From assembly GCA_945787715.1 (NCBI GenBank), contig CALZJE010000008.1:24367-88366 (forward strand): a stretch of DNA of 64,000 bases, read 5' to 3'. A program made the position numbers and the translations under genes. The stretch comes from an uncultured Ectothiorhodospiraceae bacterium. GTDB taxonomy: Bacteria > Pseudomonadota > Gammaproteobacteria > S012-40. Below the pieces are notes generated by a model. That model was not told the DNA's origin. It worked only from the letters and a program-made list of their open reading frames with translations, and made no database searches. Shown here in pieces: positions 1 through 64,000 of the stretch; the stretch's first letter is position 1, and every line of letters starts with the position of its first letter.

Positions 1-42
1 AAGCGACAAGACTATGATCAATTTCTTGCATCGCGAAGCAGA

Positions 43-1050
43 GTGACTAAGACACAAGATATTCCAAGCAAGCAATTTGATCATAGTGACGATTCCGATA
101 CAGAAAGATTGAATATATCAGAAGATAATTCAACTGACCAAAGTGCATTTACTACGGCAAACAATTTAAATGCAAAATTGCATGAACGGAAACCCAAAAG
201 GTCACTTGTCATATCTTTATCAGTAATGTTGTTCGGTGGCTTGGTAGCAATTTATCTGTATCAGCCAGAGATGAAGAAGCTTATTGCTTTTGGAGGGGGG
301 GGAAGTGAAGTCAATGAATCATTGATTCAAACAGCTACTGAATCTGCCGAGCTGGAGAAAATTCTAGAGCCTGTTGAATCAAAATTAGATCCTAAAGTAA
401 ATACGCTTAAAGAAATAGCATCTGCAGTGGAAGAGACTTTTATAAAGAATAATGACAGTGATTTATTGACTGATGTTTCGAAATCGTTAACCTCAGAGTC
501 AAAGTCACCTGTAAAACAAATGCTGCAAGCGAGAATAGAACAAGCTCCTGAAACTGTTTTTGCTGGTGAAAAGGGGCATACGGTAGATATTAGTTCGCGA
601 GCAGTTCTCAGTGGAGAAAAGTCGGCGATGCTATCTACAGCGCCTGTGTCGGTAGTGAATAGTGAAGCTGTAAATAAGATTTCATATACTGAATTAAAAT
701 CATTTGTTACCGATTTTTCTATCGCTTACGAAGAAGGAAATTTAAATGATTTGATGCGTTTTTTCACTAAGAACGCAGTTGTCAACAACACCAAAAGTAA
801 AAAAGCAATTAAAGCGGATTATGCTTCTTTATTCTCTTCCACGGATATGCGTGTAATTGATTTGCATGGGGTAAGTTGGGAAATTAAGAATCAAAAAGCG
901 ATTGGTCAAGGCGAGTTTTTGATTACTGTATTAAAAAAGGGCGCGGAGACAATGAAAAACTTTTCTGGAACTATCAAGTTGGAAGTGACGAAGTCAAAGG
1001 GTAAAGTGCGGTTAGCGGGTATGAAACATACCTACAGTCTTGAGAATTAG
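43..1050 (+). CDS. Hypothetical membrane-anchored protein. One TM helix (SLVISLSVMLFGGLVAIYLY) after an acidic N-terminus. No in-frame stop lies upstream, so the gene may begin before the window.
   Basis: Long ORF on the ORF track with GTG at 43. Reading frame is open back to base 1. Single hydrophobic segment. No recognisable family. Confidence 0.45.
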   Translation: MTKTQDIPSKQFDHSDDSDTERLNISEDNSTDQSAFTTANNLNAKLHERKPKRSLVISLSVMLFGGLVAIYLYQPEMKKLIAFGGGGSEVNESLIQTATESAELEKILEPVESKLDPKVNTLKEIASAVEETFIKNNDSDLLTDVSKSLTSESKSPVKQMLQARIEQAPETVFAGEKGHTVDISSRAVLSGEKSAMLSTAPVSVVNSEAVNKISYTELKSFVTDFSIAYEEGNLNDLMRFFTKNAVVNNTKSKKAIKADYASLFSSTDMRVIDLHGVSWEIKNQKAIGQGEFLITVLKKGAETMKNFSGTIKLEVTKSKGKVRLAGMKHTYSLEN

Positions 1051-1067
1051 GAAGCTTTCTGTTGATA

Positions 1068-1099
1068 TAAAAAAACGGCCTAGATAGGCCGTTTTTTTA
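1068..1099. terminator. Bidirectional rho-independent terminator between convergent genes
   Basis: AAAAAACGGCC-tagata-GGCCGTTTTTTT. GC stem flanked by an A-run and a T-run, so it works on both strands. It sits between the stop at 1050 (+) and the stop at 1112 (-). Confidence 0.7.
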
Positions 1100-1111
1100 T
1101 GGTGGTTCAAT

Positions 1112-2614
1112 TTAGTGTTTAATCTCGGTTTTTGTTGTTTGAATAATCTCGCCATTATTATCAACAGTTTCCAATACAGTGCTAAAGCCCCACAGACGAG
1201 TAAGATGTTTTAATACCTCATCTAACGTACCAGCAAGTGGTTTCCGGTTATATTGGTAGTGGCGGAGCGTTAATGTCCTATCTCCTCGCACGTCCACATT
1301 ATATATCTGGATGTTTGGCTCTATGCTACCTAGATTGTATTGGTCAGCTAGAATATGCCTTACTTTTTGATAACCAGTGGTGTTGTGAATAGCATTGACT
1401 TCGATGTGAGCTTCATCGTCATCATCGTTGAGGCCGAATAACCGCATCTGTCTTATTATTCGAGGTGAGAGATATTGGGATATAAAACTTTCATCTTTGA
1501 AGTTTCTCATGGCAAAATCCATTGTTTCTAACCAATCTGTATCGACAAGCTCAGGAAACCATTCACGGTCTTCAGTTGTTGGATTCTCACAGATATTTCT
1601 TATATCGCTCATTACAGAAAATCCCAATGCATAAGGGTTTAAGCCATTATAGTAAGGACTATCGAAACCTGGTTGCTTAATGACATTAGTATGTGACTGG
1701 AGAAACTCTAACATATAACCATCGTTAATCAGTCCTTCATCATACATTTGATTAAGGATTGTGTAATGCCAAAAAGTAGCCCAACCCTCATTCATAACTT
1801 TTGTCTGTTTCTGTGGGTAGAAATACTGAGATATTTTTCGAACAATACGGATGATCTCACGTTGCCATGGCTCCAATAGTGGGGCGTTTTTTTCAATAAA
1901 ATAGAGTATATTTTCTTGAGGGTCTAATGGAAATCTCCTTTCAACTTCCTCAGTTTTTGTGTCGTAATAATTGGGAATTGTTCGCCATAATTCGTTAATT
2001 TGCTGTTGTAAATATGCTTCTCTATCTTTTTGGCGAATTTGCTCTTCTTTCATAGAGAGCTGTTCTGGTCGTTTGTACCGATCCACACCAAAGTTCATTA
2101 ACGCATGACAGGAGTCTAGTATATTTTCAACAGCATCAACACCGTATCGTTGCTCACATTCTTTGATGTAGTTCTTGGAGAAGAGTAAATAATCAATTAT
2201 TGCATCTGCTGATGTCCACTGCTCGAACAGATAATTACCCTTGAAAAAAGAGTTGTGTCCATATGCTGCATGCGCTATCACCAATGCTTGCATGAGCATG
2301 GTGTTCTCTTCCATTAAGTAGGAGATGCAAGGATTAGAGTTTATGACAATTTCATAGGCTAATCCCATTTGCCCTCTACGATACTTTTTTTCAGTATCCA
2401 TGAAGTTTTTGCCATATGACCAGTGGTGATAACCGATAGGCATACCTGAAGAAGCGTAAGCATCCATCATTTGCTCAGCACTGATAACTTCGATTTGATT
2501 AGGATAGGTATCGAGTTTGAAGTTTTTAGCAATTCTTGCTATTTCATGATCATACGTATCAAGAAGCTCAAAAGTCCACTCAGAAGAAGTAGATAACGGT
2601 TTTCTTTTTTTCAT
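1112..2614 (-). CDS. ycgB: SpoVR/YcgB family protein
   Basis: 500 aa. N-terminus and overall length match the SpoVR family. Last gene of the prkA-yeaH-spoVR triad. Confidence 0.85.
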   Translation of the reverse strand: MKKRKPLSTSSEWTFELLDTYDHEIARIAKNFKLDTYPNQIEVISAEQMMDAYASSGMPIGYHHWSYGKNFMDTEKKYRRGQMGLAYEIVINSNPCISYLMEENTMLMQALVIAHAAYGHNSFFKGNYLFEQWTSADAIIDYLLFSKNYIKECEQRYGVDAVENILDSCHALMNFGVDRYKRPEQLSMKEEQIRQKDREAYLQQQINELWRTIPNYYDTKTEEVERRFPLDPQENILYFIEKNAPLLEPWQREIIRIVRKISQYFYPQKQTKVMNEGWATFWHYTILNQMYDEGLINDGYMLEFLQSHTNVIKQPGFDSPYYNGLNPYALGFSVMSDIRNICENPTTEDREWFPELVDTDWLETMDFAMRNFKDESFISQYLSPRIIRQMRLFGLNDDDDEAHIEVNAIHNTTGYQKVRHILADQYNLGSIEPNIQIYNVDVRGDRTLTLRHYQYNRKPLAGTLDEVLKHLTRLWGFSTVLETVDNNGEIIQTTKTEIKH

Positions 2615-2629
2615 CTGCTTACCTATTTT

Positions 2630-3910
2630 TTAGGATGCTGATTTCAATTCGTCTTTTTTCTTAAACAAATTACGTAGCACTGGGAATATGTCCGAAACTT
2701 CAACAATTTTTCTCATCGCAAAGTTTGAAAAGCTCTGTTCTACTTTTTCATATTCATGCCATAAGCTTTGATGGTTATCAGGTGTGATTTCTACGTAAGA
2801 ATAATATTGCACAAGCGGCATTATTTTCTCTGAGAGAATTTCTCTGCATGCGGGAGAGTCATCATACCAGTTGTCACCATCCGAGGCTTGAGCAATATAA
2901 ATATTCCAGTCATTGGTCGGGTAGCGGGTTGAAGCAATCTCATGCATAAGCTTTAGCGCGCTTGAAACAACCGTGCCGCCTGTTTCACGGGAGTAAAAGA
3001 ACTCTTGCTCTGTGACTTCTTTGGCCGTGGTATGATGGCTGATAAAAACTAACTCGATTTTTTCATAATTACGAGTGAGGAAAAGGTAGAGCAGAATGAA
3101 AAAGCGTTTTGCGATCTCTTTTTTCGATTGATCCATGGAGCCTGAAACATCCATGACACAAAACATAACAGCTTGAGTCGTAGGCTTCGGTACGTCAACA
3201 TGATTGTTGTAACGTAAATCAAATTCATCAATATAGGGGACCGATTTGATTTTTTTTTCGAGGAAAACAATTTGTTCTTTAAGAGCTTCAATCTTGGCAG
3301 TGTTGCTTGAAGTGTCTTTTAGAAGTTCCTCTAAATCCTCCTGACATTCTTTCAACTCTCGCTTATAGGGCGTCCTCAGTGCAATGCGTCGTGCATGCGC
3401 GTTTCGCAGGGAGCGTACAACATTAATGTTAGCAGGGATGCCATTTGCTTTAAATCCGGCTCTTGACTTCTTTTTATCATATATGGTGGTAACCTGTGTT
3501 TTTACCAGATTAGGGAGTTCCATATCTTCAAAAAAGAAATCCATAAATTCTTCTTTGCTGATTTCGAAAACAAATTCGTCTTGACCGTCTCCCGAATCTG
3601 ATGCTTGATTCCCTTGGCCCTTTCCGCTTTTTTGTTGGGGACGCTTGATTTTATCACCAGGAACAAACTCTTTATTCCCAGGGTGGATCATTTCACGTTT
3701 CCCACCCTGGCCATGATAGATTATCGGTTCAGATATATCTTTCGCAGGTATAGAAATAGATTCTCCACTTTCTATATCGGTGATGCTGCGGTTAGATATG
3801 GCATCGGTTACCGCTTTCTTTATTTGCGATTTGTAACGTTTTAAGAAGCGCTGACGATTAACCGCACTCTTGTTCTTTGCGTTAATACGCTTGTCTATTA
3901 GTCGAGTCAT
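2630..3910 (-). CDS. yeaH: YeaH/DUF444 family protein (vWA-like)
   Basis: 426 aa with a basic N-terminus (MTRLIDKRINAKNKSAVNRQRFLKRYK...). Typical DUF444 partner located between PrkA and SpoVR. Confidence 0.85.
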   Translation of the reverse strand: MTRLIDKRINAKNKSAVNRQRFLKRYKSQIKKAVTDAISNRSITDIESGESISIPAKDISEPIIYHGQGGKREMIHPGNKEFVPGDKIKRPQQKSGKGQGNQASDSGDGQDEFVFEISKEEFMDFFFEDMELPNLVKTQVTTIYDKKKSRAGFKANGIPANINVVRSLRNAHARRIALRTPYKRELKECQEDLEELLKDTSSNTAKIEALKEQIVFLEKKIKSVPYIDEFDLRYNNHVDVPKPTTQAVMFCVMDVSGSMDQSKKEIAKRFFILLYLFLTRNYEKIELVFISHHTTAKEVTEQEFFYSRETGGTVVSSALKLMHEIASTRYPTNDWNIYIAQASDGDNWYDDSPACREILSEKIMPLVQYYSYVEITPDNHQSLWHEYEKVEQSFSNFAMRKIVEVSDIFPVLRNLFKKKDELKSAS

Positions 3911-3925
3911 ATTACAACCCTTCTA

Positions 3926-5848
3926 TTATGAAGATTTTCTAACGCGCAAATACCATTCACAAAGTAATCTGACTTGCTTAGCTGTGTAGCTTTTACCTTT
4001 CATGCGGTTGATAAAGTCTTCGTGTTTTTTCTTATCATCTGTAGATGATTTTGCATTGAACGAGATAACCGGAAGCAGTTCCTCTGTATTTGAGAACATT
4101 TTCTTCTCAATAACATTGCGAAGTTTTTCGTAACTGCTCCAAACTGGATTTTTACCTTTGTTATTTGCCCTAGCACGGAGCACAAAGTTTACGATTTCGT
4201 TACGGAAGTCTTTGGGATTGCTGATGCCCGCTGGCTTTTCAATTTTCTCAAGTTCTTCGTTTAATGAAGCACGACTAAATATTTCACCCGTATCTGGGTC
4301 GCGGTAGTCTTCATCTTGAATCCAGTAATCTGCATAAGTAACATAGCGATCAAAGATGTTTTGACCATATTCTGAGTAGGATTCAAGATATGCTGTTTGA
4401 ATTTCTTTACCAATAAATTCAACATATTGTGGAACCAGGAATCCTTTAATGGAGGATAAGTATTTTTCTTCGAGTTCCGGTGGAAACTGTTCTTGCTCTA
4501 TCTGTTGTTCCAGTACGTAGAGAAGATGAACTGGATTTGCTGCCACTTCAGAACTGTCATAATTAAAAACACGTGAAAGAATTTTAAATGCAAAACGGGT
4601 AGATAGACCATTCATGCCTTCATCGACACCAGCGTAATCGCGATATTCTTGATAGGATTTTGCATTCGGGTCAGTATCTTTCAGGTTTTCACCATCGTAT
4701 ACCCGCATTTTGGAAGTTAAGCTTGAGTTTTCTGGCTCTTTCAAACGCGATAGAACGGCAAATTCTGCCATCATTTTTAGTGTGTCAGGTGCGCATGGAG
4801 CATTAGATAAAGAACTGTTTTTTAGTAATTTTTCATATATTTTGACTTCGTCAGAAACACGTAAACAATAAGGGACTTTAACAATATAAATCCTATCTAA
4901 AAATGCTTCGTTGTTTTTGTTGTTTTTAAAAGTCACCCATTCTGATTCGTTAGAGTGAGCGAGAATGACTCCATCAAATGGAATGGCAGAAAGACCTTCA
5001 GTGCCTTTGTAATTGCCTTCTTGTGTAGCAGTTAGTAGAGGGTGAAGCACTTTGATTGGTGCTTTAAACATCTCTACAAACTCTAGTAGGCCTTGATTAG
5101 CAAGACAAAGGCCGCCAGAATAACTGTAAGCATCGGGGTCATCTTGAGAAAATTCTTCAAGTTTTCGGATATCAATTTTACCTACGAGCGACGAAATATC
5201 CTGATTATTTTCATCACCTGGTTCAGTTTTAGCGATAGCAATTTGCTCAAGAACAGAGGGACGAATTTTTACAACTTTGAATTTAGTGATGTCTCCATTG
5301 AATTCGTGAAGACGTTTTACTGCCCATGGGGACATTAGTCCGGTTAAATAGCGAGACGATATTCCGTAATCTTCTTCTAATATTTGAGCATCTTCTGAAG
5401 GGGAGAATAGACCTAACGGTGATTCATGGACAGGGGAGTCTTGTATCGCATAGAACGATTCTTTTTGCATGAGTGATTTTAGCTTTTCGGCTAATGAAGA
5501 TTTTCCTCCACCAACGGGGCCGAGAAGATAAAGAACTTGTTTCTTCTCTTCCAATCCTTGCGCGGCATGTTTAAAGTAAGAGACGATCTTTTCGATTGTG
5601 TCTTCCATTCCATGGAAATCTTTAAACGCAGGGTAGCGTTTAATTATTCGATTGGAGAACAAGCGACTGTAACGTGGGTCTGTTCTTGTATCAAAATGCT
5701 CTGGCTCTCCGATGGCTTTTAACATGCGTTCAGCAGCTGAAGCATATACATCGGGGTTGCTCTTACAAAGCTCTAAATACTCTTGGATGCTCATCGTTTC
5801 TTCTTGAGAGTCATCAAAACGTTCTTTGTATTGTCTGAATATGCTCAT
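3926..5848 (-). CDS. yeaG: PrkA family serine protein kinase (YeaG)
   Basis: 640 aa. Walker A motif LLGPVGGGKSS. Canonical PrkA N-terminus MSIFRQYKERF. Confidence 0.9.
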   Translation of the reverse strand: MSIFRQYKERFDDSQEETMSIQEYLELCKSNPDVYASAAERMLKAIGEPEHFDTRTDPRYSRLFSNRIIKRYPAFKDFHGMEDTIEKIVSYFKHAAQGLEEKKQVLYLLGPVGGGKSSLAEKLKSLMQKESFYAIQDSPVHESPLGLFSPSEDAQILEEDYGISSRYLTGLMSPWAVKRLHEFNGDITKFKVVKIRPSVLEQIAIAKTEPGDENNQDISSLVGKIDIRKLEEFSQDDPDAYSYSGGLCLANQGLLEFVEMFKAPIKVLHPLLTATQEGNYKGTEGLSAIPFDGVILAHSNESEWVTFKNNKNNEAFLDRIYIVKVPYCLRVSDEVKIYEKLLKNSSLSNAPCAPDTLKMMAEFAVLSRLKEPENSSLTSKMRVYDGENLKDTDPNAKSYQEYRDYAGVDEGMNGLSTRFAFKILSRVFNYDSSEVAANPVHLLYVLEQQIEQEQFPPELEEKYLSSIKGFLVPQYVEFIGKEIQTAYLESYSEYGQNIFDRYVTYADYWIQDEDYRDPDTGEIFSRASLNEELEKIEKPAGISNPKDFRNEIVNFVLRARANNKGKNPVWSSYEKLRNVIEKKMFSNTEELLPVISFNAKSSTDDKKKHEDFINRMKGKSYTAKQVRLLCEWYLRVRKSS

Positions 5849-6450
5849 AATAGGCTACCTCTAAAGTTGCTAGCCGAATTGAAAAACGTACGACTAATTT
5901 TTGTAGATTCAACACAGTTTACGGAGCAATAACCAAGCCAGAAGAGTGTGTGTTTGAATCTAATGCTACAAAACAAGGTGACTGATTTTGTTGCATTTTT
6001 GTACCTGTTTATTAGACATTGATGCAAGAGGTATGTTTCTCTAAAAGATTGAAATATTGATGAAATGGGATAGTAAATGGTGAAATATCTCTCATTTTTC
6101 AAACGTGAACTTCAATGCGTTATTAGAAATAATTACCTGATAAAAATGAATATTCAAAAGAGAAAGAGTGTCTTAAATGATTTGCGATGTATTGAATTGC
6201 GCTTACCCAAATAAAATTAATGAGGGTGAATAAATTTTCATATTTGCGCTGAGCTTTAATTTATTCTTGAATAGTAAATGCAGGAGAGGAATGAAGAGTG
6301 AAATTTCACTAATTAATGTTATTTCAATTAATCTTAAAAATGCTGTTGGTTTTCTTTTAAAAATTTTTCAGACAAATTCTTCGCCATCTTGCAATGTGTT
6401 TTGTCAATAGATTGTCACAAAATTAATCCCTATAAGCAGAGGAGGATAGT

Positions 6451-6900
6451 GTGAAAATACCGTTGCAAATATCTACTCGAAAACTTTCACTTTCAAATGT
6501 TGCATTAAATGTAATCAGATCAAAATCGAAAAAGCTAGAAAAATTTTATGACCAAATAATCGCTTGTCGCATTATGGTTGAAGCTCCACACAAGCATAAA
6601 TCCCAAGGTTCACTCTATAATGTAAGCATCGATATTTCAGTTCCTGGTGCAGATTTGGCGGTAAAAAGAGAAGCAAACGAAGATGTTTATATAGCAATTC
6701 GTGATGCTTTTGATTCTGCTCGACGTCAATTATTACACTATAGTCGAAGAAAAAATAAAAAACATATGGTTAATTCAAGAGAGTATTCTACTACCTCTAT
6801 TTCCGTTGTTGATAAAGAGTTAGAGATGAATTTTTTGAGCAATATGGAAACTATCTCTATTTCTGATGTTGAGTACGATAAAGTAGCACACAATTATTAG
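6451..6900 (+). CDS. hpf: Ribosome hibernation promoting factor / RaiA (sigma-54 modulation protein) family
   Basis: The KLEKFYDQI and VYIAIRDAFDSARRQL motifs align with E. coli HPF (KLEQYFDRI, MYAAIDGLIDKLARQL). GTG start with GGAGG Shine-Dalgarno upstream. Confidence 0.65.
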   Translation: MKIPLQISTRKLSLSNVALNVIRSKSKKLEKFYDQIIACRIMVEAPHKHKSQGSLYNVSIDISVPGADLAVKREANEDVYIAIRDAFDSARRQLLHYSRRKNKKHMVNSREYSTTSISVVDKELEMNFLSNMETISISDVEYDKVAHNY

Positions 6901-7164
6901 TGGTTTGGTATTGAAACCAAAATAAGTTAATTGACATGTTCCCGAGGAGAGTTTCTTGCTCTCCTCAAACTTTTTGCCACAAAAACCAATCTTAGTATTT
7001 TGCAAGAAAACTCCTTTGTATAACGCAAAAGTCTCTTGTAAATTCAATATTAATTCGAAAACTCTCTTCAAGTGATTAATAACATTATCTATTCCGAATT
7101 GGTTAAAGTTAACGCATGAATTTGTCGAAATGTTAGCAAGCAAGGCAATAAATGGCAGTTCATA

Positions 7165-7893
7165 ATGGCAAGTAATCCCTATAAAAACGTGAGATCTGAT
7201 GAATCAGATGCGATGATTGTAAAACATGCACCTTTAGTAAAAAGAATTGCATACCATTTAATGGCACGACTCCCTTCCTCAGTTGTTGTTGATGACTTGA
7301 TTCAAGCTGGCATGGTGGGTTTGCTCGAAGCTTCTCGAAATTATAAACCAGATTTAGGTGCGAGTTTCGAGACATATTCAGGAATTCGTATTCGTGGTGC
7401 TATGCTAGATGAGCTACGGCGAAACGATTGGGCGCCAAAATCAGTGCATCGTAAAACACGGGAAATGGCAAAAGTTGTGCGCGAAATAGAAGCACGTACT
7501 GGTCGAGATGCGAGGGATGATGAAGTAGCGAAAAAGATGGAAATCACAATCGATGAATATTATAAAATATTACAAGACTCCAGTAACACAAGAATATATG
7601 GGTTGGAAGAGCTCGGGGTGGATGATGATGCGATCGAGCTGGGATTGACTGACCGAAATACTGGTCCGTTTGAATCAATTTCCAGCGAGAGGTTTAAAGG
7701 TAAATTAACAGAAGCGATTGCAGGCCTTCCTGAAAGAGAAAAAATGGTTGTTACTTTATATTACGACTCTGAATTGAATTTGAGAGAAATTGGCTCTGTG
7801 CTAGGTGTTAGTGAATCAAGAATCAGTCAACTGTTAAGCCAGGCGATGATTCGCTTAAGGGCTCGTATGAAAGAGTGGATTGGCAGGGAATAG
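7165..7893 (+). CDS. fliA: RNA polymerase sigma-28 factor FliA
   Basis: 242 aa. Sigma-70 regions 2, 3 and 4 are recognisable (DLIQAGMVGLLEASRNY...; LNLREIGSVLGVSESRISQL). Size and motifs are typical of FliA. Confidence 0.85.
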   Translation: MASNPYKNVRSDESDAMIVKHAPLVKRIAYHLMARLPSSVVVDDLIQAGMVGLLEASRNYKPDLGASFETYSGIRIRGAMLDELRRNDWAPKSVHRKTREMAKVVREIEARTGRDARDDEVAKKMEITIDEYYKILQDSSNTRIYGLEELGVDDDAIELGLTDRNTGPFESISSERFKGKLTEAIAGLPEREKMVVTLYYDSELNLREIGSVLGVSESRISQLLSQAMIRLRARMKEWIGRE

Positions 7894-8194
7894 AACGTTC
7901 TATTGATTATACGCCATTATCGATTTCAAATTATGTGCTTCTAATCTCTCATGTCGTATTTTGGTAAAGTCAATGAAAGTGAGAAATATATTTGCATACC
8001 AAAATAAAAAATAAATTTCTGGTGTAAAATGCAATATTCTGGTTGGAAAATTGCGTACATAAATGCCCTGAGTGTTTATGATAGCACTCACATTTTTCGA
8101 ATTAAAAAGATATTATTTTTGTAAATGATGCGTTAAAATTATTACCCTTCCTAATTTAATTTATAGAAGAATTTTGTGATTGTTTCGGTTAGAT

Positions 8195-8638
8195 ATGATT
8201 AATATACACAAAGAAAATTCTCAAGAATTATACGAAGATAATTTCTTGCGTATTCGTACACTATTGCCTGACTTACAAATATTTGAACACGTGACTTTAT
8301 CAAGCGAAGATCACTACGTTCAGCTATGTGTTGATGTGTTAGAGCGTACGCCGTATACAATGCTTCTCAGTTTTTCATCACGTTATGGTGCGCAATATCA
8401 GCATGTGCCGGAAACGAAAATTCAAGTCAGGATGTATTATGATGCGGAGGTGGCTGAAGTGTTAACCGTGCAGGGTCATCGTCATATTAGACCTCATTAT
8501 AAATATCCTAACACAAGGATGTATGTTCCTGATGAGAAAAAACAGGGCAATCATTTACTCACTGAAATGTTGCTTTTCTGTGTTAAGAATAATTATAAAA
8601 AATCCTACCTGGATCAGCCCATCGTTATGAACAATTAA
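8195..8638 (+). CDS. DUF1249 (YqiB-like) protein
   Basis: The motifs LRIRTLLPDL, VRMYYDAEVAEV and YKYPNTRMYVPDEKKQ resemble YqiB family blocks. Start taken at the first ATG (M6 of the track ORF, which begins at a TTG). Confidence 0.5.
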   Translation: MINIHKENSQELYEDNFLRIRTLLPDLQIFEHVTLSSEDHYVQLCVDVLERTPYTMLLSFSSRYGAQYQHVPETKIQVRMYYDAEVAEVLTVQGHRHIRPHYKYPNTRMYVPDEKKQGNHLLTEMLLFCVKNNYKKSYLDQPIVMNN

Positions 8639-9089
8639 TTGTTATTCAAACAATTAACCACCTCTAGTTGTGATCTTTTTAGTAATAATATCGTCGTACT
8701 GATTCCTTAGCTTCTTATATGTAAATATCCATTGGACACACACGCCTGTGTCGCCTATAGCATGTACTATTGGTGTTTTTGGTTGATAGTTCCAGATGCA
8801 ATCTAACGTTTATATCAGTATAAACGTACCTGCGCGCATCTTAAGGTTGGACCGTGTTATAAACATTTTACGTTTAATTATATTGGATAATCTCTAATTT
8901 CTGTCGGTATCCTCCTTAATACTGAGATTTGATTGGTACAAAGAAAGATCATCAGTTGGCTGTATAGATGTTTCACTTTGTATTGTGAATGATTTCACGT
9001 TTTTTCTGTTGTGCGTTCTAAAATAAGATATAGGAGGGACGTAAAAGGTTGTAAGTAACAGTGTTACGAAACTTGTAATCGGGAGAATA

Positions 9090-9284
9090 ATGATGGGTAG
9101 GGTTTACTATAAAGATGGTCCTAATGGTGTTCCAAATGAACATCTGACAGCTGAAGATACACAATATAATGATCCAGCGTCTTTACATATTACGGAAGAG
9201 TGGGACACCATAATGGAAGATTTTTTGGATGATTTTGATGATTATCAAGATGTGAATTTTCCTGCATCTGATGATGATATTTGA
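9090..9284 (+). CDS. Small acidic hypothetical protein (64 aa)
   Basis: GGGAG Shine-Dalgarno 8 nt upstream of ATG. Very acidic C-terminus. No family recognised. Confidence 0.3.
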   Translation: MMGRVYYKDGPNGVPNEHLTAEDTQYNDPASLHITEEWDTIMEDFLDDFDDYQDVNFPASDDDI

Positions 9285-9316
9285 AAAATGAGCGCATAGT
9301 TATTTAACGATTGAAA

Positions 9317-10213
9317 CTATGCGCTTTCTTTGTTTTTTATTTCGTTGAGTAGGCTCATCATGGCTAACGCTGCATTTGAAGCTGTGCGTTGTCGATGTTG
9401 CACATAACCAAGCTTACGAGATAACGAGAAATGCGGAATATCTAATACCGTTAAATCTTCGTCTATCATTGTACATGGCAATACACTCCAGCCTAAGCCC
9501 ACAGACACCATCATCTTAATTGTTTCCAGATAATTTGTTGATAACTTGGTTGTAACAGTTAAGCCAGTGTCGAGAAATAGCTTATCAATAATTTGATAGG
9601 TATATGTGCCTTTTTCTGGTAATAATGCGTTGAATTTGGTGAGTGCCTTCAGATCAATATTTTTCTGTGCTGCTAATGCATGATTATTTCCAACCACCGC
9701 TCGCATATCATCTACCCAAATTAACTTTGTTATTAGGGCATCTGATGAGGAGAGTGGGAGAGTGATAATTCCCATATCCAATTCCGCTTGTTGTACTTTT
9801 TCACAAACTTGCTCCGAACTCATAAAATGGAGTTCTAATTCTACATTGTTATGGCGTTGTCCAAACTCACGAAGAACTGGCGGCAAATGGTGTAGCCCAA
9901 TATGATGGCTTGTTCCCAATCGAAGAATACCTTCGATTTTTCCTCCAATATTGTTAGCTAGAAGTGCTGCTTCTTCAATCGTCTCAAGTATGTGTTTGCA
10001 TTTAGGTAATAGAATCTGGCCTGTTTCTGTCAGAATGATTTTCCTTCCTAGGCGATCAAACAGCTTTTCAGATAAGTTTTCTTCAAGTATTGCGATGCGT
10101 TTGCTTATTGCGGGTTGAGTAATACGGAGGGATTCAGCTGCTTTACTAAAAGAACCATATTCCGCAATGCTTGTGAAAGCTCTTATGCTTGGGATGTCAT
10201 CAAAGGGGAGCAT
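9317..10213 (-). CDS. LysR family transcriptional regulator, divergent from leuC
   Basis: N-terminal HTH (FSKAAESLRITQPAISKRIAILE) followed by a LysR substrate-binding domain. 298 aa. Confidence 0.85.
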   Translation of the reverse strand: MLPFDDIPSIRAFTSIAEYGSFSKAAESLRITQPAISKRIAILEENLSEKLFDRLGRKIILTETGQILLPKCKHILETIEEAALLANNIGGKIEGILRLGTSHHIGLHHLPPVLREFGQRHNNVELELHFMSSEQVCEKVQQAELDMGIITLPLSSSDALITKLIWVDDMRAVVGNNHALAAQKNIDLKALTKFNALLPEKGTYTYQIIDKLFLDTGLTVTTKLSTNYLETIKMMVSVGLGWSVLPCTMIDEDLTVLDIPHFSLSRKLGYVQHRQRTASNAALAMMSLLNEIKNKESA

Positions 10214-10445
10214 AATATTAGATATTCCAATTTAGCATGTGACTTATTAATAATATGAATTTGAGTTATGTGAGTCAACTGTTTAGACTCTTAGTTGCTT
10301 AAGTTTCGGAGTTCAAATTTTCTTAAATAGCTGCAATAAACATGGTGTATGTACAATATGAAAGCATCGGCAGCATGGATGCTGCCGTCGAGCTTACACG
10401 GAAGTATTCACAGCGAGCTAGTTAGAATTAACGATAGAGGACATT

Positions 10446-11852
10446 TTGATGGCAGGAAAAACATTATACGACAAGTTATGGGATTCTCATGTTGTGCGGA
10501 AAGAGGAAGATGGGACAACATTATTATATATCGACCGTCAACTTGTCCACGAAGTGACTTCTCCCCAGGCATTTGAAGGATTACGTATCGCAAATAGAAA
10601 GCCGTGGCGAAAAAGCGCTAATTTAGCCACTGCGGATCATAATGTTCCTACTACAGGATTAGATAAGGGCATTACTGATCCGGTGGCGAAAATCCAGGTG
10701 GAGACGCTTTCCAAGAATTGTAAAAGCTTTGATATTCAAGAGTTTGGTATGGGAGATGTGCGTCAGGGTATTGTTCATGTCATGGGCCCGGAGCAAGGTG
10801 CGACGCTTCCTGGAATGACGGTAGTTTGTGGTGATTCACATACCTCAACTCACGGTGCTTTTGGGGCATTGGCGCATGGAATTGGAACATCAGAAGTTGA
10901 ACATGTTTTGGCCACTCAATGCCTGATTCAGAAAAAATCCAAAAACATGCTAATTGAAGTCAATGGAGAGCTTAATCCAGGAGTGAGCGCCAAGGATGTT
11001 GTGTTGGCTATTATTGGAAAAGTTGGTACAGCAGGTGGAACAGGATATGCCATTGAATTTGGCGGCTCGGCAATTCGGTCTTTGAGTGTAGAAGGGCGTA
11101 TGACAGTGTGTAATATGGCTATAGAAGCTGGTGCACGCTCGGGAATTATCGCAGTGGATGATAAGACTATTGAGTATTTTAAAGATCGCCCCTTTTCACC
11201 TAAAGGTAGTGATTGGGCGAAAGCTGTTGACGCATGGATAGAGCTGCATAGTGATGTTGGTGCACATTTTGATCAAGTGATTAAAATGGATGCGAGCGAG
11301 ATTCAACCACAAGTTACTTGGGGTACATCGCCTGAAATGGTGGTAGATATTAATGCTTCGGTTCCTGATCCTGATAAAGAATCTGATCCTGTGAAAAAAG
11401 AGGGCATGAAAGCGGCGCTTGTCTATATGGGATTGGAAGCAAATACACCAATTTCTGAAATTGCAGTAGATAAGGTGTTCATTGGTTCATGCACAAACTC
11501 GCGTATTGAAGATTTGCGTGCTGCTGCAGAAGTGGCGAATGGCCGGAAAGTAGCAAAGAACATAAAATTGGCGATGGTTGTCCCTGGTTCTGGTTTAGTG
11601 AAAACGCAAGCTGAACAGGAGGGTTTGGATCAAATATTTATCAAGGCAGGTTTTGAATGGCGTGCTCCAGGTTGTTCAATGTGTTTAGCAATGAATGCGG
11701 ATCGATTGGAGCCAAAAGAACGTTGTGCCTCAACCTCAAATCGCAACTTCGAGGGGCGTCAGGGTAATGGTGGGCGCACCCATTTGGTAAGCCCTGCAAT
11801 GGCTGCTGCAGCAGCTGTCAATGGTCATTTTATTAACGTAAACGATTTATAA
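10446..11852 (+). CDS. leuC: 3-isopropylmalate dehydratase large subunit
   Basis: 468 aa. Aconitase-family motifs ([15 protein letters not shown]; [13 protein letters not shown]). Confidence 0.95.
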
Positions 11853-11864
11853 GGAGGGTTAAAC

Positions 11865-12506
11865 ATGAAAGCATTCAATACATTAAATGGAATTGTCGCT
11901 CCTTTGGATCGCGCAAACGTTGATACTGACGCAATTATTCCCAAACAGTTTCTAAAGTCAATAAAACGGTCAGGATTTGGGCCTAATCTATTTGACGAAT
12001 GGCGTTATCTGGATGAAGGTCAGCCAGATGCAGATAATTCTAAACGTCCTATCAACAAAGATTTCATTTTGAATCAAGATCGTTATCAAGGTGCCAGTAT
12101 TTTAATCGCACGGGATAATTTCGGTTGTGGCTCAAGCCGTGAACATGCGCCCTGGGCACTGGAAGATTATGGTTTTCGTGTGATTATCGCGCCAAGTTTT
12201 GCTGATATCTTCTTTAATAATTGCTTTAAAAACGGCTTGTTGCCGATTGTTTTGGCAGAAAGCACAGTTGATGAGTTATTCACTGAAGTGGATGTTAATG
12301 AAGGATATAAATTGACAGTTAATTTGCAAGAGCAAGTCATTGAAAAGCCAAATGGCAACTCAATCGCCTTTGAGGTAGATCCATTTCGTAAGCATTGCCT
12401 GATAAATGGATTAGATGATATTGGATTAACGCTACATCATGTGGAAGATATCAGGAGCTATGAGGAAAAGCGTAAGAAAGAGGCGCCTTGGTTATTCTCT
12501 TCCTAA
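11865..12506 (+). CDS. leuD: 3-isopropylmalate dehydratase small subunit
   Basis: 213 aa with the aconitase swivel domain ([16 protein letters not shown]). Starts 13 nt after leuC. Confidence 0.95.
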
Positions 12507-12681
12507 TTATTATAATCTCTTATAATTAGTGAATTTAATTTCTCGAATAGGAAAAACTTTTCCTATTCGAGTGCCATATTTTTCCCCCACATTCTGATAA
12601 AATATCAGGTCTATTGTGTATTTATAATTTGTGTTTAAAAATTCGGTAAGTCAGACACAATAAAAACGACAGGAAACAACA

Positions 12682-13839
12682 ATGACGAAAAAAATTGCGG
12701 TTCTTCCAGGTGACGGAATTGGGCCAGAAATAGTTGCGGAAGCAGTAAAAGTATTGGAATGCCTAAAGCGCGATTATGGTTTCAGCTTTGAGATTGAAGA
12801 GGGATTGATTGGCGGCGCTGCTATTGATGAAACTGGCGGCCCCTTACCCGAAAGTACACTAAAATTAAGTAAAGATGCGGATGCGATAATTCTTGGCGCT
12901 GTCGGTGGTTACAAATGGGAGTCACTCGATATTTCCATTCGTCCAGAAAAAGGATTGCTAGGTTTGCGATCTGAATTAAGCCTTTTTTCAAATCTTCGTC
13001 CTGCAATTTTATATCCTCAGCTTGCTGCGGCATCAACGTTAAAACCTGAAGTGGTTTCTGGATTGGATTTAATGATTGTTCGCGAACTCACAGGTGGTAT
13101 TTATTTTGGTCAGCCTCGCGGTGTAAGAACGTTAGATAATGGGGAAAAACAAGGCTATAACACGCTTATCTATAAAGAGTCAGAAATAGAACGAATTGGT
13201 CGTTCAGCATTTGAAATAGCACAAAAACGAAATAGAAAGCTTTGTTCAGTGGATAAAGCCAATGTACTTGAGTGTACAGAGCTTTGGCGTGAAACGATGA
13301 CCGAGCTTAGCAAAGAATATCCAGATGTTGAGTTGAGTCACATGTATGTGGACAATGCTGCAATGCAGTTAGTACGAGCTCCCAAGCAGTTTGACGTTAT
13401 GGTCACAACCAACATGTTTGGTGATATTTTGTCGGATTGTGCCGCTATGTTGACAGGTTCAATTGGAATGTTGCCATCTGCGTCTCTTAATGCGCAGAAT
13501 CAGGGAATGTATGAGCCTATCCATGGATCTGCTCCTGATATAGCTGGTAAGGGAATTGCTAATCCAATTGCAACCATTTTATCTGTCTCAATGATGCTGC
13601 GTTATTCGTTAGATGAGCCAGGCCTTGCAGATAATATCGACAAAGCAGTTAATGACGTGTTAGATAAAAACTTGCGCACAGCAGATATATACACGGAAGG
13701 TTCAAAAAAAGTTGCAACCGAAGAGATGGGTGATGCTATTGTTGCTGCGATGAAGAAAAACATGTGGGATTCTGCTGGTGGCATAGGCAACCCCGAAGAG
13801 TGCGCGCGAAGTGGCGGAATGAGCAACGACGAATATTAA
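12682..13839 (+). CDS. leuB: 3-isopropylmalate dehydrogenase (with an apparent C-terminal extension of about 25-30 aa)
   Basis: The IGPEIV and NMFGDILSD motifs place it in the isocitrate/isopropylmalate dehydrogenase family. 385 aa is longer than the usual 355-365 aa. Confidence 0.9.
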
Positions 13840-13853
13840 GGGAAAAAAACTCA

Positions 13854-14879
13854 ATGAGTAAAAAATATAATGTAGCTGTCGTTGGCGCGACGGGCGCAGT
13901 TGGCGAAACAATAATCTCCATATTGGAGGAAAGAAAATTTCCTGTCGATAAATTATACCTGCTCGCCAGTGAACGTTCGGCAGGTAAAAGAATTCAATTT
14001 AATGGTAAGCATATTGTGGTTCATAATTTGGCTGATTTCGATTTTAGCCAAGTTCAAATAGGCCTATTTTCGGCCGGAGGAAGTATTTCAAAGGAATATG
14101 CGCCGAAAGCCGCAGCAGCTGGCTGTGTGGTAATTGATAACACATCTGAGTTTCGTTACGACGATGATGTTCCTTTGGTGGTTCCTGAAGTAAATTCACA
14201 CGCAATTGCTCAGTACAAAAACCGAAATATTATTGCCAACCCAAACTGTTCAACCATTCAAATGCTTGTGGCTCTGAAGCCAATTTACGATGCGGTCGGA
14301 ATATTGCGTATCAATGTCGCAACATATCAAGCAGTCTCGGGGACTGGCAAAGAAGCGATTGAAGAGCTTGCAGGTCAAACAGCTGCGCTTTTGAATATGA
14401 AGGATATCAAAACCGAAGTATATCCCAAGCAAATTGCTTTTAATGTCTTGCCTCAAATTGATATGTTTATGGATAACGGTTATACGCGTGAAGAGATGAA
14501 GATGGTTTGGGAAACCTGCAAGATATTTGAAGACCCTGATATTCAGGTGAATCCAACAGCAGTTCGTGTTCCTGTTTTCTATAGTCATTCAGAAGCTATA
14601 CATATAGAAACCAAAGAGAAAATCACAACCCTAATGGCACGAGATTTACTTGAAAATGCACCGGGAGTTTCTTTGTTGGATGAACGCAAGGATGGTGGTT
14701 ACCCAACTGCTGTAACAGAATCAGCAGGCAAAGATCCCGTTTGGGTAGGTCGAATACGGGAAGATATCTCTCACCCAAAAGGCTTGAATTTATGGGTAGT
14801 GGCGGATAATGTGAGAAAAGGTGCAGCACTTAATAGTGTGCAAATTGCCGAAGTACTTATCGAAAAACATCTGTCGTAA
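13854..14879 (+). CDS. asd: Aspartate-semialdehyde dehydrogenase (short, about 340 aa type)
   Basis: VAVVGATGAVG Rossmann motif, then NCSTIQ catalytic Cys region. Start chosen at the ATG at 13854 (MSKKYNV...) rather than the upstream-extended track ORF that overlaps leuB. Confidence 0.85.
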   Translation: MSKKYNVAVVGATGAVGETIISILEERKFPVDKLYLLASERSAGKRIQFNGKHIVVHNLADFDFSQVQIGLFSAGGSISKEYAPKAAAAGCVVIDNTSEFRYDDDVPLVVPEVNSHAIAQYKNRNIIANPNCSTIQMLVALKPIYDAVGILRINVATYQAVSGTGKEAIEELAGQTAALLNMKDIKTEVYPKQIAFNVLPQIDMFMDNGYTREEMKMVWETCKIFEDPDIQVNPTAVRVPVFYSHSEAIHIETKEKITTLMARDLLENAPGVSLLDERKDGGYPTAVTESAGKDPVWVGRIREDISHPKGLNLWVVADNVRKGAALNSVQIAEVLIEKHLS

Positions 14880-15274
14880 ATAATGTGTGGAATTAGGGGG
14901 TGATCTAATCATCCCCCTCAATGTTAAAGAGTGCACTGTGAGCTATTCAGAGTTTTAAAAGCGGTAGATGATTACAAGTTGAATATTTGGAAGCTCATTT
15001 TATACTCTGCTATTGTGGCTTTCCCTTTCAACAGGTTTTCTACAATAAATAGTGTTCGAAATTAATTGCAGCGCCAACATGAGTCGTATTTTTATGTAAA
15101 TATATTAATAACATTTTGATTGCTTTTAAATCATCGATTGTAACAATAGATCTATTTGTATGATTACCGCACAAATTGCAAAGCTCGTTATTATTACATC
15201 GTAAGTTCTAAATAAATTAATAAGAACGCTCGATAATAATGAAGAATCAATTACTTGAATGAGTTTTAACTATC

Positions 15275-18112
15275 ATGAAGTGGCAGAATATCGCTCATAA
15301 CATAAAAACAATAAAAATTAGCGCGATTTTCGTCTTGCTACTTTTCCTTTTCTTTTCTTCAAACTCATTCGCATTGGGTATTGGTGGTATTAAATTAAGT
15401 TCTACACTTGATAAACCTCTTGATGCAAATATTGAATTACTTGATGTTAGTTCTGACGAATTGTCAGAAATTGGAGTTAAGCTAGCGCCAAATGCAATTT
15501 ACGAACGAATGGGAATTCAGCGTAGTGCGCTTGTTAATCAGCTTATATTTACCATTCAAGAGCAAGATGACGGCAAACATGTCATCCACATCTCTACTCA
15601 AGGCCCTGTTACTGAACCGTTTCTTAATTTTCTCATTGAAGTTAATTGGCGTAATGGACGTTTGTTGCGTGAATTTACCGTTCTTTTAGATCCCCCCATT
15701 TGGCTAGAAGAACAAGCATCACTAGTTACCGCACCAGAAACTGAATTACCTCCAACCTTTAGTGAGAGAACTCAGATCGAAGAAGAGCCTGAAACTGTGC
15801 CGCCGCTGGTTGAAGTCTCTCCCATTGACGAAATGGAAGAATTTGAGTCCTCTGCACCCAAGAAGACAATTCCTGCAAGCGACGTTGCTCCGGTATCAGA
15901 TAGTGCAGATACTCAGGGTGTCGCAGATTTGTCATCGATGGTGCATACCGTACAAAAAAATGAATATCTGTGGAAAATTGCGAACGAAATGCGACCGCAA
16001 AATATCAGTGTGGATCAGATGATGCTCGCCCTGCAAAGAGCAAATTCGGAAGCGTTTTTTGGGGATACTGTTTCTCAATTGAAGACTGGCGCAATTTTAC
16101 GAATCGATAATGTCGCTTCACTTAATAGTATTAGTGTTTCTGATGCGATTGCTGAAATTGCACGACAAAACCAGAAGTGGTTAGCTTATAAGCGAGATCG
16201 TCAGGCAAGAAATGCAGTATCTGCTGAATCAGCAGAAATTGAAATCACCAATGGTGAGCAAACAAATAGTTCGGTTGAGGAAAGTCTTGTATCAGTACTA
16301 GCGGAAGAAACTTCGTTACTGAAACTTGTGTCTCCCATAAACGAGCAAAGTGATTTAAGTGAAGCCACGCAAACCAATGCCACACAAACCAATGCCACTC
16401 TGGAAGCCGGTGAATCCTCACTTGAAAACTTAAGCGTTGAATTGGCTATGGCATCAGAAGATATGGAAGCTAAACGGCTTGAGAATGAAGATTTAAAAGA
16501 TCGACTATCTTCTCTTCAAGATCAAATGAGTAAAGCGAAAAATCTGATTGAGTTAAAAGATAATGAGCTGAAACAATTTGAGACCGGTGTCGAAGATGAA
16601 GTAATTTCTCAAATTCTACCTTCCGTAGAACTTAATGAACAAACTGATATAGCATCTGAGAATATTCCACCCGTCAAAGCCAATACAGATGAGGTGGATC
16701 AAAAGAAATCGAAAGCTGAATATTGGAAAGATCCTGTCATACTTGGAACTACTGCAGGCGCTGCACTACTATTGCTTCTTACCATTATTGTTGTTAAACG
16801 CAAGCGAAAAGAGAATCAGGTAGAACAAGAACCTGAAGCCATTGATCATGAAGATGCTTCGTTAGAAGAGTTGTTTGCAGAGTCTGAAGGATCCAATAAT
16901 GATACACAGGTTATCAAGTTTAATGATAGTTTTTTGGGAGAAGAAGAATCAGACATTTCACTTGAGCCATTGACTGAACTTAATTTTGATACAAATGAAA
17001 ACGAGCTACTTGAAAGTAGAGAGCCGTTTCTTGATCCGATCGCTGAAGCCGATGTTTATTTAACCTATGAGAAGTATGGCAAAGCTGAATTGTTGTTAAA
17101 TGATGCCATACAATCAGAACCCGACCGCCAGGAGCTAAAACTTAAGTTACTTGAAGTGCACGCGCTTTCTCATAATGTTGGTGCTTTTAATAATGCTGCA
17201 GATATCTTATATGCATCTATTTCAGGTGACGATCAGCATCCTATTTGGCAACAAGCAATTTCACTAGCGATGGATATTGGGTCTGAAAGTCCTCTATTTG
17301 CCAAAAGTGAAGCGAACGTAGCTGAATTAATAGATAAAGAAATACAAAAAGAGAATGTAGATCTTCCCTTTGGAGATGAAGAAATTCTCGCCGGAAAAGA
17401 CAATGATGCACCATCATTTGATGCGAATTCTCCAGGAAAAACTTCTGATATAAAAGAGAATTTCTCGGTTGCTGACAATAGGTTTGACGAATTACTGGAT
17501 AGTGAATTGTTTGAGAGTTTCTCGGCTAACTCTGATGAACTCAAGGCTGCTGAGCTAGAGAAGCTAAATCTCGATTCATCAGAGTCTATTACGGAAGTAC
17601 TGGAATTTACAGATTTTGATGAGATACAAACTGAAAATGAATCCGAAGTTAGCAATATATTATCAGAACGGGAAGACGTTAATGATGTAGAACCAAAAAG
17701 CATACTCTCGATTAATGAATTAGGGCTAGATTATGATGAAGATCTGGAGTTAAAACCAGAAAAGGTGACCGGAAACGGAAATAAAGAGGCTTACAAAATT
17801 GTCGAAAAAAATATTGCTGACATTACAGAAATCGATACATATGAACTCCCTGATGATGAGCAATCAATTACAGTAGACGATGTATTTGATCCGGTAAGCC
17901 ATCCAATTTCTGCCGGATTAACAAATGAAAAAGAGTTTACAGACACATCCTTGTTCTTACTCTCTGATGAAGTAGGGACTAAGCTGGATCTGGCTAAAGC
18001 TTATATGGAGATGGGTGATTATGATGGAGCAAAAGATCTGCTCTCTGAAGTTATGGGAGAAGGAAATAGCAAGCAACAAGCGGAAGCTATGGAGTTACTC
18101 GAAACCACTTAA
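15275..18112 (+). CDS. fimV: FimV-like peptidoglycan-binding membrane protein
   Basis: Conserved FimV N-terminal domain, LysM (VHTVQKNEYLWKIANEM), a central TM helix (ILGTTAGAALLLLLTIIVVKRKRK), a long acidic region, and the FimV C-terminal motif (DLAKAYMEMGDYDGAKDLLSEVMGEG). Position after asd matches Pseudomonas/Legionella synteny. Confidence 0.8.
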   Translation: MKWQNIAHNIKTIKISAIFVLLLFLFFSSNSFALGIGGIKLSSTLDKPLDANIELLDVSSDELSEIGVKLAPNAIYERMGIQRSALVNQLIFTIQEQDDGKHVIHISTQGPVTEPFLNFLIEVNWRNGRLLREFTVLLDPPIWLEEQASLVTAPETELPPTFSERTQIEEEPETVPPLVEVSPIDEMEEFESSAPKKTIPASDVAPVSDSADTQGVADLSSMVHTVQKNEYLWKIANEMRPQNISVDQMMLALQRANSEAFFGDTVSQLKTGAILRIDNVASLNSISVSDAIAEIARQNQKWLAYKRDRQARNAVSAESAEIEITNGEQTNSSVEESLVSVLAEETSLLKLVSPINEQSDLSEATQTNATQTNATLEAGESSLENLSVELAMASEDMEAKRLENEDLKDRLSSLQDQMSKAKNLIELKDNELKQFETGVEDEVISQILPSVELNEQTDIASENIPPVKANTDEVDQKKSKAEYWKDPVILGTTAGAALLLLLTIIVVKRKRKENQVEQEPEAIDHEDASLEELFAESEGSNNDTQVIKFNDSFLGEEESDISLEPLTELNFDTNENELLESREPFLDPIAEADVYLTYEKYGKAELLLNDAIQSEPDRQELKLKLLEVHALSHNVGAFNNAADILYASISGDDQHPIWQQAISLAMDIGSESPLFAKSEANVAELIDKEIQKENVDLPFGDEEILAGKDNDAPSFDANSPGKTSDIKENFSVADNRFDELLDSELFESFSANSDELKAAELEKLNLDSSESITEVLEFTDFDEIQTENESEVSNILSEREDVNDVEPKSILSINELGLDYDEDLELKPEKVTGNGNKEAYKIVEKNIADITEIDTYELPDDEQSITVDDVFDPVSHPISAGLTNEKEFTDTSLFLLSDEVGTKLDLAKAYMEMGDYDGAKDLLSEVMGEGNSKQQAEAMELLETT

Positions 18113-18345
18113 TTTCCAATTTAAAAACAGACGTGCAGAACCTCTGATATTTATTACCCTAGTGATGAATGAATACAGAGGTTTTTTTTATGTTCACTGA
18201 CAGGGTAGCCTGCTAGGCCTAATCTAGGCGTAATGCTATCAAAAACATACTAAGCGGATAATTAGCCATTGAATTAGGCTGTACATTTGTGAGTTAGGAT
18301 ATAGAATAACGCCCAATAATTTATGTATTTCACAGGACTGTATAT

Positions 18346-19743
18346 ATGACAATCAAGACTCGCTTTGCCCCCAGCCCAACAGGGTATTTGCATGTGGGTG
18401 GTGCTCGCACGGCGTTATTTTCATGGTTACACGCACGTAAGCATGGTGGTAAATTTGTTTTGCGAATCGAAGATACAGATAGAGAGCGCTCAACACAAGA
18501 GTCTGTTAACGCTATTCTGGAAGGGATGACGTGGCTTGGGCTCGATTATGATGAAGGGCCGTTTTATCAAACTGAACATTTTGAGCGTTATGATGAGATC
18601 ATTGAACAGCTACTCAAAGAAGAGAAGGCCTACCATTGTTATTGCAGTAAAGATGAGCTTGAAGCAATGCGCGAAGCTCAAATGGCGAATAAAGAGAAAC
18701 CTCGTTATGACGGCCGATGCAGACATCGAACTGAACCTAAGGAAGGGATTGCTCCTGTCATCCGGTTTAAGAATCCGTTAGAAGGTAGTGTTGTTGTAAA
18801 AGATCTTATACGAGGTGAAGTGACATTTAATAATAAAGAGTTGGATGATTTAATCATAGCTCGATCAGATGGCACGCCAACTTACAATCTCACCGTTGTT
18901 GTTGATGACATGGATATGGGGGTCAACTGCGTAATTCGTGGAGATGATCATTTAAATAACTCTCCTCGTCAGATTAATATATTAAATGCTCTCAATGCAG
19001 AGGCCCCGCAATATGCGCACGTACCCATGATTTTGGGGGATGATGGCAAGCGTCTTTCAAAACGGCATGGTGCTGTGAGTGTTATGCAATATAAAGAAGA
19101 GGGATTTTTACCTGAAGCTTTATTGAATTACCTAGTAAGACTCGGTTGGTCTTATGGGGATAAAGAAATTTTCTCAATTGATGAGATGATTGAATTTTTT
19201 AAAACTGAAGATGTTAATAAAGCTGCATCTAGCTTCAATACTGAAAAGTTGTTGTGGATAAATCAAGAGTATATTAAAAGCTCTTCGCCCGAACATATTG
19301 CACGCCATTTATCTTCACACTTAGCTGATGTAGCTGTGGACCCCACAATAGGTCCTGATATCCATCGCGTAATTTCGATTCACCAAGAACGTGTTAAAAC
19401 CTTAGTTGAGTTAGCGCAAAGTATCGTCTATTTTTATAAAGATTTTGACGAATTTGATGTGAAAGCTGCGAAGAAGAATTTTAAAGATGCCGCTTTGATT
19501 CCTCTGGAGAGGTTGCTTGCAGAATATAGTCAGCTGGAAATTTGGAAAGCTGAAGATATTCATAAAGTCGTTACCTCTGTGTCAGAGCAGCTGGATTTAA
19601 AAATGGGGAAAGTAGCTCAACCGTTGCGCGTTGCAATAACGGGTGGTGCAGTTTCTCCCTCCATTGATATTACCGCGGAACTCATCGGAAGAGACAGAGT
19701 CCTTGAACGCATATCTAAAGCAATAATGTATATTAAAGAGTAA
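18346..19743 (+). CDS. gltX: Glutamate--tRNA ligase
   Basis: Class I aaRS motifs: HIGH-type [19 protein letters not shown] and KMSKS-type KRLSKR. 465 aa. Confidence 0.95.
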
Positions 19744-19950
19744 CTCTGGAAGCTAGTGTTATCTGAATATAAATATATAGTCGGATAGTCTTGATCGCTA
19801 TTTTATGCTCATTGCCGTCAATTTATAATCAAAGTCTTACTGTTATGAGGTCGCTGGAGAATTAGGCTGATCCATGAAAAATATTCTAAAATAGTATAAA
19901 TATTTTCTTGACGATATAACTCTCTATCCGTAGAATGCGCAACTCCTTTC

Positions 19951-20026
19951 GGGGCTATAGCTCAGCTGGGAGAGCGCTACACTGGCAGTGTAGAGGTCGG
20001 CGGTTCGATCCCGCCTAGCTCCACCA
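19951..20026 (+). tRNA. tRNA-Ala (anticodon GGC)
   Basis: 76 nt. GGGGCTATAGCTCAGCTGGGAGAGCG...CCACCA with the anticodon loop CTGGCAG. Cloverleaf is readable by eye. Confidence 0.85.
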
Positions 20027-20073
20027 GGGTTTAAAGTAAATAGCACCGACTGCAAGATTTGAAGGTTAATTAT

Positions 20074-20149
20074 GTCCCCTTCGTCTAGTGGCCTAGGACA
20101 CCGCCCTTTCACGGCGGTAACAGGGGTTCGAGTCCCCTAGGGGACGCCA
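20074..20149 (+). tRNA. tRNA-Glu (anticodon TTC), copy 1
   Basis: GTCCCCTTCGTCTAGTGGCCTAGGACACCGCCCTTTCACGGCGG...GGGGACGCCA. Near-identical to E. coli tRNA-Glu. Confidence 0.9.
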
Positions 20150-20158
20150 CTATTCTAA

Positions 20159-20186
20159 GGCTTAGCTAAGGCTAAGCCTTTTTTAA
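20159..20186 (+). terminator. Rho-independent terminator after tRNA-Glu copy 1
   Basis: GGCTTAGCTAAGGCTAAGCC followed by TTTTTT. Confidence 0.6.
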
Positions 20187-20306
20187 TGACCAAGTTTACT
20201 TGGTGTTAATAAAAGTAATACCGAATAAGTAGTAATCTCGTACATTATTTGTTCGCAAGGTAAGCAGTAAAATATTTGTAGTACACTGAGAATTGAAGGT
20301 TTATAT

Positions 20307-20382
20307 GTCCCCTTCGTCTAGTGGCCTAGGACACCGCCCTTTCACGGCGGTAACAGGGGTTCGAGTCCCCTAGGGGACGCCA
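20307..20382 (+). tRNA. tRNA-Glu (anticodon TTC), copy 2
   Basis: Identical 76-nt sequence to copy 1. The leader is also duplicated (GAAGGTTnAnnATGTCCCC). Confidence 0.9.
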
Positions 20383-20391
20383 TACAAATCA

Positions 20392-20421
20392 AAGGTTTAG
20401 AAGAGATTCTAAACCTTTTTT
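20392..20421 (+). terminator. Rho-independent terminator after tRNA-Glu copy 2
   Basis: AGGTTTAG-aagagatt-CTAAACCT followed by TTTTTTTT. Confidence 0.6.
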
Positions 20422-20600
20422 TTATGCACCTAAATCCATAATTAGCCATTTCGCAGCACAGATTTAGCACATCTAGCCAACCTTTAAACAGGGCATTGCG
20501 CTCATCGCTAATTATTATTTCTTAACACCCGATATAATATATAACGATTATCGTCATATGTTGCATTGCGTTATATAATGGGTAGCGTTATAGTTCGATA

Positions 20601-20882
20601 ATGTTAAGGTCTTTTAAATCAAGGGAAACAGAGAAAATCTGGAATGGCGATGTTTCCCGAAAATTGCCAACGGACATCCAGCAAATTGCACGTCGGAAGT
20701 TGCGCATGCTTAATAATGCAATCGAATTGAAAGATCTAAGAATTCCCCCCGCCAATCGCTTGGAAGCATTGAAAGGGGAAAGGAAAGGTCAATACAGCAT
20801 CCGGATTAATCAGCAGTGGCGAATATGTTTTAATTGGAAAAATGGTGATGTTCTGGATGTTGAAATTGTAGATTATCATTGA
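20601..20882 (+). CDS. higB: HigB-type toxin (RelE/ParE superfamily, 'plasmid maintenance system killer')
   Basis: 93 aa. Motifs KIWNGDVSRKLP...RLEALKGERKGQYSIRINQQWRICF are typical of HigB. TATAAT-like box and short repeats lie upstream. Confidence 0.8.
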   Translation: MLRSFKSRETEKIWNGDVSRKLPTDIQQIARRKLRMLNNAIELKDLRIPPANRLEALKGERKGQYSIRINQQWRICFNWKNGDVLDVEIVDYH

Positions 20883-20891
20883 GGATTAAAT

Positions 20892-21185
20892 ATGAAAAAA
20901 CTCGAAAATATTCATCCAGGCGAAATACTGCTAGAAGAGTTCCTTATCCCAATGGAAATTAGTCAAAACCGACTTGCTCGGGAAATTAGTGTGCCTCCAC
21001 GTAGAATTAATGAGATTGTTCTTGGAAAAAGAGGGGTCACAGCAGATACCGCTTTACGCCTAGCGCGTTATTTTGGAACAACCGAAAAATTTTGGTTAGG
21101 ACTGCAAGATGACTATGATTTAGAGGAGGCAAGGATTGTGTTAGGCTCCGTTTTGGATAAGGAAATTAAGCCACATGCTGCTTAA
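20892..21185 (+). CDS. higA: HigA-type antitoxin (XRE-family HTH)
   Basis: 97 aa. HPGEILLEEFL...ISQNRLAREISVPPRRINEIVLGKRGVTADTALRLARYFGTTEKFW is the canonical HigA HTH. Starts 9 nt after higB. Confidence 0.8.
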   Translation: MKKLENIHPGEILLEEFLIPMEISQNRLAREISVPPRRINEIVLGKRGVTADTALRLARYFGTTEKFWLGLQDDYDLEEARIVLGSVLDKEIKPHAA

Positions 21186-21271
21186 GCCTCTGGAGTAAGC
21201 ATAAGTATTGATTAAACAATCGCTTAAATCTTAATCTTTCTTTAGTGTTTCATAACAGGATAATAGTCACT

Positions 21272-21293
21272 TCCCCTAGGGGACGCTACTATT
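21272..21293 (+). repeat. Partial 3'-end copy of tRNA-Glu (att-like direct repeat)
   Basis: TCCCCTAGGGGACGCTACTATT matches the last 18 nt of tRNA-Glu copy 1 plus 4 nt of its 3' flank (20132..20153, TCCCCTAGGGGACGCCACTATT) at 21 of 22 positions. Confidence 0.6.
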
Positions 21294-21389
21294 TAAAAAA
21301 CTCTGTTAGATTACTAGCTGAGTTTTTTTTCGCCTGCCAATTTATTTTCTGTTAGAAATAATATTCAATTTAAGGATTAGAAGTAATCT

Positions 21390-21878
21390 TTAATCCCTGA
21401 CCAGCCGCACAAACCACTCAGCTTGCTTATTGCTTAAATAGCTTTCCCCATGTAGGAAAAATACTATCATGGCATGGTATTTTGATGTGGAGTCTTCAGT
21501 TATGGTCCAGAACCCGGTAGATACTGTATTTGGAAATTTAGATTGATTTATTGCGGGTTGAAAACAACGTTTCTCGGTAATGCTTTCCAGTTCTTTCAGC
21601 GTTGGTAAACGCCAATTTTTTTTGCCGGCAAAGCCTTCATAATTATTAAAATAATTAGCGGCGAGAATTGCTTTTTGCCATTCCATTCGTTTGCTTTGCC
21701 CTATGCACATGGAATTTTCCCAAGTCATTCCATATGCACATTTCATCCAGGTTAGGCTTGTTTTTTCATCAAATATTGTTCCGTTACCGATATCTTTATA
21801 GTTTGTGTTTTCTGGAATACATTCCGCATTCAGGTTGGCTGTAATTAAGCTCAGGGATAAAACAATAAAGCGTATCAT
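21390..21878 (-). CDS. Secreted DUF1566 (Lcl C-terminal domain-like) protein
   Basis: N-terminal signal peptide (MIRFIVLSLSLITANLNA). WRLPTLKELESI motif is characteristic of DUF1566. Confidence 0.55.
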   Translation of the reverse strand: MIRFIVLSLSLITANLNAECIPENTNYKDIGNGTIFDEKTSLTWMKCAYGMTWENSMCIGQSKRMEWQKAILAANYFNNYEGFAGKKNWRLPTLKELESITEKRCFQPAINQSKFPNTVSTGFWTITEDSTSKYHAMIVFFLHGESYLSNKQAEWFVRLVRD

Positions 21879-22355
21879 GATAGTGCCGCCTAATTATTAT
21901 TACTTGAGTTTCCATTTTATAACTGAGCGTTTGTTATGTCTATGGTATCCAATTTGAAATTTCTACAACAATTTTCACTGTTAAGTTTGAATAACTGAAG
22001 ATATTTACGATTTTCTCATCAGATTAATTGGAATAGGTATTGCAGAAATGAGATGTGAAATATGTACCATTTTAAATTATCTCATCTATTAATCATCCAA
22101 TTTATATTTCCTTGAAATTTATTTTATCTGAGCTCCGTTACTTCCGTTACTACTATATATGGCTGAATAAATTTTGAGAGAAGTAAGAAATATTGTCTGA
22201 TCACCTTTTTTACGCTGGGCTTCATCTACTATACTTGCATTGACATTATCGAGAACTCTATTTTCCATTGTAAATGAAATTCAAATTTTTCTCTTGCCAT
22301 TGTCTTTCCGTTGAGTAATGATTCAATCAAATAACCAAGTAAAAGAGTAAATATT

Positions 22356-22820
22356 ATGTTGCAAGTAAATACCACCGCTCCCAACTTTACCTTACCCAGT
22401 CAAACAGGAGAAAATATTTCTCTTGATGACTATAAAGGTAATAAAAATGTGGTGCTCTATTTTTATCCAAAAGACGATACATCAGGCTGCACTCTTGAAG
22501 CTCAGCAATTCAGTGCATTGATTGACGCATTTGCCGCTGTGGAAACTGTTGTTATTGGTGTAAGCAAAGACTCCTGTGATAGTCACCAGAGTTTTATCAA
22601 TAAATATGGTCTGAAAGTTGAGTTGATCTCCGATACCGATGGTCAGCTCTGTGAAAAATACGGGGTATGGCAGGAAAAAGAGAAAAATGGCGTTAAAAAA
22701 ATGGGTATCGTCCGCTCTACTTTTATCATCGACAAGAAATGTAATTTGGTTGATGTAGAGTATGGAGTCACTGCCGATGGTCATGCGCAGGCGGTGTTGG
22801 ATAAAGTTAAGTCACTGTAG
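22356..22820 (+). CDS. bcp: Thiol peroxidase Bcp (peroxiredoxin Q/BCP family)
   Basis: 154 aa. YFYPKDDTSGCTLEA active-site motif. Confidence 0.9.
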   Translation: MLQVNTTAPNFTLPSQTGENISLDDYKGNKNVVLYFYPKDDTSGCTLEAQQFSALIDAFAAVETVVIGVSKDSCDSHQSFINKYGLKVELISDTDGQLCEKYGVWQEKEKNGVKKMGIVRSTFIIDKKCNLVDVEYGVTADGHAQAVLDKVKSL

Positions 22821-23057
22821 TAAACAGGTGATAGCGAGCTGAGTTCGAAAATTCATCTTCTGCCCTAGTGAGCCATGCCTATTATGAAATTTATTTGCGT
22901 AGAAACTGCCAATGCCGCTGATGATGTGGTTGAAGTTCCGGCCGGCAGTGAATGAAAGTCGCTTAGTGGCAACTTGCTTGAGATTGGGTCACTTGAGATT
23001 GGGTTCCTTGAGATTACTCAACGACTCTTTGAATTAAATGTCCCAGCTTTTTGAATC

Positions 23058-24644
23058 CTACCTTTCACTCAACTTCCCAAACTTAGCGGGAGGTTTACGA
23101 TGAAGAGTCGCTTGCTCATATGCATATGCATATTGAAAAAGTTTTCCTTCAAAAAAAGGTTTCCCCAAAAATTGCAGTCCAGTGGGTAATCCATCTGATG
23201 TGAATCCCATGGGTACTGTGATAGCGGGTTGGCCTGTGTGTGGTGCAATCTTGGGGCTGTTGTTGCCATGCGGTGATTCATCGTCGCCAATATTTCTTGG
23301 TGGGTTTGACCAGGAGGGGTAGATGATTGCATCAATACGTTGATCTTGCATGGCTTGCATTACAGCGTCTTTTAATACCTTTCTTCTTGGATCGTTTTCC
23401 ACATCAACGCAAGGTGGTTCTTGTCGGTCTGGGGTGGTGTCTACATTCATCGCCCACAACATGGCGCCGTTGATTTTTTCATTAAACAATTTTTTGTCAT
23501 AGACTTCCTTGAGATTTTTTACTGGGGCTTTGTCACCTAATGTTTTTAAATATTCATCGATGTCGTATCTAAAGCGACTACAGAACCCGGTTGCTTTTGA
23601 GAGCTTTTCAAAATTTGGAACGGTAAAGTTATCGATAATTATTGCACCTTGATTTGATAGGTCTTCGATAGCTGATTCCATCAATACGATTGTTTCAGGA
23701 TCTGCGTCGTCTGACATGAATAATTCTCGCATAACGCCAAGACGAGCATTGATAAGTCCACGTTTATCCAGATAACGATGGTAGCTTTTCTCAATTTTAC
23801 CTTTGGATGCTTCTGTTCCTGGATCAGCTCGATCATATCCCGCAATCACTTCAAATACTCTTGCAGTATCTTTTACATTGCGCATCATTGGCCCAGCGAC
23901 ATCGCGATTATAGAGGAGTGGTATGACACCATCGCGACTAATTGCCCCAATAGTTGCTCGTATGCCCACTAAAGAGAGATGGGAAGCTGGGCCGCGAATA
24001 GAGTTGCCGGTATCGGTTCCCATACCGATAATGCCATAGTTAGCTGCGACGGCAGATGCAGTTCCACCGCTGGAACCCGCGGGTACGCGATTTTGATTGT
24101 AGGCGTTTCGTGTTTCACCGTGAGTGGAGCTGATGGTTTTATATGGGCTGAATGCCCACTCGGCCATATTGGATTTTGCTACGATTATTGCTCCCGCTTC
24201 GCGCAATTTTTTTACTACAAATGCATCATCAGGAGGAATGGAATCTTTTAGTGCAATGGAGCCAGCCTCGGTCGGCATATCTGCGGTATCAAAGTTGTCC
24301 TTTAATATAATCGGTATGCAATGTAGTTTTCTCAACTTGCCGGTTTGTTGATACTCTTTATCAAGCTCTCGTGCTTTAAATTTGGACTTACGATTAATTT
24401 CGGTGATGGCGTTGAGTTTGTTGTAGTGCTCATAAGTTAGGATGCGCTCGATATAGCGCTCAACGAGTTGAAAACAGGTGATTTGGTTAGAAATTATCCC
24501 ATTATGAACATCATCAATAGTAGCTTCAATGATAGTAAAATCATCACTAAGTTTTTTGGGGAATAGTCCGCAGCCACTAATAAGTTGAATACATAATGCA
24601 ACAATTATAATGCGACAAATAATATAAAGCATTTGATCCTTCAA
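23058..24644 (-). CDS. Amidase-signature family amidase, predicted lipoprotein
   Basis: GGSSGGTASAVAANYGIIGMGTDTGNSIRGPAS amidase signature. N-terminal lipobox LISGC. Confidence 0.8.
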   Translation of the reverse strand: MKDQMLYIICRIIIVALCIQLISGCGLFPKKLSDDFTIIEATIDDVHNGIISNQITCFQLVERYIERILTYEHYNKLNAITEINRKSKFKARELDKEYQQTGKLRKLHCIPIILKDNFDTADMPTEAGSIALKDSIPPDDAFVVKKLREAGAIIVAKSNMAEWAFSPYKTISSTHGETRNAYNQNRVPAGSSGGTASAVAANYGIIGMGTDTGNSIRGPASHLSLVGIRATIGAISRDGVIPLLYNRDVAGPMMRNVKDTARVFEVIAGYDRADPGTEASKGKIEKSYHRYLDKRGLINARLGVMRELFMSDDADPETIVLMESAIEDLSNQGAIIIDNFTVPNFEKLSKATGFCSRFRYDIDEYLKTLGDKAPVKNLKEVYDKKLFNEKINGAMLWAMNVDTTPDRQEPPCVDVENDPRRKVLKDAVMQAMQDQRIDAIIYPSWSNPPRNIGDDESPHGNNSPKIAPHTGQPAITVPMGFTSDGLPTGLQFLGKPFFEGKLFQYAYAYEQATLHRKPPAKFGKLSER

Positions 24645-24785
24645 ATAGAATTATTTTTGGAAAATGAAAAAGCTTATTTTATTGTTGTTATATGAATACG
24701 CTATTTATGATTAGCTGTTTTAATTAGAACCAGAGAGTCTAATGCTATCATGTGACATTGCAAGCCTTTTGAGTGGATTTTATTC

Positions 24786-25088
24786 TTATTTCGGGTCAAT
24801 ATTGGATGGAGGAATAATTTTTTCGCTTTTCCCATTGAGTTGAAACACGAATGAGAGCACGACGGCAACAGCCTGATAGAGATTGGAGGGAATTTCTTCA
24901 TCAATTTCGATTCGTGAAAGTAATTTAACTAGCTCGCTATCTTGATAGAGCGTAACGCCATGCTCTTCTGCTATCTCAACGATTTTTTCTGCAATAATGC
25001 CGTCACCTTTTGCGACTACCTTGGGCGCGTTTTCAATATTGTATTTTAACGCGACAGCTTGAAGATTTTTTTTATCATCGTCGCTCAT
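24786..25088 (-). CDS. FlhB C-terminal domain-like small protein (EscU/YscU/FlhB-C family paralogue)
   Basis: 100 aa. AVALKYNIENAPKVVAKGDGIIAEKIVEIAEEHGVTLYQDSELVKLL aligns with the FlhB cytoplasmic C-terminal domain. Overlaps the upstream gene by 4 nt. Confidence 0.7.
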   Translation of the reverse strand: MSDDDKKNLQAVALKYNIENAPKVVAKGDGIIAEKIVEIAEEHGVTLYQDSELVKLLSRIEIDEEIPSNLYQAVAVVLSFVFQLNGKSEKIIPPSNIDPK

Positions 25089-26755
25089 GCTTTCAAATCC
25101 ACAAGATTACTAGAGTTAATTGTTTCATGGTTGTGAGAGAGAGGTGGTTTACCTTGGTGGCAAGCGATGTTTTCTGATTTAAATCCTGATTTTTGAAGGT
25201 TTTCTTGTAGCTTGTTAACATTTTGGCGGGTTATTTCATAGGTATCGTCTCTCTCAGCCCATAAAACCACGCCAATGTTTTCGCTAATCAAGGTGATTCG
25301 TGCATGTATAGGGCCGAGTGATTCCAGTTCAATCGCTAAATTTACCGTCACGACGGCATCAGCTTCCTGCTCAGTCGCTTGTTCTTTTTCGTAACGCATT
25401 TGTATGAGATGTATATCTTCACCATCTTGTGCTGGAATTTCCATGCTCCAGGCAAGTTTCCCATTATCTTGTTCTTGTAAGGTGTTGAGTTGATGAAGTT
25501 GAGTGCGGGAAATTGCGGAATCCACAGATTTAACAAGATTGTCAATCATATCTACCAGGCTTGATATGCGAGGTGTAACATTCGATTGTTTTGGATCTGT
25601 TTTAGTCGCAACAAAATCAAGTGCATGTTTAATATTACCGAATTCTTTATTGTAGGTAGGAACTGTTTTGCTAATTTGAGGCGTGTTTGTAATTGGCTGT
25701 TGAAGTAGTGATTGTACTAGTGGTTTTTGAGTAGTTACCTTAGTTAACTCTTTGGGAATTATTTTGTGCTGCTGGCTGATAACTTTTATTGCTTGCTGCG
25801 TTTGTTCAATCTTAATTTGTTGAGCAATGTTTTCAACAGATTTTGTTGTTGCTTGTGTAGTATTTATTGTTTTATTTTCAGAATTAGTTTTTATCTGTAA
25901 CGCCGCTTCTTGTTTTACTTGCTCTGTATTTTTAATAGTGTTGGTTTGTATTACTTGATTATCTAAAGGTGTTTTCGCTTGTGTATTTGAAATACTTGCT
26001 TTAATTAGAGGTTGTTGCGGGGGCAGTTTATTAGTCTGGGGCTGTTGCGTTAAACTGCTCTGAAGTTTTATTGTTTGTTGTGTCGAGCTGTTCTGTAATT
26101 TTGTTTCCTGTTGAATAGGGTTGTTTTGAAGTTTTGTTGTTTGCTGAGTTGTAGACTGTTCTTTACTCAATGCATTTTTAAAATTTATGAGTAACGACTT
26201 CAAATCTTTTTTAATTATCGAAGCTGTGTTATTTGTAATAATGTCCTTTAAGTTTTTTTCCAATAATAAACCTGAATTTTTAATGGCTGATTTGACGCCT
26301 TCAGCCGTTGATAACTGTTTGGTTGTTGGAAGTTGTTTTATAAAGCTCCTTGAAACTTGAACCAATTTTTGCGGTATTTGTAATGGTTTGGCGTGTTTGA
26401 TGACATTCTGGATCTGTTGAATAGCGAAACCAATCGGTTTTTGTTGAGGTAACGTTTGCCGCATCGCTTGCTCGGTCACTAGTGAGCTGATGAGCTTTTC
26501 GGGCAGTTGAAGTGTAATTTGTTTTCCGGTTTGAGCAACAAGGAGTTGCAATATTTGGTCGGTTTTCAGGGGCAGCGTCGTTTTTGCATTCAGTAGTGTG
26601 TTATTGATATTTAAAGTGACTTCGCCAGATGCTGAGTTAAGTGAAATGACTTTAGCGAGTAACTGCTGGCCTACGCTCAGGTTATTGGCAGGCATCTTCC
26701 CTGAAGAGACCGTGAGCGTTTGTAAGGCAGCGATTTGTGTTGGCGTGAGTTCCAT
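25085..26755 (-). CDS. FliK-like hook-length control protein homologue (Gln/Thr-rich and repetitive)
   Basis: 556 aa. Long Q/T-rich low-complexity middle with KLQ-type repeats. The C-terminal block (AWSMEIPAQDGEDIHLIQMRYEKEQ...VNLAIELESLGPIHARITL) resembles the FliK Flg_hook domain. Confidence 0.6.
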   Translation of the reverse strand: MELTPTQIAALQTLTVSSGKMPANNLSVGQQLLAKVISLNSASGEVTLNINNTLLNAKTTLPLKTDQILQLLVAQTGKQITLQLPEKLISSLVTEQAMRQTLPQQKPIGFAIQQIQNVIKHAKPLQIPQKLVQVSRSFIKQLPTTKQLSTAEGVKSAIKNSGLLLEKNLKDIITNNTASIIKKDLKSLLINFKNALSKEQSTTQQTTKLQNNPIQQETKLQNSSTQQTIKLQSSLTQQPQTNKLPPQQPLIKASISNTQAKTPLDNQVIQTNTIKNTEQVKQEAALQIKTNSENKTINTTQATTKSVENIAQQIKIEQTQQAIKVISQQHKIIPKELTKVTTQKPLVQSLLQQPITNTPQISKTVPTYNKEFGNIKHALDFVATKTDPKQSNVTPRISSLVDMIDNLVKSVDSAISRTQLHQLNTLQEQDNGKLAWSMEIPAQDGEDIHLIQMRYEKEQATEQEADAVVTVNLAIELESLGPIHARITLISENIGVVLWAERDDTYEITRQNVNKLQENLQKSGFKSENIACHQGKPPLSHNHETINSSNLVDLKA

Positions 26756-26791
26756 ATGAGTTTAGATTTATTACCCAACCAATAAGGAAAG

Positions 26792-26799
26792 TTATCGGC
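26792..26799 (-). promoter_or_regulatory. Candidate sigma-28 (FliA) -10 box GCCGATAA upstream of the FliK-like gene
   Basis: Perfect 8/8 match to the sigma-28 -10 consensus on the minus strand, 36 nt upstream of the ATG at 26755. The -35 match is weak (TTAAACAA versus TAAAGTTT). Confidence 0.4.
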
Positions 26800-26814
26800 C
26801 AATAAAAAAGTTGT

Positions 26815-27411
26815 TTAAACTTCAATTTCTGCAATCAGCGCGCCAAACGAGAAGGTTGTGTAGCGTTCAACTTTGATATTATTTGACCAATAATCAAAAG
26901 GTAAGCCAGCTTTTTCTTTCAAGTGGCGTAAAAAGTTTTTTGTATCCGGTATGCTCTCCCATACACTGGGTAAAAATGTGCCTCTTTGATAATCTTCAGA
27001 CAATATCAAACCATCAGTGCTGGGTCTGATTTTTTGTAGTAAATCATCCTCATTTTTGAATGAGATTGGTTCAGGCTCCGATAATATGGAAATATGAATA
27101 TCGAGATTACTAAATTCAACGCTTGAGAGTTTCGGAAAACGAGGATCGTTAAATGCGGCAGAGTATGCGTTTTCTGCTACATCTTCAGCGAGTGGTCGGG
27201 ATGCTAGTAATCGACCAATACAGCCTCGTAGTTGCTTATTAATCTCTAATGTGACAAAGGTTGCTCGAATGTCTGAAAGTGTGGGTGGATAGTGACTAAG
27301 TTCAATAAATAATGGATTATTATTTTTTAGGCCTGACTCAATGGATTTCGCTGCAATAGATAAAAGCAGAGTCTGTTCTTCCTGTGAATATGGGATATCA
27401 ATAGAAGGCAT
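26815..27411 (-). CDS. AMMECR1 domain protein (AmmeMemoRadiSam system protein A)
   Basis: LRGCIG motif. About 198 aa from the ATG at 27411. The longer track ORF (start 27507) would overlap the MEMO1 gene by 110 nt. Confidence 0.8.
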   Translation of the reverse strand: MPSIDIPYSQEEQTLLLSIAAKSIESGLKNNNPLFIELSHYPPTLSDIRATFVTLEINKQLRGCIGRLLASRPLAEDVAENAYSAAFNDPRFPKLSSVEFSNLDIHISILSEPEPISFKNEDDLLQKIRPSTDGLILSEDYQRGTFLPSVWESIPDTKNFLRHLKEKAGLPFDYWSNNIKVERYTTFSFGALIAEIEV

Positions 27412-28183
27412 ACGCACCGTATCCAACAACTCTGTTTTTATCACCTTCGGTGTCTCCAGAATTTCTAAGATCAAGGGTTTTACAATGCAAATTATGTTTT
27501 TTTGCAAATTTTAAAAGCCCATTAACTGGGTAAGTGCCACATGCCATCTCTCCTGTAATTGTGCCAAACTGGAGTTGCTCTATGGCAGTTGTTGTTTGTT
27601 GGTCAATTTCTTGTGCTGTTTTATAGTCATGAAAATGACTTAAATCAGAGCTGATAACAAAAAAAGTTGCTGGATCATCCCAAAATAAATCTAATACCTC
27701 CTCTACAGCGCTTGAAGTCATATCACCTACGGCTATCGGTACCAGGCTGAACTCATCTAATACAGTTTGTAGAAAAGGGAGGTGGACTTCTAAGCTATGT
27801 TCGTCCTGATGTGCCATATCGCTTAGTTGAACATTAGGATTTTTTAAGAGTGCTTGCACTGCATCCGTATCAATTGCTATATCACCTAAAGGGGTCCGGA
27901 AATAGTCTGCACTACTGACTGCGCAACCATGAACTGCTACGCGATGTGTTGGTCCAAGTAATACGACACGACGAATCTTTTCTCTTAATGGCTCTAATAG
28001 TTTATAAGCACTTGCAGCAATCTCACCTGAATAGATGTACCCAGCATGAGGAACAATTATCGCACGTGGCGTGATATTTCTAGCGGGCGCATTGTTGAGT
28101 ATATCATTCAACAACTCTTGCAAAACTTTTGCATTATTGGGATAAAAAAGCCCGGCAACGGCAGGTTCTCTTATAGTAGGCAT
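27398..28183 (-). CDS. MEMO1 family protein (AmmeMemoRadiSam system protein B)
   Basis: 261 aa. AGLFYP...PHAGYIYSG...LGPTH motifs are typical of MEMO1/extradiol-dioxygenase-like proteins. Confidence 0.8.
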   Translation of the reverse strand: MPTIREPAVAGLFYPNNAKVLQELLNDILNNAPARNITPRAIIVPHAGYIYSGEIAASAYKLLEPLREKIRRVVLLGPTHRVAVHGCAVSSADYFRTPLGDIAIDTDAVQALLKNPNVQLSDMAHQDEHSLEVHLPFLQTVLDEFSLVPIAVGDMTSSAVEEVLDLFWDDPATFFVISSDLSHFHDYKTAQEIDQQTTTAIEQLQFGTITGEMACGTYPVNGLLKFAKKHNLHCKTLDLRNSGDTEGDKNRVVGYGAYAFY

Positions 28184-28243
28184 TGTAATGTTCCCTTTTA
28201 AATACTACATATAAGTATATGGCTAATGTGTAATTTATCAATG

Positions 28244-28251
28244 TTATCGGC
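28244..28251 (-). promoter_or_regulatory. Candidate sigma-28 (FliA) -10 box GCCGATAA upstream of the MEMO1-family gene
   Basis: Perfect 8/8 GCCGATAA on the minus strand, 60 nt upstream of the ATG at 28183. The -35 is weak (GAATTCAT) and overlaps the start of the divergent radical SAM gene. Confidence 0.35.
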
Positions 28252-28262
28252 GAGGTGGTGAG

Positions 28263-29357
28263 ATGAATTCTGAATATCGGGCAACAAAGTATTGGCATAA
28301 GCTTGATGATGGAAGAATACAGTGTGATTTATGTCCGCGATATTGCAAGCTGCACGAAGGCCAGCAGGGATTATGTTTTGTTCGTGCAAACTTTGACGAT
28401 CAAATAGTGAGTACGACTTATGGTCGTTCCAGCGGGTATTGTATTGATCCTATCGAAAAAAAGCCGTTAAATCATTTTTTACCTGGCACACCCGTCCTCT
28501 CATTCGGCACGGCAGGGTGTAATTTAGCGTGTAAATTTTGTCAAAACTGGGATATGAGTAAGTCGCGTGAAATGGATACGCTTGCTGATCAGGCTTCACC
28601 AGAATTAATTGCGCAAGTTGCCGAACAGACCGGCTGCCGAAGTGTTGCGTATACCTACAATGACCCTGTCATATTTTTAGAATATGCTGTTGATACCGCA
28701 ATCGCATGTGCGGAAAAAAATATTAAATCTGTTGCAGTGACTGCGGGTTATATTTGTGAAGAACCCCGCAAAGAATTTTTTAAACACATGGATGCTGCCA
28801 ATATTGACCTAAAGGCGTTTACTGAACGTTTTTACCATAAAATCACTGGTTCACATCTCGGCAATATATTGGATACTTTGCAATATGTAAAACACGAAAC
28901 TAATGTGTGGTTAGAGATAACGAATTTATTAATTCCAGGAGAAAATGATTCCCCCGAAGAGTTGGAAAAAATGACCCAATGGGTTGTCGAAAAACTCGGG
29001 CCTGATGTACCCATGCACTTCACAGCATTTCATCCTGATTGGAAGATGCTAGATTATCCTCCAACCCCCATGAAAACACTCACCCAAGCAAGAGAAATCG
29101 CGATAAAGAACGGTGTTCGATATGTATATACGGGTAATGTTCACGATAAAAAAGGCGAGAGTACATATTGTCACTCATGTGGTGAAAGATTGATTGGTAG
29201 AGACTGGTATGTGTTGAGTGAGTGGAATATGGATAATAATGGCCATTGTCAAAAATGTGGGACTAAATGTAGCGGTGTATTTGAGAATCAAATGGGTACA
29301 TGGGGAGCAAAGCGGCAACCTATCAGATTGGCTGATTTCAGAGAGATTGTAGTTTAA
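28263..29357 (+). CDS. AmmeMemoRadiSam system radical SAM enzyme (PFL-activase-like)
   Basis: CNLACKFC is a CxxxCxxC radical SAM cluster motif. An additional N-terminal Cys cluster (CDLCPRYC) is present. GAGGTGG Shine-Dalgarno before the ATG. Confidence 0.85.
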   Translation: MNSEYRATKYWHKLDDGRIQCDLCPRYCKLHEGQQGLCFVRANFDDQIVSTTYGRSSGYCIDPIEKKPLNHFLPGTPVLSFGTAGCNLACKFCQNWDMSKSREMDTLADQASPELIAQVAEQTGCRSVAYTYNDPVIFLEYAVDTAIACAEKNIKSVAVTAGYICEEPRKEFFKHMDAANIDLKAFTERFYHKITGSHLGNILDTLQYVKHETNVWLEITNLLIPGENDSPEELEKMTQWVVEKLGPDVPMHFTAFHPDWKMLDYPPTPMKTLTQAREIAIKNGVRYVYTGNVHDKKGESTYCHSCGERLIGRDWYVLSEWNMDNNGHCQKCGTKCSGVFENQMGTWGAKRQPIRLADFREIVV

Positions 29358-29578
29358 GGGGGGTATGTCAGTTGAACGCGGCCAATATGTGAAACTTGGA
29401 ATTTGATTATAATCAGTTTAGAACGCTGTTTTTTAAGATAATTATTCTTCTATCGGTTAAAATTGCCATAAATAATCGCTTTTGTTACTGTGGGCAAATA
29501 TCATACAATCCCCATGTGGCTTTAAAGATACCTAACATACAAAACTAACAAACAAAATGAAGTACGGGGAGTACATTC

Positions 29579-31999
29579 GTGGTGGCAAAACATACGGGAA
29601 TTATCAGTATATCAGTGCTTTTTTTGGCGTTATTGTTGATAAGTTGTGTTCCTCAGGGCGATCTCAAACAAAAAGTCGATATTAACGTTATTGGAGGAAC
29701 TAACCTCGTTACAACGGAAGGCGGTTCTGAAACTTCTTTACTCATTTATCTCTCAACTGCACCGACCTCAGATGTTACATTTCCCTTTGAGAGTGGTGAC
29801 CCAACGGAAATCTTGTTAGGAAGCGACCAGTTACCGGCAGATCAACAAGGTAAAACCGTATTGTTAACATTTACACCAGAAAATTGGTCTAGCACTCAAA
29901 AATTGAAGCTTTATGGGCAGGACGATAAGGAGCTTGATGGCAATCAAGATATTACGGTGATTACTCATCCAGCACTTAGTAGCGATGTTAGGTATGAAGG
30001 ATTAGATCCCGGTGATTATAAAGTAACAAATGAAGATGATGATGAGGCGGGTATTCTTTTTTCAGGTATTACCTTAACAGATATTTCGCTGACAGATCTT
30101 ACTCTTGCCGACCTTGAATTAGGACGGCTTACCTTAGCAGATATTTTCCTGACCGACATTAAACTCACTGATGCCACTCTGACTGACGGTAAACTAACTG
30201 ATCTTGCTCTTACTGACCTGAGTTTGGGAGACCTTGCGTTAGCAGATGGTTCTTTGGGAAAACGTACTTTGGCGCACCTAACGCTGGAAGATATTACTCA
30301 AGCAAACTATGCGCTGTCAGACCTTACATTAACAGAAACTGCCCTGACAAAGTTTGATTTAAAAACGCTCACATTGAAAGACCATGTTCTGAAAGAAATA
30401 GTATTGAAAAACCGAATTCTTATAGATGTCGCAGCATATGACATCGCTTTAAATGACATTGTTATGAAAGATATAGTGTTGACAACGATAGATAATTTGT
30501 CAACTTCCGAGAGTGGTGAAACGACTGTGTTTAATGCCACGTTGAATACAAAACCTAAAGGAAATGTTGAATTTGATCTAATTATTCAATATGCAAGCGA
30601 GGGATTACTATCATTAAGCTCTTCTGTTAGTAGTGCAGTCAATGAATTAACAATGACGTTCACAGAAGCAAACTGGAATGTTCCACAGGCAATAAATGTA
30701 TTTGGTCAAGATGACTTCCGAGTTGATGGTGATCTAAGGCATGCCATAATCACATCACTACTCAGAAGTAGTGACTCTGATTATAATGACGTAGAGCCGT
30801 TGAATGTGACTGTCCAAAATATTGATGATGATATTGCTTCTTATACGGTATGTCCTAGCATGCCAATAGAGATAAGTGAATTTGAAAAAGTCTGTAATGA
30901 TAAATCATCACCTTTAATAATTTCCAATGAGGGCGTGAATACTTTTTATCTTTACCTTGATAGCATGCCTGCTCAATATTTGGAAATACCGATAACATCA
31001 AGTGATACTCAAATTGGTAAACTAAAATTGGCTGGAGATACAGCAGTATCCAAAGGCTCAGTATCTGTTGAATTTCCTCTCTCGGACTGGAATACACCAC
31101 AACCTGTTTCAATAATCAGGCAAGGTGAAGCATCGAATGACAGCGTATCGGAATTTTCTATCATATTTCATCCTGTTTTAACCAAAGACCAAAAATTTCA
31201 GAGAATAGTACAACCTGACCTTGAGGTTATTAATCTTGGAGATGCTCCAGGTGTATTTATTAATCCGATAAAAGATTTGATTACTTCAGAAGATGGTCAA
31301 GACGCTGAGTTCACCATACGTTTAACATCGGAGCCACAGTCTCCGGTTGAATTTTTACTAACTTCTGAAAAACCTGAAGAGGGATTGTTAATCGGTGGCG
31401 ATTCAGCAAATACTGAGGCGGCTGAAATAGAGATAGAATTCACACCTGATAATTGGTCAACGCAACAGCTCATCACTGTTAAAGGCCAGAATGATGACCT
31501 TGAGGATGGCAACCAGACGTATACAATTATTTCTCAAACAGTGACAAGTGACGATAGTGATTTTGGTGGATTAGTCCCGATAAATCCGGAAAATATTATT
31601 GTCACAAATATTGACGATGACAGCCCAGATTTTATATTCACCCCCATCTCATCGCTAGAAACCTCAGATTCTGGGAAAATAGCACAATTTTCATATTCGT
31701 TAACTACCCAACCTGATGCTGATGTTGTTGTAGATGTTTCTGTAAGTGATTCGTCTGAAGGGCAGCTATTGAAAAATTTAAGCAATAAGCATTCTTTTAA
31801 GTTAACAATGATATTTACACCGGTTAATTGGTCAATTCCTCAAGTTGTGTATGTCACTGGTATTGGTGATGATATTCTTGATGGCGATCAGCCCAATAAT
31901 ATTTCTATTGCTGTGAACAATACTTTAACCATGGATACGACCGGGTATGCAGATGTTAAATCAACGATTACAGTGACTAATATAGATGATGATTATTGA
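29579..31999 (+). CDS. Large lipoprotein with pentapeptide repeats and four Calx-beta-like domains
   Basis: Lipobox LLISC. A run of about 45 pentapeptide units (LTDISLTDLTLADLELGRLTLADIFLTDIKLTD...). Four repeated modules end in DGNQ...V(T)N(I)DDD. Confidence 0.6.
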   Translation: MVAKHTGIISISVLFLALLLISCVPQGDLKQKVDINVIGGTNLVTTEGGSETSLLIYLSTAPTSDVTFPFESGDPTEILLGSDQLPADQQGKTVLLTFTPENWSSTQKLKLYGQDDKELDGNQDITVITHPALSSDVRYEGLDPGDYKVTNEDDDEAGILFSGITLTDISLTDLTLADLELGRLTLADIFLTDIKLTDATLTDGKLTDLALTDLSLGDLALADGSLGKRTLAHLTLEDITQANYALSDLTLTETALTKFDLKTLTLKDHVLKEIVLKNRILIDVAAYDIALNDIVMKDIVLTTIDNLSTSESGETTVFNATLNTKPKGNVEFDLIIQYASEGLLSLSSSVSSAVNELTMTFTEANWNVPQAINVFGQDDFRVDGDLRHAIITSLLRSSDSDYNDVEPLNVTVQNIDDDIASYTVCPSMPIEISEFEKVCNDKSSPLIISNEGVNTFYLYLDSMPAQYLEIPITSSDTQIGKLKLAGDTAVSKGSVSVEFPLSDWNTPQPVSIIRQGEASNDSVSEFSIIFHPVLTKDQKFQRIVQPDLEVINLGDAPGVFINPIKDLITSEDGQDAEFTIRLTSEPQSPVEFLLTSEKPEEGLLIGGDSANTEAAEIEIEFTPDNWSTQQLITVKGQNDDLEDGNQTYTIISQTVTSDDSDFGGLVPINPENIIVTNIDDDSPDFIFTPISSLETSDSGKIAQFSYSLTTQPDADVVVDVSVSDSSEGQLLKNLSNKHSFKLTMIFTPVNWSIPQVVYVTGIGDDILDGDQPNNISIAVNNTLTMDTTGYADVKSTITVTNIDDDY

Positions 32000-32150
32000 T
32001 GGCTTGTTTCAGGCATCGAGTTGATCGTAATACATATTTAAAACTTTGTACTCATAAACTAATCTACTAGAGAGCTAAGCAAGACTATGAATGTATGGTG
32101 TAAATCTATTAAAAAAATCATAATACATTCGCAGTAAGCGCAATATCGTT

Positions 32151-32789
32151 ATGACTAAAAAAAATAGTGCAGACACAGTCGTGGTACTGGATTTTGAAAC
32201 AACCGGAATGTCTCCATCCATGGGAGATAGGCCAATTGAGGTTGGTGCGGTAAAAATTTCACAAGGCATTATTATTGAACGATTTCAGCAGTTGATGAAT
32301 CCTGGTTGTTTTGTTGACTCCTTTATCGAAGATTTCACAGGGATTACAAATAAGATGTTGAGAGATGCACCACCTTGTTATGAGGTAATGGAATCGTTTG
32401 CTCATTTTATCGAAGGTTACAATCTCGTTGCGCACAATGCATCTTTTGATAAACGTTTTTTAGATGCTGAATTTGAGAGAATTGGATGTCACTATTCAGG
32501 CCTGTTTTCCTGTTCAATGTTAGTTTCGAGAAGGCTCTACCAGAATGCATTTAATCATAAGCTTCATACTTTAGTTGAGTATAAGAATATTCCAACAGAT
32601 GGGGTATTCCATAGAGCACTTGCAGATGCGGAAATGACAGGCTTACTATGGGTAGCTATGCTAGAAGATATTGTTAATCAGTATGGAATTTACGAAGTTC
32701 CCTTTTCATTGATGAATAAGTTATCTCGAACGCCTAAGGCTACAGTGAATAAATTGTTATTTGAATATAGCATTGAGAATTCCAATTAG
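32151..32789 (+). CDS. DnaQ-like 3'-5' exonuclease (DEDDh family)
   Basis: VVLDFETTGMS Exo I motif, and HNASFDKRFL and HRALADAEMT Exo II/III motifs. Confidence 0.8.
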   Translation: MTKKNSADTVVVLDFETTGMSPSMGDRPIEVGAVKISQGIIIERFQQLMNPGCFVDSFIEDFTGITNKMLRDAPPCYEVMESFAHFIEGYNLVAHNASFDKRFLDAEFERIGCHYSGLFSCSMLVSRRLYQNAFNHKLHTLVEYKNIPTDGVFHRALADAEMTGLLWVAMLEDIVNQYGIYEVPFSLMNKLSRTPKATVNKLLFEYSIENSN

Positions 32790-32797
32790 GATTAACG

Positions 32798-33280
32798 ATG
32801 AAAGATAAAAAAATTATTGAACTTATTTGCGAAAAACTTCGAGAGGACCTCGCCGTTGCCTTAGATGCAGCTAAATTTGCTCATGAAACAGCGGCAGATG
32901 AAGAGAATATTCCAGACAATAAATATGATACTTTGAGTTTGGAAGCTGCATATTTAGCAGAAGGAGAAGCCAAGCGAGTAGAGGAAATTGAAGCGGCGTT
33001 AAAAGCTTATGAAGCTGTCGTATTAAGCGAATCTACTGGTCATCAAGAAGTAACACTATTTTCACTAGTAAGATTGGATAATAATAGTGGCGATCACATT
33101 ACGATATTTCTAGGGCATGAAGCAGGTGGAGTTAAAATTCGTTATATGAATGAGCCGGTGACTGTTGTTACCACGAAATCTCCATTGGGTAGTGTAATAT
33201 TAGGTACGAAAGTTGGGGATGTTGTAGAGATAAAGATAAATGATAAAATTACTGATTATGAAGTCATGTCTATTACTTAG
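32798..33280 (+). CDS. GreA/GreB family transcription elongation factor homologue
   Basis: 160 aa. Helical N-terminus followed by a C-terminal FKBP-like block (SPLGSVILGTKVGDVVEIKIND...YEVMSI) matching the GreA C-terminal domain. Confidence 0.6.
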   Translation: MKDKKIIELICEKLREDLAVALDAAKFAHETAADEENIPDNKYDTLSLEAAYLAEGEAKRVEEIEAALKAYEAVVLSESTGHQEVTLFSLVRLDNNSGDHITIFLGHEAGGVKIRYMNEPVTVVTTKSPLGSVILGTKVGDVVEIKINDKITDYEVMSIT

Positions 33281-33478
33281 ATTGTTGTCGGAGAATAGGA
33301 GCCGAAAGCATCCTATAAACTTTATTCCGAGCGATAATCAATAACAAGTTGATTTGTAGGATTGGACTCGTGTTGCCTGTTATTCCATTTCCAAATGTAT
33401 GTTTGCCATTAGTCGACATTGAAAAATAGCCAACAGTAAGTAAACTTAGGGTTTGAAATAGGAAATATTTGCAAAAAA

Positions 33479-34048
33479 ATGAACAATCAAAATAAGCTAC
33501 TCATTGGTGTTGTTACCGTTTCTGATCGGGCCAGTCACGGTGAATATGAAGATAGGGGAGGGCCAGCGATAGTGAGCTGGTTCGATAAAGCCCTGGTTAC
33601 TCCGTGGCATGCGGTTAAGCGATTGATACCTGACGAGCAACCGTTGATAGAAGAAACATTAAAGCAGTTGGCTGATGAAGAAAATTGTCATCTCATTGTT
33701 ACCACAGGAGGGACGGGGCCAGCACCGCGAGATGTGACTCCTGACGCCACCGAAGCCATTTGTGAGAAAATGATGCCTGGATTTGGTGAGTTGATGCGCG
33801 CGGAATCATTAAAAGTGGTTCCCACGGCTATTCTTTCCCGCCAGACTGCAGGAATTTATCACCAAAGTCTGATTGTTAACCTACCTGGAAAACCCTCCGC
33901 AATTGATGATTGCTTAAATGCTGTATTTCCCGCCATACCCTACTGCATTGATCTTTTAGACGGCACATTTATTGAAACAAATGAGCATGTTATTAAAGCA
34001 TTTCGACCAAAACATGCGTTGATGAAGCGTGATGGTAGTTTGAAATAA
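33479..34048 (+). CDS. mogA: Molybdopterin adenylyltransferase MogA/MoaB family
   Basis: LIVTTGGTGPAPRDVTPDAT motif. Confidence 0.85.
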   Translation: MNNQNKLLIGVVTVSDRASHGEYEDRGGPAIVSWFDKALVTPWHAVKRLIPDEQPLIEETLKQLADEENCHLIVTTGGTGPAPRDVTPDATEAICEKMMPGFGELMRAESLKVVPTAILSRQTAGIYHQSLIVNLPGKPSAIDDCLNAVFPAIPYCIDLLDGTFIETNEHVIKAFRPKHALMKRDGSLK

Positions 34049-34143
34049 TTATCTGACTTTAATCATAGTCTACGCAAAATATCCTCAATATATTATCGTT
34101 AGTCATTGATATAACGGTAAAGCATGATCTTTCGAGTGGATAT

Positions 34144-37100
34144 ATGAAACCTGTTGTTTCTCTGTGGTTTTTACTGAGTTTATTTCCACTATTGCTTGGT
34201 GGTTGTAGTGATCTATTGGGATATGGTTCTTCTGGAAAGAAAACTCAAGCTGACATTTCGCTAGATTTTAATGTGAACGAGGCAAAAACGGTTTTTATTC
34301 TCAATGAATTTACACCGCCAGACAATGATTCTAATCCAACATTTGTTTCAAGTCGACTTTATGCTGTAGATCACTCAGATGAAGTTTATCTGGCGCAAGC
34401 AGGCAGTGAGCCCCTTCCTTTAGTATTCACCACAGTGAATCCCGATGCTAACTATCTCTATGCGGCAATCGATTTGAGCCAGCTTAAGAGCAATGGTAGT
34501 GTTTATCGATTAATTGAGAAAAATAATTGTACAGTTTATAAAGTGTCGTTACAGGATAATTCAACTACCTGTGCGTTACAAGGTATTGCAATTGATCAAT
34601 ATGATACTAATCAATGGGAATTGATTGCTTCGAATGTTAAGCCGGTTCAATTTGATGATCACGGTGGTATCTATTTCTTAGGTAGATCTTTCGTTCTGGA
34701 ATGTTTTACAACCCTAAATTCAACCCGTTATAGTAATGGTGATAAAGTATGTGCAGATAATCAGCAAGACATTAAATATGGTGATTATTCCATGATTTAT
34801 CATGTTTCTATAGAAGGTGCTGTAGAAACTATCGCCAAAACGGATGAGACAATCACATCCTTTATTGTTTTCCCAAAAGGGGAGATAGCATATGTTTCGC
34901 TAAACTCCCAAACCGAAACTCTAAATTTAAAAACTAAAAATGGAATAATAGAAGTCAATAAAAAGCTGGGTAGCATTTCGAATTTCTCCATCTTCAACGA
35001 TCAAACAATGTTATGGAATACGACAGAGGTCGTTCATTGGAGTGATTTAGATGTGAGCTTTTCCTCAATTAATACACATCTTGTTCCTGAAGGTGAAGTT
35101 GCCATGGACCACGGACGTGTATATGTGAAAAGTGATGATTTGCTATTTCAACTATTACCACCCCAGGTAAAAGCAAAATCTTCTTTTTTATCGCCAAATA
35201 ATGTACCTGCGCTCGTTTCTCATGGCTATGCCATATATCTCAGAGAATTAGTAGAAAGTGAACTATTGAAACATCATATTGTTCTTTACGATATTGAAAA
35301 AAATAGCGAGACTCTATTGTTGGTCGATAAAAGCTGGCATGTAAATCAGTGGAGTATGGATGGAGGAAGATTAATATTTTCTGCCATAGATCAATTGAAT
35401 AATTCAATTGTTATCGGGGAAGTTTCGATGCTCAATCTGAATAAAACCGGAGACGAAAGTGATTTTCTGAAATCGAGTGTTATCTCTGATATGGGGAAAA
35501 ATCAGTTTTTGGTAGTCGATTTTGAATCGATAGCGAGTGTTGGGGAACCAAAGCTAAATCCAAAGTTACATCCAGAATTAAGTAGTGAAGCTCCTTATAT
35601 CTCTGAAATTCACATGTTGGCTGATAATCGAAATTCTATCAGTATAGATTTTTCACAATCTATGAATCCAACTTCGATTATTGAGAATCTTTCCCTTCAA
35701 GGCTCAACATTGTCAAACATAAACTATCTTCCATTATGGCAGGGGAATACACTTCATCTTATTATCGATACTGATGGTTTTACTAATAATGAGCTCGTGT
35801 TTCAGAATGATGAGTTTAAAGTCGTTAACCAACAACAACTTTTACCGGTCCAAGAACTAATGTTGAGTGTTAACGCTGCAGCACTTGCGGAAAATGGACA
35901 TAGTCTTGGGGGTTATATTGATATTGCCAACTATCCTCTCAATAAAACGTTTACAACAATTTCGGATGGCAAAACATACCTGGCAAATGCCGAGAAATTT
36001 AATCGAGAAATTGGTGATACTCCGTCTTCTTTGGTGGAAGGCGCAGTTTTGGCGCATGCGCCTTGTGTGAGTACTTGCAGCGAAAGTGAATATGATCTTG
36101 GGATTTTAGAAAAAGGAAATATTCGTCATGAGTTTTCTGTTAGTAGTAATAAATTTGAATTGACGCTTTGGAATAAAACAAAATACTCTGCATCTTATAA
36201 TGTTAATGATTCCCATGATCTACAAATTAAGTTTTTAGGCAATAAGATTATTATTTCGATAGGCGAACAAGAGGCAGAACTGGAATTAGCAGAAAACGAT
36301 TCTCGTTATTGGCTAAGTAAATCCAATATATGGCGTCGCTACCGCATCGATATGTATAATGAGAAACTTCAAATTTCTTACTCCATAGATAATAGTAACT
36401 ACACTGTTATTAATGAACTATTGTTAACCAATGTTCCGAATTATTCTACCTCAACCGATGAATATACTTGGCTGTTGAGTTTCTCAGGCGCGATAGATCA
36501 ATGGTCATCTTCTTCATTAACGATCAATAATACATTATTAAATTCTGCTGGTGACCTACTAAGTTTAACTTTCAATACTGATAGTGTTATACCAGGCGAT
36601 ACCGGGGAGGGTGATGAAATAGGATTTGACGATAATATTGCAGGTAGTTATCCCCTCACTGCCGGTCCAGGAAGCCCGGACGATTCTTTTGGGCTTAAAG
36701 GGGGAGTCTATTTTGGTGGTGTCACTGATTGGTTTGGTGATAGTAGTGCAATGACAATTGATGCGAGCGGACGTATTCTACTTGCGGCAAAAGTTATAAA
36801 CACTCAAGCCTTCGATATGGCCGTGTGGCGAATTACTGCAGATGGAGATCTTGATACAATGTTTGGTATTGATGGACTAACCACTCATCATAATGCTGCA
36901 GGTGGCAATAATCATGATGTTGCTGAAGCTGTTGTTGTTGATCCCAATTCAGGAATGATCTATGTAACGGGAGTGAGTTACAATGGTTTCGCTTATGATA
37001 TGACACTCTGGCGATTAACGGATGATGGTAAGTTAGATACTACATTTAATAATCAGGGGTATGTTACCTATACCACCACTGATACAGATAATAGTGGATA

Positions 37101-37896
37101 TGCAATAGCCATTGATTCAAACGGAAGAATAATTATTGCTGGTGAAAGCAGCTCTCGCCCAACGATTTGGGCTTATCTTCCTTCAGGCGACCTTGATACA
37201 TCATTCAATGGTACCGGCGTATTTTCGTATGGCAATACGTCAGGCAGATTGACCAGCGTAATTATTGATAATAACAATATTAGCAATGATAATAATATTA
37301 TTGTTACTGGCAATATGATTATTTCTGTAGGTGATACAGATATGCTGTTATTAAAGGTCTCTCAGCATGGTACTGAGATTTTTGGGAAGTTATATGATGG
37401 GGTGAACAATGGCGTGGAAAACAACGAAGGGAATGCAACCTACGGAGTTTCAGTCCAGTTGGATTACATGCAGAATTATGTCGTATTTGGATACGAATTA
37501 AACCTAACCGGTTATGATCTTGTTATGTGGCGGTTAGATGAGAATGGAATTCCAGATTCTGATTTTGCATCTGGAAGTGCGACTGAAGGTAGAATCCATT
37601 ATGATAGTAGTGACAATGATTTTGCATATTCGATGGCTATTGACAGAGATGGAAAAATTTATTTATTAGCGAGCTCGAGCACTCAGAATACTGGTCTCTA
37701 TGTTATTCGCTATGACATGGACGGTAATTATGATAATACCTTTGATGCTGATGGTGTGCTTTATCGAACGGGTTATAGCGGAAGAATTTTAACTCATATT
37801 GATGATAACAATGAAGAGAAAGTTTATGTAAGCGGGATGCGTGTTCTTGCCGACGGATTTGAAGGTGAGAGAGGTGTCTGGAGGATTAATCCTTAA
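34144..37896 (+). CDS. Giant lipoprotein with a C-terminal delta-60/beta-propeller repeat region
   Basis: Lipobox LLGGC. About 1250 aa. The C-terminal third has repeated WRLxxDGxLDTxF...G motifs typical of delta-60 repeats. Confidence 0.55.
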   Translation: MKPVVSLWFLLSLFPLLLGGCSDLLGYGSSGKKTQADISLDFNVNEAKTVFILNEFTPPDNDSNPTFVSSRLYAVDHSDEVYLAQAGSEPLPLVFTTVNPDANYLYAAIDLSQLKSNGSVYRLIEKNNCTVYKVSLQDNSTTCALQGIAIDQYDTNQWELIASNVKPVQFDDHGGIYFLGRSFVLECFTTLNSTRYSNGDKVCADNQQDIKYGDYSMIYHVSIEGAVETIAKTDETITSFIVFPKGEIAYVSLNSQTETLNLKTKNGIIEVNKKLGSISNFSIFNDQTMLWNTTEVVHWSDLDVSFSSINTHLVPEGEVAMDHGRVYVKSDDLLFQLLPPQVKAKSSFLSPNNVPALVSHGYAIYLRELVESELLKHHIVLYDIEKNSETLLLVDKSWHVNQWSMDGGRLIFSAIDQLNNSIVIGEVSMLNLNKTGDESDFLKSSVISDMGKNQFLVVDFESIASVGEPKLNPKLHPELSSEAPYISEIHMLADNRNSISIDFSQSMNPTSIIENLSLQGSTLSNINYLPLWQGNTLHLIIDTDGFTNNELVFQNDEFKVVNQQQLLPVQELMLSVNAAALAENGHSLGGYIDIANYPLNKTFTTISDGKTYLANAEKFNREIGDTPSSLVEGAVLAHAPCVSTCSESEYDLGILEKGNIRHEFSVSSNKFELTLWNKTKYSASYNVNDSHDLQIKFLGNKIIISIGEQEAELELAENDSRYWLSKSNIWRRYRIDMYNEKLQISYSIDNSNYTVINELLLTNVPNYSTSTDEYTWLLSFSGAIDQWSSSSLTINNTLLNSAGDLLSLTFNTDSVIPGDTGEGDEIGFDDNIAGSYPLTAGPGSPDDSFGLKGGVYFGGVTDWFGDSSAMTIDASGRILLAAKVINTQAFDMAVWRITADGDLDTMFGIDGLTTHHNAAGGNNHDVAEAVVVDPNSGMIYVTGVSYNGFAYDMTLWRLTDDGKLDTTFNNQGYVTYTTTDTDNSGYAIAIDSNGRIIIAGESSSRPTIWAYLPSGDLDTSFNGTGVFSYGNTSGRLTSVIIDNNNISNDNNIIVTGNMIISVGDTDMLLLKVSQHGTEIFGKLYDGVNNGVENNEGNATYGVSVQLDYMQNYVVFGYELNLTGYDLVMWRLDENGIPDSDFASGSATEGRIHYDSSDNDFAYSMAIDRDGKIYLLASSSTQNTGLYVIRYDMDGNYDNTFDADGVLYRTGYSGRILTHIDDNNEEKVYVSGMRVLADGFEGERGVWRINP

Positions 37897-37948
37897 TTAA
37901 AGGAATACGCGCGAGGCATTCACAACCTCACGCATATGTATTGCTAAT

Positions 37949-39910
37949 CTATGACTTCCCTTGAAGCTGATCCAGAATCGCTTCGTTTTCCAGTGTCGAT
38001 GTGTCTTGTGTAATTTCGTCACCACGCGCAATGACTTTCAATAAACGGCGCATAATTTTACCAGATCGTGTTTTTGGTAAATTATCAGCGTAACGAATAT
38101 CGTCAGGTTTGGCAATTGCACCAATCTGCTCACCAACCCAGCTGCGCAATTCTTTTGTTAATTCTTCGTTAATACCACTTTCTGGTCGTTCTTCTCGTAA
38201 CACAACATATGCAAAAATTGCCTCGCCTTTTACTTCATGAGGGCGACCAACAACAGCAGCTTCAGCAACACGTGGATGTGCAACCAATGCGGATTCAATC
38301 TCCATAGTCCCCAATCGATGTCCGGAAACATTTAGAACATCATCGGTGCGGCCCATAATCCAGAAATATCCATCTTCATCTTTACGGACGTTATCACCTG
38401 CCACATAGTATTTGTTATCGAACTCAGCCCAGTACGTTTTTTGGTAGCGGTCATCGTCACCCCAAACAGTCCGCACCATAGAGGGCCACGGTTTCTTGAT
38501 GACAAGAAATCCACCTTTATTGGGTTCGTCAATAATGTTTCCGTCATTATCAACAATATCAGCAGCAATGCCAGGGAGTGGAAGAGTGCAGGAGCCAGGC
38601 TTAGTAGCCATTGCACCTGGAATCGGTGCAATCATGTGTGCACCGGTTTCGGTTTGCCACCATGTATCTACAATTGGACATTTTTCTTTTCCAATCGTGC
38701 GGTGATACCACATCCATGCTTCAGGGTTGATTGGTTCACCCACCGTGCCTAATAACCGTAGCGAAGAGAGATTGTATGCATTAGGGAAATCATCTCCGGC
38801 TTTCATTAGCGCACGAATTGCGGTTGGCGCGGTGTAGAAGATTGTGACTTTGTGATCCTGGCAAACTTTCCAGAAGCGCCCCGCGTCGGGAACAGTAGGC
38901 GCACCCTCAAACATCAACATGGTTGCTCCTGTCGCTAGCGGGCCATATGCAACATAACTATGGCCGGTAATCCAGCCAACGTCTGCGGTACACCAGAAAA
39001 CGTCATTGTCTTGAATATCAAATACCCATTGCATGGTCACAATGCTGTTTAGCAGATAGCCGCCAGAAGAGTGTTGAATTCCTTTGGGTTTGCCTGTAGA
39101 GCCCGATGTGTAGAGAATAAACAAAGGGTGCTCGCTGTTAACCCATTCAGGTTCACAGCTCTCAGGCATTCCCTCTATCGCATCATTCCAAAATATATCT
39201 CGGCCGGTCTGCATCGTCACGTCGGTGTTTGTTCGTTGGTATACAATAACTTTTTCTACCGAAGCACAGCCTTTATCAAGAGCGGCATCAGCCGCTTTTT
39301 TCAAATCAATGACACCACCACCACGATTTCCACCATCAGCAGTAATGACAATTTTTGCTGCTGTGTCTTCAATTCTATCTTTTAATGATTCTGCTGAAAA
39401 TCCACCAAAAACGACTGAGTGAATGGCGCCGATTCGCGCACAGGCTTGCATGGCAATAACCGCTTCAGGAATCATAGGCATATAGATGATTACTCGATCG
39501 CCTTTTTTCACGCCCTGGTTTTTTAAAGCATTAGCAAAAACACAAACATTTTTATGCAGCTCAGAATAAGTTATATGTGTCGTATCACCTGGCTCACCTT
39601 CAAAAATAATGGCGGTTTTATCGCCGCGAGTACTTAAGTGGCGATCTAAACAATTATAAGAGACGTTTAATTCACCATCATCATACCAACTATAGTGTGG
39701 GGCACGATTGCTATTAAGAAGAGCGGCGAAGGGTTTGTGCCAGCTGATATGCTCTTTTGCGAGATCACCCCAAAAACCTTCGTGGTCTTCAGCAGCTGCT
39801 TTTCTTAAAATAGCGAGCTTTTCAGCATTAACAGTCGCTTTTGTAATAAAATCAGATGAAGCAGTGAACGTACGTTTTTCGTTCAAAGTGGAATCGATTG
39901 TTGTGCTCAT
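37949..39910 (-). CDS. acs: Acetyl-coenzyme A synthetase
   Basis: 653 aa. Acyl-CoA synthetase motifs ([11 protein letters not shown]; the conserved C-terminal Lys region SGKIMRR). Confidence 0.95.
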
Positions 39911-40349
39911 TATTTCCTCCCTTTGTAAATTGGATTTATTGAAAGAGTATAACTCTTAAGAGAATTCTCGTTGAAATTTATTGTGAACTCCTTGGGTAAT
40001 TTTGCTTTGCCATGTTGTTCAGGAAACCTCATAGCTAAAGTATGTTAGGGAATGTTCAAATACCCAGCATACACACTGTTTTTTCTCTTCATGGTCATTG
40101 CCAATTTGGAGCGCTTTTTTTGTGAGAAGACTATTTTTCATATAAACATGTCAGAGGGAAAAATAAGGTGTAAGGTTGTTTGTTTTGCCACCATTATTTA
40201 TTTAATAGTTTTAAAAAGTTAATCCGATTTATACAATTCTTATTATATTTTAGCTCAAATATAAGACTTAGAATTAAATTATTTTTAGTGCTTGCTCAAC
40301 TTTCGAAGTTTCAGAATCCAACAACAATGTTTGATATAATTCTCATCTA

Positions 40350-41000
40350 ATGAAGTTAATGGGAATTTTCATGACAAGTTTTGATACATCCTGTAGAGAA
40401 TGTAAACGATTAGCCAAATTTTTAGATGAGGTTAGGGCAGAAAAACCCGATTATTTTGCTTTACCCGTTCCTCCTTTTGGGGCTAAAAAAGCAAAATTAT
40501 TAATTGTTGGTCTAGCGCCAGGAATGCATGGTGCAAATCGAACTGGCCGACCATTTACTGGCGATCACGCAGGTATTTTGCTGTATGAAACTTTGCATGA
40601 ATTTGGTTTTGCCAGCAAACCTGAATCTGTTTCTGCAACAGATGGATTGAAACTGATTAATTGTCGTATTACCAATGCGGTAAAATGTTTACCACCACAA
40701 AACAAACCTATCGGTGCTGAGATTAATCAATGTAACAAATATCTAGCCGAGGAAATGGAAGAGTTGCCCAAAGGCAGTGTCGTTTTAGCTCTCGGGAGTA
40801 TTGCGCATAATGCAACGTTAAAAGCATTAGGATTAAAGCTGAGCGCATTTAAATTTGGGCATAACGAATTGCATAAGCTTGAAAATGGTAAATATTTGTT
40901 GGATTCTTACCATTGTAGCCGTTACAACACTCAAACCAAGCGTTTAACGACGCCGATGTTTAAAGCGGTTTTTCGAAAAGCAAAAAAACTAGTCGATTAA
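40350..41000 (+). CDS. Uracil-DNA glycosylase, family 4 (4Fe-4S type)
   Basis: GLAPGMHGANRTGRPFTGDHAG motif plus an N-terminal Cys pair. Start may be a downstream ATG (40359 or 40371). Ends 2 nt before uvrC. Confidence 0.7.
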   Translation: MKLMGIFMTSFDTSCRECKRLAKFLDEVRAEKPDYFALPVPPFGAKKAKLLIVGLAPGMHGANRTGRPFTGDHAGILLYETLHEFGFASKPESVSATDGLKLINCRITNAVKCLPPQNKPIGAEINQCNKYLAEEMEELPKGSVVLALGSIAHNATLKALGLKLSAFKFGHNELHKLENGKYLLDSYHCSRYNTQTKRLTTPMFKAVFRKAKKLVD

Positions 41001-41001
41001 C

Positions 41002-42846
41002 ATGAGCGATATTTTGGATTCAGAATTTGATCCTAAGGCTTTTCTAAAAACACTCACGACCAAGCCTGGTGTTTATCGAATGATAAACAAGGATGGTAAA
41101 GTTATTTATGTGGGTAAAGCTAAAAATCTAAAAAAACGAGTATCGAGCTATTTCTCTCGTTCGGATCAAACACCAAAAACAAAAATCATGGTGTCACATA
41201 TTGCCAATATTGAAATAGCAGTGACGCACACAGAGAATGAAGCACTTATTCTCGAAAGTAATTTAATTAAATCGCTCAAACCTCAGTACAACGTAACATA
41301 TCGGGATGATAAAAGTTACCCCTATATTTATTTGTCCACAGCACAAAAATTTCCACGCCTTGCTTATCACAGAGGATCTCGAAAGGCGAAAGGACGTTAT
41401 TTTGGTCCTTACCCTAGTGCTGGTGCGGTGAGAGAAAGCTTAAACCTTTTACAAAAAATATTCCCAGTTCGACAGTGTGAAGATACCTTTTTTAAAAACA
41501 GATCGCGCCCCTGTCTGCAATATCAGATAAAACGATGTACGGCTCCTTGTGTTGATTTAGTGAGTGAAGAGGCTTATCAGAAAGATGTACGCCATGCAGT
41601 TATGTTTTTGGAAGGGAAAAACAGCGCGGTAATTGATGAGTTGGTAAAGCAAATGGAGCAAGCGTCTGAATCATTGGAATTTGAGAGGGCAGTAGTTTAT
41701 CGTGATCAGATAGCCGCGCTACGTAAAGTGCAAGAGAAACAATACATCACTGGTGAGAATGAAACGAATCTTGATGTGATTGCAGGTATTATTCGTGGTG
41801 GCATGGGAAGTATTCAAGTTTTTAATGTTCGTGGAGGAATGAATTTGGGAAATAAATCATATTTTCCCAAACTCGTGGAGCATACTTCGGTTGATGAAAT
41901 GCTTTCAGCTTTTATTGCTCAATATTATATCGGTAAAGCAGGTGTGAGAATTTTGCCGCCGGAAATTTTACTCAACGAAATACCCCAGGATAATCAGTGG
42001 TTGGAAGATGTTTTATCAGAGCAAGCTAGTAGAAGAGTTAAGTTGAATGTTAATGTTAGAGGTGACCGTGTCCGGTGGGTTCGCCTTGCCTTGGCGAATG
42101 CAGAAACAGCATTGGACGCGCATCTTGCCGGCAAAGCTAATATGTTAGGACGTTTTGAGGCGCTTCAAGAAGCGCTTGGGCTTGATTCTCTACCTCAGCG
42201 TATTGAGTGCTTTGATATTAGCCACACTATGGGCGAAGCAACAGTCGCATCTTGTGTAGTGTGTGAACCTTCGGGTGCAATAAAATCTGATTATCGTCGT
42301 TTCAATATTGAAGGTATTACGCCAGGGGATGATTATGCTGCAATGTTGCAAGCACTGACTCGACGTTATAAGCGAATAAAGGAAGGGGAGGGCAAGTTGC
42401 CTGATATTTTATTAATCGACGGTGCTAAAGGTCAGTTATCACAAGCAGAGCAAGTGATGGAGGAGTTGCAAATTGACGGTGTTATATTAATCGGTGTGGC
42501 AAAGGGACCTGATCGTCGTGCAGGATTAGAGAAACTTCACTTGTCGGGAAAAGATAAACCTTTTTCTCTACCGCCCAATTCTCCCGCATTACATCTCATA
42601 CAATTTGTCAGGGATGAATCCCATCGCTTTGCAATAACAGGCCATCGTAATCGCCGAGGTAAAGCAAGACAAGAATCACCATTGGAAAATATTGAAGGTC
42701 TTGGGCCAAAGCGCAGGCAGTTGTTACTTAAGCAGTTTGGTGGTCTGCAGGGTATTAGTCGAGCAGGTGTGGAAGATATCGCCAATGTGAAGGGAATCAG
42801 CACGCCGCTAGCTGAAAAAATATATGCTGTTTTTCATGCAGATTGA
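41002..42846 (+). CDS. uvrC: Excinuclease ABC subunit C
   Basis: GIY-YIG N-terminus (GVYRMINKDGKVIYVGKAKNLKKR), UvrBC domain and C-terminal HhH. 614 aa. Confidence 0.95.
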   Translation: MSDILDSEFDPKAFLKTLTTKPGVYRMINKDGKVIYVGKAKNLKKRVSSYFSRSDQTPKTKIMVSHIANIEIAVTHTENEALILESNLIKSLKPQYNVTYRDDKSYPYIYLSTAQKFPRLAYHRGSRKAKGRYFGPYPSAGAVRESLNLLQKIFPVRQCEDTFFKNRSRPCLQYQIKRCTAPCVDLVSEEAYQKDVRHAVMFLEGKNSAVIDELVKQMEQASESLEFERAVVYRDQIAALRKVQEKQYITGENETNLDVIAGIIRGGMGSIQVFNVRGGMNLGNKSYFPKLVEHTSVDEMLSAFIAQYYIGKAGVRILPPEILLNEIPQDNQWLEDVLSEQASRRVKLNVNVRGDRVRWVRLALANAETALDAHLAGKANMLGRFEALQEALGLDSLPQRIECFDISHTMGEATVASCVVCEPSGAIKSDYRRFNIEGITPGDDYAAMLQALTRRYKRIKEGEGKLPDILLIDGAKGQLSQAEQVMEELQIDGVILIGVAKGPDRRAGLEKLHLSGKDKPFSLPPNSPALHLIQFVRDESHRFAITGHRNRRGKARQESPLENIEGLGPKRRQLLLKQFGGLQGISRAGVEDIANVKGISTPLAEKIYAVFHAD

Positions 42847-43042
42847 AATATATCTCAATGGCGTTCACAAATTTTGATTGAAGTTGTTTTGAGAAATTGA
42901 GTTGCAATAGACAAAAGCTTATTATCCGATCAATGCATATGTTAAAGTAGCTGTTGAAAAATGTTAGCAATTTGAATCATAAAGTATCTTCCTACTTCGG
43001 GGATGATTAAAAAATAATCGATATTTAAGTGTTAAAAGAAAA

Positions 43043-43597
43043 ATGAATAGCATTCCAACACTAATAACCTGGGGACGTATAGCACTGATACCAGTGTTTG
43101 TACTCTGTTTTTTTCTACCAGTTAGCTGGTCCAATGAAGCAACAGTCATCATATTTCTCTTGGCTGCTGTGACAGATTGGCTAGATGGTTATCTCGCCAG
43201 AGTACTTAATCAGACATCAAAGTTTGGCGCTTTTTTAGATCCTGTTGCGGATAAGTTAATGGTAGGTGTTGCGTTGGTGTTGATTGTTCAAGCAAATCCT
43301 TCACCCTGGATTGCAGTTGCTGCGGCAATTATAATCGGAAGAGAGATTGCGGTTTCCTCGCTTCGTGAATGGATGGCAGAGATCGGCGAGCGAGCAAGTG
43401 TTGCAGTATCTGCTGTCGGTAAAATCAAGACCACAGTGCAGATGCTTTCAATTTTAATGTTACTTTATCATGAGCCCTTTAAAGCGTTCTCTGCGTACGA
43501 AACAGGGGTGGTGCTGTTATATCTGGCTGCGTTTTTAACGCTGTGGTCTATGGCACTTTATTTGAAAGCTGCTTGGCCAAGTTTCCGGGATTCGTGA
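43043..43597 (+). CDS. pgsA: CDP-diacylglycerol--glycerol-3-phosphate 3-phosphatidyltransferase
   Basis: CDP-alcohol phosphatidyltransferase motif (DWLDGYLAR...GAFLDPVADK). 184 aa. Confidence 0.9.
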   Translation: MNSIPTLITWGRIALIPVFVLCFFLPVSWSNEATVIIFLLAAVTDWLDGYLARVLNQTSKFGAFLDPVADKLMVGVALVLIVQANPSPWIAVAAAIIIGREIAVSSLREWMAEIGERASVAVSAVGKIKTTVQMLSILMLLYHEPFKAFSAYETGVVLLYLAAFLTLWSMALYLKAAWPSFRDS

Positions 43598-43761
43598 TTT
43601 GTAGCTATACCAATTTACTGCTTTGATTATTCTATTTCTTTGATTATAAAGAGTAATTATTGACTTCCATGGAAAATGACATTAATAAATAAATATTAAA
43701 AAAGTTTAAGCTAATGCTTGACAGTAAAGTCTCAATGAGTAAAATAGCGCGCTCATTACAG

Positions 43762-43836
43762 GCGGGAATAGCTCAGTGGTAGAGCACAACCTTGCCAAGG
43801 TTGGGGTCGCGAGTTCGAGCCTCGTTTCCCGCTCCA
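43762..43836 (+). tRNA. tRNA-Gly (anticodon GCC)
   Basis: GCGGGAATAGCTCAGTGGTAGAGCACAACCTTGCCAAGGTTG...TCCA. Same position as glyW in E. coli. Confidence 0.9.
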
Positions 43837-43947
43837 AATTCTAGAGCCTCGGCTGTACAGTCGGGGTTTTTTAATTCTTAAAGTATGACTGAATAAATAA
43901 CAAATGATTCTGTTATTGAAGATTCTGTTATTATAGTAACGAGCATT

Positions 43948-44021
43948 GGCTGGGTGGCAGAGTGGTGATGCAGCGGCCTGCAAAGCCGTCAACAGCGGTT
44001 CGATTCCGCTCCTAGCCTCCA
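43948..44021 (+). tRNA. tRNA-Cys (anticodon GCA)
   Basis: 74 nt. Anticodon loop CTGCAAA. Acceptor stem GGCTGGG/CCTAGCC with one G-U pair. Confidence 0.85.
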
Positions 44022-44081
44022 TACAATTTGTATGTTGTGATTCTGACGCTTGGCAGCGTAGAATGTTAAAGCCATACCCTA

Positions 44082-44168
44082 GCCCGGGTGGCGAAATTGG
44101 TAGACGCAAGGGACTTAAAATCCCTCGAGGGAAACCTCGTGCCGGTTCGATTCCGGCCCCGGGCACCA
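44082..44168 (+). tRNA. tRNA-Leu (anticodon TAA), with long variable arm
   Basis: 87 nt. GCCCGGGTGGCGAAATTGGTAGACGCAAGGGACTTAAAATCCC...CACCA. Confidence 0.9.
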
Positions 44169-44454
44169 TCTTTTATCACTACAAATCCTTTTTTTCAAAT
44201 ACACATAATCGTTTATTTTTTTGATTATACCCTGTAAATTCTTCGTGTAATCTTGCATCTAGCGTGTTTATAAGTATTACCTGTATGATCCTGGTATTAG
44301 CTAACGTCTCTATTCAAATGTAAGTCGTTTTTCTATTCATCCCTAGTATTCATCCTTAGTACGACAGGCGCCTGACCGTTGTTTGGAAACAGACGACGTT
44401 TGCTTGATATTTTTAAGCTAAACTATCAAGCTAATATTCTATATCTATGTTCAC

Positions 44455-46413
44455 ATGAAATATAAACAAGCAAACGAAGCAGAGTTAAATTGGGATGATG
44501 GGCAGCCTCAAAGTGTTTTGTATGGGGATCCGTATTCTTCTATTGCTAATGGTTTGGCGGAAACAGAATATGTTTTTATAAAACATAATGGACTACCAGA
44601 ACGATGGGAAAATAAATCCAATTTTGTGATTGCTGAAACGGGTTTTGGTATGGGGCGTAATTTTCTTGTGACTTGTCAGCAATGGTTAGCTACAACTCAT
44701 ATATCTCAAAAGCTAACGTTCATTTCAGTGGAAATGCACCCATTGGCAATCGCAGACCTTCAACAAGCACTCGCAAAATGGCCAGAACTCAAAGAATATT
44801 CTCAAGAGCTGCTTGAGATATATCCAACAAACATTCCTGGATTTCATCGAATGGAGATGTTCGATGGGCGTGTTTGTTTGTTGCTTCTCATTGGTGATGC
44901 AACTGAAATGTATCAACAATTGATAGCGAAAGTTGACGCATGGTTTCTTGATGGCTTTTCTCCGGTAAAAAATAATGCTATGTGGTCGCCTTTATTGTTC
45001 TCTCAAATTTCTCGGCTAAGTGAACAAGGTTCAACGTTTAGTACGTATGCTGCAGCAGGTGATGTTCGTCGTTCGCTGCAGGCAGCAGGTTTCGATGTTA
45101 AAAGAAGCCCTGGTTTTGGGAAAAAGCGTGAGATGATCTATGGGGTTATACCTAAACCTTCAATCTCAAGAACTTCCAAACCATGGTTTAATATTTCAAA
45201 GGCCCTGTCAGATAATAAAAAAGAAATTTGTATTATCGGTGCTGGGATTGCTGGATTAACAACTGCTTATGTCTTTTCTAAAAGAGGATGGAAAGTAACC
45301 GTTGTTGATAAGCAGCCTGACGTCGCAGGTGGTGCTTCCGGGAATCCTGTTGGATTGATCATGCCGCGTTTTACTGCTGATATGAATCGCGGTGCTCGAT
45401 TCTATACGGAAAGTTTTTTAAATACGGTTCGTTGGTTAAACCTCTTGCAAAAACAAAACGATTTTAAACATTGGTATCAATCCGGTGTTCTGCATTTAAT
45501 GCCAGAAGATAAATTATCAAAGTTGCGAAAACTTAATTTTCCAGAAACCTTTGTTACTGAGTTAAGTATAGAAAAAATACAAGCAAGTTATAAAATTAAA
45601 GCCAGTACTGGTGGACTGTTAATCCACCAAGCAGGATATGTTGAACCCTTCAAACTTTGTCATTTTTTGTATGAATTGCTTAAAGATAATGTCGTCTTTC
45701 GGTTTTCAACGGAAGTCAGTGAGTTAGTCAAAGATGATCAGGTGTGGCAATTAAAATGTGATGATGGAGTAATAATTAATTCAGAAAATGTTGTTGTCGC
45801 CAATGCAAATGATGTCAGCCGTTTTTTTTCGGAAGATCTTGTTACTATCATTCCTGTACGAGGCCAAGTGAGTCAGGTGCCCAAAGCACAGCTGAAGTTT
45901 AATCTCGATTTTCCTATTGTTTGTGAAAACTACATTACACCTGAAGTCGATGGTGAAGTGGCACTCGGTGCAAGTTATGATAGGAAAAAATTGACGACTG
46001 AATTAAGCGAAAGAGAGCATTTAGAAATTGTGGCGCAAATGAAAACTGTTCTTGGTGATTTATTTAATGACGAAAAATTTACAAAAGGTCGGGCTTCAAT
46101 TCGTTGCACAACGCATGATCGTTTTCCTGTTATTGGTCCGGTTCCTGGTTGGGAGTATTATCGCAAGTCATATGCTGAATTAAAGCACGGTAAACCTATA
46201 GAAAATTTTCCTGACGGAGAATATCAGCCTGGCCTTTTTTTGAATACTGGTCATGGCTCAAGAGGATTAGTTTCAAGTTATAACGCGGCTGAATTGTTAT
46301 TTTCAATGATTTCAGGACTTCCTCTCCATTTTGAAAACGAAATTATAGAATCAATACATCCGGCGAGATTTATAATTAAGAAACTCAAGAGAGGAAGCTT
46401 AGTTTCTGATTAG
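44455..46413 (+). CDS. mnmC: Bifunctional tRNA 5-methylaminomethyl-2-thiouridine biosynthesis protein MnmC
   Basis: 652 aa. N-terminal SAM methyltransferase domain and C-terminal FAD oxidoreductase (ICIIGAGIAGLTTA). Confidence 0.9.
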   Translation: MKYKQANEAELNWDDGQPQSVLYGDPYSSIANGLAETEYVFIKHNGLPERWENKSNFVIAETGFGMGRNFLVTCQQWLATTHISQKLTFISVEMHPLAIADLQQALAKWPELKEYSQELLEIYPTNIPGFHRMEMFDGRVCLLLLIGDATEMYQQLIAKVDAWFLDGFSPVKNNAMWSPLLFSQISRLSEQGSTFSTYAAAGDVRRSLQAAGFDVKRSPGFGKKREMIYGVIPKPSISRTSKPWFNISKALSDNKKEICIIGAGIAGLTTAYVFSKRGWKVTVVDKQPDVAGGASGNPVGLIMPRFTADMNRGARFYTESFLNTVRWLNLLQKQNDFKHWYQSGVLHLMPEDKLSKLRKLNFPETFVTELSIEKIQASYKIKASTGGLLIHQAGYVEPFKLCHFLYELLKDNVVFRFSTEVSELVKDDQVWQLKCDDGVIINSENVVVANANDVSRFFSEDLVTIIPVRGQVSQVPKAQLKFNLDFPIVCENYITPEVDGEVALGASYDRKKLTTELSEREHLEIVAQMKTVLGDLFNDEKFTKGRASIRCTTHDRFPVIGPVPGWEYYRKSYAELKHGKPIENFPDGEYQPGLFLNTGHGSRGLVSSYNAAELLFSMISGLPLHFENEIIESIHPARFIIKKLKRGSLVSD

Positions 46414-46635
46414 TCGTTATTTGTGCAAAAACAAAGCAAATATTGATTGTGTTCATTATATTCAATCCGTAAAATTGAGTTTCTCTGGCGATATTGCCAT
46501 TTCCTTGAATGGATAAATAATATCTCTAAAATCCTGGAGGATTCAGGATGAGAATACTGAAAATATAAGCTGGAATCCCAATTATTCATCTCTAAACGGC
46601 AATGCCCGAAAGCTGTGTATAAAATAAATATTATT

Positions 46636-49600
46636 ATGAAAATCAAAACAATAAACTTGAGTGCCACACTATTCATCGCATTGATTTCGCTGATAAGCTG
46701 TAGCAGCGAAAACAATAAAGTTCCAGCAAAGAACGACAACCCCGCGTTTTCAAGCAAAAAAAATAACTTTATTCCTGCTGGAATTTCTGTAACAACAAAG
46801 AATGGTGTGGCAGAACTTTCTTGGCCAGAGTTTCCGGATGCAACGGCTTATCAATTATATTGGTCTACCTCTGCTGTAACTGATATTAAAACAGCGGAAA
46901 AAGTTAAACTTAGCTCACCGTTTTATCGTCATGAAAATATTATAAATGATGTTAATTACTATTATACCTATTCCGTAGTGATAAATGGCGTTGAAAGTTT
47001 ATACTCAAATGAAGTTACAATAACAGCGCTTTCTCCTCCAGTGGATGCTCCTACAGACGTGAAAATTATTCCTGGTGATGAGCGATTAACATTAATTTGG
47101 ACAGCGTCTAATAATAGTAATCTACCCAAAACAGATTTACTTTATCATGTGTATTGGAATACATCGGGTAATGTCACAAAAGATGATGAAAAATTAGTAG
47201 CTTCTGCGTCACCTGCTGTGCATCTTGGGCTTAACAATGGGGTGCAATATTACTATCGAATAGCCGCCGTTATCGATAGCCTCGAAGGAGGGTTGTCCAA
47301 TGAAGTTTCTTCTGCTCCACATACCCCGACGCTATTCGCACCTCTCAACGTTGTTGTTACAGCGGGTGTAAGTGAAAATCTGCTTGAGTGGCAAGCCGTC
47401 GAATTTGCAGACTCTTATTCGGTATATTGGAATACTTCAGGTGAAGTAGGATTGTCTGATCAGTTCTTTGAAGTATCAGAGCCAGTATTTACCCAAAAAA
47501 ACTTACGTAATGGTAATACATATTTTTATCGAGTAATGGCCCATAACTCATCTTTCAATAGTTCATTTTCAAGAGAAGTATCAGCCAGGCCAGCGACAGC
47601 GTTACCAGGCACCCCGCAAAGAATTTCCGTGGTTGCTGGCGTAGAGAAAGCTACAATAAATTGGAGTGCGGTGGAGAACGCCATACTTTATAACTTATAT
47701 TGGTATACCAATGGCGCCGTGACCAACGTTAATCCCAATGTGATCTCGCCTTTTAATCATAATAATTTGTCCTCGGATTTGGAAGTCAATTATCGAATAT
47801 CAGCCGTTGTAAATGGTGTTGAAGGTTTACCCTCCGCGCAAGTAACGGTTAAACCATTGCCACAGCCTGCTGCCGCACCTGCTGGAGTTGTTATTACCAA
47901 TTCTCAATCTCAAGGCGTTTTACTTACTTGGGAGCCGGATGAATCAGCAATTGCATATAACCTATATTGGAATACTACAGGAGACGTTACTACTGAAGAT
48001 GAAGTGATAAAAAATGTAACATCTCCTTACGCACATGTTGACGCAGAAAATGGCAAAACATATTTCTACATGATAACTTCCGTCAATAATGAAGGTGAAA
48101 GTTTGCCATCTAATGTCATTAAAGTAACCTTGGCGCCGAATGCCCCAAATGATATTAGGGCAGAAATAAATGAGAACGCTATCGGGCTTCAATGGGATGA
48201 GGTTAGTGGAGCAAAAAATTATCATCTTTATTGGTCGACGTCACCAGATATTGCCATTAAAGAACGTAATCATATTCCTACGGTCAACCCTGGATTTACC
48301 CATATTGACCTTGCTTATGGTCAAAAGTATTACTACATCATCACATCTGAAAACGAAGCGGGAGAGAGTGTAGGTTCCCAAGAGCTTGTTGTTAAGACTG
48401 ATGAAAAAACAATAATACCAGTAGCAGCGCCGACAGATATATCTGTATCTGTAGTGGCTAATGACATAGTGCTGAATTGGTCTGAAGTTCTCTATGCTAC
48501 ATCATATAAAATGTATCTCTCACCAAGTCCTATTATTTCCATTGATGGCTTGGATGGTATTCCAATAGAAGCTACTGAATATGTTCATCAATCGCCTGTT
48601 GTTAATCAACAATATTATTATCGCATTAGTAGTATCGGTTCTTCAGGAGATAGTACTGTTTCGGAGCAAGTGACAGCAGTTATCGAAGATAAATTAATAT
48701 CTGATGCATTGAAATTGATACCTGATCAAACATTCCGAAATTGCATTAGTTCAATGGCTTCTGAACATCAATGGATCAATGCCAGTGAAGTTTCATATTT
48801 GGAATGCAGCTCTGGTGAAGGTGGCTTTATTCAAAGTCTTGATGGTATTCATCAATTCCTATTCGTGACGGAGTTTACCTTTTTTGGGGGCAAAATACAA
48901 AATCTCGATGCTTTTTCGGGACTTTCATTTCCTGCATTAACACGTATCCAATTGGTGAATAATGGCATTGAGAATATTACTGGTCTTGGGGAGATAATAG
49001 CCCCTAATCTTTCTTATTTAATATTAGATCAAAATAAAATATCAGACTTGAATCCACTTTCTTCACTATCAAGTTTAATTGAACTATCTGTGTCTCAAAA
49101 CCAGGTGGTTGATGTCTCTCCAGCATCAAATTTAACAGCGCTTCGGAAGTTGGATTTCCATGCTAATAAGATAGGCGGAGTTAATATAGGCAATCTAAAT
49201 TCTTTGCTTCCATTAACATCGAGCGATACGTTTGAATATTTTAATGTCGATCAGAATATAGGTGTTGATTGTGCGGAATTAGAAATGGTACTTCATTCTC
49301 TTGGTGGCATAAAGATACCTGATTCTCCAATAAACGATATTAACTGTTCGGTAACTGAGAGCTCTCTACCGTTATCGCCAAAAAACATAGTCGCTAGAGC
49401 TGGAGCTGATTTTGTTCAGTTTCTTTGGGATGAATCATTAGGAGCAACTTCCTACACTGTATATTGGTCAAATGAATTCATTGGTTCTAGTTCTGGTTCT
49501 GGTGCTGAGGTGTTTGAGTTTCCTGAAGTTACACATGATTTTGTTCATCAACAACTGCAGAGTGGTTTGCCTCACTATTATCAAATATCAGCGAGTAATG

Positions 49601-50610
49601 CGAATGGTGAAAGTATCCAAACAAGTGAAATTTCTCTGACACCACTGCCTGTGTTGTTATCAGAAATGACAGTGCCAGATCCTGGCTTTCAAGAATGTGT
49701 CAACGATATTATCGATACAGGACCGTGGGTATATGCGCATGAAGTGGAAGTATTAAATTGCAGCCTTAGCAGTAATACATCGATTAATGATCTAACCGGA
49801 ATTCATCTTTTTTCAGGTGTTAGAAGTATCGATTTATCAGGGAAGGGTTTAGAGACTCTGGATGGATTTGACTTTTCTTACTTTCCTGACCTTGTTTCAT
49901 TGAATTTATATGGTAACAGTATTTATAGCGCTGAAGCACTTTCAACATCTATTGTGCCGCAGTTAAAGGATCTCGATATAAGTTCAAATAATCAACTACT
50001 AAGTGTAAAGCCACTAAATAGCCTGACTTCATTAACGTCGCTTAAACTAGTTTGGAATAGCTTAGTTGATTTACGAGAAATACCAGACTTGGTGAATCTT
50101 GAAGACCTCGATATATCTTCAATGTCATTTTTTAGTGGAATTAGTTTAAATATCGATGTGCTGAGTAACTATTCAAAATTGGTGGAATTGGATATGTCAT
50201 TTAATGTCATTACTGATTATTCAAGCTTGTCTGATTTAACCAACTTAGAACGATTGCTTCTTATAAATAATAAAATAGATGATATAAGTTTTATCACAAT
50301 ACCTTCATCGGTTCTTGAACTGAATTTATCTAATAATGAAATTAGTGATGTTACGCCATTATCAGGAATGACTCAGTTACAGTTTCTCAATCTTAATCGG
50401 AATGTTATTGGCAATACACCGGAAGAGAATATTATCAAATTAAACGCACTAACTTCTGCGTCTGAAATCTCCTTGATTGGGAATAGAAGTATGGAATGTA
50501 ATGAGCTTATACAATTAATATCGGATTTAGAAGTTGGTGTAGTAAAATTTAGTGATGGAAGTAGAGTTGTACCTGAACAAAACCTAGATTGCACTATTTA
50601 TAATCCCTAA
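46636..50610 (+). CDS. Giant lipoprotein: about 9 FN3-like repeats followed by internalin-type leucine-rich repeats
   Basis: Lipobox LISCS. Start taken at the ATG at 46636. Repeating modules of about 95 aa have a YxLYWxTS core. C-terminal half has 22-aa LRRs (LSYLILDQNKISDLNPLSSLSSLIELSVSQNQVVDVSP...). Confidence 0.65.
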   Translation: MKIKTINLSATLFIALISLISCSSENNKVPAKNDNPAFSSKKNNFIPAGISVTTKNGVAELSWPEFPDATAYQLYWSTSAVTDIKTAEKVKLSSPFYRHENIINDVNYYYTYSVVINGVESLYSNEVTITALSPPVDAPTDVKIIPGDERLTLIWTASNNSNLPKTDLLYHVYWNTSGNVTKDDEKLVASASPAVHLGLNNGVQYYYRIAAVIDSLEGGLSNEVSSAPHTPTLFAPLNVVVTAGVSENLLEWQAVEFADSYSVYWNTSGEVGLSDQFFEVSEPVFTQKNLRNGNTYFYRVMAHNSSFNSSFSREVSARPATALPGTPQRISVVAGVEKATINWSAVENAILYNLYWYTNGAVTNVNPNVISPFNHNNLSSDLEVNYRISAVVNGVEGLPSAQVTVKPLPQPAAAPAGVVITNSQSQGVLLTWEPDESAIAYNLYWNTTGDVTTEDEVIKNVTSPYAHVDAENGKTYFYMITSVNNEGESLPSNVIKVTLAPNAPNDIRAEINENAIGLQWDEVSGAKNYHLYWSTSPDIAIKERNHIPTVNPGFTHIDLAYGQKYYYIITSENEAGESVGSQELVVKTDEKTIIPVAAPTDISVSVVANDIVLNWSEVLYATSYKMYLSPSPIISIDGLDGIPIEATEYVHQSPVVNQQYYYRISSIGSSGDSTVSEQVTAVIEDKLISDALKLIPDQTFRNCISSMASEHQWINASEVSYLECSSGEGGFIQSLDGIHQFLFVTEFTFFGGKIQNLDAFSGLSFPALTRIQLVNNGIENITGLGEIIAPNLSYLILDQNKISDLNPLSSLSSLIELSVSQNQVVDVSPASNLTALRKLDFHANKIGGVNIGNLNSLLPLTSSDTFEYFNVDQNIGVDCAELEMVLHSLGGIKIPDSPINDINCSVTESSLPLSPKNIVARAGADFVQFLWDESLGATSYTVYWSNEFIGSSSGSGAEVFEFPEVTHDFVHQQLQSGLPHYYQISASNANGESIQTSEISLTPLPVLLSEMTVPDPGFQECVNDIIDTGPWVYAHEVEVLNCSLSSNTSINDLTGIHLFSGVRSIDLSGKGLETLDGFDFSYFPDLVSLNLYGNSIYSAEALSTSIVPQLKDLDISSNNQLLSVKPLNSLTSLTSLKLVWNSLVDLREIPDLVNLEDLDISSMSFFSGISLNIDVLSNYSKLVELDMSFNVITDYSSLSDLTNLERLLLINNKIDDISFITIPSSVLELNLSNNEISDVTPLSGMTQLQFLNLNRNVIGNTPEENIIKLNALTSASEISLIGNRSMECNELIQLISDLEVGVVKFSDGSRVVPEQNLDCTIYNP

Positions 50611-50683
50611 CGCTGCGTCGTTTGAAGATTACTAATACTGTAATCGGATAATATAAAAAGGATTATTTGTATGGCGCTCTTTT

Positions 50684-52315
50684 TTAGAATGCCAACTCCA
50701 TTCTAGCGCCAAAGGAAAGATTCTGGTTTGTTGTATAGCGTTGATCAAGAATAGTTTCATACATGATGAATGCGTTGAATCCGTGTGGTAATACTGCGGA
50801 TATACCAATGTTTGTTCTGAAATAATCTAAGTCAGGCCTATCAGTTTGAAAACTAAAACTAGTTGCATTAGCATCATCTACAAAGCTGCCTTTGATCGAA
50901 TCTTTTCCTGTACTAAATTCATGTACCCATGAAATATCGATTTGTGGAATCAAAACTCCCCATGTTTGACTAATAGGGTAGCTTAATTGAGAGCCAAGTT
51001 CACCGAGTGTTGATGCTAGATTTCGTTTATCGATAACAAGGTTTAATTCGTTTGCACCGGTTTCTTTATAACTTTCAATCGTTGAGTTCAAATGGTCAAC
51101 TTTACCGGTGAGGGTAACACTAAAGCCATTTTTCTGGTGGATGACATAACCTGCGCCAAGACTTATCGCATTTGATGAGCTTTTTGTATCACCTGTTGCT
51201 CTTTCACTGATACTGTTACCTGCTGCGTCGTAATTAATATTTCTTCGTGATGAATAGTCGTTGTTTCCGCGGGTGATTATGATGTCAACATATAAACTGT
51301 CAGCCAAATAATAAGTTCCGTATGCTGTTAAACTTAGTCCTTGTGCGTCAAGCGATCCACCGTTATCAGATATATCCAGGTCAGTATTTGCATAGCCTGT
51401 TGCTACACCTAAAATCATTTGGTGTGTTAATCGATAATCAGCACCAATTGTTAAACCTTGAGAGTCATAATTAAAACCGTCTTCTAACAATGTGTTCGAC
51501 CTACTACCTTCGCCAATATTGCCACTGGCAAATATTCCCAGCTTATTGCTCAATAATCCAAATGGTTCAGTGCCATCGCTGTTTTCACTATTATTGAAAA
51601 ATAGATGCGATTTATTCTTTTGGGATTGGTGCTTTTCGAGGAAGTTGAATGATAAATCACCCAAAGAGATTCCTCGACTTCCTTGGCGTAGCGCTGACAA
51701 GCGGCTACCAATATTTCTCAATTGATTTTGTGCGAATGTATTTCCCACTTTATTTTGTGTAGCGACTTCTTCTGGCGCAATTTCTCGCATGGCCTTTTCA
51801 ACTTCCTCTGGAGTTGCTTGACTTAATTCATTACAACGGATTGAGAAAGATTCATTGCTGGTTGATTGAGATGCACATATATCTTCAAGTACAGATGCAA
51901 TACTTTTTTCGATAGGGATCGATGTTTCTGTTGGAAGAGCGATAATTGAGCCAACAGTGATACTTATCACCGCATTAACTATTTCATTTTGATCGCCCGT
52001 AACAGAGTACGTAATTTGATCTACTCCTGTGTAATCTGTGTTTGGCGTATAAATAATGGAAAGTTGCTCCTCACTAACACTCGCTGTTCCATTGGAAGGA
52101 GGGGACGAAATTGAAATAGTAAGCGGACCGTCATTATCGATAGCTGAGATGCTACTACTTAAATCAATCGTAATGTTATTGTTTTGATTAGTATTCACAA
52201 ATATATTTGATGCAGTTAGTGCAAAACAATTATTAGCGATAAAAAAGAAGATCATCAGAAAAAAGAAGTTTCTAGCGGTTATTAAATGAGCAATTCGGTT
52301 TTTGTTGTGTAGCAT
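50684..52315 (-). CDS. Autotransporter (type Va) outer-membrane protein with a short passenger
   Basis: Signal peptide. C-terminal beta-barrel translocator domain ending in an aromatic residue (...GARMELAF) with alternating hydrophobic beta-strands. Confidence 0.7.
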   Translation of the reverse strand: MLHNKNRIAHLITARNFFFLMIFFFIANNCFALTASNIFVNTNQNNNITIDLSSSISAIDNDGPLTISISSPPSNGTASVSEEQLSIIYTPNTDYTGVDQITYSVTGDQNEIVNAVISITVGSIIALPTETSIPIEKSIASVLEDICASQSTSNESFSIRCNELSQATPEEVEKAMREIAPEEVATQNKVGNTFAQNQLRNIGSRLSALRQGSRGISLGDLSFNFLEKHQSQKNKSHLFFNNSENSDGTEPFGLLSNKLGIFASGNIGEGSRSNTLLEDGFNYDSQGLTIGADYRLTHQMILGVATGYANTDLDISDNGGSLDAQGLSLTAYGTYYLADSLYVDIIITRGNNDYSSRRNINYDAAGNSISERATGDTKSSSNAISLGAGYVIHQKNGFSVTLTGKVDHLNSTIESYKETGANELNLVIDKRNLASTLGELGSQLSYPISQTWGVLIPQIDISWVHEFSTGKDSIKGSFVDDANATSFSFQTDRPDLDYFRTNIGISAVLPHGFNAFIMYETILDQRYTTNQNLSFGARMELAF

Positions 52316-52619
52316 TTTTTGCCTGTTGGAAAAAGGTGTCTAAAGTATATTTTACAATTAAATAAGTATATTGAGCTAGTTTTAATCAGTGTGTTTTTTA
52401 AACGCAATAGGCTTTAGCCAGCCAGTTATGCGTAACACATAGAGAAAAATTAAAGAAATGGTGAATTGATTAGATATTTAAACTAAATCCCCTGCTACTT
52501 ACAGGGAGTACAAAATCCGTTGGAGTTTCCAAAGGGGAGAGCTTTACATATCCCCTTTGGTTGTCAACAGGGAGCGCTTCGTTGACGAAGTAAAAATTGA
52601 TGAGTAGAAATCTGCTGGC

Positions 52620-52802
52620 TTAATTTATAGTGTCTTCTTTATCTTCATCTTCCGATTTTTTAAGCCATTTATCGTAACAATCTAATCCGCAGAAATGCGC
52701 GACATAGTCAGAAGCTTCAGCATTTTTAGCTTCAGATAGCGGAACTTCTTTTAGACAGACATCACATTTAATTGTTTCGTCATTGTTGTCTTTGTCATTC
52801 AT
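52620..52802 (-). CDS. Small zinc-ribbon-like protein (60 aa)
   Basis: CDVC...HFCGLDC gives four Cys/His ligands. Acidic tails. Confidence 0.4.
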   Translation of the reverse strand: MNDKDNNDETIKCDVCLKEVPLSEAKNAEASDYVAHFCGLDCYDKWLKKSEDEDKEDTIN

Positions 52803-52858
52803 GCTAATTCTCTCCCTTCACTTAATTTAAGCTAACATTTAGCTTATCGGGCTAGTAT

Positions 52859-53086
52859 TCATTTAACATTTCTGTAATCTGCATCAAGCCAGCAGCGCGG
52901 TAAACTTTCACCAGATGGAAACTGAAGCTGATCTTTTGAAATACTTTCTTCATCCTGCAGTTCTTCCCCATGGTGAAAACGTGCAAGTATGCTATTTTTC
53001 ATGGGATCAACAACTGAAGAGATCTCCATAATCTCAACCAAATCGCCGCTTTGTTTGTGTTTCAAATACATGGTTTCGTCCTCCAT
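52859..53086 (-). CDS. Hypothetical small protein (70-75 aa)
   Basis: Compact ORF in a short intergenic block. Start may be M6 (53071). No family assigned. Confidence 0.3.
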   Translation of the reverse strand: MEDETMYLKHKQSGDLVEIMEISSVVDPMKNSILARFHHGEELQDEESISKDQLQFPSGESLPRCWLDADYRNVK

Positions 53087-53336
53087 CTAGGGAAAAAATT
53101 TATCGTATATAGTAAATTATGGTTTATTTTTTGAAAAAAGAAAGAAATATTAGGGATTAATAATCCTGTGGAATTTTGTCAAGTACAATACCATTTTAAA
53201 TAAATATCAATAATAACTTTAAAATGGATCGATGTCTCGACAGAATTGCTAAGACAAGCATGATGAGGTGATTATTACTTAATGAATGATTTAAAAAATA
53301 GAGAGGCAATAAGCACTTGGAAATGTTGAATGAGAC

Positions 53337-54476
53337 TTATTGGAAAGCAATGTCCAGAAGTGACATTATTTCAATCGCATGTTCGCTTTCTCTGATTTCA
53401 ACCTCTCTTGCACCTTTTTCTTCGAGCCACTGATCAAAGTTCTGGAGTTCTTGAACGCTTGGGCAATCACCTACGCCACCGATAGTTTTACAGGCAATTG
53501 CTGCCCAAAGTCGGCCTGTGCGAATAGACGTTTGAAATTCATCAAGTGTGAAGTTGGGTTTATTACAGAGATGAGAAACAACACCCGCCGCGAACGCATC
53601 TCCTGCACCTGTGGGATCAATAACCTCGTGCACATCGATTATCGGCCAGGCCAGAATAAATGAGTTTTGGCGTTTTTTGTGAATCCCCAAAGCACCAAAT
53701 CTATCCAGAGTGATTATTGCATTTATTTTCAATTGATGAATAACATCAACAATTTCCTTTAAGCTCTTCTTTTCACCATTTGAAGAAAAGAAACGCTTGG
53801 CTTCTTCGAGATTTAATTGAAAGACATCTATTTTTGGAAGGTCACTCTTCCAGAACTCGTATCCCAGGTTAATTTGACTTGAGCCAAAATTAGAAAATAA
53901 CTGGCTATTGCCAAAAAAATGATTGATAAGATATTTTGTACTTTCACCACAGTTTTTCGCATTGATATCTTTCCCGTCACTTTGTATATGTCCAATCATC
54001 ACTAAGTCCGGGCTGGCTTGTGCAATCTCTTCAGCATAAGCCACTCGATTTTTTAATTGTTTGATAAAATACGTTCCATTACGGAGTTTTTGAGTAAATA
54101 TTGTTCGGACGGAGCCATGAACAAGGATTGTTGTATTTGAGGTTTTTATGTCTGGATCTAGAAAGCTTGACGTTGCGTTGTCAGATTTAATAAATGCTAA
54201 AACACGTTCGCTAGCCGAGTTATTCTCGACTAAACAGGTGAATGTGAGTTGAATTTTTTTACCGACTTCATCGTTTCCAATTGTTAATATAGGAAATACA
54301 TCTAGGCCTGCGCAGAGTAGGCGCATAGCATAATTAACGGCACTTCCTCCGTAGAGCTCGGTAACTTCAGCAAAATGCTTATTGCCGAAGCTAATATCGT
54401 TTTCTACAGAAAGGATATTTTCTGAGTTACCACCACCGATGGCGAGAATGAGCGGTGTTTTCTTTTTAAGTGACAT
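53337..54476 (-). CDS. PfkB family carbohydrate/nucleoside kinase
   Basis: DPTGAGDAFAAG anion-hole motif near the C-terminus and a GG motif near the N-terminus. 379 aa. Confidence 0.7.
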   Translation of the reverse strand: MSLKKKTPLILAIGGGNSENILSVENDISFGNKHFAEVTELYGGSAVNYAMRLLCAGLDVFPILTIGNDEVGKKIQLTFTCLVENNSASERVLAFIKSDNATSSFLDPDIKTSNTTILVHGSVRTIFTQKLRNGTYFIKQLKNRVAYAEEIAQASPDLVMIGHIQSDGKDINAKNCGESTKYLINHFFGNSQLFSNFGSSQINLGYEFWKSDLPKIDVFQLNLEEAKRFFSSNGEKKSLKEIVDVIHQLKINAIITLDRFGALGIHKKRQNSFILAWPIIDVHEVIDPTGAGDAFAAGVVSHLCNKPNFTLDEFQTSIRTGRLWAAIACKTIGGVGDCPSVQELQNFDQWLEEKGAREVEIRESEHAIEIMSLLDIAFQ

Positions 54477-54800
54477 AAATTGTTTTTTTGATGAATTGTA
54501 AGTTAAGAATATGCTTAGCGGTAAACTGCTAGTGAGTGTTTTGGTTGAAAATTCTGCAATATGAGGGCCAGTCAGTGTTGTGGTTGTAAAATAAGCAGGT
54601 CAAATATAAGTCTGAATTGAGCGCTTAAATATTGATAAATATTTGTTTTAATTGGGTGCAGCACATAACTTCCTTTTGCTATCTTTTAATTTATCAATTT
54701 ATAATGAATTCTAACAGTGATGATAAAAAAACATCAAAAATATGTGTGTTTTTTGAGTATCAATCGTTATTCACTTATATCTAAAGTAGAGATTTAAAAG

Positions 54801-55577
54801 ATGGAAATAATTATATTATTTATTGTGCAATGGTACGTATCAGTATTTATGCAGAGTTTTTACCTGCATAGATTTGCTGCGCATGGAATGATGGAGATGT
54901 CGTTTTTCTGGTCACGAATCTTCTATTTAATAACCACTGTTGTGCAAGGTCCTTCATTTTTAAATCCTCGTGCGTATGCTATTTTACATACACTACATCA
55001 TGGATTCAGTGACACAGAGAAAGATCCTCATTCCCCGCACTATACAAACAATGCGCTGACTATGGTATGGGAAACCTTCAATATTTACACGGATATTCGC
55101 AAGCGTCGCATTCATCAGAATTTTCCAATCAAGCGTGAATGTGTTGATTGGTCTTTTTTTGAAAATATAAACAATACACGTTTGATGCGGATAGCGCTGA
55201 TTGGGCTCTATTTCGCGTTATATTGGAATTTTGCAACGTCTCCCTGGTTGTGGCTTTTATTTCCAGTTCATCTCTTCATTGGCCCCTTGCAAGGAGCATT
55301 GGTAAACTGGTTTGGGCATAAGTATGGTTATGTAAATTATGACGATGTAAAAGATCATTCCCGTAATACATTACTCGTTGATTTTCTCTGTCTAGGTGAG
55401 TTGTATCAAAACAATCATCATAAGTATCCTAAAGATATTAATTTTGCGCAAAAGAAAAATGAAAAAGATCTGAGTTTAATTTTTATAGAAATGTTTGAGA
55501 AAATGGGAATCGTTACTTTTGCTCGCAGAATAAGAACGACTGGCGAGAATGAAAGTAGGGTTAAACAGAGTACGTGA
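54801..55577 (+). CDS. Membrane fatty-acid desaturase family protein
   Basis: Histidine boxes HTLHHGFSD and NNHHKYP plus NWFGHKYGY. Start may be a downstream Met. Confidence 0.65.
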   Translation: MEIIILFIVQWYVSVFMQSFYLHRFAAHGMMEMSFFWSRIFYLITTVVQGPSFLNPRAYAILHTLHHGFSDTEKDPHSPHYTNNALTMVWETFNIYTDIRKRRIHQNFPIKRECVDWSFFENINNTRLMRIALIGLYFALYWNFATSPWLWLLFPVHLFIGPLQGALVNWFGHKYGYVNYDDVKDHSRNTLLVDFLCLGELYQNNHHKYPKDINFAQKKNEKDLSLIFIEMFEKMGIVTFARRIRTTGENESRVKQST

Positions 55578-55730
55578 CGTCAAATAAAGGCGTGAAATAT
55601 TTCTATGATGTATTGAGTCATGGTTAAGAAATGATAGCTGTTTAATAATTCTTGATTGAATAGTATTGTTCTTTGAAATCTTATCAATTATCACAATAAG
55701 ATAGTTTGATACGATATTGAATTTTTATGG

Positions 55731-57239
55731 TTAACCGATAAGTTTATTAATCCGCGGAATCAATTCTTCAATTTTTATGGGCTTCTCAATAAAGTCTGCA
55801 GCGCCTATTCCAAGTACATGCTCTCTGGTCGTAACCTTGTTATCTCCCGTAATAATGATCACCGGAACAGGCTCTGTTTTAGGGTTTTGTTTTATACGTT
55901 CAAGAATTTTTATTCCGTCAATATCAGGTAGCAAAACATCTAATATTAATAAATCTGGTAACGGACCTTGTGTTAACATCGTGAGTGCAGTATATCCATC
56001 AGGGACATCAAAAACTTCAACATCTAGGTCTTCTAATACACGTCTCACATATTGAACTATCGCTTGATCATCATCCACAACCATGATTTTTGGACGTATT
56101 TCAGGAAATTTAGCAATCATAGTCGTTTTTACCTCTGGTTCCGATTCTATGATTAAATTACCATTGTGTGCCAGCAATATCTCATTGCAGTGAGGTATTC
56201 CGATACCTGAGCCTTTTTCACCAGCAGTTCCTAGGGTAGATGTTTTTGTTTCCAGTGAAATTAAGTCAGTTATTTTTTCTTTGGGAATTCCCACTCCTGT
56301 ATCTTCAACAGCAACTGTAGATCCATCAGGAGAATAAATGCGTATTATTGAATTTTTATGGCTAAATTTAATGGCGTTACTTAAAAAGTTTTGTATGAGT
56401 TGATTTATCAGAACTTTATCTGAGTAGATGCGTGATTTTTTATTGACTTCATTTTTAATTTCAATTTCTTTTTCTTCTGCCATGAAGCTAAGTCGGTTAA
56501 CGACTTCATTAACGATGTAATAAAGATTGTTGAATGTACGTATTGGTTTAATGAATCCTTGTTGCAAGCGACTGAGGTCTAATAAATCTTCAACCATATT
56601 AAGTAATTGTTTTGATGAATTGAGAGCCAATGTAGTAAGTTTATCTTTTTCTTCCATTGGAATTGAAATATTCTCTTCTTTATTTGTTGCTAATGTCAAT
56701 GCACCAATAACAGCACCTAGAGGGTTTCTTAAATCGTGAGATACTAACGATACGTATTTGTCCTTTAATGCGGTTGCCATTTCGGCTTGTTCTTTTGCTA
56801 CTCTGAGCTGAGTTTCTTGTTGAAATCTGTGGTATGCATAGTTAGATTGGCGAATTAGTAGTTTGGGATATGTTTCATCTTTAAAGAGAAAGTTTTGCGC
56901 GCCCAATGCAATCGCTTCCATTCCCAGCTTCTCATCATTAATACCAGTTAACACAACTATTGCGATGTCATCACATTTTTTTCGGAAGTTTGTAATCGTC
57001 TCAAGTCCGGATGAATCCGATAGATTAAGATCTAGAAGTACGATATCAAAACTATTTTTTTTCACAGGGTTTGATAATGTGGAAAACGCTTCTTTAAGGC
57101 TTACTACATGTGTAATTTTCGCTTGGCCAAATTCTACGGGTGCACTGGAGAAAACAGAATTAACAATCATTGCGGATGATTGGCTGTCTTCTACTAATAA
57201 TACGTTTTTGACGGAAAAATAGGCAGTATCTGTTAACAT
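55731..57239 (-). CDS. Hybrid sensor histidine kinase with REC-HisKA-HATPase-REC architecture (no TM)
   Basis: N-terminal receiver (LLVEDS...LDLNLSDSSG), H-box LVSHDLRNPLGAV, G-boxes (DTGVGIP, GSGIGI), and a C-terminal receiver (MVVDDD...LLILDVLLPDIDG). Confidence 0.85.
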   Translation of the reverse strand: MLTDTAYFSVKNVLLVEDSQSSAMIVNSVFSSAPVEFGQAKITHVVSLKEAFSTLSNPVKKNSFDIVLLDLNLSDSSGLETITNFRKKCDDIAIVVLTGINDEKLGMEAIALGAQNFLFKDETYPKLLIRQSNYAYHRFQQETQLRVAKEQAEMATALKDKYVSLVSHDLRNPLGAVIGALTLATNKEENISIPMEEKDKLTTLALNSSKQLLNMVEDLLDLSRLQQGFIKPIRTFNNLYYIVNEVVNRLSFMAEEKEIEIKNEVNKKSRIYSDKVLINQLIQNFLSNAIKFSHKNSIIRIYSPDGSTVAVEDTGVGIPKEKITDLISLETKTSTLGTAGEKGSGIGIPHCNEILLAHNGNLIIESEPEVKTTMIAKFPEIRPKIMVVDDDQAIVQYVRRVLEDLDVEVFDVPDGYTALTMLTQGPLPDLLILDVLLPDIDGIKILERIKQNPKTEPVPVIIITGDNKVTTREHVLGIGAADFIEKPIKIEELIPRINKLIG

Positions 57240-57464
57240 ATCAATGATGGACTCGCTTAGATGTTGACGCTAACGGCAAATATTAAAATAAATTAAATGT
57301 AAAAACATTCTGATAAGCGATCAAAGACACTGATGTTCATGACTAAATGTCGGGAAATTATGTTTTAATCCAAGCGCAAAAAAGTGACTAAATTACTGGG
57401 GGTTTTCGTCAAGTTAATGGGGGATGTGGTTTTTGAATCGTGGCAACTGAAAGATTAATCGAAT

Positions 57465-58547
57465 TTAATAAACCAGCTCAGCGGTAAACATAAAAATGTC
57501 ACCCTCTAGGCCGCTGTTTTGGCTATAGCGTTCATACTTCACTTGAAATTGTGATCGACCTAGATATCGTGGTGTATAACCCAACTTAAGCCCATATAAG
57601 CGGGATGTAAAAGCCTTTAAGGAGCTGGATGATGTTAAATATTGCTCCATTCCAGTATAAGACGATTTCAAGAAGTCTGCTGAGTTTTGCTCATAAAATC
57701 GTATTTCGCCGCGGAGTTGCAAGCGTTTGCTTAATTTTTGATAGGCTTTTACCTCAATAGTATTTGAACTTAGCGCCCAATCATCTTGATAAAAACGATA
57801 ACCAAAATGTAAGGCGGTTTGTGTTGCTAGCCAATGAGCGTAACGAATTCCTACTGCTTGTCGAATCCGGTTGGAGGGTAAAAACTCATCAAAGATTAAA
57901 TTGTTTTCCAGCACAATCTGTCGATTCCCAGTGCTCAAATAACCTTTATTATTCTGTAGTGTATAACCCAGCTGCATGATTGAAGTAGGTGATAACACCT
58001 GAGTCAATGCCAGCGAATAATTGTCTACGTCCTTGGACTTTTTATTTTCCATGAATCGACCATTAACGGTATCGAAATTATGTGCATATCCCATACTTAA
58101 TGTTGTATTGCGTCGATTGAAATCTTTGGACAAACCAATGGATGGCGAAAAGGATTCATAATCCTTTTCTATACTTTGCAGGTAACCTGCGTTAAAGGTC
58201 CAGTCTCCTTTAATGTGTGAAATACCTGCCACATATTCCTGGCGGGTATCAACCGATGATTCCAGATCACCAGTGAATTGTGAGGCGCCTGAAATGGAAT
58301 CAATGCCGTCATAGTTTGTTTCAACCCGGTCTACAGTGAACTTGGCGTTAACTGTAGTCTGAAGGGATAAAATATTTTCGTAAGAGAGAATTGGTTTAGT
58401 AATAGTTAAGCCAGGCGTGAGGCTGTAATAGTGGGTCATTAAGCCGACAGTGCTGTCTGCGAACGCAGTCCATTGCATACTTAAGAGCAGTATTACAATA
58501 CCTGTTATGGAATAGCGTCGTCGACGAAATTTTGATAAAACAAACAT
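57465..58547 (-). CDS. DUF3570-like predicted outer-membrane beta-barrel protein
   Basis: Signal peptide (start taken at M10 of the track ORF). About 360 aa with alternating amphipathic strands. Family assigned from size, context and memory. Confidence 0.5.
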   Translation of the reverse strand: MFVLSKFRRRRYSITGIVILLLSMQWTAFADSTVGLMTHYYSLTPGLTITKPILSYENILSLQTTVNAKFTVDRVETNYDGIDSISGASQFTGDLESSVDTRQEYVAGISHIKGDWTFNAGYLQSIEKDYESFSPSIGLSKDFNRRNTTLSMGYAHNFDTVNGRFMENKKSKDVDNYSLALTQVLSPTSIMQLGYTLQNNKGYLSTGNRQIVLENNLIFDEFLPSNRIRQAVGIRYAHWLATQTALHFGYRFYQDDWALSSNTIEVKAYQKLSKRLQLRGEIRFYEQNSADFLKSSYTGMEQYLTSSSSLKAFTSRLYGLKLGYTPRYLGRSQFQVKYERYSQNSGLEGDIFMFTAELVY

Positions 58548-58551
58548 AGAT

Positions 58552-58755
58552 CTAGTTGCAGCCACAACCACCACCGCCTACGCCAAACCCACCTGTAGAG
58601 CCTTCCAGAGAATTCAGAAAGTGTTCTCGCGCGCCAATTTCAACTTTTTCCATATCAAACTGCATTTCCGGTTTGGAAAGGGTTTCGCGCTGAAAAGGTT
58701 GAACAGTTGTGCATGCGCTGATAAATAGTGTTAGAAATAGAATGATTACTTTCAT
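58552..58755 (-). CDS. DUF4266-like small lipoprotein with C-terminal GGGGCGCN tail
   Basis: Lipobox LFISAC. 67 aa from the ATG at 58755, which overlaps the TlpA stop as ATGA. Gly-rich CGC C-terminus. Confidence 0.55.
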   Translation of the reverse strand: MKVIILFLTLFISACTTVQPFQRETLSKPEMQFDMEKVEIGAREHFLNSLEGSTGGFGVGGGGCGCN

Positions 58756-59294
58756 TTTTTCTCTTGCAAAAGGCTTGAAACCTCTTGGCTCCATTTAATG
58801 GTGTCTTTTTCAGAATTAAAACCGTAGTGTTTGTAACGCACAATTCCGTTCTGATCCAGGATATATGATGAAGGCATGGCGACTGCACCAAAGCTCGAAA
58901 CAACATTTGTTTGTGGATCAAATAACACACGGCTTCTAATTTTATATTTTTCTAAAAACTGATTGGCATTTTCTATGTCACGGTCAATATTGATTGCTAA
59001 TACGACTAAGTTATCAAATTTATCCTGCAGTTGATCTAACATGGGCAGTTCTTTGCGGCAAGGAGTGCACCAGCTCGCCCAAAAATTTATGAAAACAATC
59101 TTGTCTTTAAAGTCGTTGAGTTGGTAACTATTATTATCTGCACCCTCAAGTTTAAAAAAAGGTGCTGGCTGGCCCACCGCAGCTGCGAGAGTGACGGTAG
59201 GCCAGGCCAGACAAAGTATCAGAAGTGTTTTCGTTAAGCGGGAGGAGCGAAATATCTTCTGGGGAGGGGAAGTAATTGTCATATTTACATCCAT
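58752..59294 (-). CDS. TlpA/ResA-like periplasmic thiol:disulfide oxidoreductase
   Basis: Signal peptide. FINFWASWCTPCRKELP thioredoxin CxxC motif. Confidence 0.8.
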   Translation of the reverse strand: MDVNMTITSPPQKIFRSSRLTKTLLILCLAWPTVTLAAAVGQPAPFFKLEGADNNSYQLNDFKDKIVFINFWASWCTPCRKELPMLDQLQDKFDNLVVLAINIDRDIENANQFLEKYKIRSRVLFDPQTNVVSSFGAVAMPSSYILDQNGIVRYKHYGFNSEKDTIKWSQEVSSLLQEKK

Positions 59295-59296
59295 TA

Positions 59297-60277
59297 TTAA
59301 TTATTTTTGGCGCCTTCAGCGATCCATTGTCGTATCGCTTTATAGTCCGCATCGTCTGTAGATCGCCAGGATGCGCCACCGCCATGTTGGGAGCCATACA
59401 TTGGCGTTGCCAACACCAAGCTGGCATCAGGATTGTTCAGATTAACGATATCTTGAATGCCTTTTTCTGAATTTTCATCTTTCTCAAAAGCGGATAAATC
59501 CAGGCCGCCACCATAAGCATATTTGGTTCCTTTGGGGTATTCAACCCAGGGTCTTGCTTTTTCTGGCAAATGACATGATTTGCAACGATTCTTCAATACC
59601 GGCATAACATGCTTTTTGAAACTCACACCGGTTTCCGGATAACTTGATAAGGTCGAAAAACCACTTGCCAACAAAGCCCCTCGGCTGTTCAATGGTGCGT
59701 GATGCATACCACAACTCATGCGAGAGGTTGTTGAGCTGCTACCACCAACACCGGGTATTGTCATCATCGCTGTAATCAAATCATCATTTTTCACCCAAGC
59801 TTTATATCGCCATGTGCTAGAACTGGCTCTATTCTCTGCTTCACTTTTATCCGGATTCCAGGCTTGAGGGTCCGAAGCAATTTTACTGTAAGTGAAAAAA
59901 TTACCCGAATCATTGGTGGTCATGCTGATTACATTGCCTTGCACATCTTCTAGAATAATTTCAGCACCGACCAATGGTTCACGAGCTGCTCTGTCTTTGT
60001 ACAATGTACCAGCCATGGTAAACACAGATTCATGAGCTTTTCCGGTTTCTGAATGACAGATTCCACAGTCTTCACCAGTCATATGAAATTCATTTCCGGC
60101 AGTTTCATCTGCTTCGGCTTCATCGCTCAATTCACCATTATCCTTGCCAGCCACATGACCACTTGGTGCTTCAGCCCACTGCATTCCTTTGGGGGTGAAT
60201 ACTCTATCTGTGGCACTGAGCTGACCAAAAAATAAAATACTGCTGATTAAAAATGTTAATTTTGTGCTGAGTCGCAT
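59297..60277 (-). CDS. Secreted dihaem c-type cytochrome-like protein
   Basis: Signal peptide. Two CxxCH motifs (CGICH, CKSCH). Third atypical CGMHH site. Central beta-rich region (GAEIILEDVQGNVISMTTNDSGNFF). Confidence 0.55.
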   Translation of the reverse strand: MRLSTKLTFLISSILFFGQLSATDRVFTPKGMQWAEAPSGHVAGKDNGELSDEAEADETAGNEFHMTGEDCGICHSETGKAHESVFTMAGTLYKDRAAREPLVGAEIILEDVQGNVISMTTNDSGNFFTYSKIASDPQAWNPDKSEAENRASSSTWRYKAWVKNDDLITAMMTIPGVGGSSSTTSRMSCGMHHAPLNSRGALLASGFSTLSSYPETGVSFKKHVMPVLKNRCKSCHLPEKARPWVEYPKGTKYAYGGGLDLSAFEKDENSEKGIQDIVNLNNPDASLVLATPMYGSQHGGGASWRSTDDADYKAIRQWIAEGAKNN

Positions 60278-60301
60278 TATCTTTCTCCCGATGTTCTTTT
60301 T

Positions 60302-61762
60302 TTAATGATGGCCTGCATGTGGGTCTTCTGTTGAGACATGTGATTCATGATCGTGATCAGCAATAACCACGTCACTGCCGCCGTGTAAGTCATTCAACGC
60401 CACGCCACCATCATGTTTGTTGGAGCCTGGCGAACCTGCAAAAACACTGTGTTCGTCACTCGCCACAAAAGCACCATATTCAGCACTGGATATATTCTGA
60501 GGGAAAGCTTTAACAGCTTCTGCCACAGTTAATTCTTTTGTGGCATCTTCAACCAATAAATCTTCACCATGGAATAGATATACGTTACCAGTGATCAGTG
60601 ATTTTCCATCTGCTCCGCCATCAGCCCATTTAGCACCCACGAGTATGTCATGCGTTCCGTTGCCATCTACATCGGGTAGAACTTTTATTGATGAGGCAAA
60701 TTTATCATTAGCAGTTGCACCTACAACTTTAACTAATCGATAATCGATATTGTCTTCAAAATATTCTGACGGAAGATCATCTCCACCTTTGAAAATATAA
60801 AAACTGCCGGTGTTATCATAAACCGTTGGAGCACTGCGACGAGGATTGCCTACAATAATATCGCCAAAACCGTCGCCGTTCATATCGCCTGCAAAAGCAA
60901 TCGTATATCCGAATCCGGAGCCGCCATGAGCCCCTCCATCGCTACGTATTTTTACATCAGGTGTTGGATCAGTTTCAATCTTGGTTTTAAGATTTGTGCC
61001 ACCATAATATATAAACACTTTGGCATGACCATCCATTATAATATCAGCAATCCCATCGCCGTTAACATCACCGGTATCCACTGCCTTACCGACACTGGCA
61101 TTGATCTTGTCACCCTGAATAATTACATCAGGTTGGTCTGAAAGTGTAGCTCCGCCAAAAAACACGTAAACAGCACCGGCTTGGAACTCTTCATGGAAAG
61201 TATAAGGTGCAGTAACGATGGCATCATTGATCCCGTCTCCGTTCACATCACCACCGGAAATAGCAAAACCAAATTTATCAAATGAATTTTCGCCTTTGAG
61301 TTTCGCCAGCAGATTAGGTGGGTTTTTACCACCTTGGTAGACATAGACGGCACCACTGATACTTGCTTGTCCTTCTGCATTGATTGCCCCTATGGCGAAG
61401 TCATCAATAGTATCACCATTGACATCACCCAAATTGGCGAACGAAAATCCGTAATAATCACCCGCATTTTCACCGGGTAAATAACTATTGATAGTTGCTG
61501 CTGGATTATTTGCATAATCAAGATAAATCAATGCTGCCCCAGATTTTTCACTGGAGGGTTTTGCTTCTGGTGCACCAACGATGAGATCCATCTTTCCATC
61601 TGCATTAATATCGATAATATCACCAGATGTTCCGGTGCGACTGGTTGTTAAATTAATAACACTGGATTTTGCCAGCGGATTACCATCTTCATTACTAGAA
61701 TCACTGTTGCAGGCAACGATAAGACTCGATAGCAAAATGCTTACACTGACTTGCTTGTACAC
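60302..61762 (-). CDS. FG-GAP repeat (integrin-alpha-like beta-propeller) lipoprotein with a His-rich C-terminal tail
   Basis: Lipobox LIVAC. Six or seven repeats of D/N-x-D/N-G-D-G-x-x-D calcium-binding FG-GAP loops (GDVNGDGINDAIV, GDMNGDGFGDIIV, ...). C-terminus ADHDHESHVSTEDPHAGHH. Confidence 0.7.
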   Translation of the reverse strand: MYKQVSVSILLSSLIVACNSDSSNEDGNPLAKSSVINLTTSRTGTSGDIIDINADGKMDLIVGAPEAKPSSEKSGAALIYLDYANNPAATINSYLPGENAGDYYGFSFANLGDVNGDTIDDFAIGAINAEGQASISGAVYVYQGGKNPPNLLAKLKGENSFDKFGFAISGGDVNGDGINDAIVTAPYTFHEEFQAGAVYVFFGGATLSDQPDVIIQGDKINASVGKAVDTGDVNGDGIADIIMDGHAKVFIYYGGTNLKTKIETDPTPDVKIRSDGGAHGGSGFGYTIAFAGDMNGDGFGDIIVGNPRRSAPTVYDNTGSFYIFKGGDDLPSEYFEDNIDYRLVKVVGATANDKFASSIKVLPDVDGNGTHDILVGAKWADGGADGKSLITGNVYLFHGEDLLVEDATKELTVAEAVKAFPQNISSAEYGAFVASDEHSVFAGSPGSNKHDGGVALNDLHGGSDVVIADHDHESHVSTEDPHAGHH

Positions 61763-62394
61763 GAATACCCCCTTTGCTATTTTGTTTAGAAATCATCCTG
61801 GAGCCTGCCCGAGAATAGAAGGACTCCTGGTTTTGGATTAAAAGTATTCTATTCTCAGAACAATAGGTTGTCGTGTGGCATATTGCCGCGCGTGACAATT
61901 TGCCGCATGTGTTTGTGCATTGAGCTCAATAACGCGAAAACTTATATCGTGTACAAACTTCAAGGTTATTAATCGTTAAATTTTGACTGAAACGTTTATT
62001 GAAAAAGAAGACTATTATTACGCCAGCAAAATGTTGATCACATTTAGATTGGAGTGAAATCAACAATAAATGCTAACAACGATTTTTCGCCAAAGGCTAA
62101 TATTTATGTATGGTTAGTATAAATGTTATATGCTTGAGCTGGTATTTATTTTAGAAATCAAGTTGTCGCTATTGCTGCTGATCCAGCAAAATCCAAGGGC
62201 AATCTTTCATATACAATGCTTGGGTAGATGAATGGTGCTGGATTTTGTGATTTAGATAAGGATATGGAGCTCAAAATATCAATTGATGTTTGATCAATAT
62301 CTTAAGTCGTTAAAGTTACTTTCAGTTGCTGGGCAAGTGTGCAATTGAACGCTAGAGTCCTCTAAGTACAACACTATTAGCTTGCTTGCCTCAT

Positions 62395-63936
62395 CTAAAA
62401 TGGAAATAAAGTTAAATCTACTGCAATAAAAAAATGTGCTCGCATGACAGAAATATCTCTATCACTTTCATCCTCCAATAGTTTTGGTGTGGCTGACACA
62501 CCAAAACCGATAATGCTTGGGCCGTTTAGATGAAATGTTCCATAAATCCCTGGTGATAGTAACTGCATAAGTTTGACTTTTTCCTGTGAGTCATAATCGC
62601 TAGATCGCCACGCGACGACCGTACCTAAATCGATAGCAGACAAAAAAACGCCTCCAGAGCGAAACCATTTATTGCCATCAGTAATGCCCATGCTCCTTGC
62701 TAACCAATTATTTTCTGGAAAAGGAATACTCATGTGTAAACCAAACGGTACAAAAATACTTCTCACTAAGCTTTTAGAGGCGTCATCAGATTGTCTATTC
62801 GTATAACGCTCCATTCCTATTGCTAGTCCAGCAAATGCTGTAAATGACGTCATTTTTCGTCTGAACTTCATTTTATAGCTACCGACAGGGGCAGCGGCGG
62901 CTTGAATAACTGTTGCTACTTCTTGTGTAGATTGTGCACTAGCAAGTTCTGTTATAAATGGAATTGAGGCCTTCACTACGTTCATGGATTTTTTATCAAA
63001 ATGAGGTGAAACAGAGGTTGAATTCAATATTTCCAAGCCTGCCATTGCCATTTCCACTCGATCATGTGTTAAATATGCAGAGCCAAAGCGAAATATTTCT
63101 CTTACCTTCATGGCTTTACCCGCTAACTCTGAGAGTTGCTCAGGAGTAGCATTAAATTTTAAGATGTTATCGTGTTGATAACGATTAAAGCGGCGGGTGA
63201 TATCAGCTATTAGAGTCAGCGTTTCTTCCAAGGCAACAGTGCGTGCAATGATACTTTGTTTTGGGTCAATAATTTTATTTTGAAAATCTGTTGATTCACC
63301 TTTCGCACTACGAGTCTGTTGAATAATTTCCACAACATGTGGAAAAAAATGTGAAATTTCACTTCCTAATGCTTCCAGTTCTCGATCCTCCAGGCATTGA
63401 TCCTTGGATGCACTACATACTATTGAAAGGCGAGGTTTACTATTTTTGCGGAATAAAAGTTGCTCATCTAATGTTAATAATGCACCTGCTAATTGGAATC
63501 CATGAGTTATATTGTCACTTTGTAGCGAAGTATTAGCCTCTACAGCGTGAATAATGACAGCTGCTGTTCGCATAAGTGCAACCATGTTTTCACATTCCTC
63601 ATCATCACCACAAAAATTCAGCATAGTAACCGCACGTATAAAATCTAATGCTGGTAATCCTCTGCGTGTTTCACGATAAGCTGCAAGAGCCACCCGAAAC
63701 CCATTGACACTTACATTATTGTGAATAAATTGCTTTTTTTGGGCATAAAATTCATCGTCTGGATTTTTTTCGTAAAATTTATAACTTAAATACGCATGGC
63801 GGAAGGCAACATCTGGAATGTTTTCTAGATCAATCTTGGCTGCTGTCCTTAAATATGAACCTACAGAAGTTAATGAAAAACCGTAAATTTGTGATTTAAA
63901 TACTTCACATAAATTTTCAAAATATTCCTTAACCAA
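62395..63936 (-). CDS. Large hypothetical protein (at least 513 aa), probably 5'-truncated by the window edge
   Basis: Long uninterrupted ORF. The track start is a TTG, and the frame stays open to base 64000. No recognisable domain. Confidence 0.4.
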   Translation of the reverse strand: MVKEYFENLCEVFKSQIYGFSLTSVGSYLRTAAKIDLENIPDVAFRHAYLSYKFYEKNPDDEFYAQKKQFIHNNVSVNGFRVALAAYRETRRGLPALDFIRAVTMLNFCGDDEECENMVALMRTAAVIIHAVEANTSLQSDNITHGFQLAGALLTLDEQLLFRKNSKPRLSIVCSASKDQCLEDRELEALGSEISHFFPHVVEIIQQTRSAKGESTDFQNKIIDPKQSIIARTVALEETLTLIADITRRFNRYQHDNILKFNATPEQLSELAGKAMKVREIFRFGSAYLTHDRVEMAMAGLEILNSTSVSPHFDKKSMNVVKASIPFITELASAQSTQEVATVIQAAAAPVGSYKMKFRRKMTSFTAFAGLAIGMERYTNRQSDDASKSLVRSIFVPFGLHMSIPFPENNWLARSMGITDGNKWFRSGGVFLSAIDLGTVVAWRSSDYDSQEKVKLMQLLSPGIYGTFHLNGPSIIGFGVSATPKLLEDESDRDISVMRAHFFIAVDLTLFPF

Positions 63937-64000
63937 ATTCCTATTATTATCAATGTTTATATTTTCAGTATCGCTTAGCTTTTTAGAGGTATATTGGACT

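What the first reader, a model, noticed from the sequence alone, without database searches (positions are those of the whole stretch)
46636..50610. 1.3-kDa-per-residue-scale surface lipoprotein: nine FN3-like modules fused to internalin-type LRRs
The protein is 1324 aa. It has a lipobox, then about 9 tandem modules of about 95 aa with a YxLYWxTS core (divergent at the DNA level, so ancient duplications), then about 20 leucine-rich repeats of the 22-aa internalin class. This eukaryote-like adhesion architecture is typical of host-interacting bacteria.
Basis: seen in the sequence. Interest (0 to 1): 0.5.

Follow-up and report, generated by a model that had tools for sequence, protein, structure and literature searches.

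The report
Lipoprotein with FN3 stalk, LRR heads
This is a real gene for a large, lipid-anchored envelope protein of an uncultured gammaproteobacterium, with a stalk of fibronectin-type-III domains carrying two internalin-like leucine-rich-repeat binding domains; its domains are ordinary, but it belongs to a small unnamed protein family and nothing shows that it binds a host.

Summary
The ORF (46636-50610, +, 1324 aa) is real and under purifying selection. It sits at the same locus in a related metagenomic genome.

There is a lipobox (LISC, Cys22), the FN3 domains pass Pfam fn3, and the 22-residue internalin-class LRRs pass Pfam LRR_4. The best solved-structure matches are Listeria InlA, InlB, InlC2 and InlH.

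The layout was misread. There are 8 FN3 modules, not 9. The LRRs form two separate capped domains of about 6 and 10 repeats, with the eighth FN3 between them: FN3x7, LRR_A, FN3, LRR_B.

Each LRR domain has an internalin-like N-cap and a short helical C-cap, with two invariant cysteines in each cap. No Pfam or NCBIfam model covers these cysteine-bearing caps.

The unit [FN3 + Cys-capped LRR] recurs in a small, unnamed, metagenome-only family. Some members are lipoproteins made of four such units.

Close relatives differ in FN3 number and LRR number. LRR_B is a far more divergent segment than the rest of the gene, which fits a mosaic origin.

The most likely function is an envelope-anchored binding protein (adhesin or receptor) with an unknown ligand. 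Host interaction is unsupported. I rate it a new variant of a known kind, of moderate to low interest.

The parts
46636..46701 (+). Signal peptide with lipobox (MKIKTINLSATLFIALISLISC). Cys22 is the predicted lipidated N-terminus, and residue +2 is Ser.
   Evidence: Read directly from the sequence. The ortholog P0123 has a 22-residue signal peptide ending with the same LISC.
46702..46764 (+). Short low-complexity linker (res 23-43) between the lipid anchor and the first FN3.
   Evidence: Lies outside all FN3 HMM envelopes. It is the least conserved N-terminal stretch against the ortholog, at 57% identity.
46765..48687 (+). Seven tandem FN3 modules, the stalk: res 44-132, 136-229, 233-320, 324-408, 412-500, 501-589 and 596-684.
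   Evidence: Pfam fn3 at 3.3e-20. Own FN3 HMM envelopes. Pairwise identity 21-36%. FN7 is modelled as a 7-stranded sandwich with pLDDT about 90 or more. dN/dS is 0.09-0.39 against the ortholog.
48688..49350 (+). LRR_A (res 685-905). It has an internalin-like helical N-cap with Cys703 and Cys724, six LRRs (five starts found by pattern at 744, 768, 792, 814 and 836; the sixth, at about 866, set by eye and supported by model strand 868-870), and a helical C-cap with Cys879 and Cys904.
49369..49647 (+). FN3 module 8 (res 912-1004), between the two LRR domains. With LRR_B it forms a second [FN3 + capped LRR] unit.
   Evidence: FN3 HMM. AF2 beta-sandwich. 84% identical to the ortholog with dN/dS 0.10.
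49651..50607 (+). LRR_B (res 1006-1324). It has an N-cap with Cys1021 and Cys1042, ten LRRs, and a C-cap with Cys1288 and Cys1319. It is the distal and most divergent domain.
   Evidence: AF2 pLDDT 87.2, pTM 0.82. Foldseek best hits are Roco LRR, InlF and InlA at 1e-12 to 1e-11. InlA scores 1.6e-37 by sequence. It is 55% identical to the ortholog. Synonymous divergence jumps at about res 1050: pS 0.66-1.0 against 0.24-0.65 upstream.
50608..50610 (+). Stop codon.

Best explanation
The gene encodes a 142-kDa acidic envelope lipoprotein that acts as a modular binding protein (adhesin or receptor).

Shown:
- A Sec/lipobox signal peptide.
- Seven FN3 beta-sandwich modules in tandem.
- Two [FN3 + internalin-type LRR solenoid] units after them.
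- In each LRR domain, an internalin-like helical N-cap and a short helical C-cap, each carrying a pair of family-invariant cysteines.

Inferred:
- After lipidation at Cys22, the Ser at +2 sends the protein to the outer membrane through the Lol pathway.
- The FN3 array is a spacer stalk of roughly 25-30 nm that holds the two LRR domains away from the membrane.
- The cysteine pairs form disulfides that clamp both caps, which fits an oxidising periplasmic or extracellular location.
- The concave beta-sheet faces of LRR_A and LRR_B bind ligands, most likely proteins, as in internalins. The ligands are unknown.
- Lineages retune the protein by gaining or losing FN3 and LRR repeats and by replacing the distal LRR_B segment through recombination.

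For: Lipobox: present in the window protein, its ortholog P0123, and family members P0018, P0024, P0053, P0278, P0286 and P0373 by pattern. P0268 and P0293 have an LNAC box read by eye.

Cysteines: the protein has 9 Cys, the lipobox Cys plus exactly 4 per LRR domain. Family members at about 28% identity keep the same four per domain and have almost no other Cys in the mature part.

Real, constrained gene: dN/dS is 0.09-0.39 in every domain. Synteny with a relative is conserved while the neighbouring genes are 80-95% identical.

Modular change among close relatives: 8 versus 10 FN3 and 10 versus 13 LRRs in LRR_B. A third allele occurs in the same metagenome. There is a sharp rise in both pN and pS from about res 1050.

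Concave-face x positions are the most variable class in all six pairwise comparisons. dN/dS is 0.60 there, against 0.19 for the convex side and 0.04 for the core, in the best-powered pair.

The [FN3 + capped LRR] unit is reused one to four times in other predicted lipoproteins.
Against: - Surface exposure is not shown. A Lol-sorted lipoprotein faces the periplasm by default, and no Slam, T2SS or other surface-export gene is linked to the locus.
- One clade of the family (P0003-P0017) has an ordinary signal peptide rather than a lipobox, so lipid anchoring is not universal in the family.
- Disulfides are inferred from conservation only.
- The concave-face signal is weak. Fisher p ranges from 0.003 to 0.34, the comparisons are not independent, no class reaches dN/dS above 1, and the window-versus-ortholog LRR_A comparison shows no excess.
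- The high divergence of LRR_B could partly reflect alignment of non-orthologous repeats.
- No ligand, partner gene or expression data exist.
Confidence: 0.55

Rival explanations
1. One reading: a eukaryote-like adhesin or invasin of a host-associated bacterium. The LRR heads would bind a eukaryotic cell-surface receptor, as InlA binds E-cadherin and InlB binds Met.
For: The LRR domains are closest in sequence and fold to InlA, InlB, InlC2 and InlH. Internalin-family proteins mediate attachment to eukaryotic cells, also in the Gram-negative P. gingivalis, where InlJ binds Candida Als3 (PMC5915736). The window also encodes an Lcl_C-domain protein and an autotransporter.
Against: There is no evidence of host association. 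All relatives are unnamed metagenome or MAG proteins. The window carries biosynthetic and motility genes typical of a free-living gammaproteobacterium. It holds no effector-secretion genes. NCBIfam internalin models score far below their cut-offs, 98.6 against 1600 bits. The same 22-residue LRR class also occurs in the cytoplasmic Roco protein of Chlorobium and in human SDS22, so the repeat type does not imply a host target.
Confidence: 0.15
2. A periplasm-facing outer-membrane lipoprotein that is not surface exposed. The long FN3 array and LRR domains would serve as an envelope scaffold, spacer or protein-docking platform inside the periplasm.
For: A lipobox with Ser at +2 predicts Lol delivery to the inner leaflet of the outer membrane (sequence; the rule comes from E. 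coli). No surface-export machinery is linked. Conserved Cys pairs are equally compatible with the periplasm.
Against: A stalk of 7-13 FN3 modules would be far longer than the width of a periplasm (my inference from typical FN3 dimensions). Repeat-number variation, a mosaic distal domain and a variable concave face among close relatives are typical of exposed, interaction-driven proteins rather than internal scaffolds.
Confidence: 0.15
3. A released or secreted binding protein, exported for example by type II secretion with the lipid anchor transient or absent. It would capture polymers or particles, or mediate cell-cell and biofilm cohesion, rather than bind a specific receptor.
For: Part of the family lacks a lipobox and has a plain signal peptide (P0003-P0017). 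The same Cys-capped LRR module is fused to a subtilase-like protein (P0391) and to other large extracellular-type proteins (P0369, P0307). Bacterial FN3 domains are common in secreted polymer-degrading enzymes (general knowledge).
Against: The window protein and its ortholog both keep a canonical lipobox. No catalytic or carbohydrate-binding domain is present. No T2SS genes are nearby.
Confidence: 0.1

Closest known systems
Listeria monocytogenes internalins (InlA, InlB, InlC2, InlH, InlF)
   Same: - 22-residue LRR of the LxxLxLxxNxIxDIxPLxxLxx type.
- Helical N-cap beginning with the (I/F)PD..(F/L) motif.
- Signal-peptide-bearing proteins that bind ligands on the concave LRR face (established for InlA and InlB).
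   Different: - No Ig-like inter-repeat domain is fused to the LRR. A short helical C-cap with two conserved Cys takes its place, and the N-cap has two more conserved Cys.
- There is no LPXTG or GW anchor. The protein is a Gram-negative lipoprotein.
- A long FN3 stalk lies N-terminal to the LRRs, and there are two LRR domains per protein.
- NCBIfam internalin models score 73-99 bits against cut-offs of 1050-1600.
Unnamed metagenomic lipoproteins built of [FN3 + Cys-capped LRR] units (P0002/P0123, P0003-P0018, P0024, P0053, P0268, P0278, P0286, P0293, P0373)
   Same: - Same FN3 type with the Y.(I/L)YW(N/S)T core.
- Same N-cap motif (F/I)xDxx(L/F)xxC(I/V)...W...C.
- Same C-cap motif N..(L/I)xCxE...L...L...(V)D...NC.
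- The four Cys are conserved in each LRR domain, and most members have a lipobox.
- P0123 is the syntenic ortholog.
   Different: - Module arithmetic varies: 13xFN3+1 LRR, 12+1, 5+1, 3+1, or 4x[FN3+LRR]. The window protein is 7xFN3 + 2x[FN3+LRR], seen only in it, its ortholog (9+2x) and perhaps the 5'-truncated third allele L008.
- None is named or studied.
- There is no shared gene neighbourhood.
Porphyromonas gingivalis InlJ (internalin-family surface protein of a Gram-negative)
   Same: A Gram-negative envelope protein with internalin-type LRRs that acts as an adhesin. It is needed for biofilm formation and binds Candida Als3 (PMC5915736). This shows that such LRR proteins can act at a Gram-negative surface.
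   Different: It was not compared by sequence here. No FN3 stalk or Cys-capped modules are described for it in that paper. It comes from a host-associated Bacteroidota organism.
Eukaryotic extracellular LRR proteins with disulfide-bonded LRRNT/LRRCT caps, some with FN3 (e.g. LRFN/SALM, Slit, VLR)
   Different: - There is no Pfam LRRNT or LRRCT match even at E up to 1.
- Each cap has 2 Cys rather than the usual 4.
- The N-cap is the helical internalin type.
- The repeats are the bacterial 22-residue class.
- FN3 precedes the LRR rather than following it.
Streptococcal LRR surface proteins (LrrG of GBS; Slr of S. pyogenes, the latter from memory)
   Same: Surface proteins with 22-residue internalin-like LRRs. 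LrrG has 15 full LRRs and attaches to epithelial cells (PMC5900788). From memory, Slr is lipoprotein-anchored.
   Different: They come from Gram-positive hosts, have no FN3 stalk, have no Cys caps described, and were not compared by sequence here.

Membership tests
Fibronectin type III domain (Pfam PF00041) | Score above the Pfam gathering threshold, and a seven-stranded beta-sandwich of about 90 residues. | tested here: met
   72.5 bits against a cut-off of 25, E 3.3e-20, 4 stretches. An HMM built from the modules finds 8 copies. AF2 gives beta-sandwiches for FN7 and FN8 at pLDDT about 90.
Leucine-rich repeat, bacterial 22-residue (internalin/LRR_4) class | Tandem LxxLxLxxNxIxDIxxLxxLxx repeats above Pfam thresholds, folding into a curved solenoid. 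| tested here: met
   LRR_4 87 bits (cut-off 27), LRR_8 52.4 bits (cut-off 27), LRR_9 46.8 bits (cut-off 30.5). AF2 solenoids with 6 and 10 repeat strands. Best PDB hits are internalins and the Roco LRR.
Listeria internalin family | Helical N-terminal cap preceding the LRRs. | tested here: met
   Cap helices at res 698-711 and 1016-1028 in the models. Alignments to InlB, InlH and InlC2 span about 190 residues of the LRR_A domain. The IPD..F motif is visible in the sequence.
Listeria internalin family | Ig-like inter-repeat (IR) domain fused directly to the C-terminal end of the LRR. | tested here: not met
   The LRRs end in a short helix with two Cys (res 879-904 and 1288-1319). LRR_B ends the protein. 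LRR_A is followed by its own cap and then an FN3.
Listeria internalin family | Anchoring by LPXTG sortase signal or GW modules, or small secreted forms; protein reaches the NCBIfam internalin model cut-offs. | tested here: not met
   No LPXTG or GW is present; there is an N-terminal lipobox instead. Scores are internalin_A 98.6 against 1600, InlH/InlC2 72.8 against 1050, and inl_like_NEAT_1 91.3 against 1275 bits.
Bacterial lipoprotein (lipobox) | Positively charged N-region, hydrophobic core, [LVI][ASTVI][GAS]C lipobox within about the first 35 residues. | tested here: met
   MKIK / TINLSATLFIALIS / LISC, with Cys22. The pattern is conserved in the ortholog P0123.
Bacterial lipoprotein (lipobox) | Actual diacylglyceryl modification, signal peptidase II cleavage, and final location (outer membrane or surface). 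| not testable with these tools
   This needs biochemistry. Outer-membrane sorting is inferred only from Ser at +2.
Eukaryotic-type LRRNT/LRRCT-capped extracellular LRR | Pfam LRRNT (PF01462) or LRRCT (PF01463) cysteine-cluster caps. | tested here: not met
   No such family is listed even at E up to 1. Each cap has 2 Cys, and the N-cap is the helical internalin type.
Unnamed [FN3 + Cys-capped LRR] module family (defined here) | An FN3 immediately before an LRR domain whose N-cap has the CxxxxW...C pair and whose C-cap has the N..xC.E...L ... NC pair, giving four conserved Cys per domain. | tested here: met
   Both LRR domains of the window protein fit. All four Cys columns are invariant in A1 and A3; in A2 three are invariant and the fourth nearly so, because one row was cut before that Cys. 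The motif and domain map agrees with P0123, P0010, P0018, P0024, P0053, P0268, P0278, P0286, P0293 and P0373.
Unnamed [FN3 + Cys-capped LRR] module family (defined here) | The Cys pairs form intradomain disulfides. | not testable with these tools
This is inferred from invariance only.

The most novel reading that the evidence does not exclude
The [FN3 + disulfide-capped internalin-like LRR] unit defines an undescribed family of modular envelope receptors in uncultured Proteobacteria. Their specificity would be diversified within populations by gain and loss of repeats and by recombinational replacement of the distal LRR domain. That would be a bacterial counterpart of variable LRR receptors, driven by interactions with partners, prey, predators or phages.
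Probability: 0.2. Interest if true: 0.6.

Novelty: new variant of a known kind. Interest (0 to 1): 0.35.

Why it matters
If the reading is right, internalin-type LRR binding domains are not confined to Gram-positive pathogens. They would also be used, in a distinct disulfide-capped form mounted on FN3 stalks and lipid anchors, by uncultured environmental Gammaproteobacteria and relatives.

The family gives a compact, self-capped and probably disulfide-stabilised LRR module that evolves by module shuffling. That could interest people who study bacterial adhesion and envelope architecture, or who engineer LRR scaffolds.

As it stands, this is a well-supported domain annotation of an uncharacterised family. 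It does not identify a mechanism or a ligand.

Tried and rejected
With the single protein it returned only two irrelevant FN3 hits, from an archaeon and an Acidobacteriota MAG, and not the source genome. The organism could therefore not be named beyond 'uncultured gammaproteobacterium', which rests on UvrC relatives and the uvrC-pgsA-tRNA Gly/Cys/Leu arrangement.
- A word-indexed homolog search with LRR_A alone returned nothing, so that search was wasted.
- The afdb50 fold library was unavailable.
- Cluster look-ups gave no informative source name: only P0024 carries a generic JGI domain label, and no organism is named.
- Literature searches for the accession codes found nothing. Searches for FN3+LRR lipoproteins or Cys-capped bacterial LRRs found nothing specific.
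- The exhaustive profile search with the C-cap profile was dominated by long generic LRR arrays. Only hits whose match extended into the cap region were informative.
- No conserved gene neighbourhood was found in five family loci.
- There are no DNA-level tandem repeats, and no other LRR or FN3 coding segments (silent cassettes) in the window. A local cassette-switching mechanism is therefore rejected.
- A genomic-island origin is rejected. GC content matches the flanks, synteny is conserved in a relative, and the Pfam scans of the window's larger ORFs turned up no integrase or transposase.
- Promoter and terminator scans were no better than shuffled controls.


Full report
**Observation**

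The ORF listing gives one long ORF at 46615/46636..50610 on the + strand. From ATG 46636 it is 1324 aa. It starts MKIKTINLSATLFIALISLISC, a lysine-rich N-region followed by a hydrophobic core and an L-I-S-C lipobox with Cys at residue 22. The syntenic ortholog P0123 has a different 22-residue signal peptide that ends in the same LISC, which supports both the start codon and the lipobox.

Pfam confirms both repeat types. fn3 scores 72.5 bits against a cut-off of 25 (E 3.3e-20). LRR_4 scores 87 bits against 27 (E 6.5e-25). LRR_8, LRR_9 and a sub-threshold LRR_EndoS match also appear.

An HMM built from the modules finds exactly eight envelopes, at res 44-132, 136-229, 233-320, 324-408, 412-500, 501-589, 596-684 and 912-1004. 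The modules are 21-36% identical to each other. Tandem Repeats Finder sees nothing at the DNA level except a 26-bp hexamer run.

**Corrected architecture**

The LRRs are not one array of about 20 after the FN3s. There are two separately capped LRR domains with the eighth FN3 between them.

- LRR_A spans res 685-905.
- LRR_B spans res 1006-1324.

AlphaFold2 models were built on family alignments:

| Segment | pLDDT | pTM | LRR strands |
|---|---|---|---|
| FN7+LRR_A | 87.8 | 0.77 | cap strand plus 6 |
| FN8+LRR_B | 87.2 | 0.82 | cap strand plus 10 |

Each model shows a seven-stranded sandwich joined to a solenoid. Each solenoid begins with a cap helix and ends with a C-terminal helix.

The repeats are the 22-residue internalin class.

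- By sequence, the best solved relatives are InlA (1.6e-37 for LRR_B, 4.6e-39 for LRR_A) and the Chlorobium Roco LRR (1.2e-43 for LRR_A).

**Cysteine caps**

The protein has nine cysteines: Cys22 of the lipobox, and 703, 724, 879, 904, 1021, 1042, 1288 and 1319. That is exactly two in each N-cap and two in each C-cap.

In alignments with family members that share only about 28% identity, these four Cys columns are conserved: all four are invariant in A1 and A3, and in A2 three are invariant and the fourth nearly so because one row was cut short. Most family members have almost no other cysteine in the mature part.

The N-cap aligns with the internalin cap (IPDxxF...). The C-cap (N..xC.E...L...L ... 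NC) replaces the Ig-like inter-repeat domain of internalins. Pfam LRRNT and LRRCT do not match, even at E up to 1. I infer structural disulfides and hence an oxidising compartment. I could not measure distances because model coordinates were not exposed, and the last Cys of each cap lies in a low-confidence tail.

**Family**

The word-indexed search of 5.8 billion clusters found 122 FN3-containing hits. Only about 20 of them share the FN3+LRR architecture:

- the ortholog P0002/P0123;
- a clade of 1400-1480-aa proteins with 13 FN3 and one LRR domain (P0003-P0017, with a plain signal peptide);
- P0018 (12 FN3, lipobox), P0024 (5 FN3, lipobox) and P0053 (3 FN3, lipobox).

An exhaustive HMMER search with a profile of the last LRRs plus the C-cap was mostly swamped by generic long LRR arrays. 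The hits that extended into the cap region revealed further members:

- P0268, P0278, P0286 and P0293 (1214-1265 aa) are predicted lipoproteins built of four consecutive [FN3 + Cys-capped LRR] units.
- P0373 has a cadherin-like region, one FN3 and one capped LRR.
- P0391 is a subtilase-like protein with at least three capped LRR domains.

The evolutionary unit is therefore FN3 plus a capped LRR. The window protein is 7 FN3 followed by two such units.

None of these proteins carries an informative name in any source; only P0024 has a generic JGI domain label. All come from metagenomes or MAGs. Five family loci share no neighbouring genes.

**Genomic setting and organism**

The window protein is identical to a protein from a 103,910-bp NCBI contig (P0121). 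It differs by one residue (K89E) from the copy in MAG GCA_945787115.1.

- Upstream lie acs, ung, uvrC, pgsA, tRNA-Gly/Cys/Leu and mnmC.
- Downstream, convergent, lies an autotransporter with a Big_9/cadherin-like passenger.
- The rest of the window holds leuCDB, asd, fimV, gltX, fliK, prkA-yeaH-spoVR and similar genes.

GC content is even across the locus. The closest named UvrC relatives are 'Gammaproteobacteria bacterium' at about 67-69% identity. This is a core chromosomal region of an uncultured gammaproteobacterium, not an island. Nothing in it indicates host association.

**Evolution among close relatives**

A relative carries the gene at the same place between mnmC and the autotransporter (contigs ERZ27251221 and Ga0316204_10001040; UvrC 96% identical).

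- Neighbouring genes are 80-95% identical, with dS of 0.26-0.56.
- The FN3 and LRR_A parts are 61-86% identical, with dN/dS of 0.09-0.39.
- LRR_B is only 55% identical, with dS of about 2.

The ortholog has two extra FN3 modules (10 against 8) and three extra LRRs in LRR_B.

A 50-codon sliding window shows a step at about residue 1050. pS rises from 0.24-0.65 to 0.66-1.0, and pN rises from 0.06-0.20 to 0.24-0.49. Synonymous sites jump as well, so this looks like replacement of the LRR_B repeats by a more distant sequence (a mosaic gene) rather than only faster amino-acid change. Some inflation from aligning non-orthologous repeats cannot be excluded.

A third allele, 5'-truncated on a 3.3-kb contig, occurs in the same metagenome as the ortholog. 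It is 71-86% identical to the others outside LRR_B.

Across the three alleles, the predicted concave-face x positions of the LRRs are the most variable class in all six comparisons.

- For the best-powered pair, dN/dS is 0.60 for the concave face, 0.19 for the convex side and 0.04 for the core.
- No class exceeds 1.
- Fisher p values range from 0.003 to 0.34.
- One comparison shows no excess.

I treat this as suggestive only. There are no other LRR or FN3 segments in the window that could serve as donor cassettes.

**Mechanism**

Shown: the signal peptide and lipobox pattern, eight FN3 folds, two internalin-type LRR solenoids with distinct Cys-bearing caps, purifying selection, and modular variation.

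Inferred:
- lipidation and Lol sorting to the outer membrane (Ser at +2);
- a role for the acidic FN3 array (mature protein 142 kDa, pI 4.35) as a stalk;
- disulfide-clamped caps;
- ligand binding on the concave faces of two different heads (the two FN3+LRR units are about 28% identical to each other);
- adaptive retuning of the distal head.

Not shown: surface exposure, the ligand, and any link to a host. The main rivals are a host-cell adhesin or invasin, a periplasm-facing scaffold, and a secreted binding protein. All three remain possible. They are separated mainly by localisation and ligand experiments.

**Comparison with known systems**

The protein works like an internalin-type LRR adhesin. 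The LRR class and the N-cap are shared with Listeria internalins. It is not a member of that family: it lacks the IR domain, lacks LPXTG or GW anchoring, and scores 73-99 bits against NCBIfam cut-offs of 1050-1600.

P. gingivalis InlJ shows that internalin-family proteins can act as adhesins on a Gram-negative surface (PMC5915736). Streptococcal LrrG is another 22-residue LRR surface protein (PMC5900788).

**Verdict**

The finding is real and its domain annotation is right. The layout needed correcting, and the host-interaction reading is unsupported. It is a new variant of a known kind: a member of a small, unnamed family of [FN3 + Cys-capped internalin-like LRR] envelope proteins with signs of modular and mosaic evolution. 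Interest is moderate to low (0.35).

Noticed in passing
window 34144-37896 (+): A 1250-aa predicted lipoprotein (signal peptide ending LLGGC). Its C-terminal third matches the beta-propeller repeats DUF5122 and SBBP, and the N-terminal 800 residues match no Pfam family. It is a second giant envelope protein 9 kb upstream of the finding.
   Followed up: partly
window 29579-31999 (+): An 806-aa ORF with a lipobox-like LLISC near the N-terminus. Its only Pfam hit is a sub-threshold Pentapeptide_4 match, so it is essentially unannotated.
   Followed up: no
window 50684-52315 (-): An autotransporter (beta-domain at 2.9e-52) with a small Big_9/cadherin-like passenger. It is convergent with the finding and separated from it by 73 bp. 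The same pairing is kept in the relative L002.
   Followed up: partly
window 55731-57239 (-) versus L002: A 502-aa hybrid histidine kinase/response regulator lies between the fatty-acid desaturase and DUF3570 genes in the window and in L001. It is absent from the same position in the relative L002, so this is an indel between close genomes.
   Followed up: no
window 57465-61762 (-): A conserved cluster of DUF3570, DUF4266, a thioredoxin-like protein, an unannotated 326-aa secreted protein, and a FG-GAP repeat protein with a lipobox (LIVAC). The order is the same in the relative.
   Followed up: no
window 21390-21878 (-): A small (162 aa) secreted protein consisting of an Lcl_C domain, the C-terminal domain of the Legionella collagen-like protein (6e-30). 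The same Pfam family also appears in several FN3-rich hits: P0020, P0035 and P0096.
   Followed up: no
window 43762-44168 (+): A tRNA-Gly(GCC), tRNA-Cys(GCA), tRNA-Leu(TAA) cluster directly after uvrC-pgsA. From memory this is the arrangement known from enterobacteria, which is consistent with a gammaproteobacterial chromosome. A 137-aa ORF called on the opposite strand here in L001 is almost certainly spurious.
   Followed up: partly
L008 1-3301: The third allele of the gene sits on a 3.3-kb contig. Its reading frame is closed by stop codons about 45 codons upstream of the first in-frame start, inside what should be an FN3 module. This could be a truncated gene, a pseudogene or an assembly chimera.
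   Followed up: partly
L011 1-3312: Directly upstream of family member P0053, on the same strand, lies a 1103-aa gene with no Pfam record. It may be another large envelope protein paired with the FN3-LRR gene.
   Followed up: no
window 1112-5848 (-): A complete prkA - DUF444 (yeaH-like) - spoVR operon.
   Followed up: no
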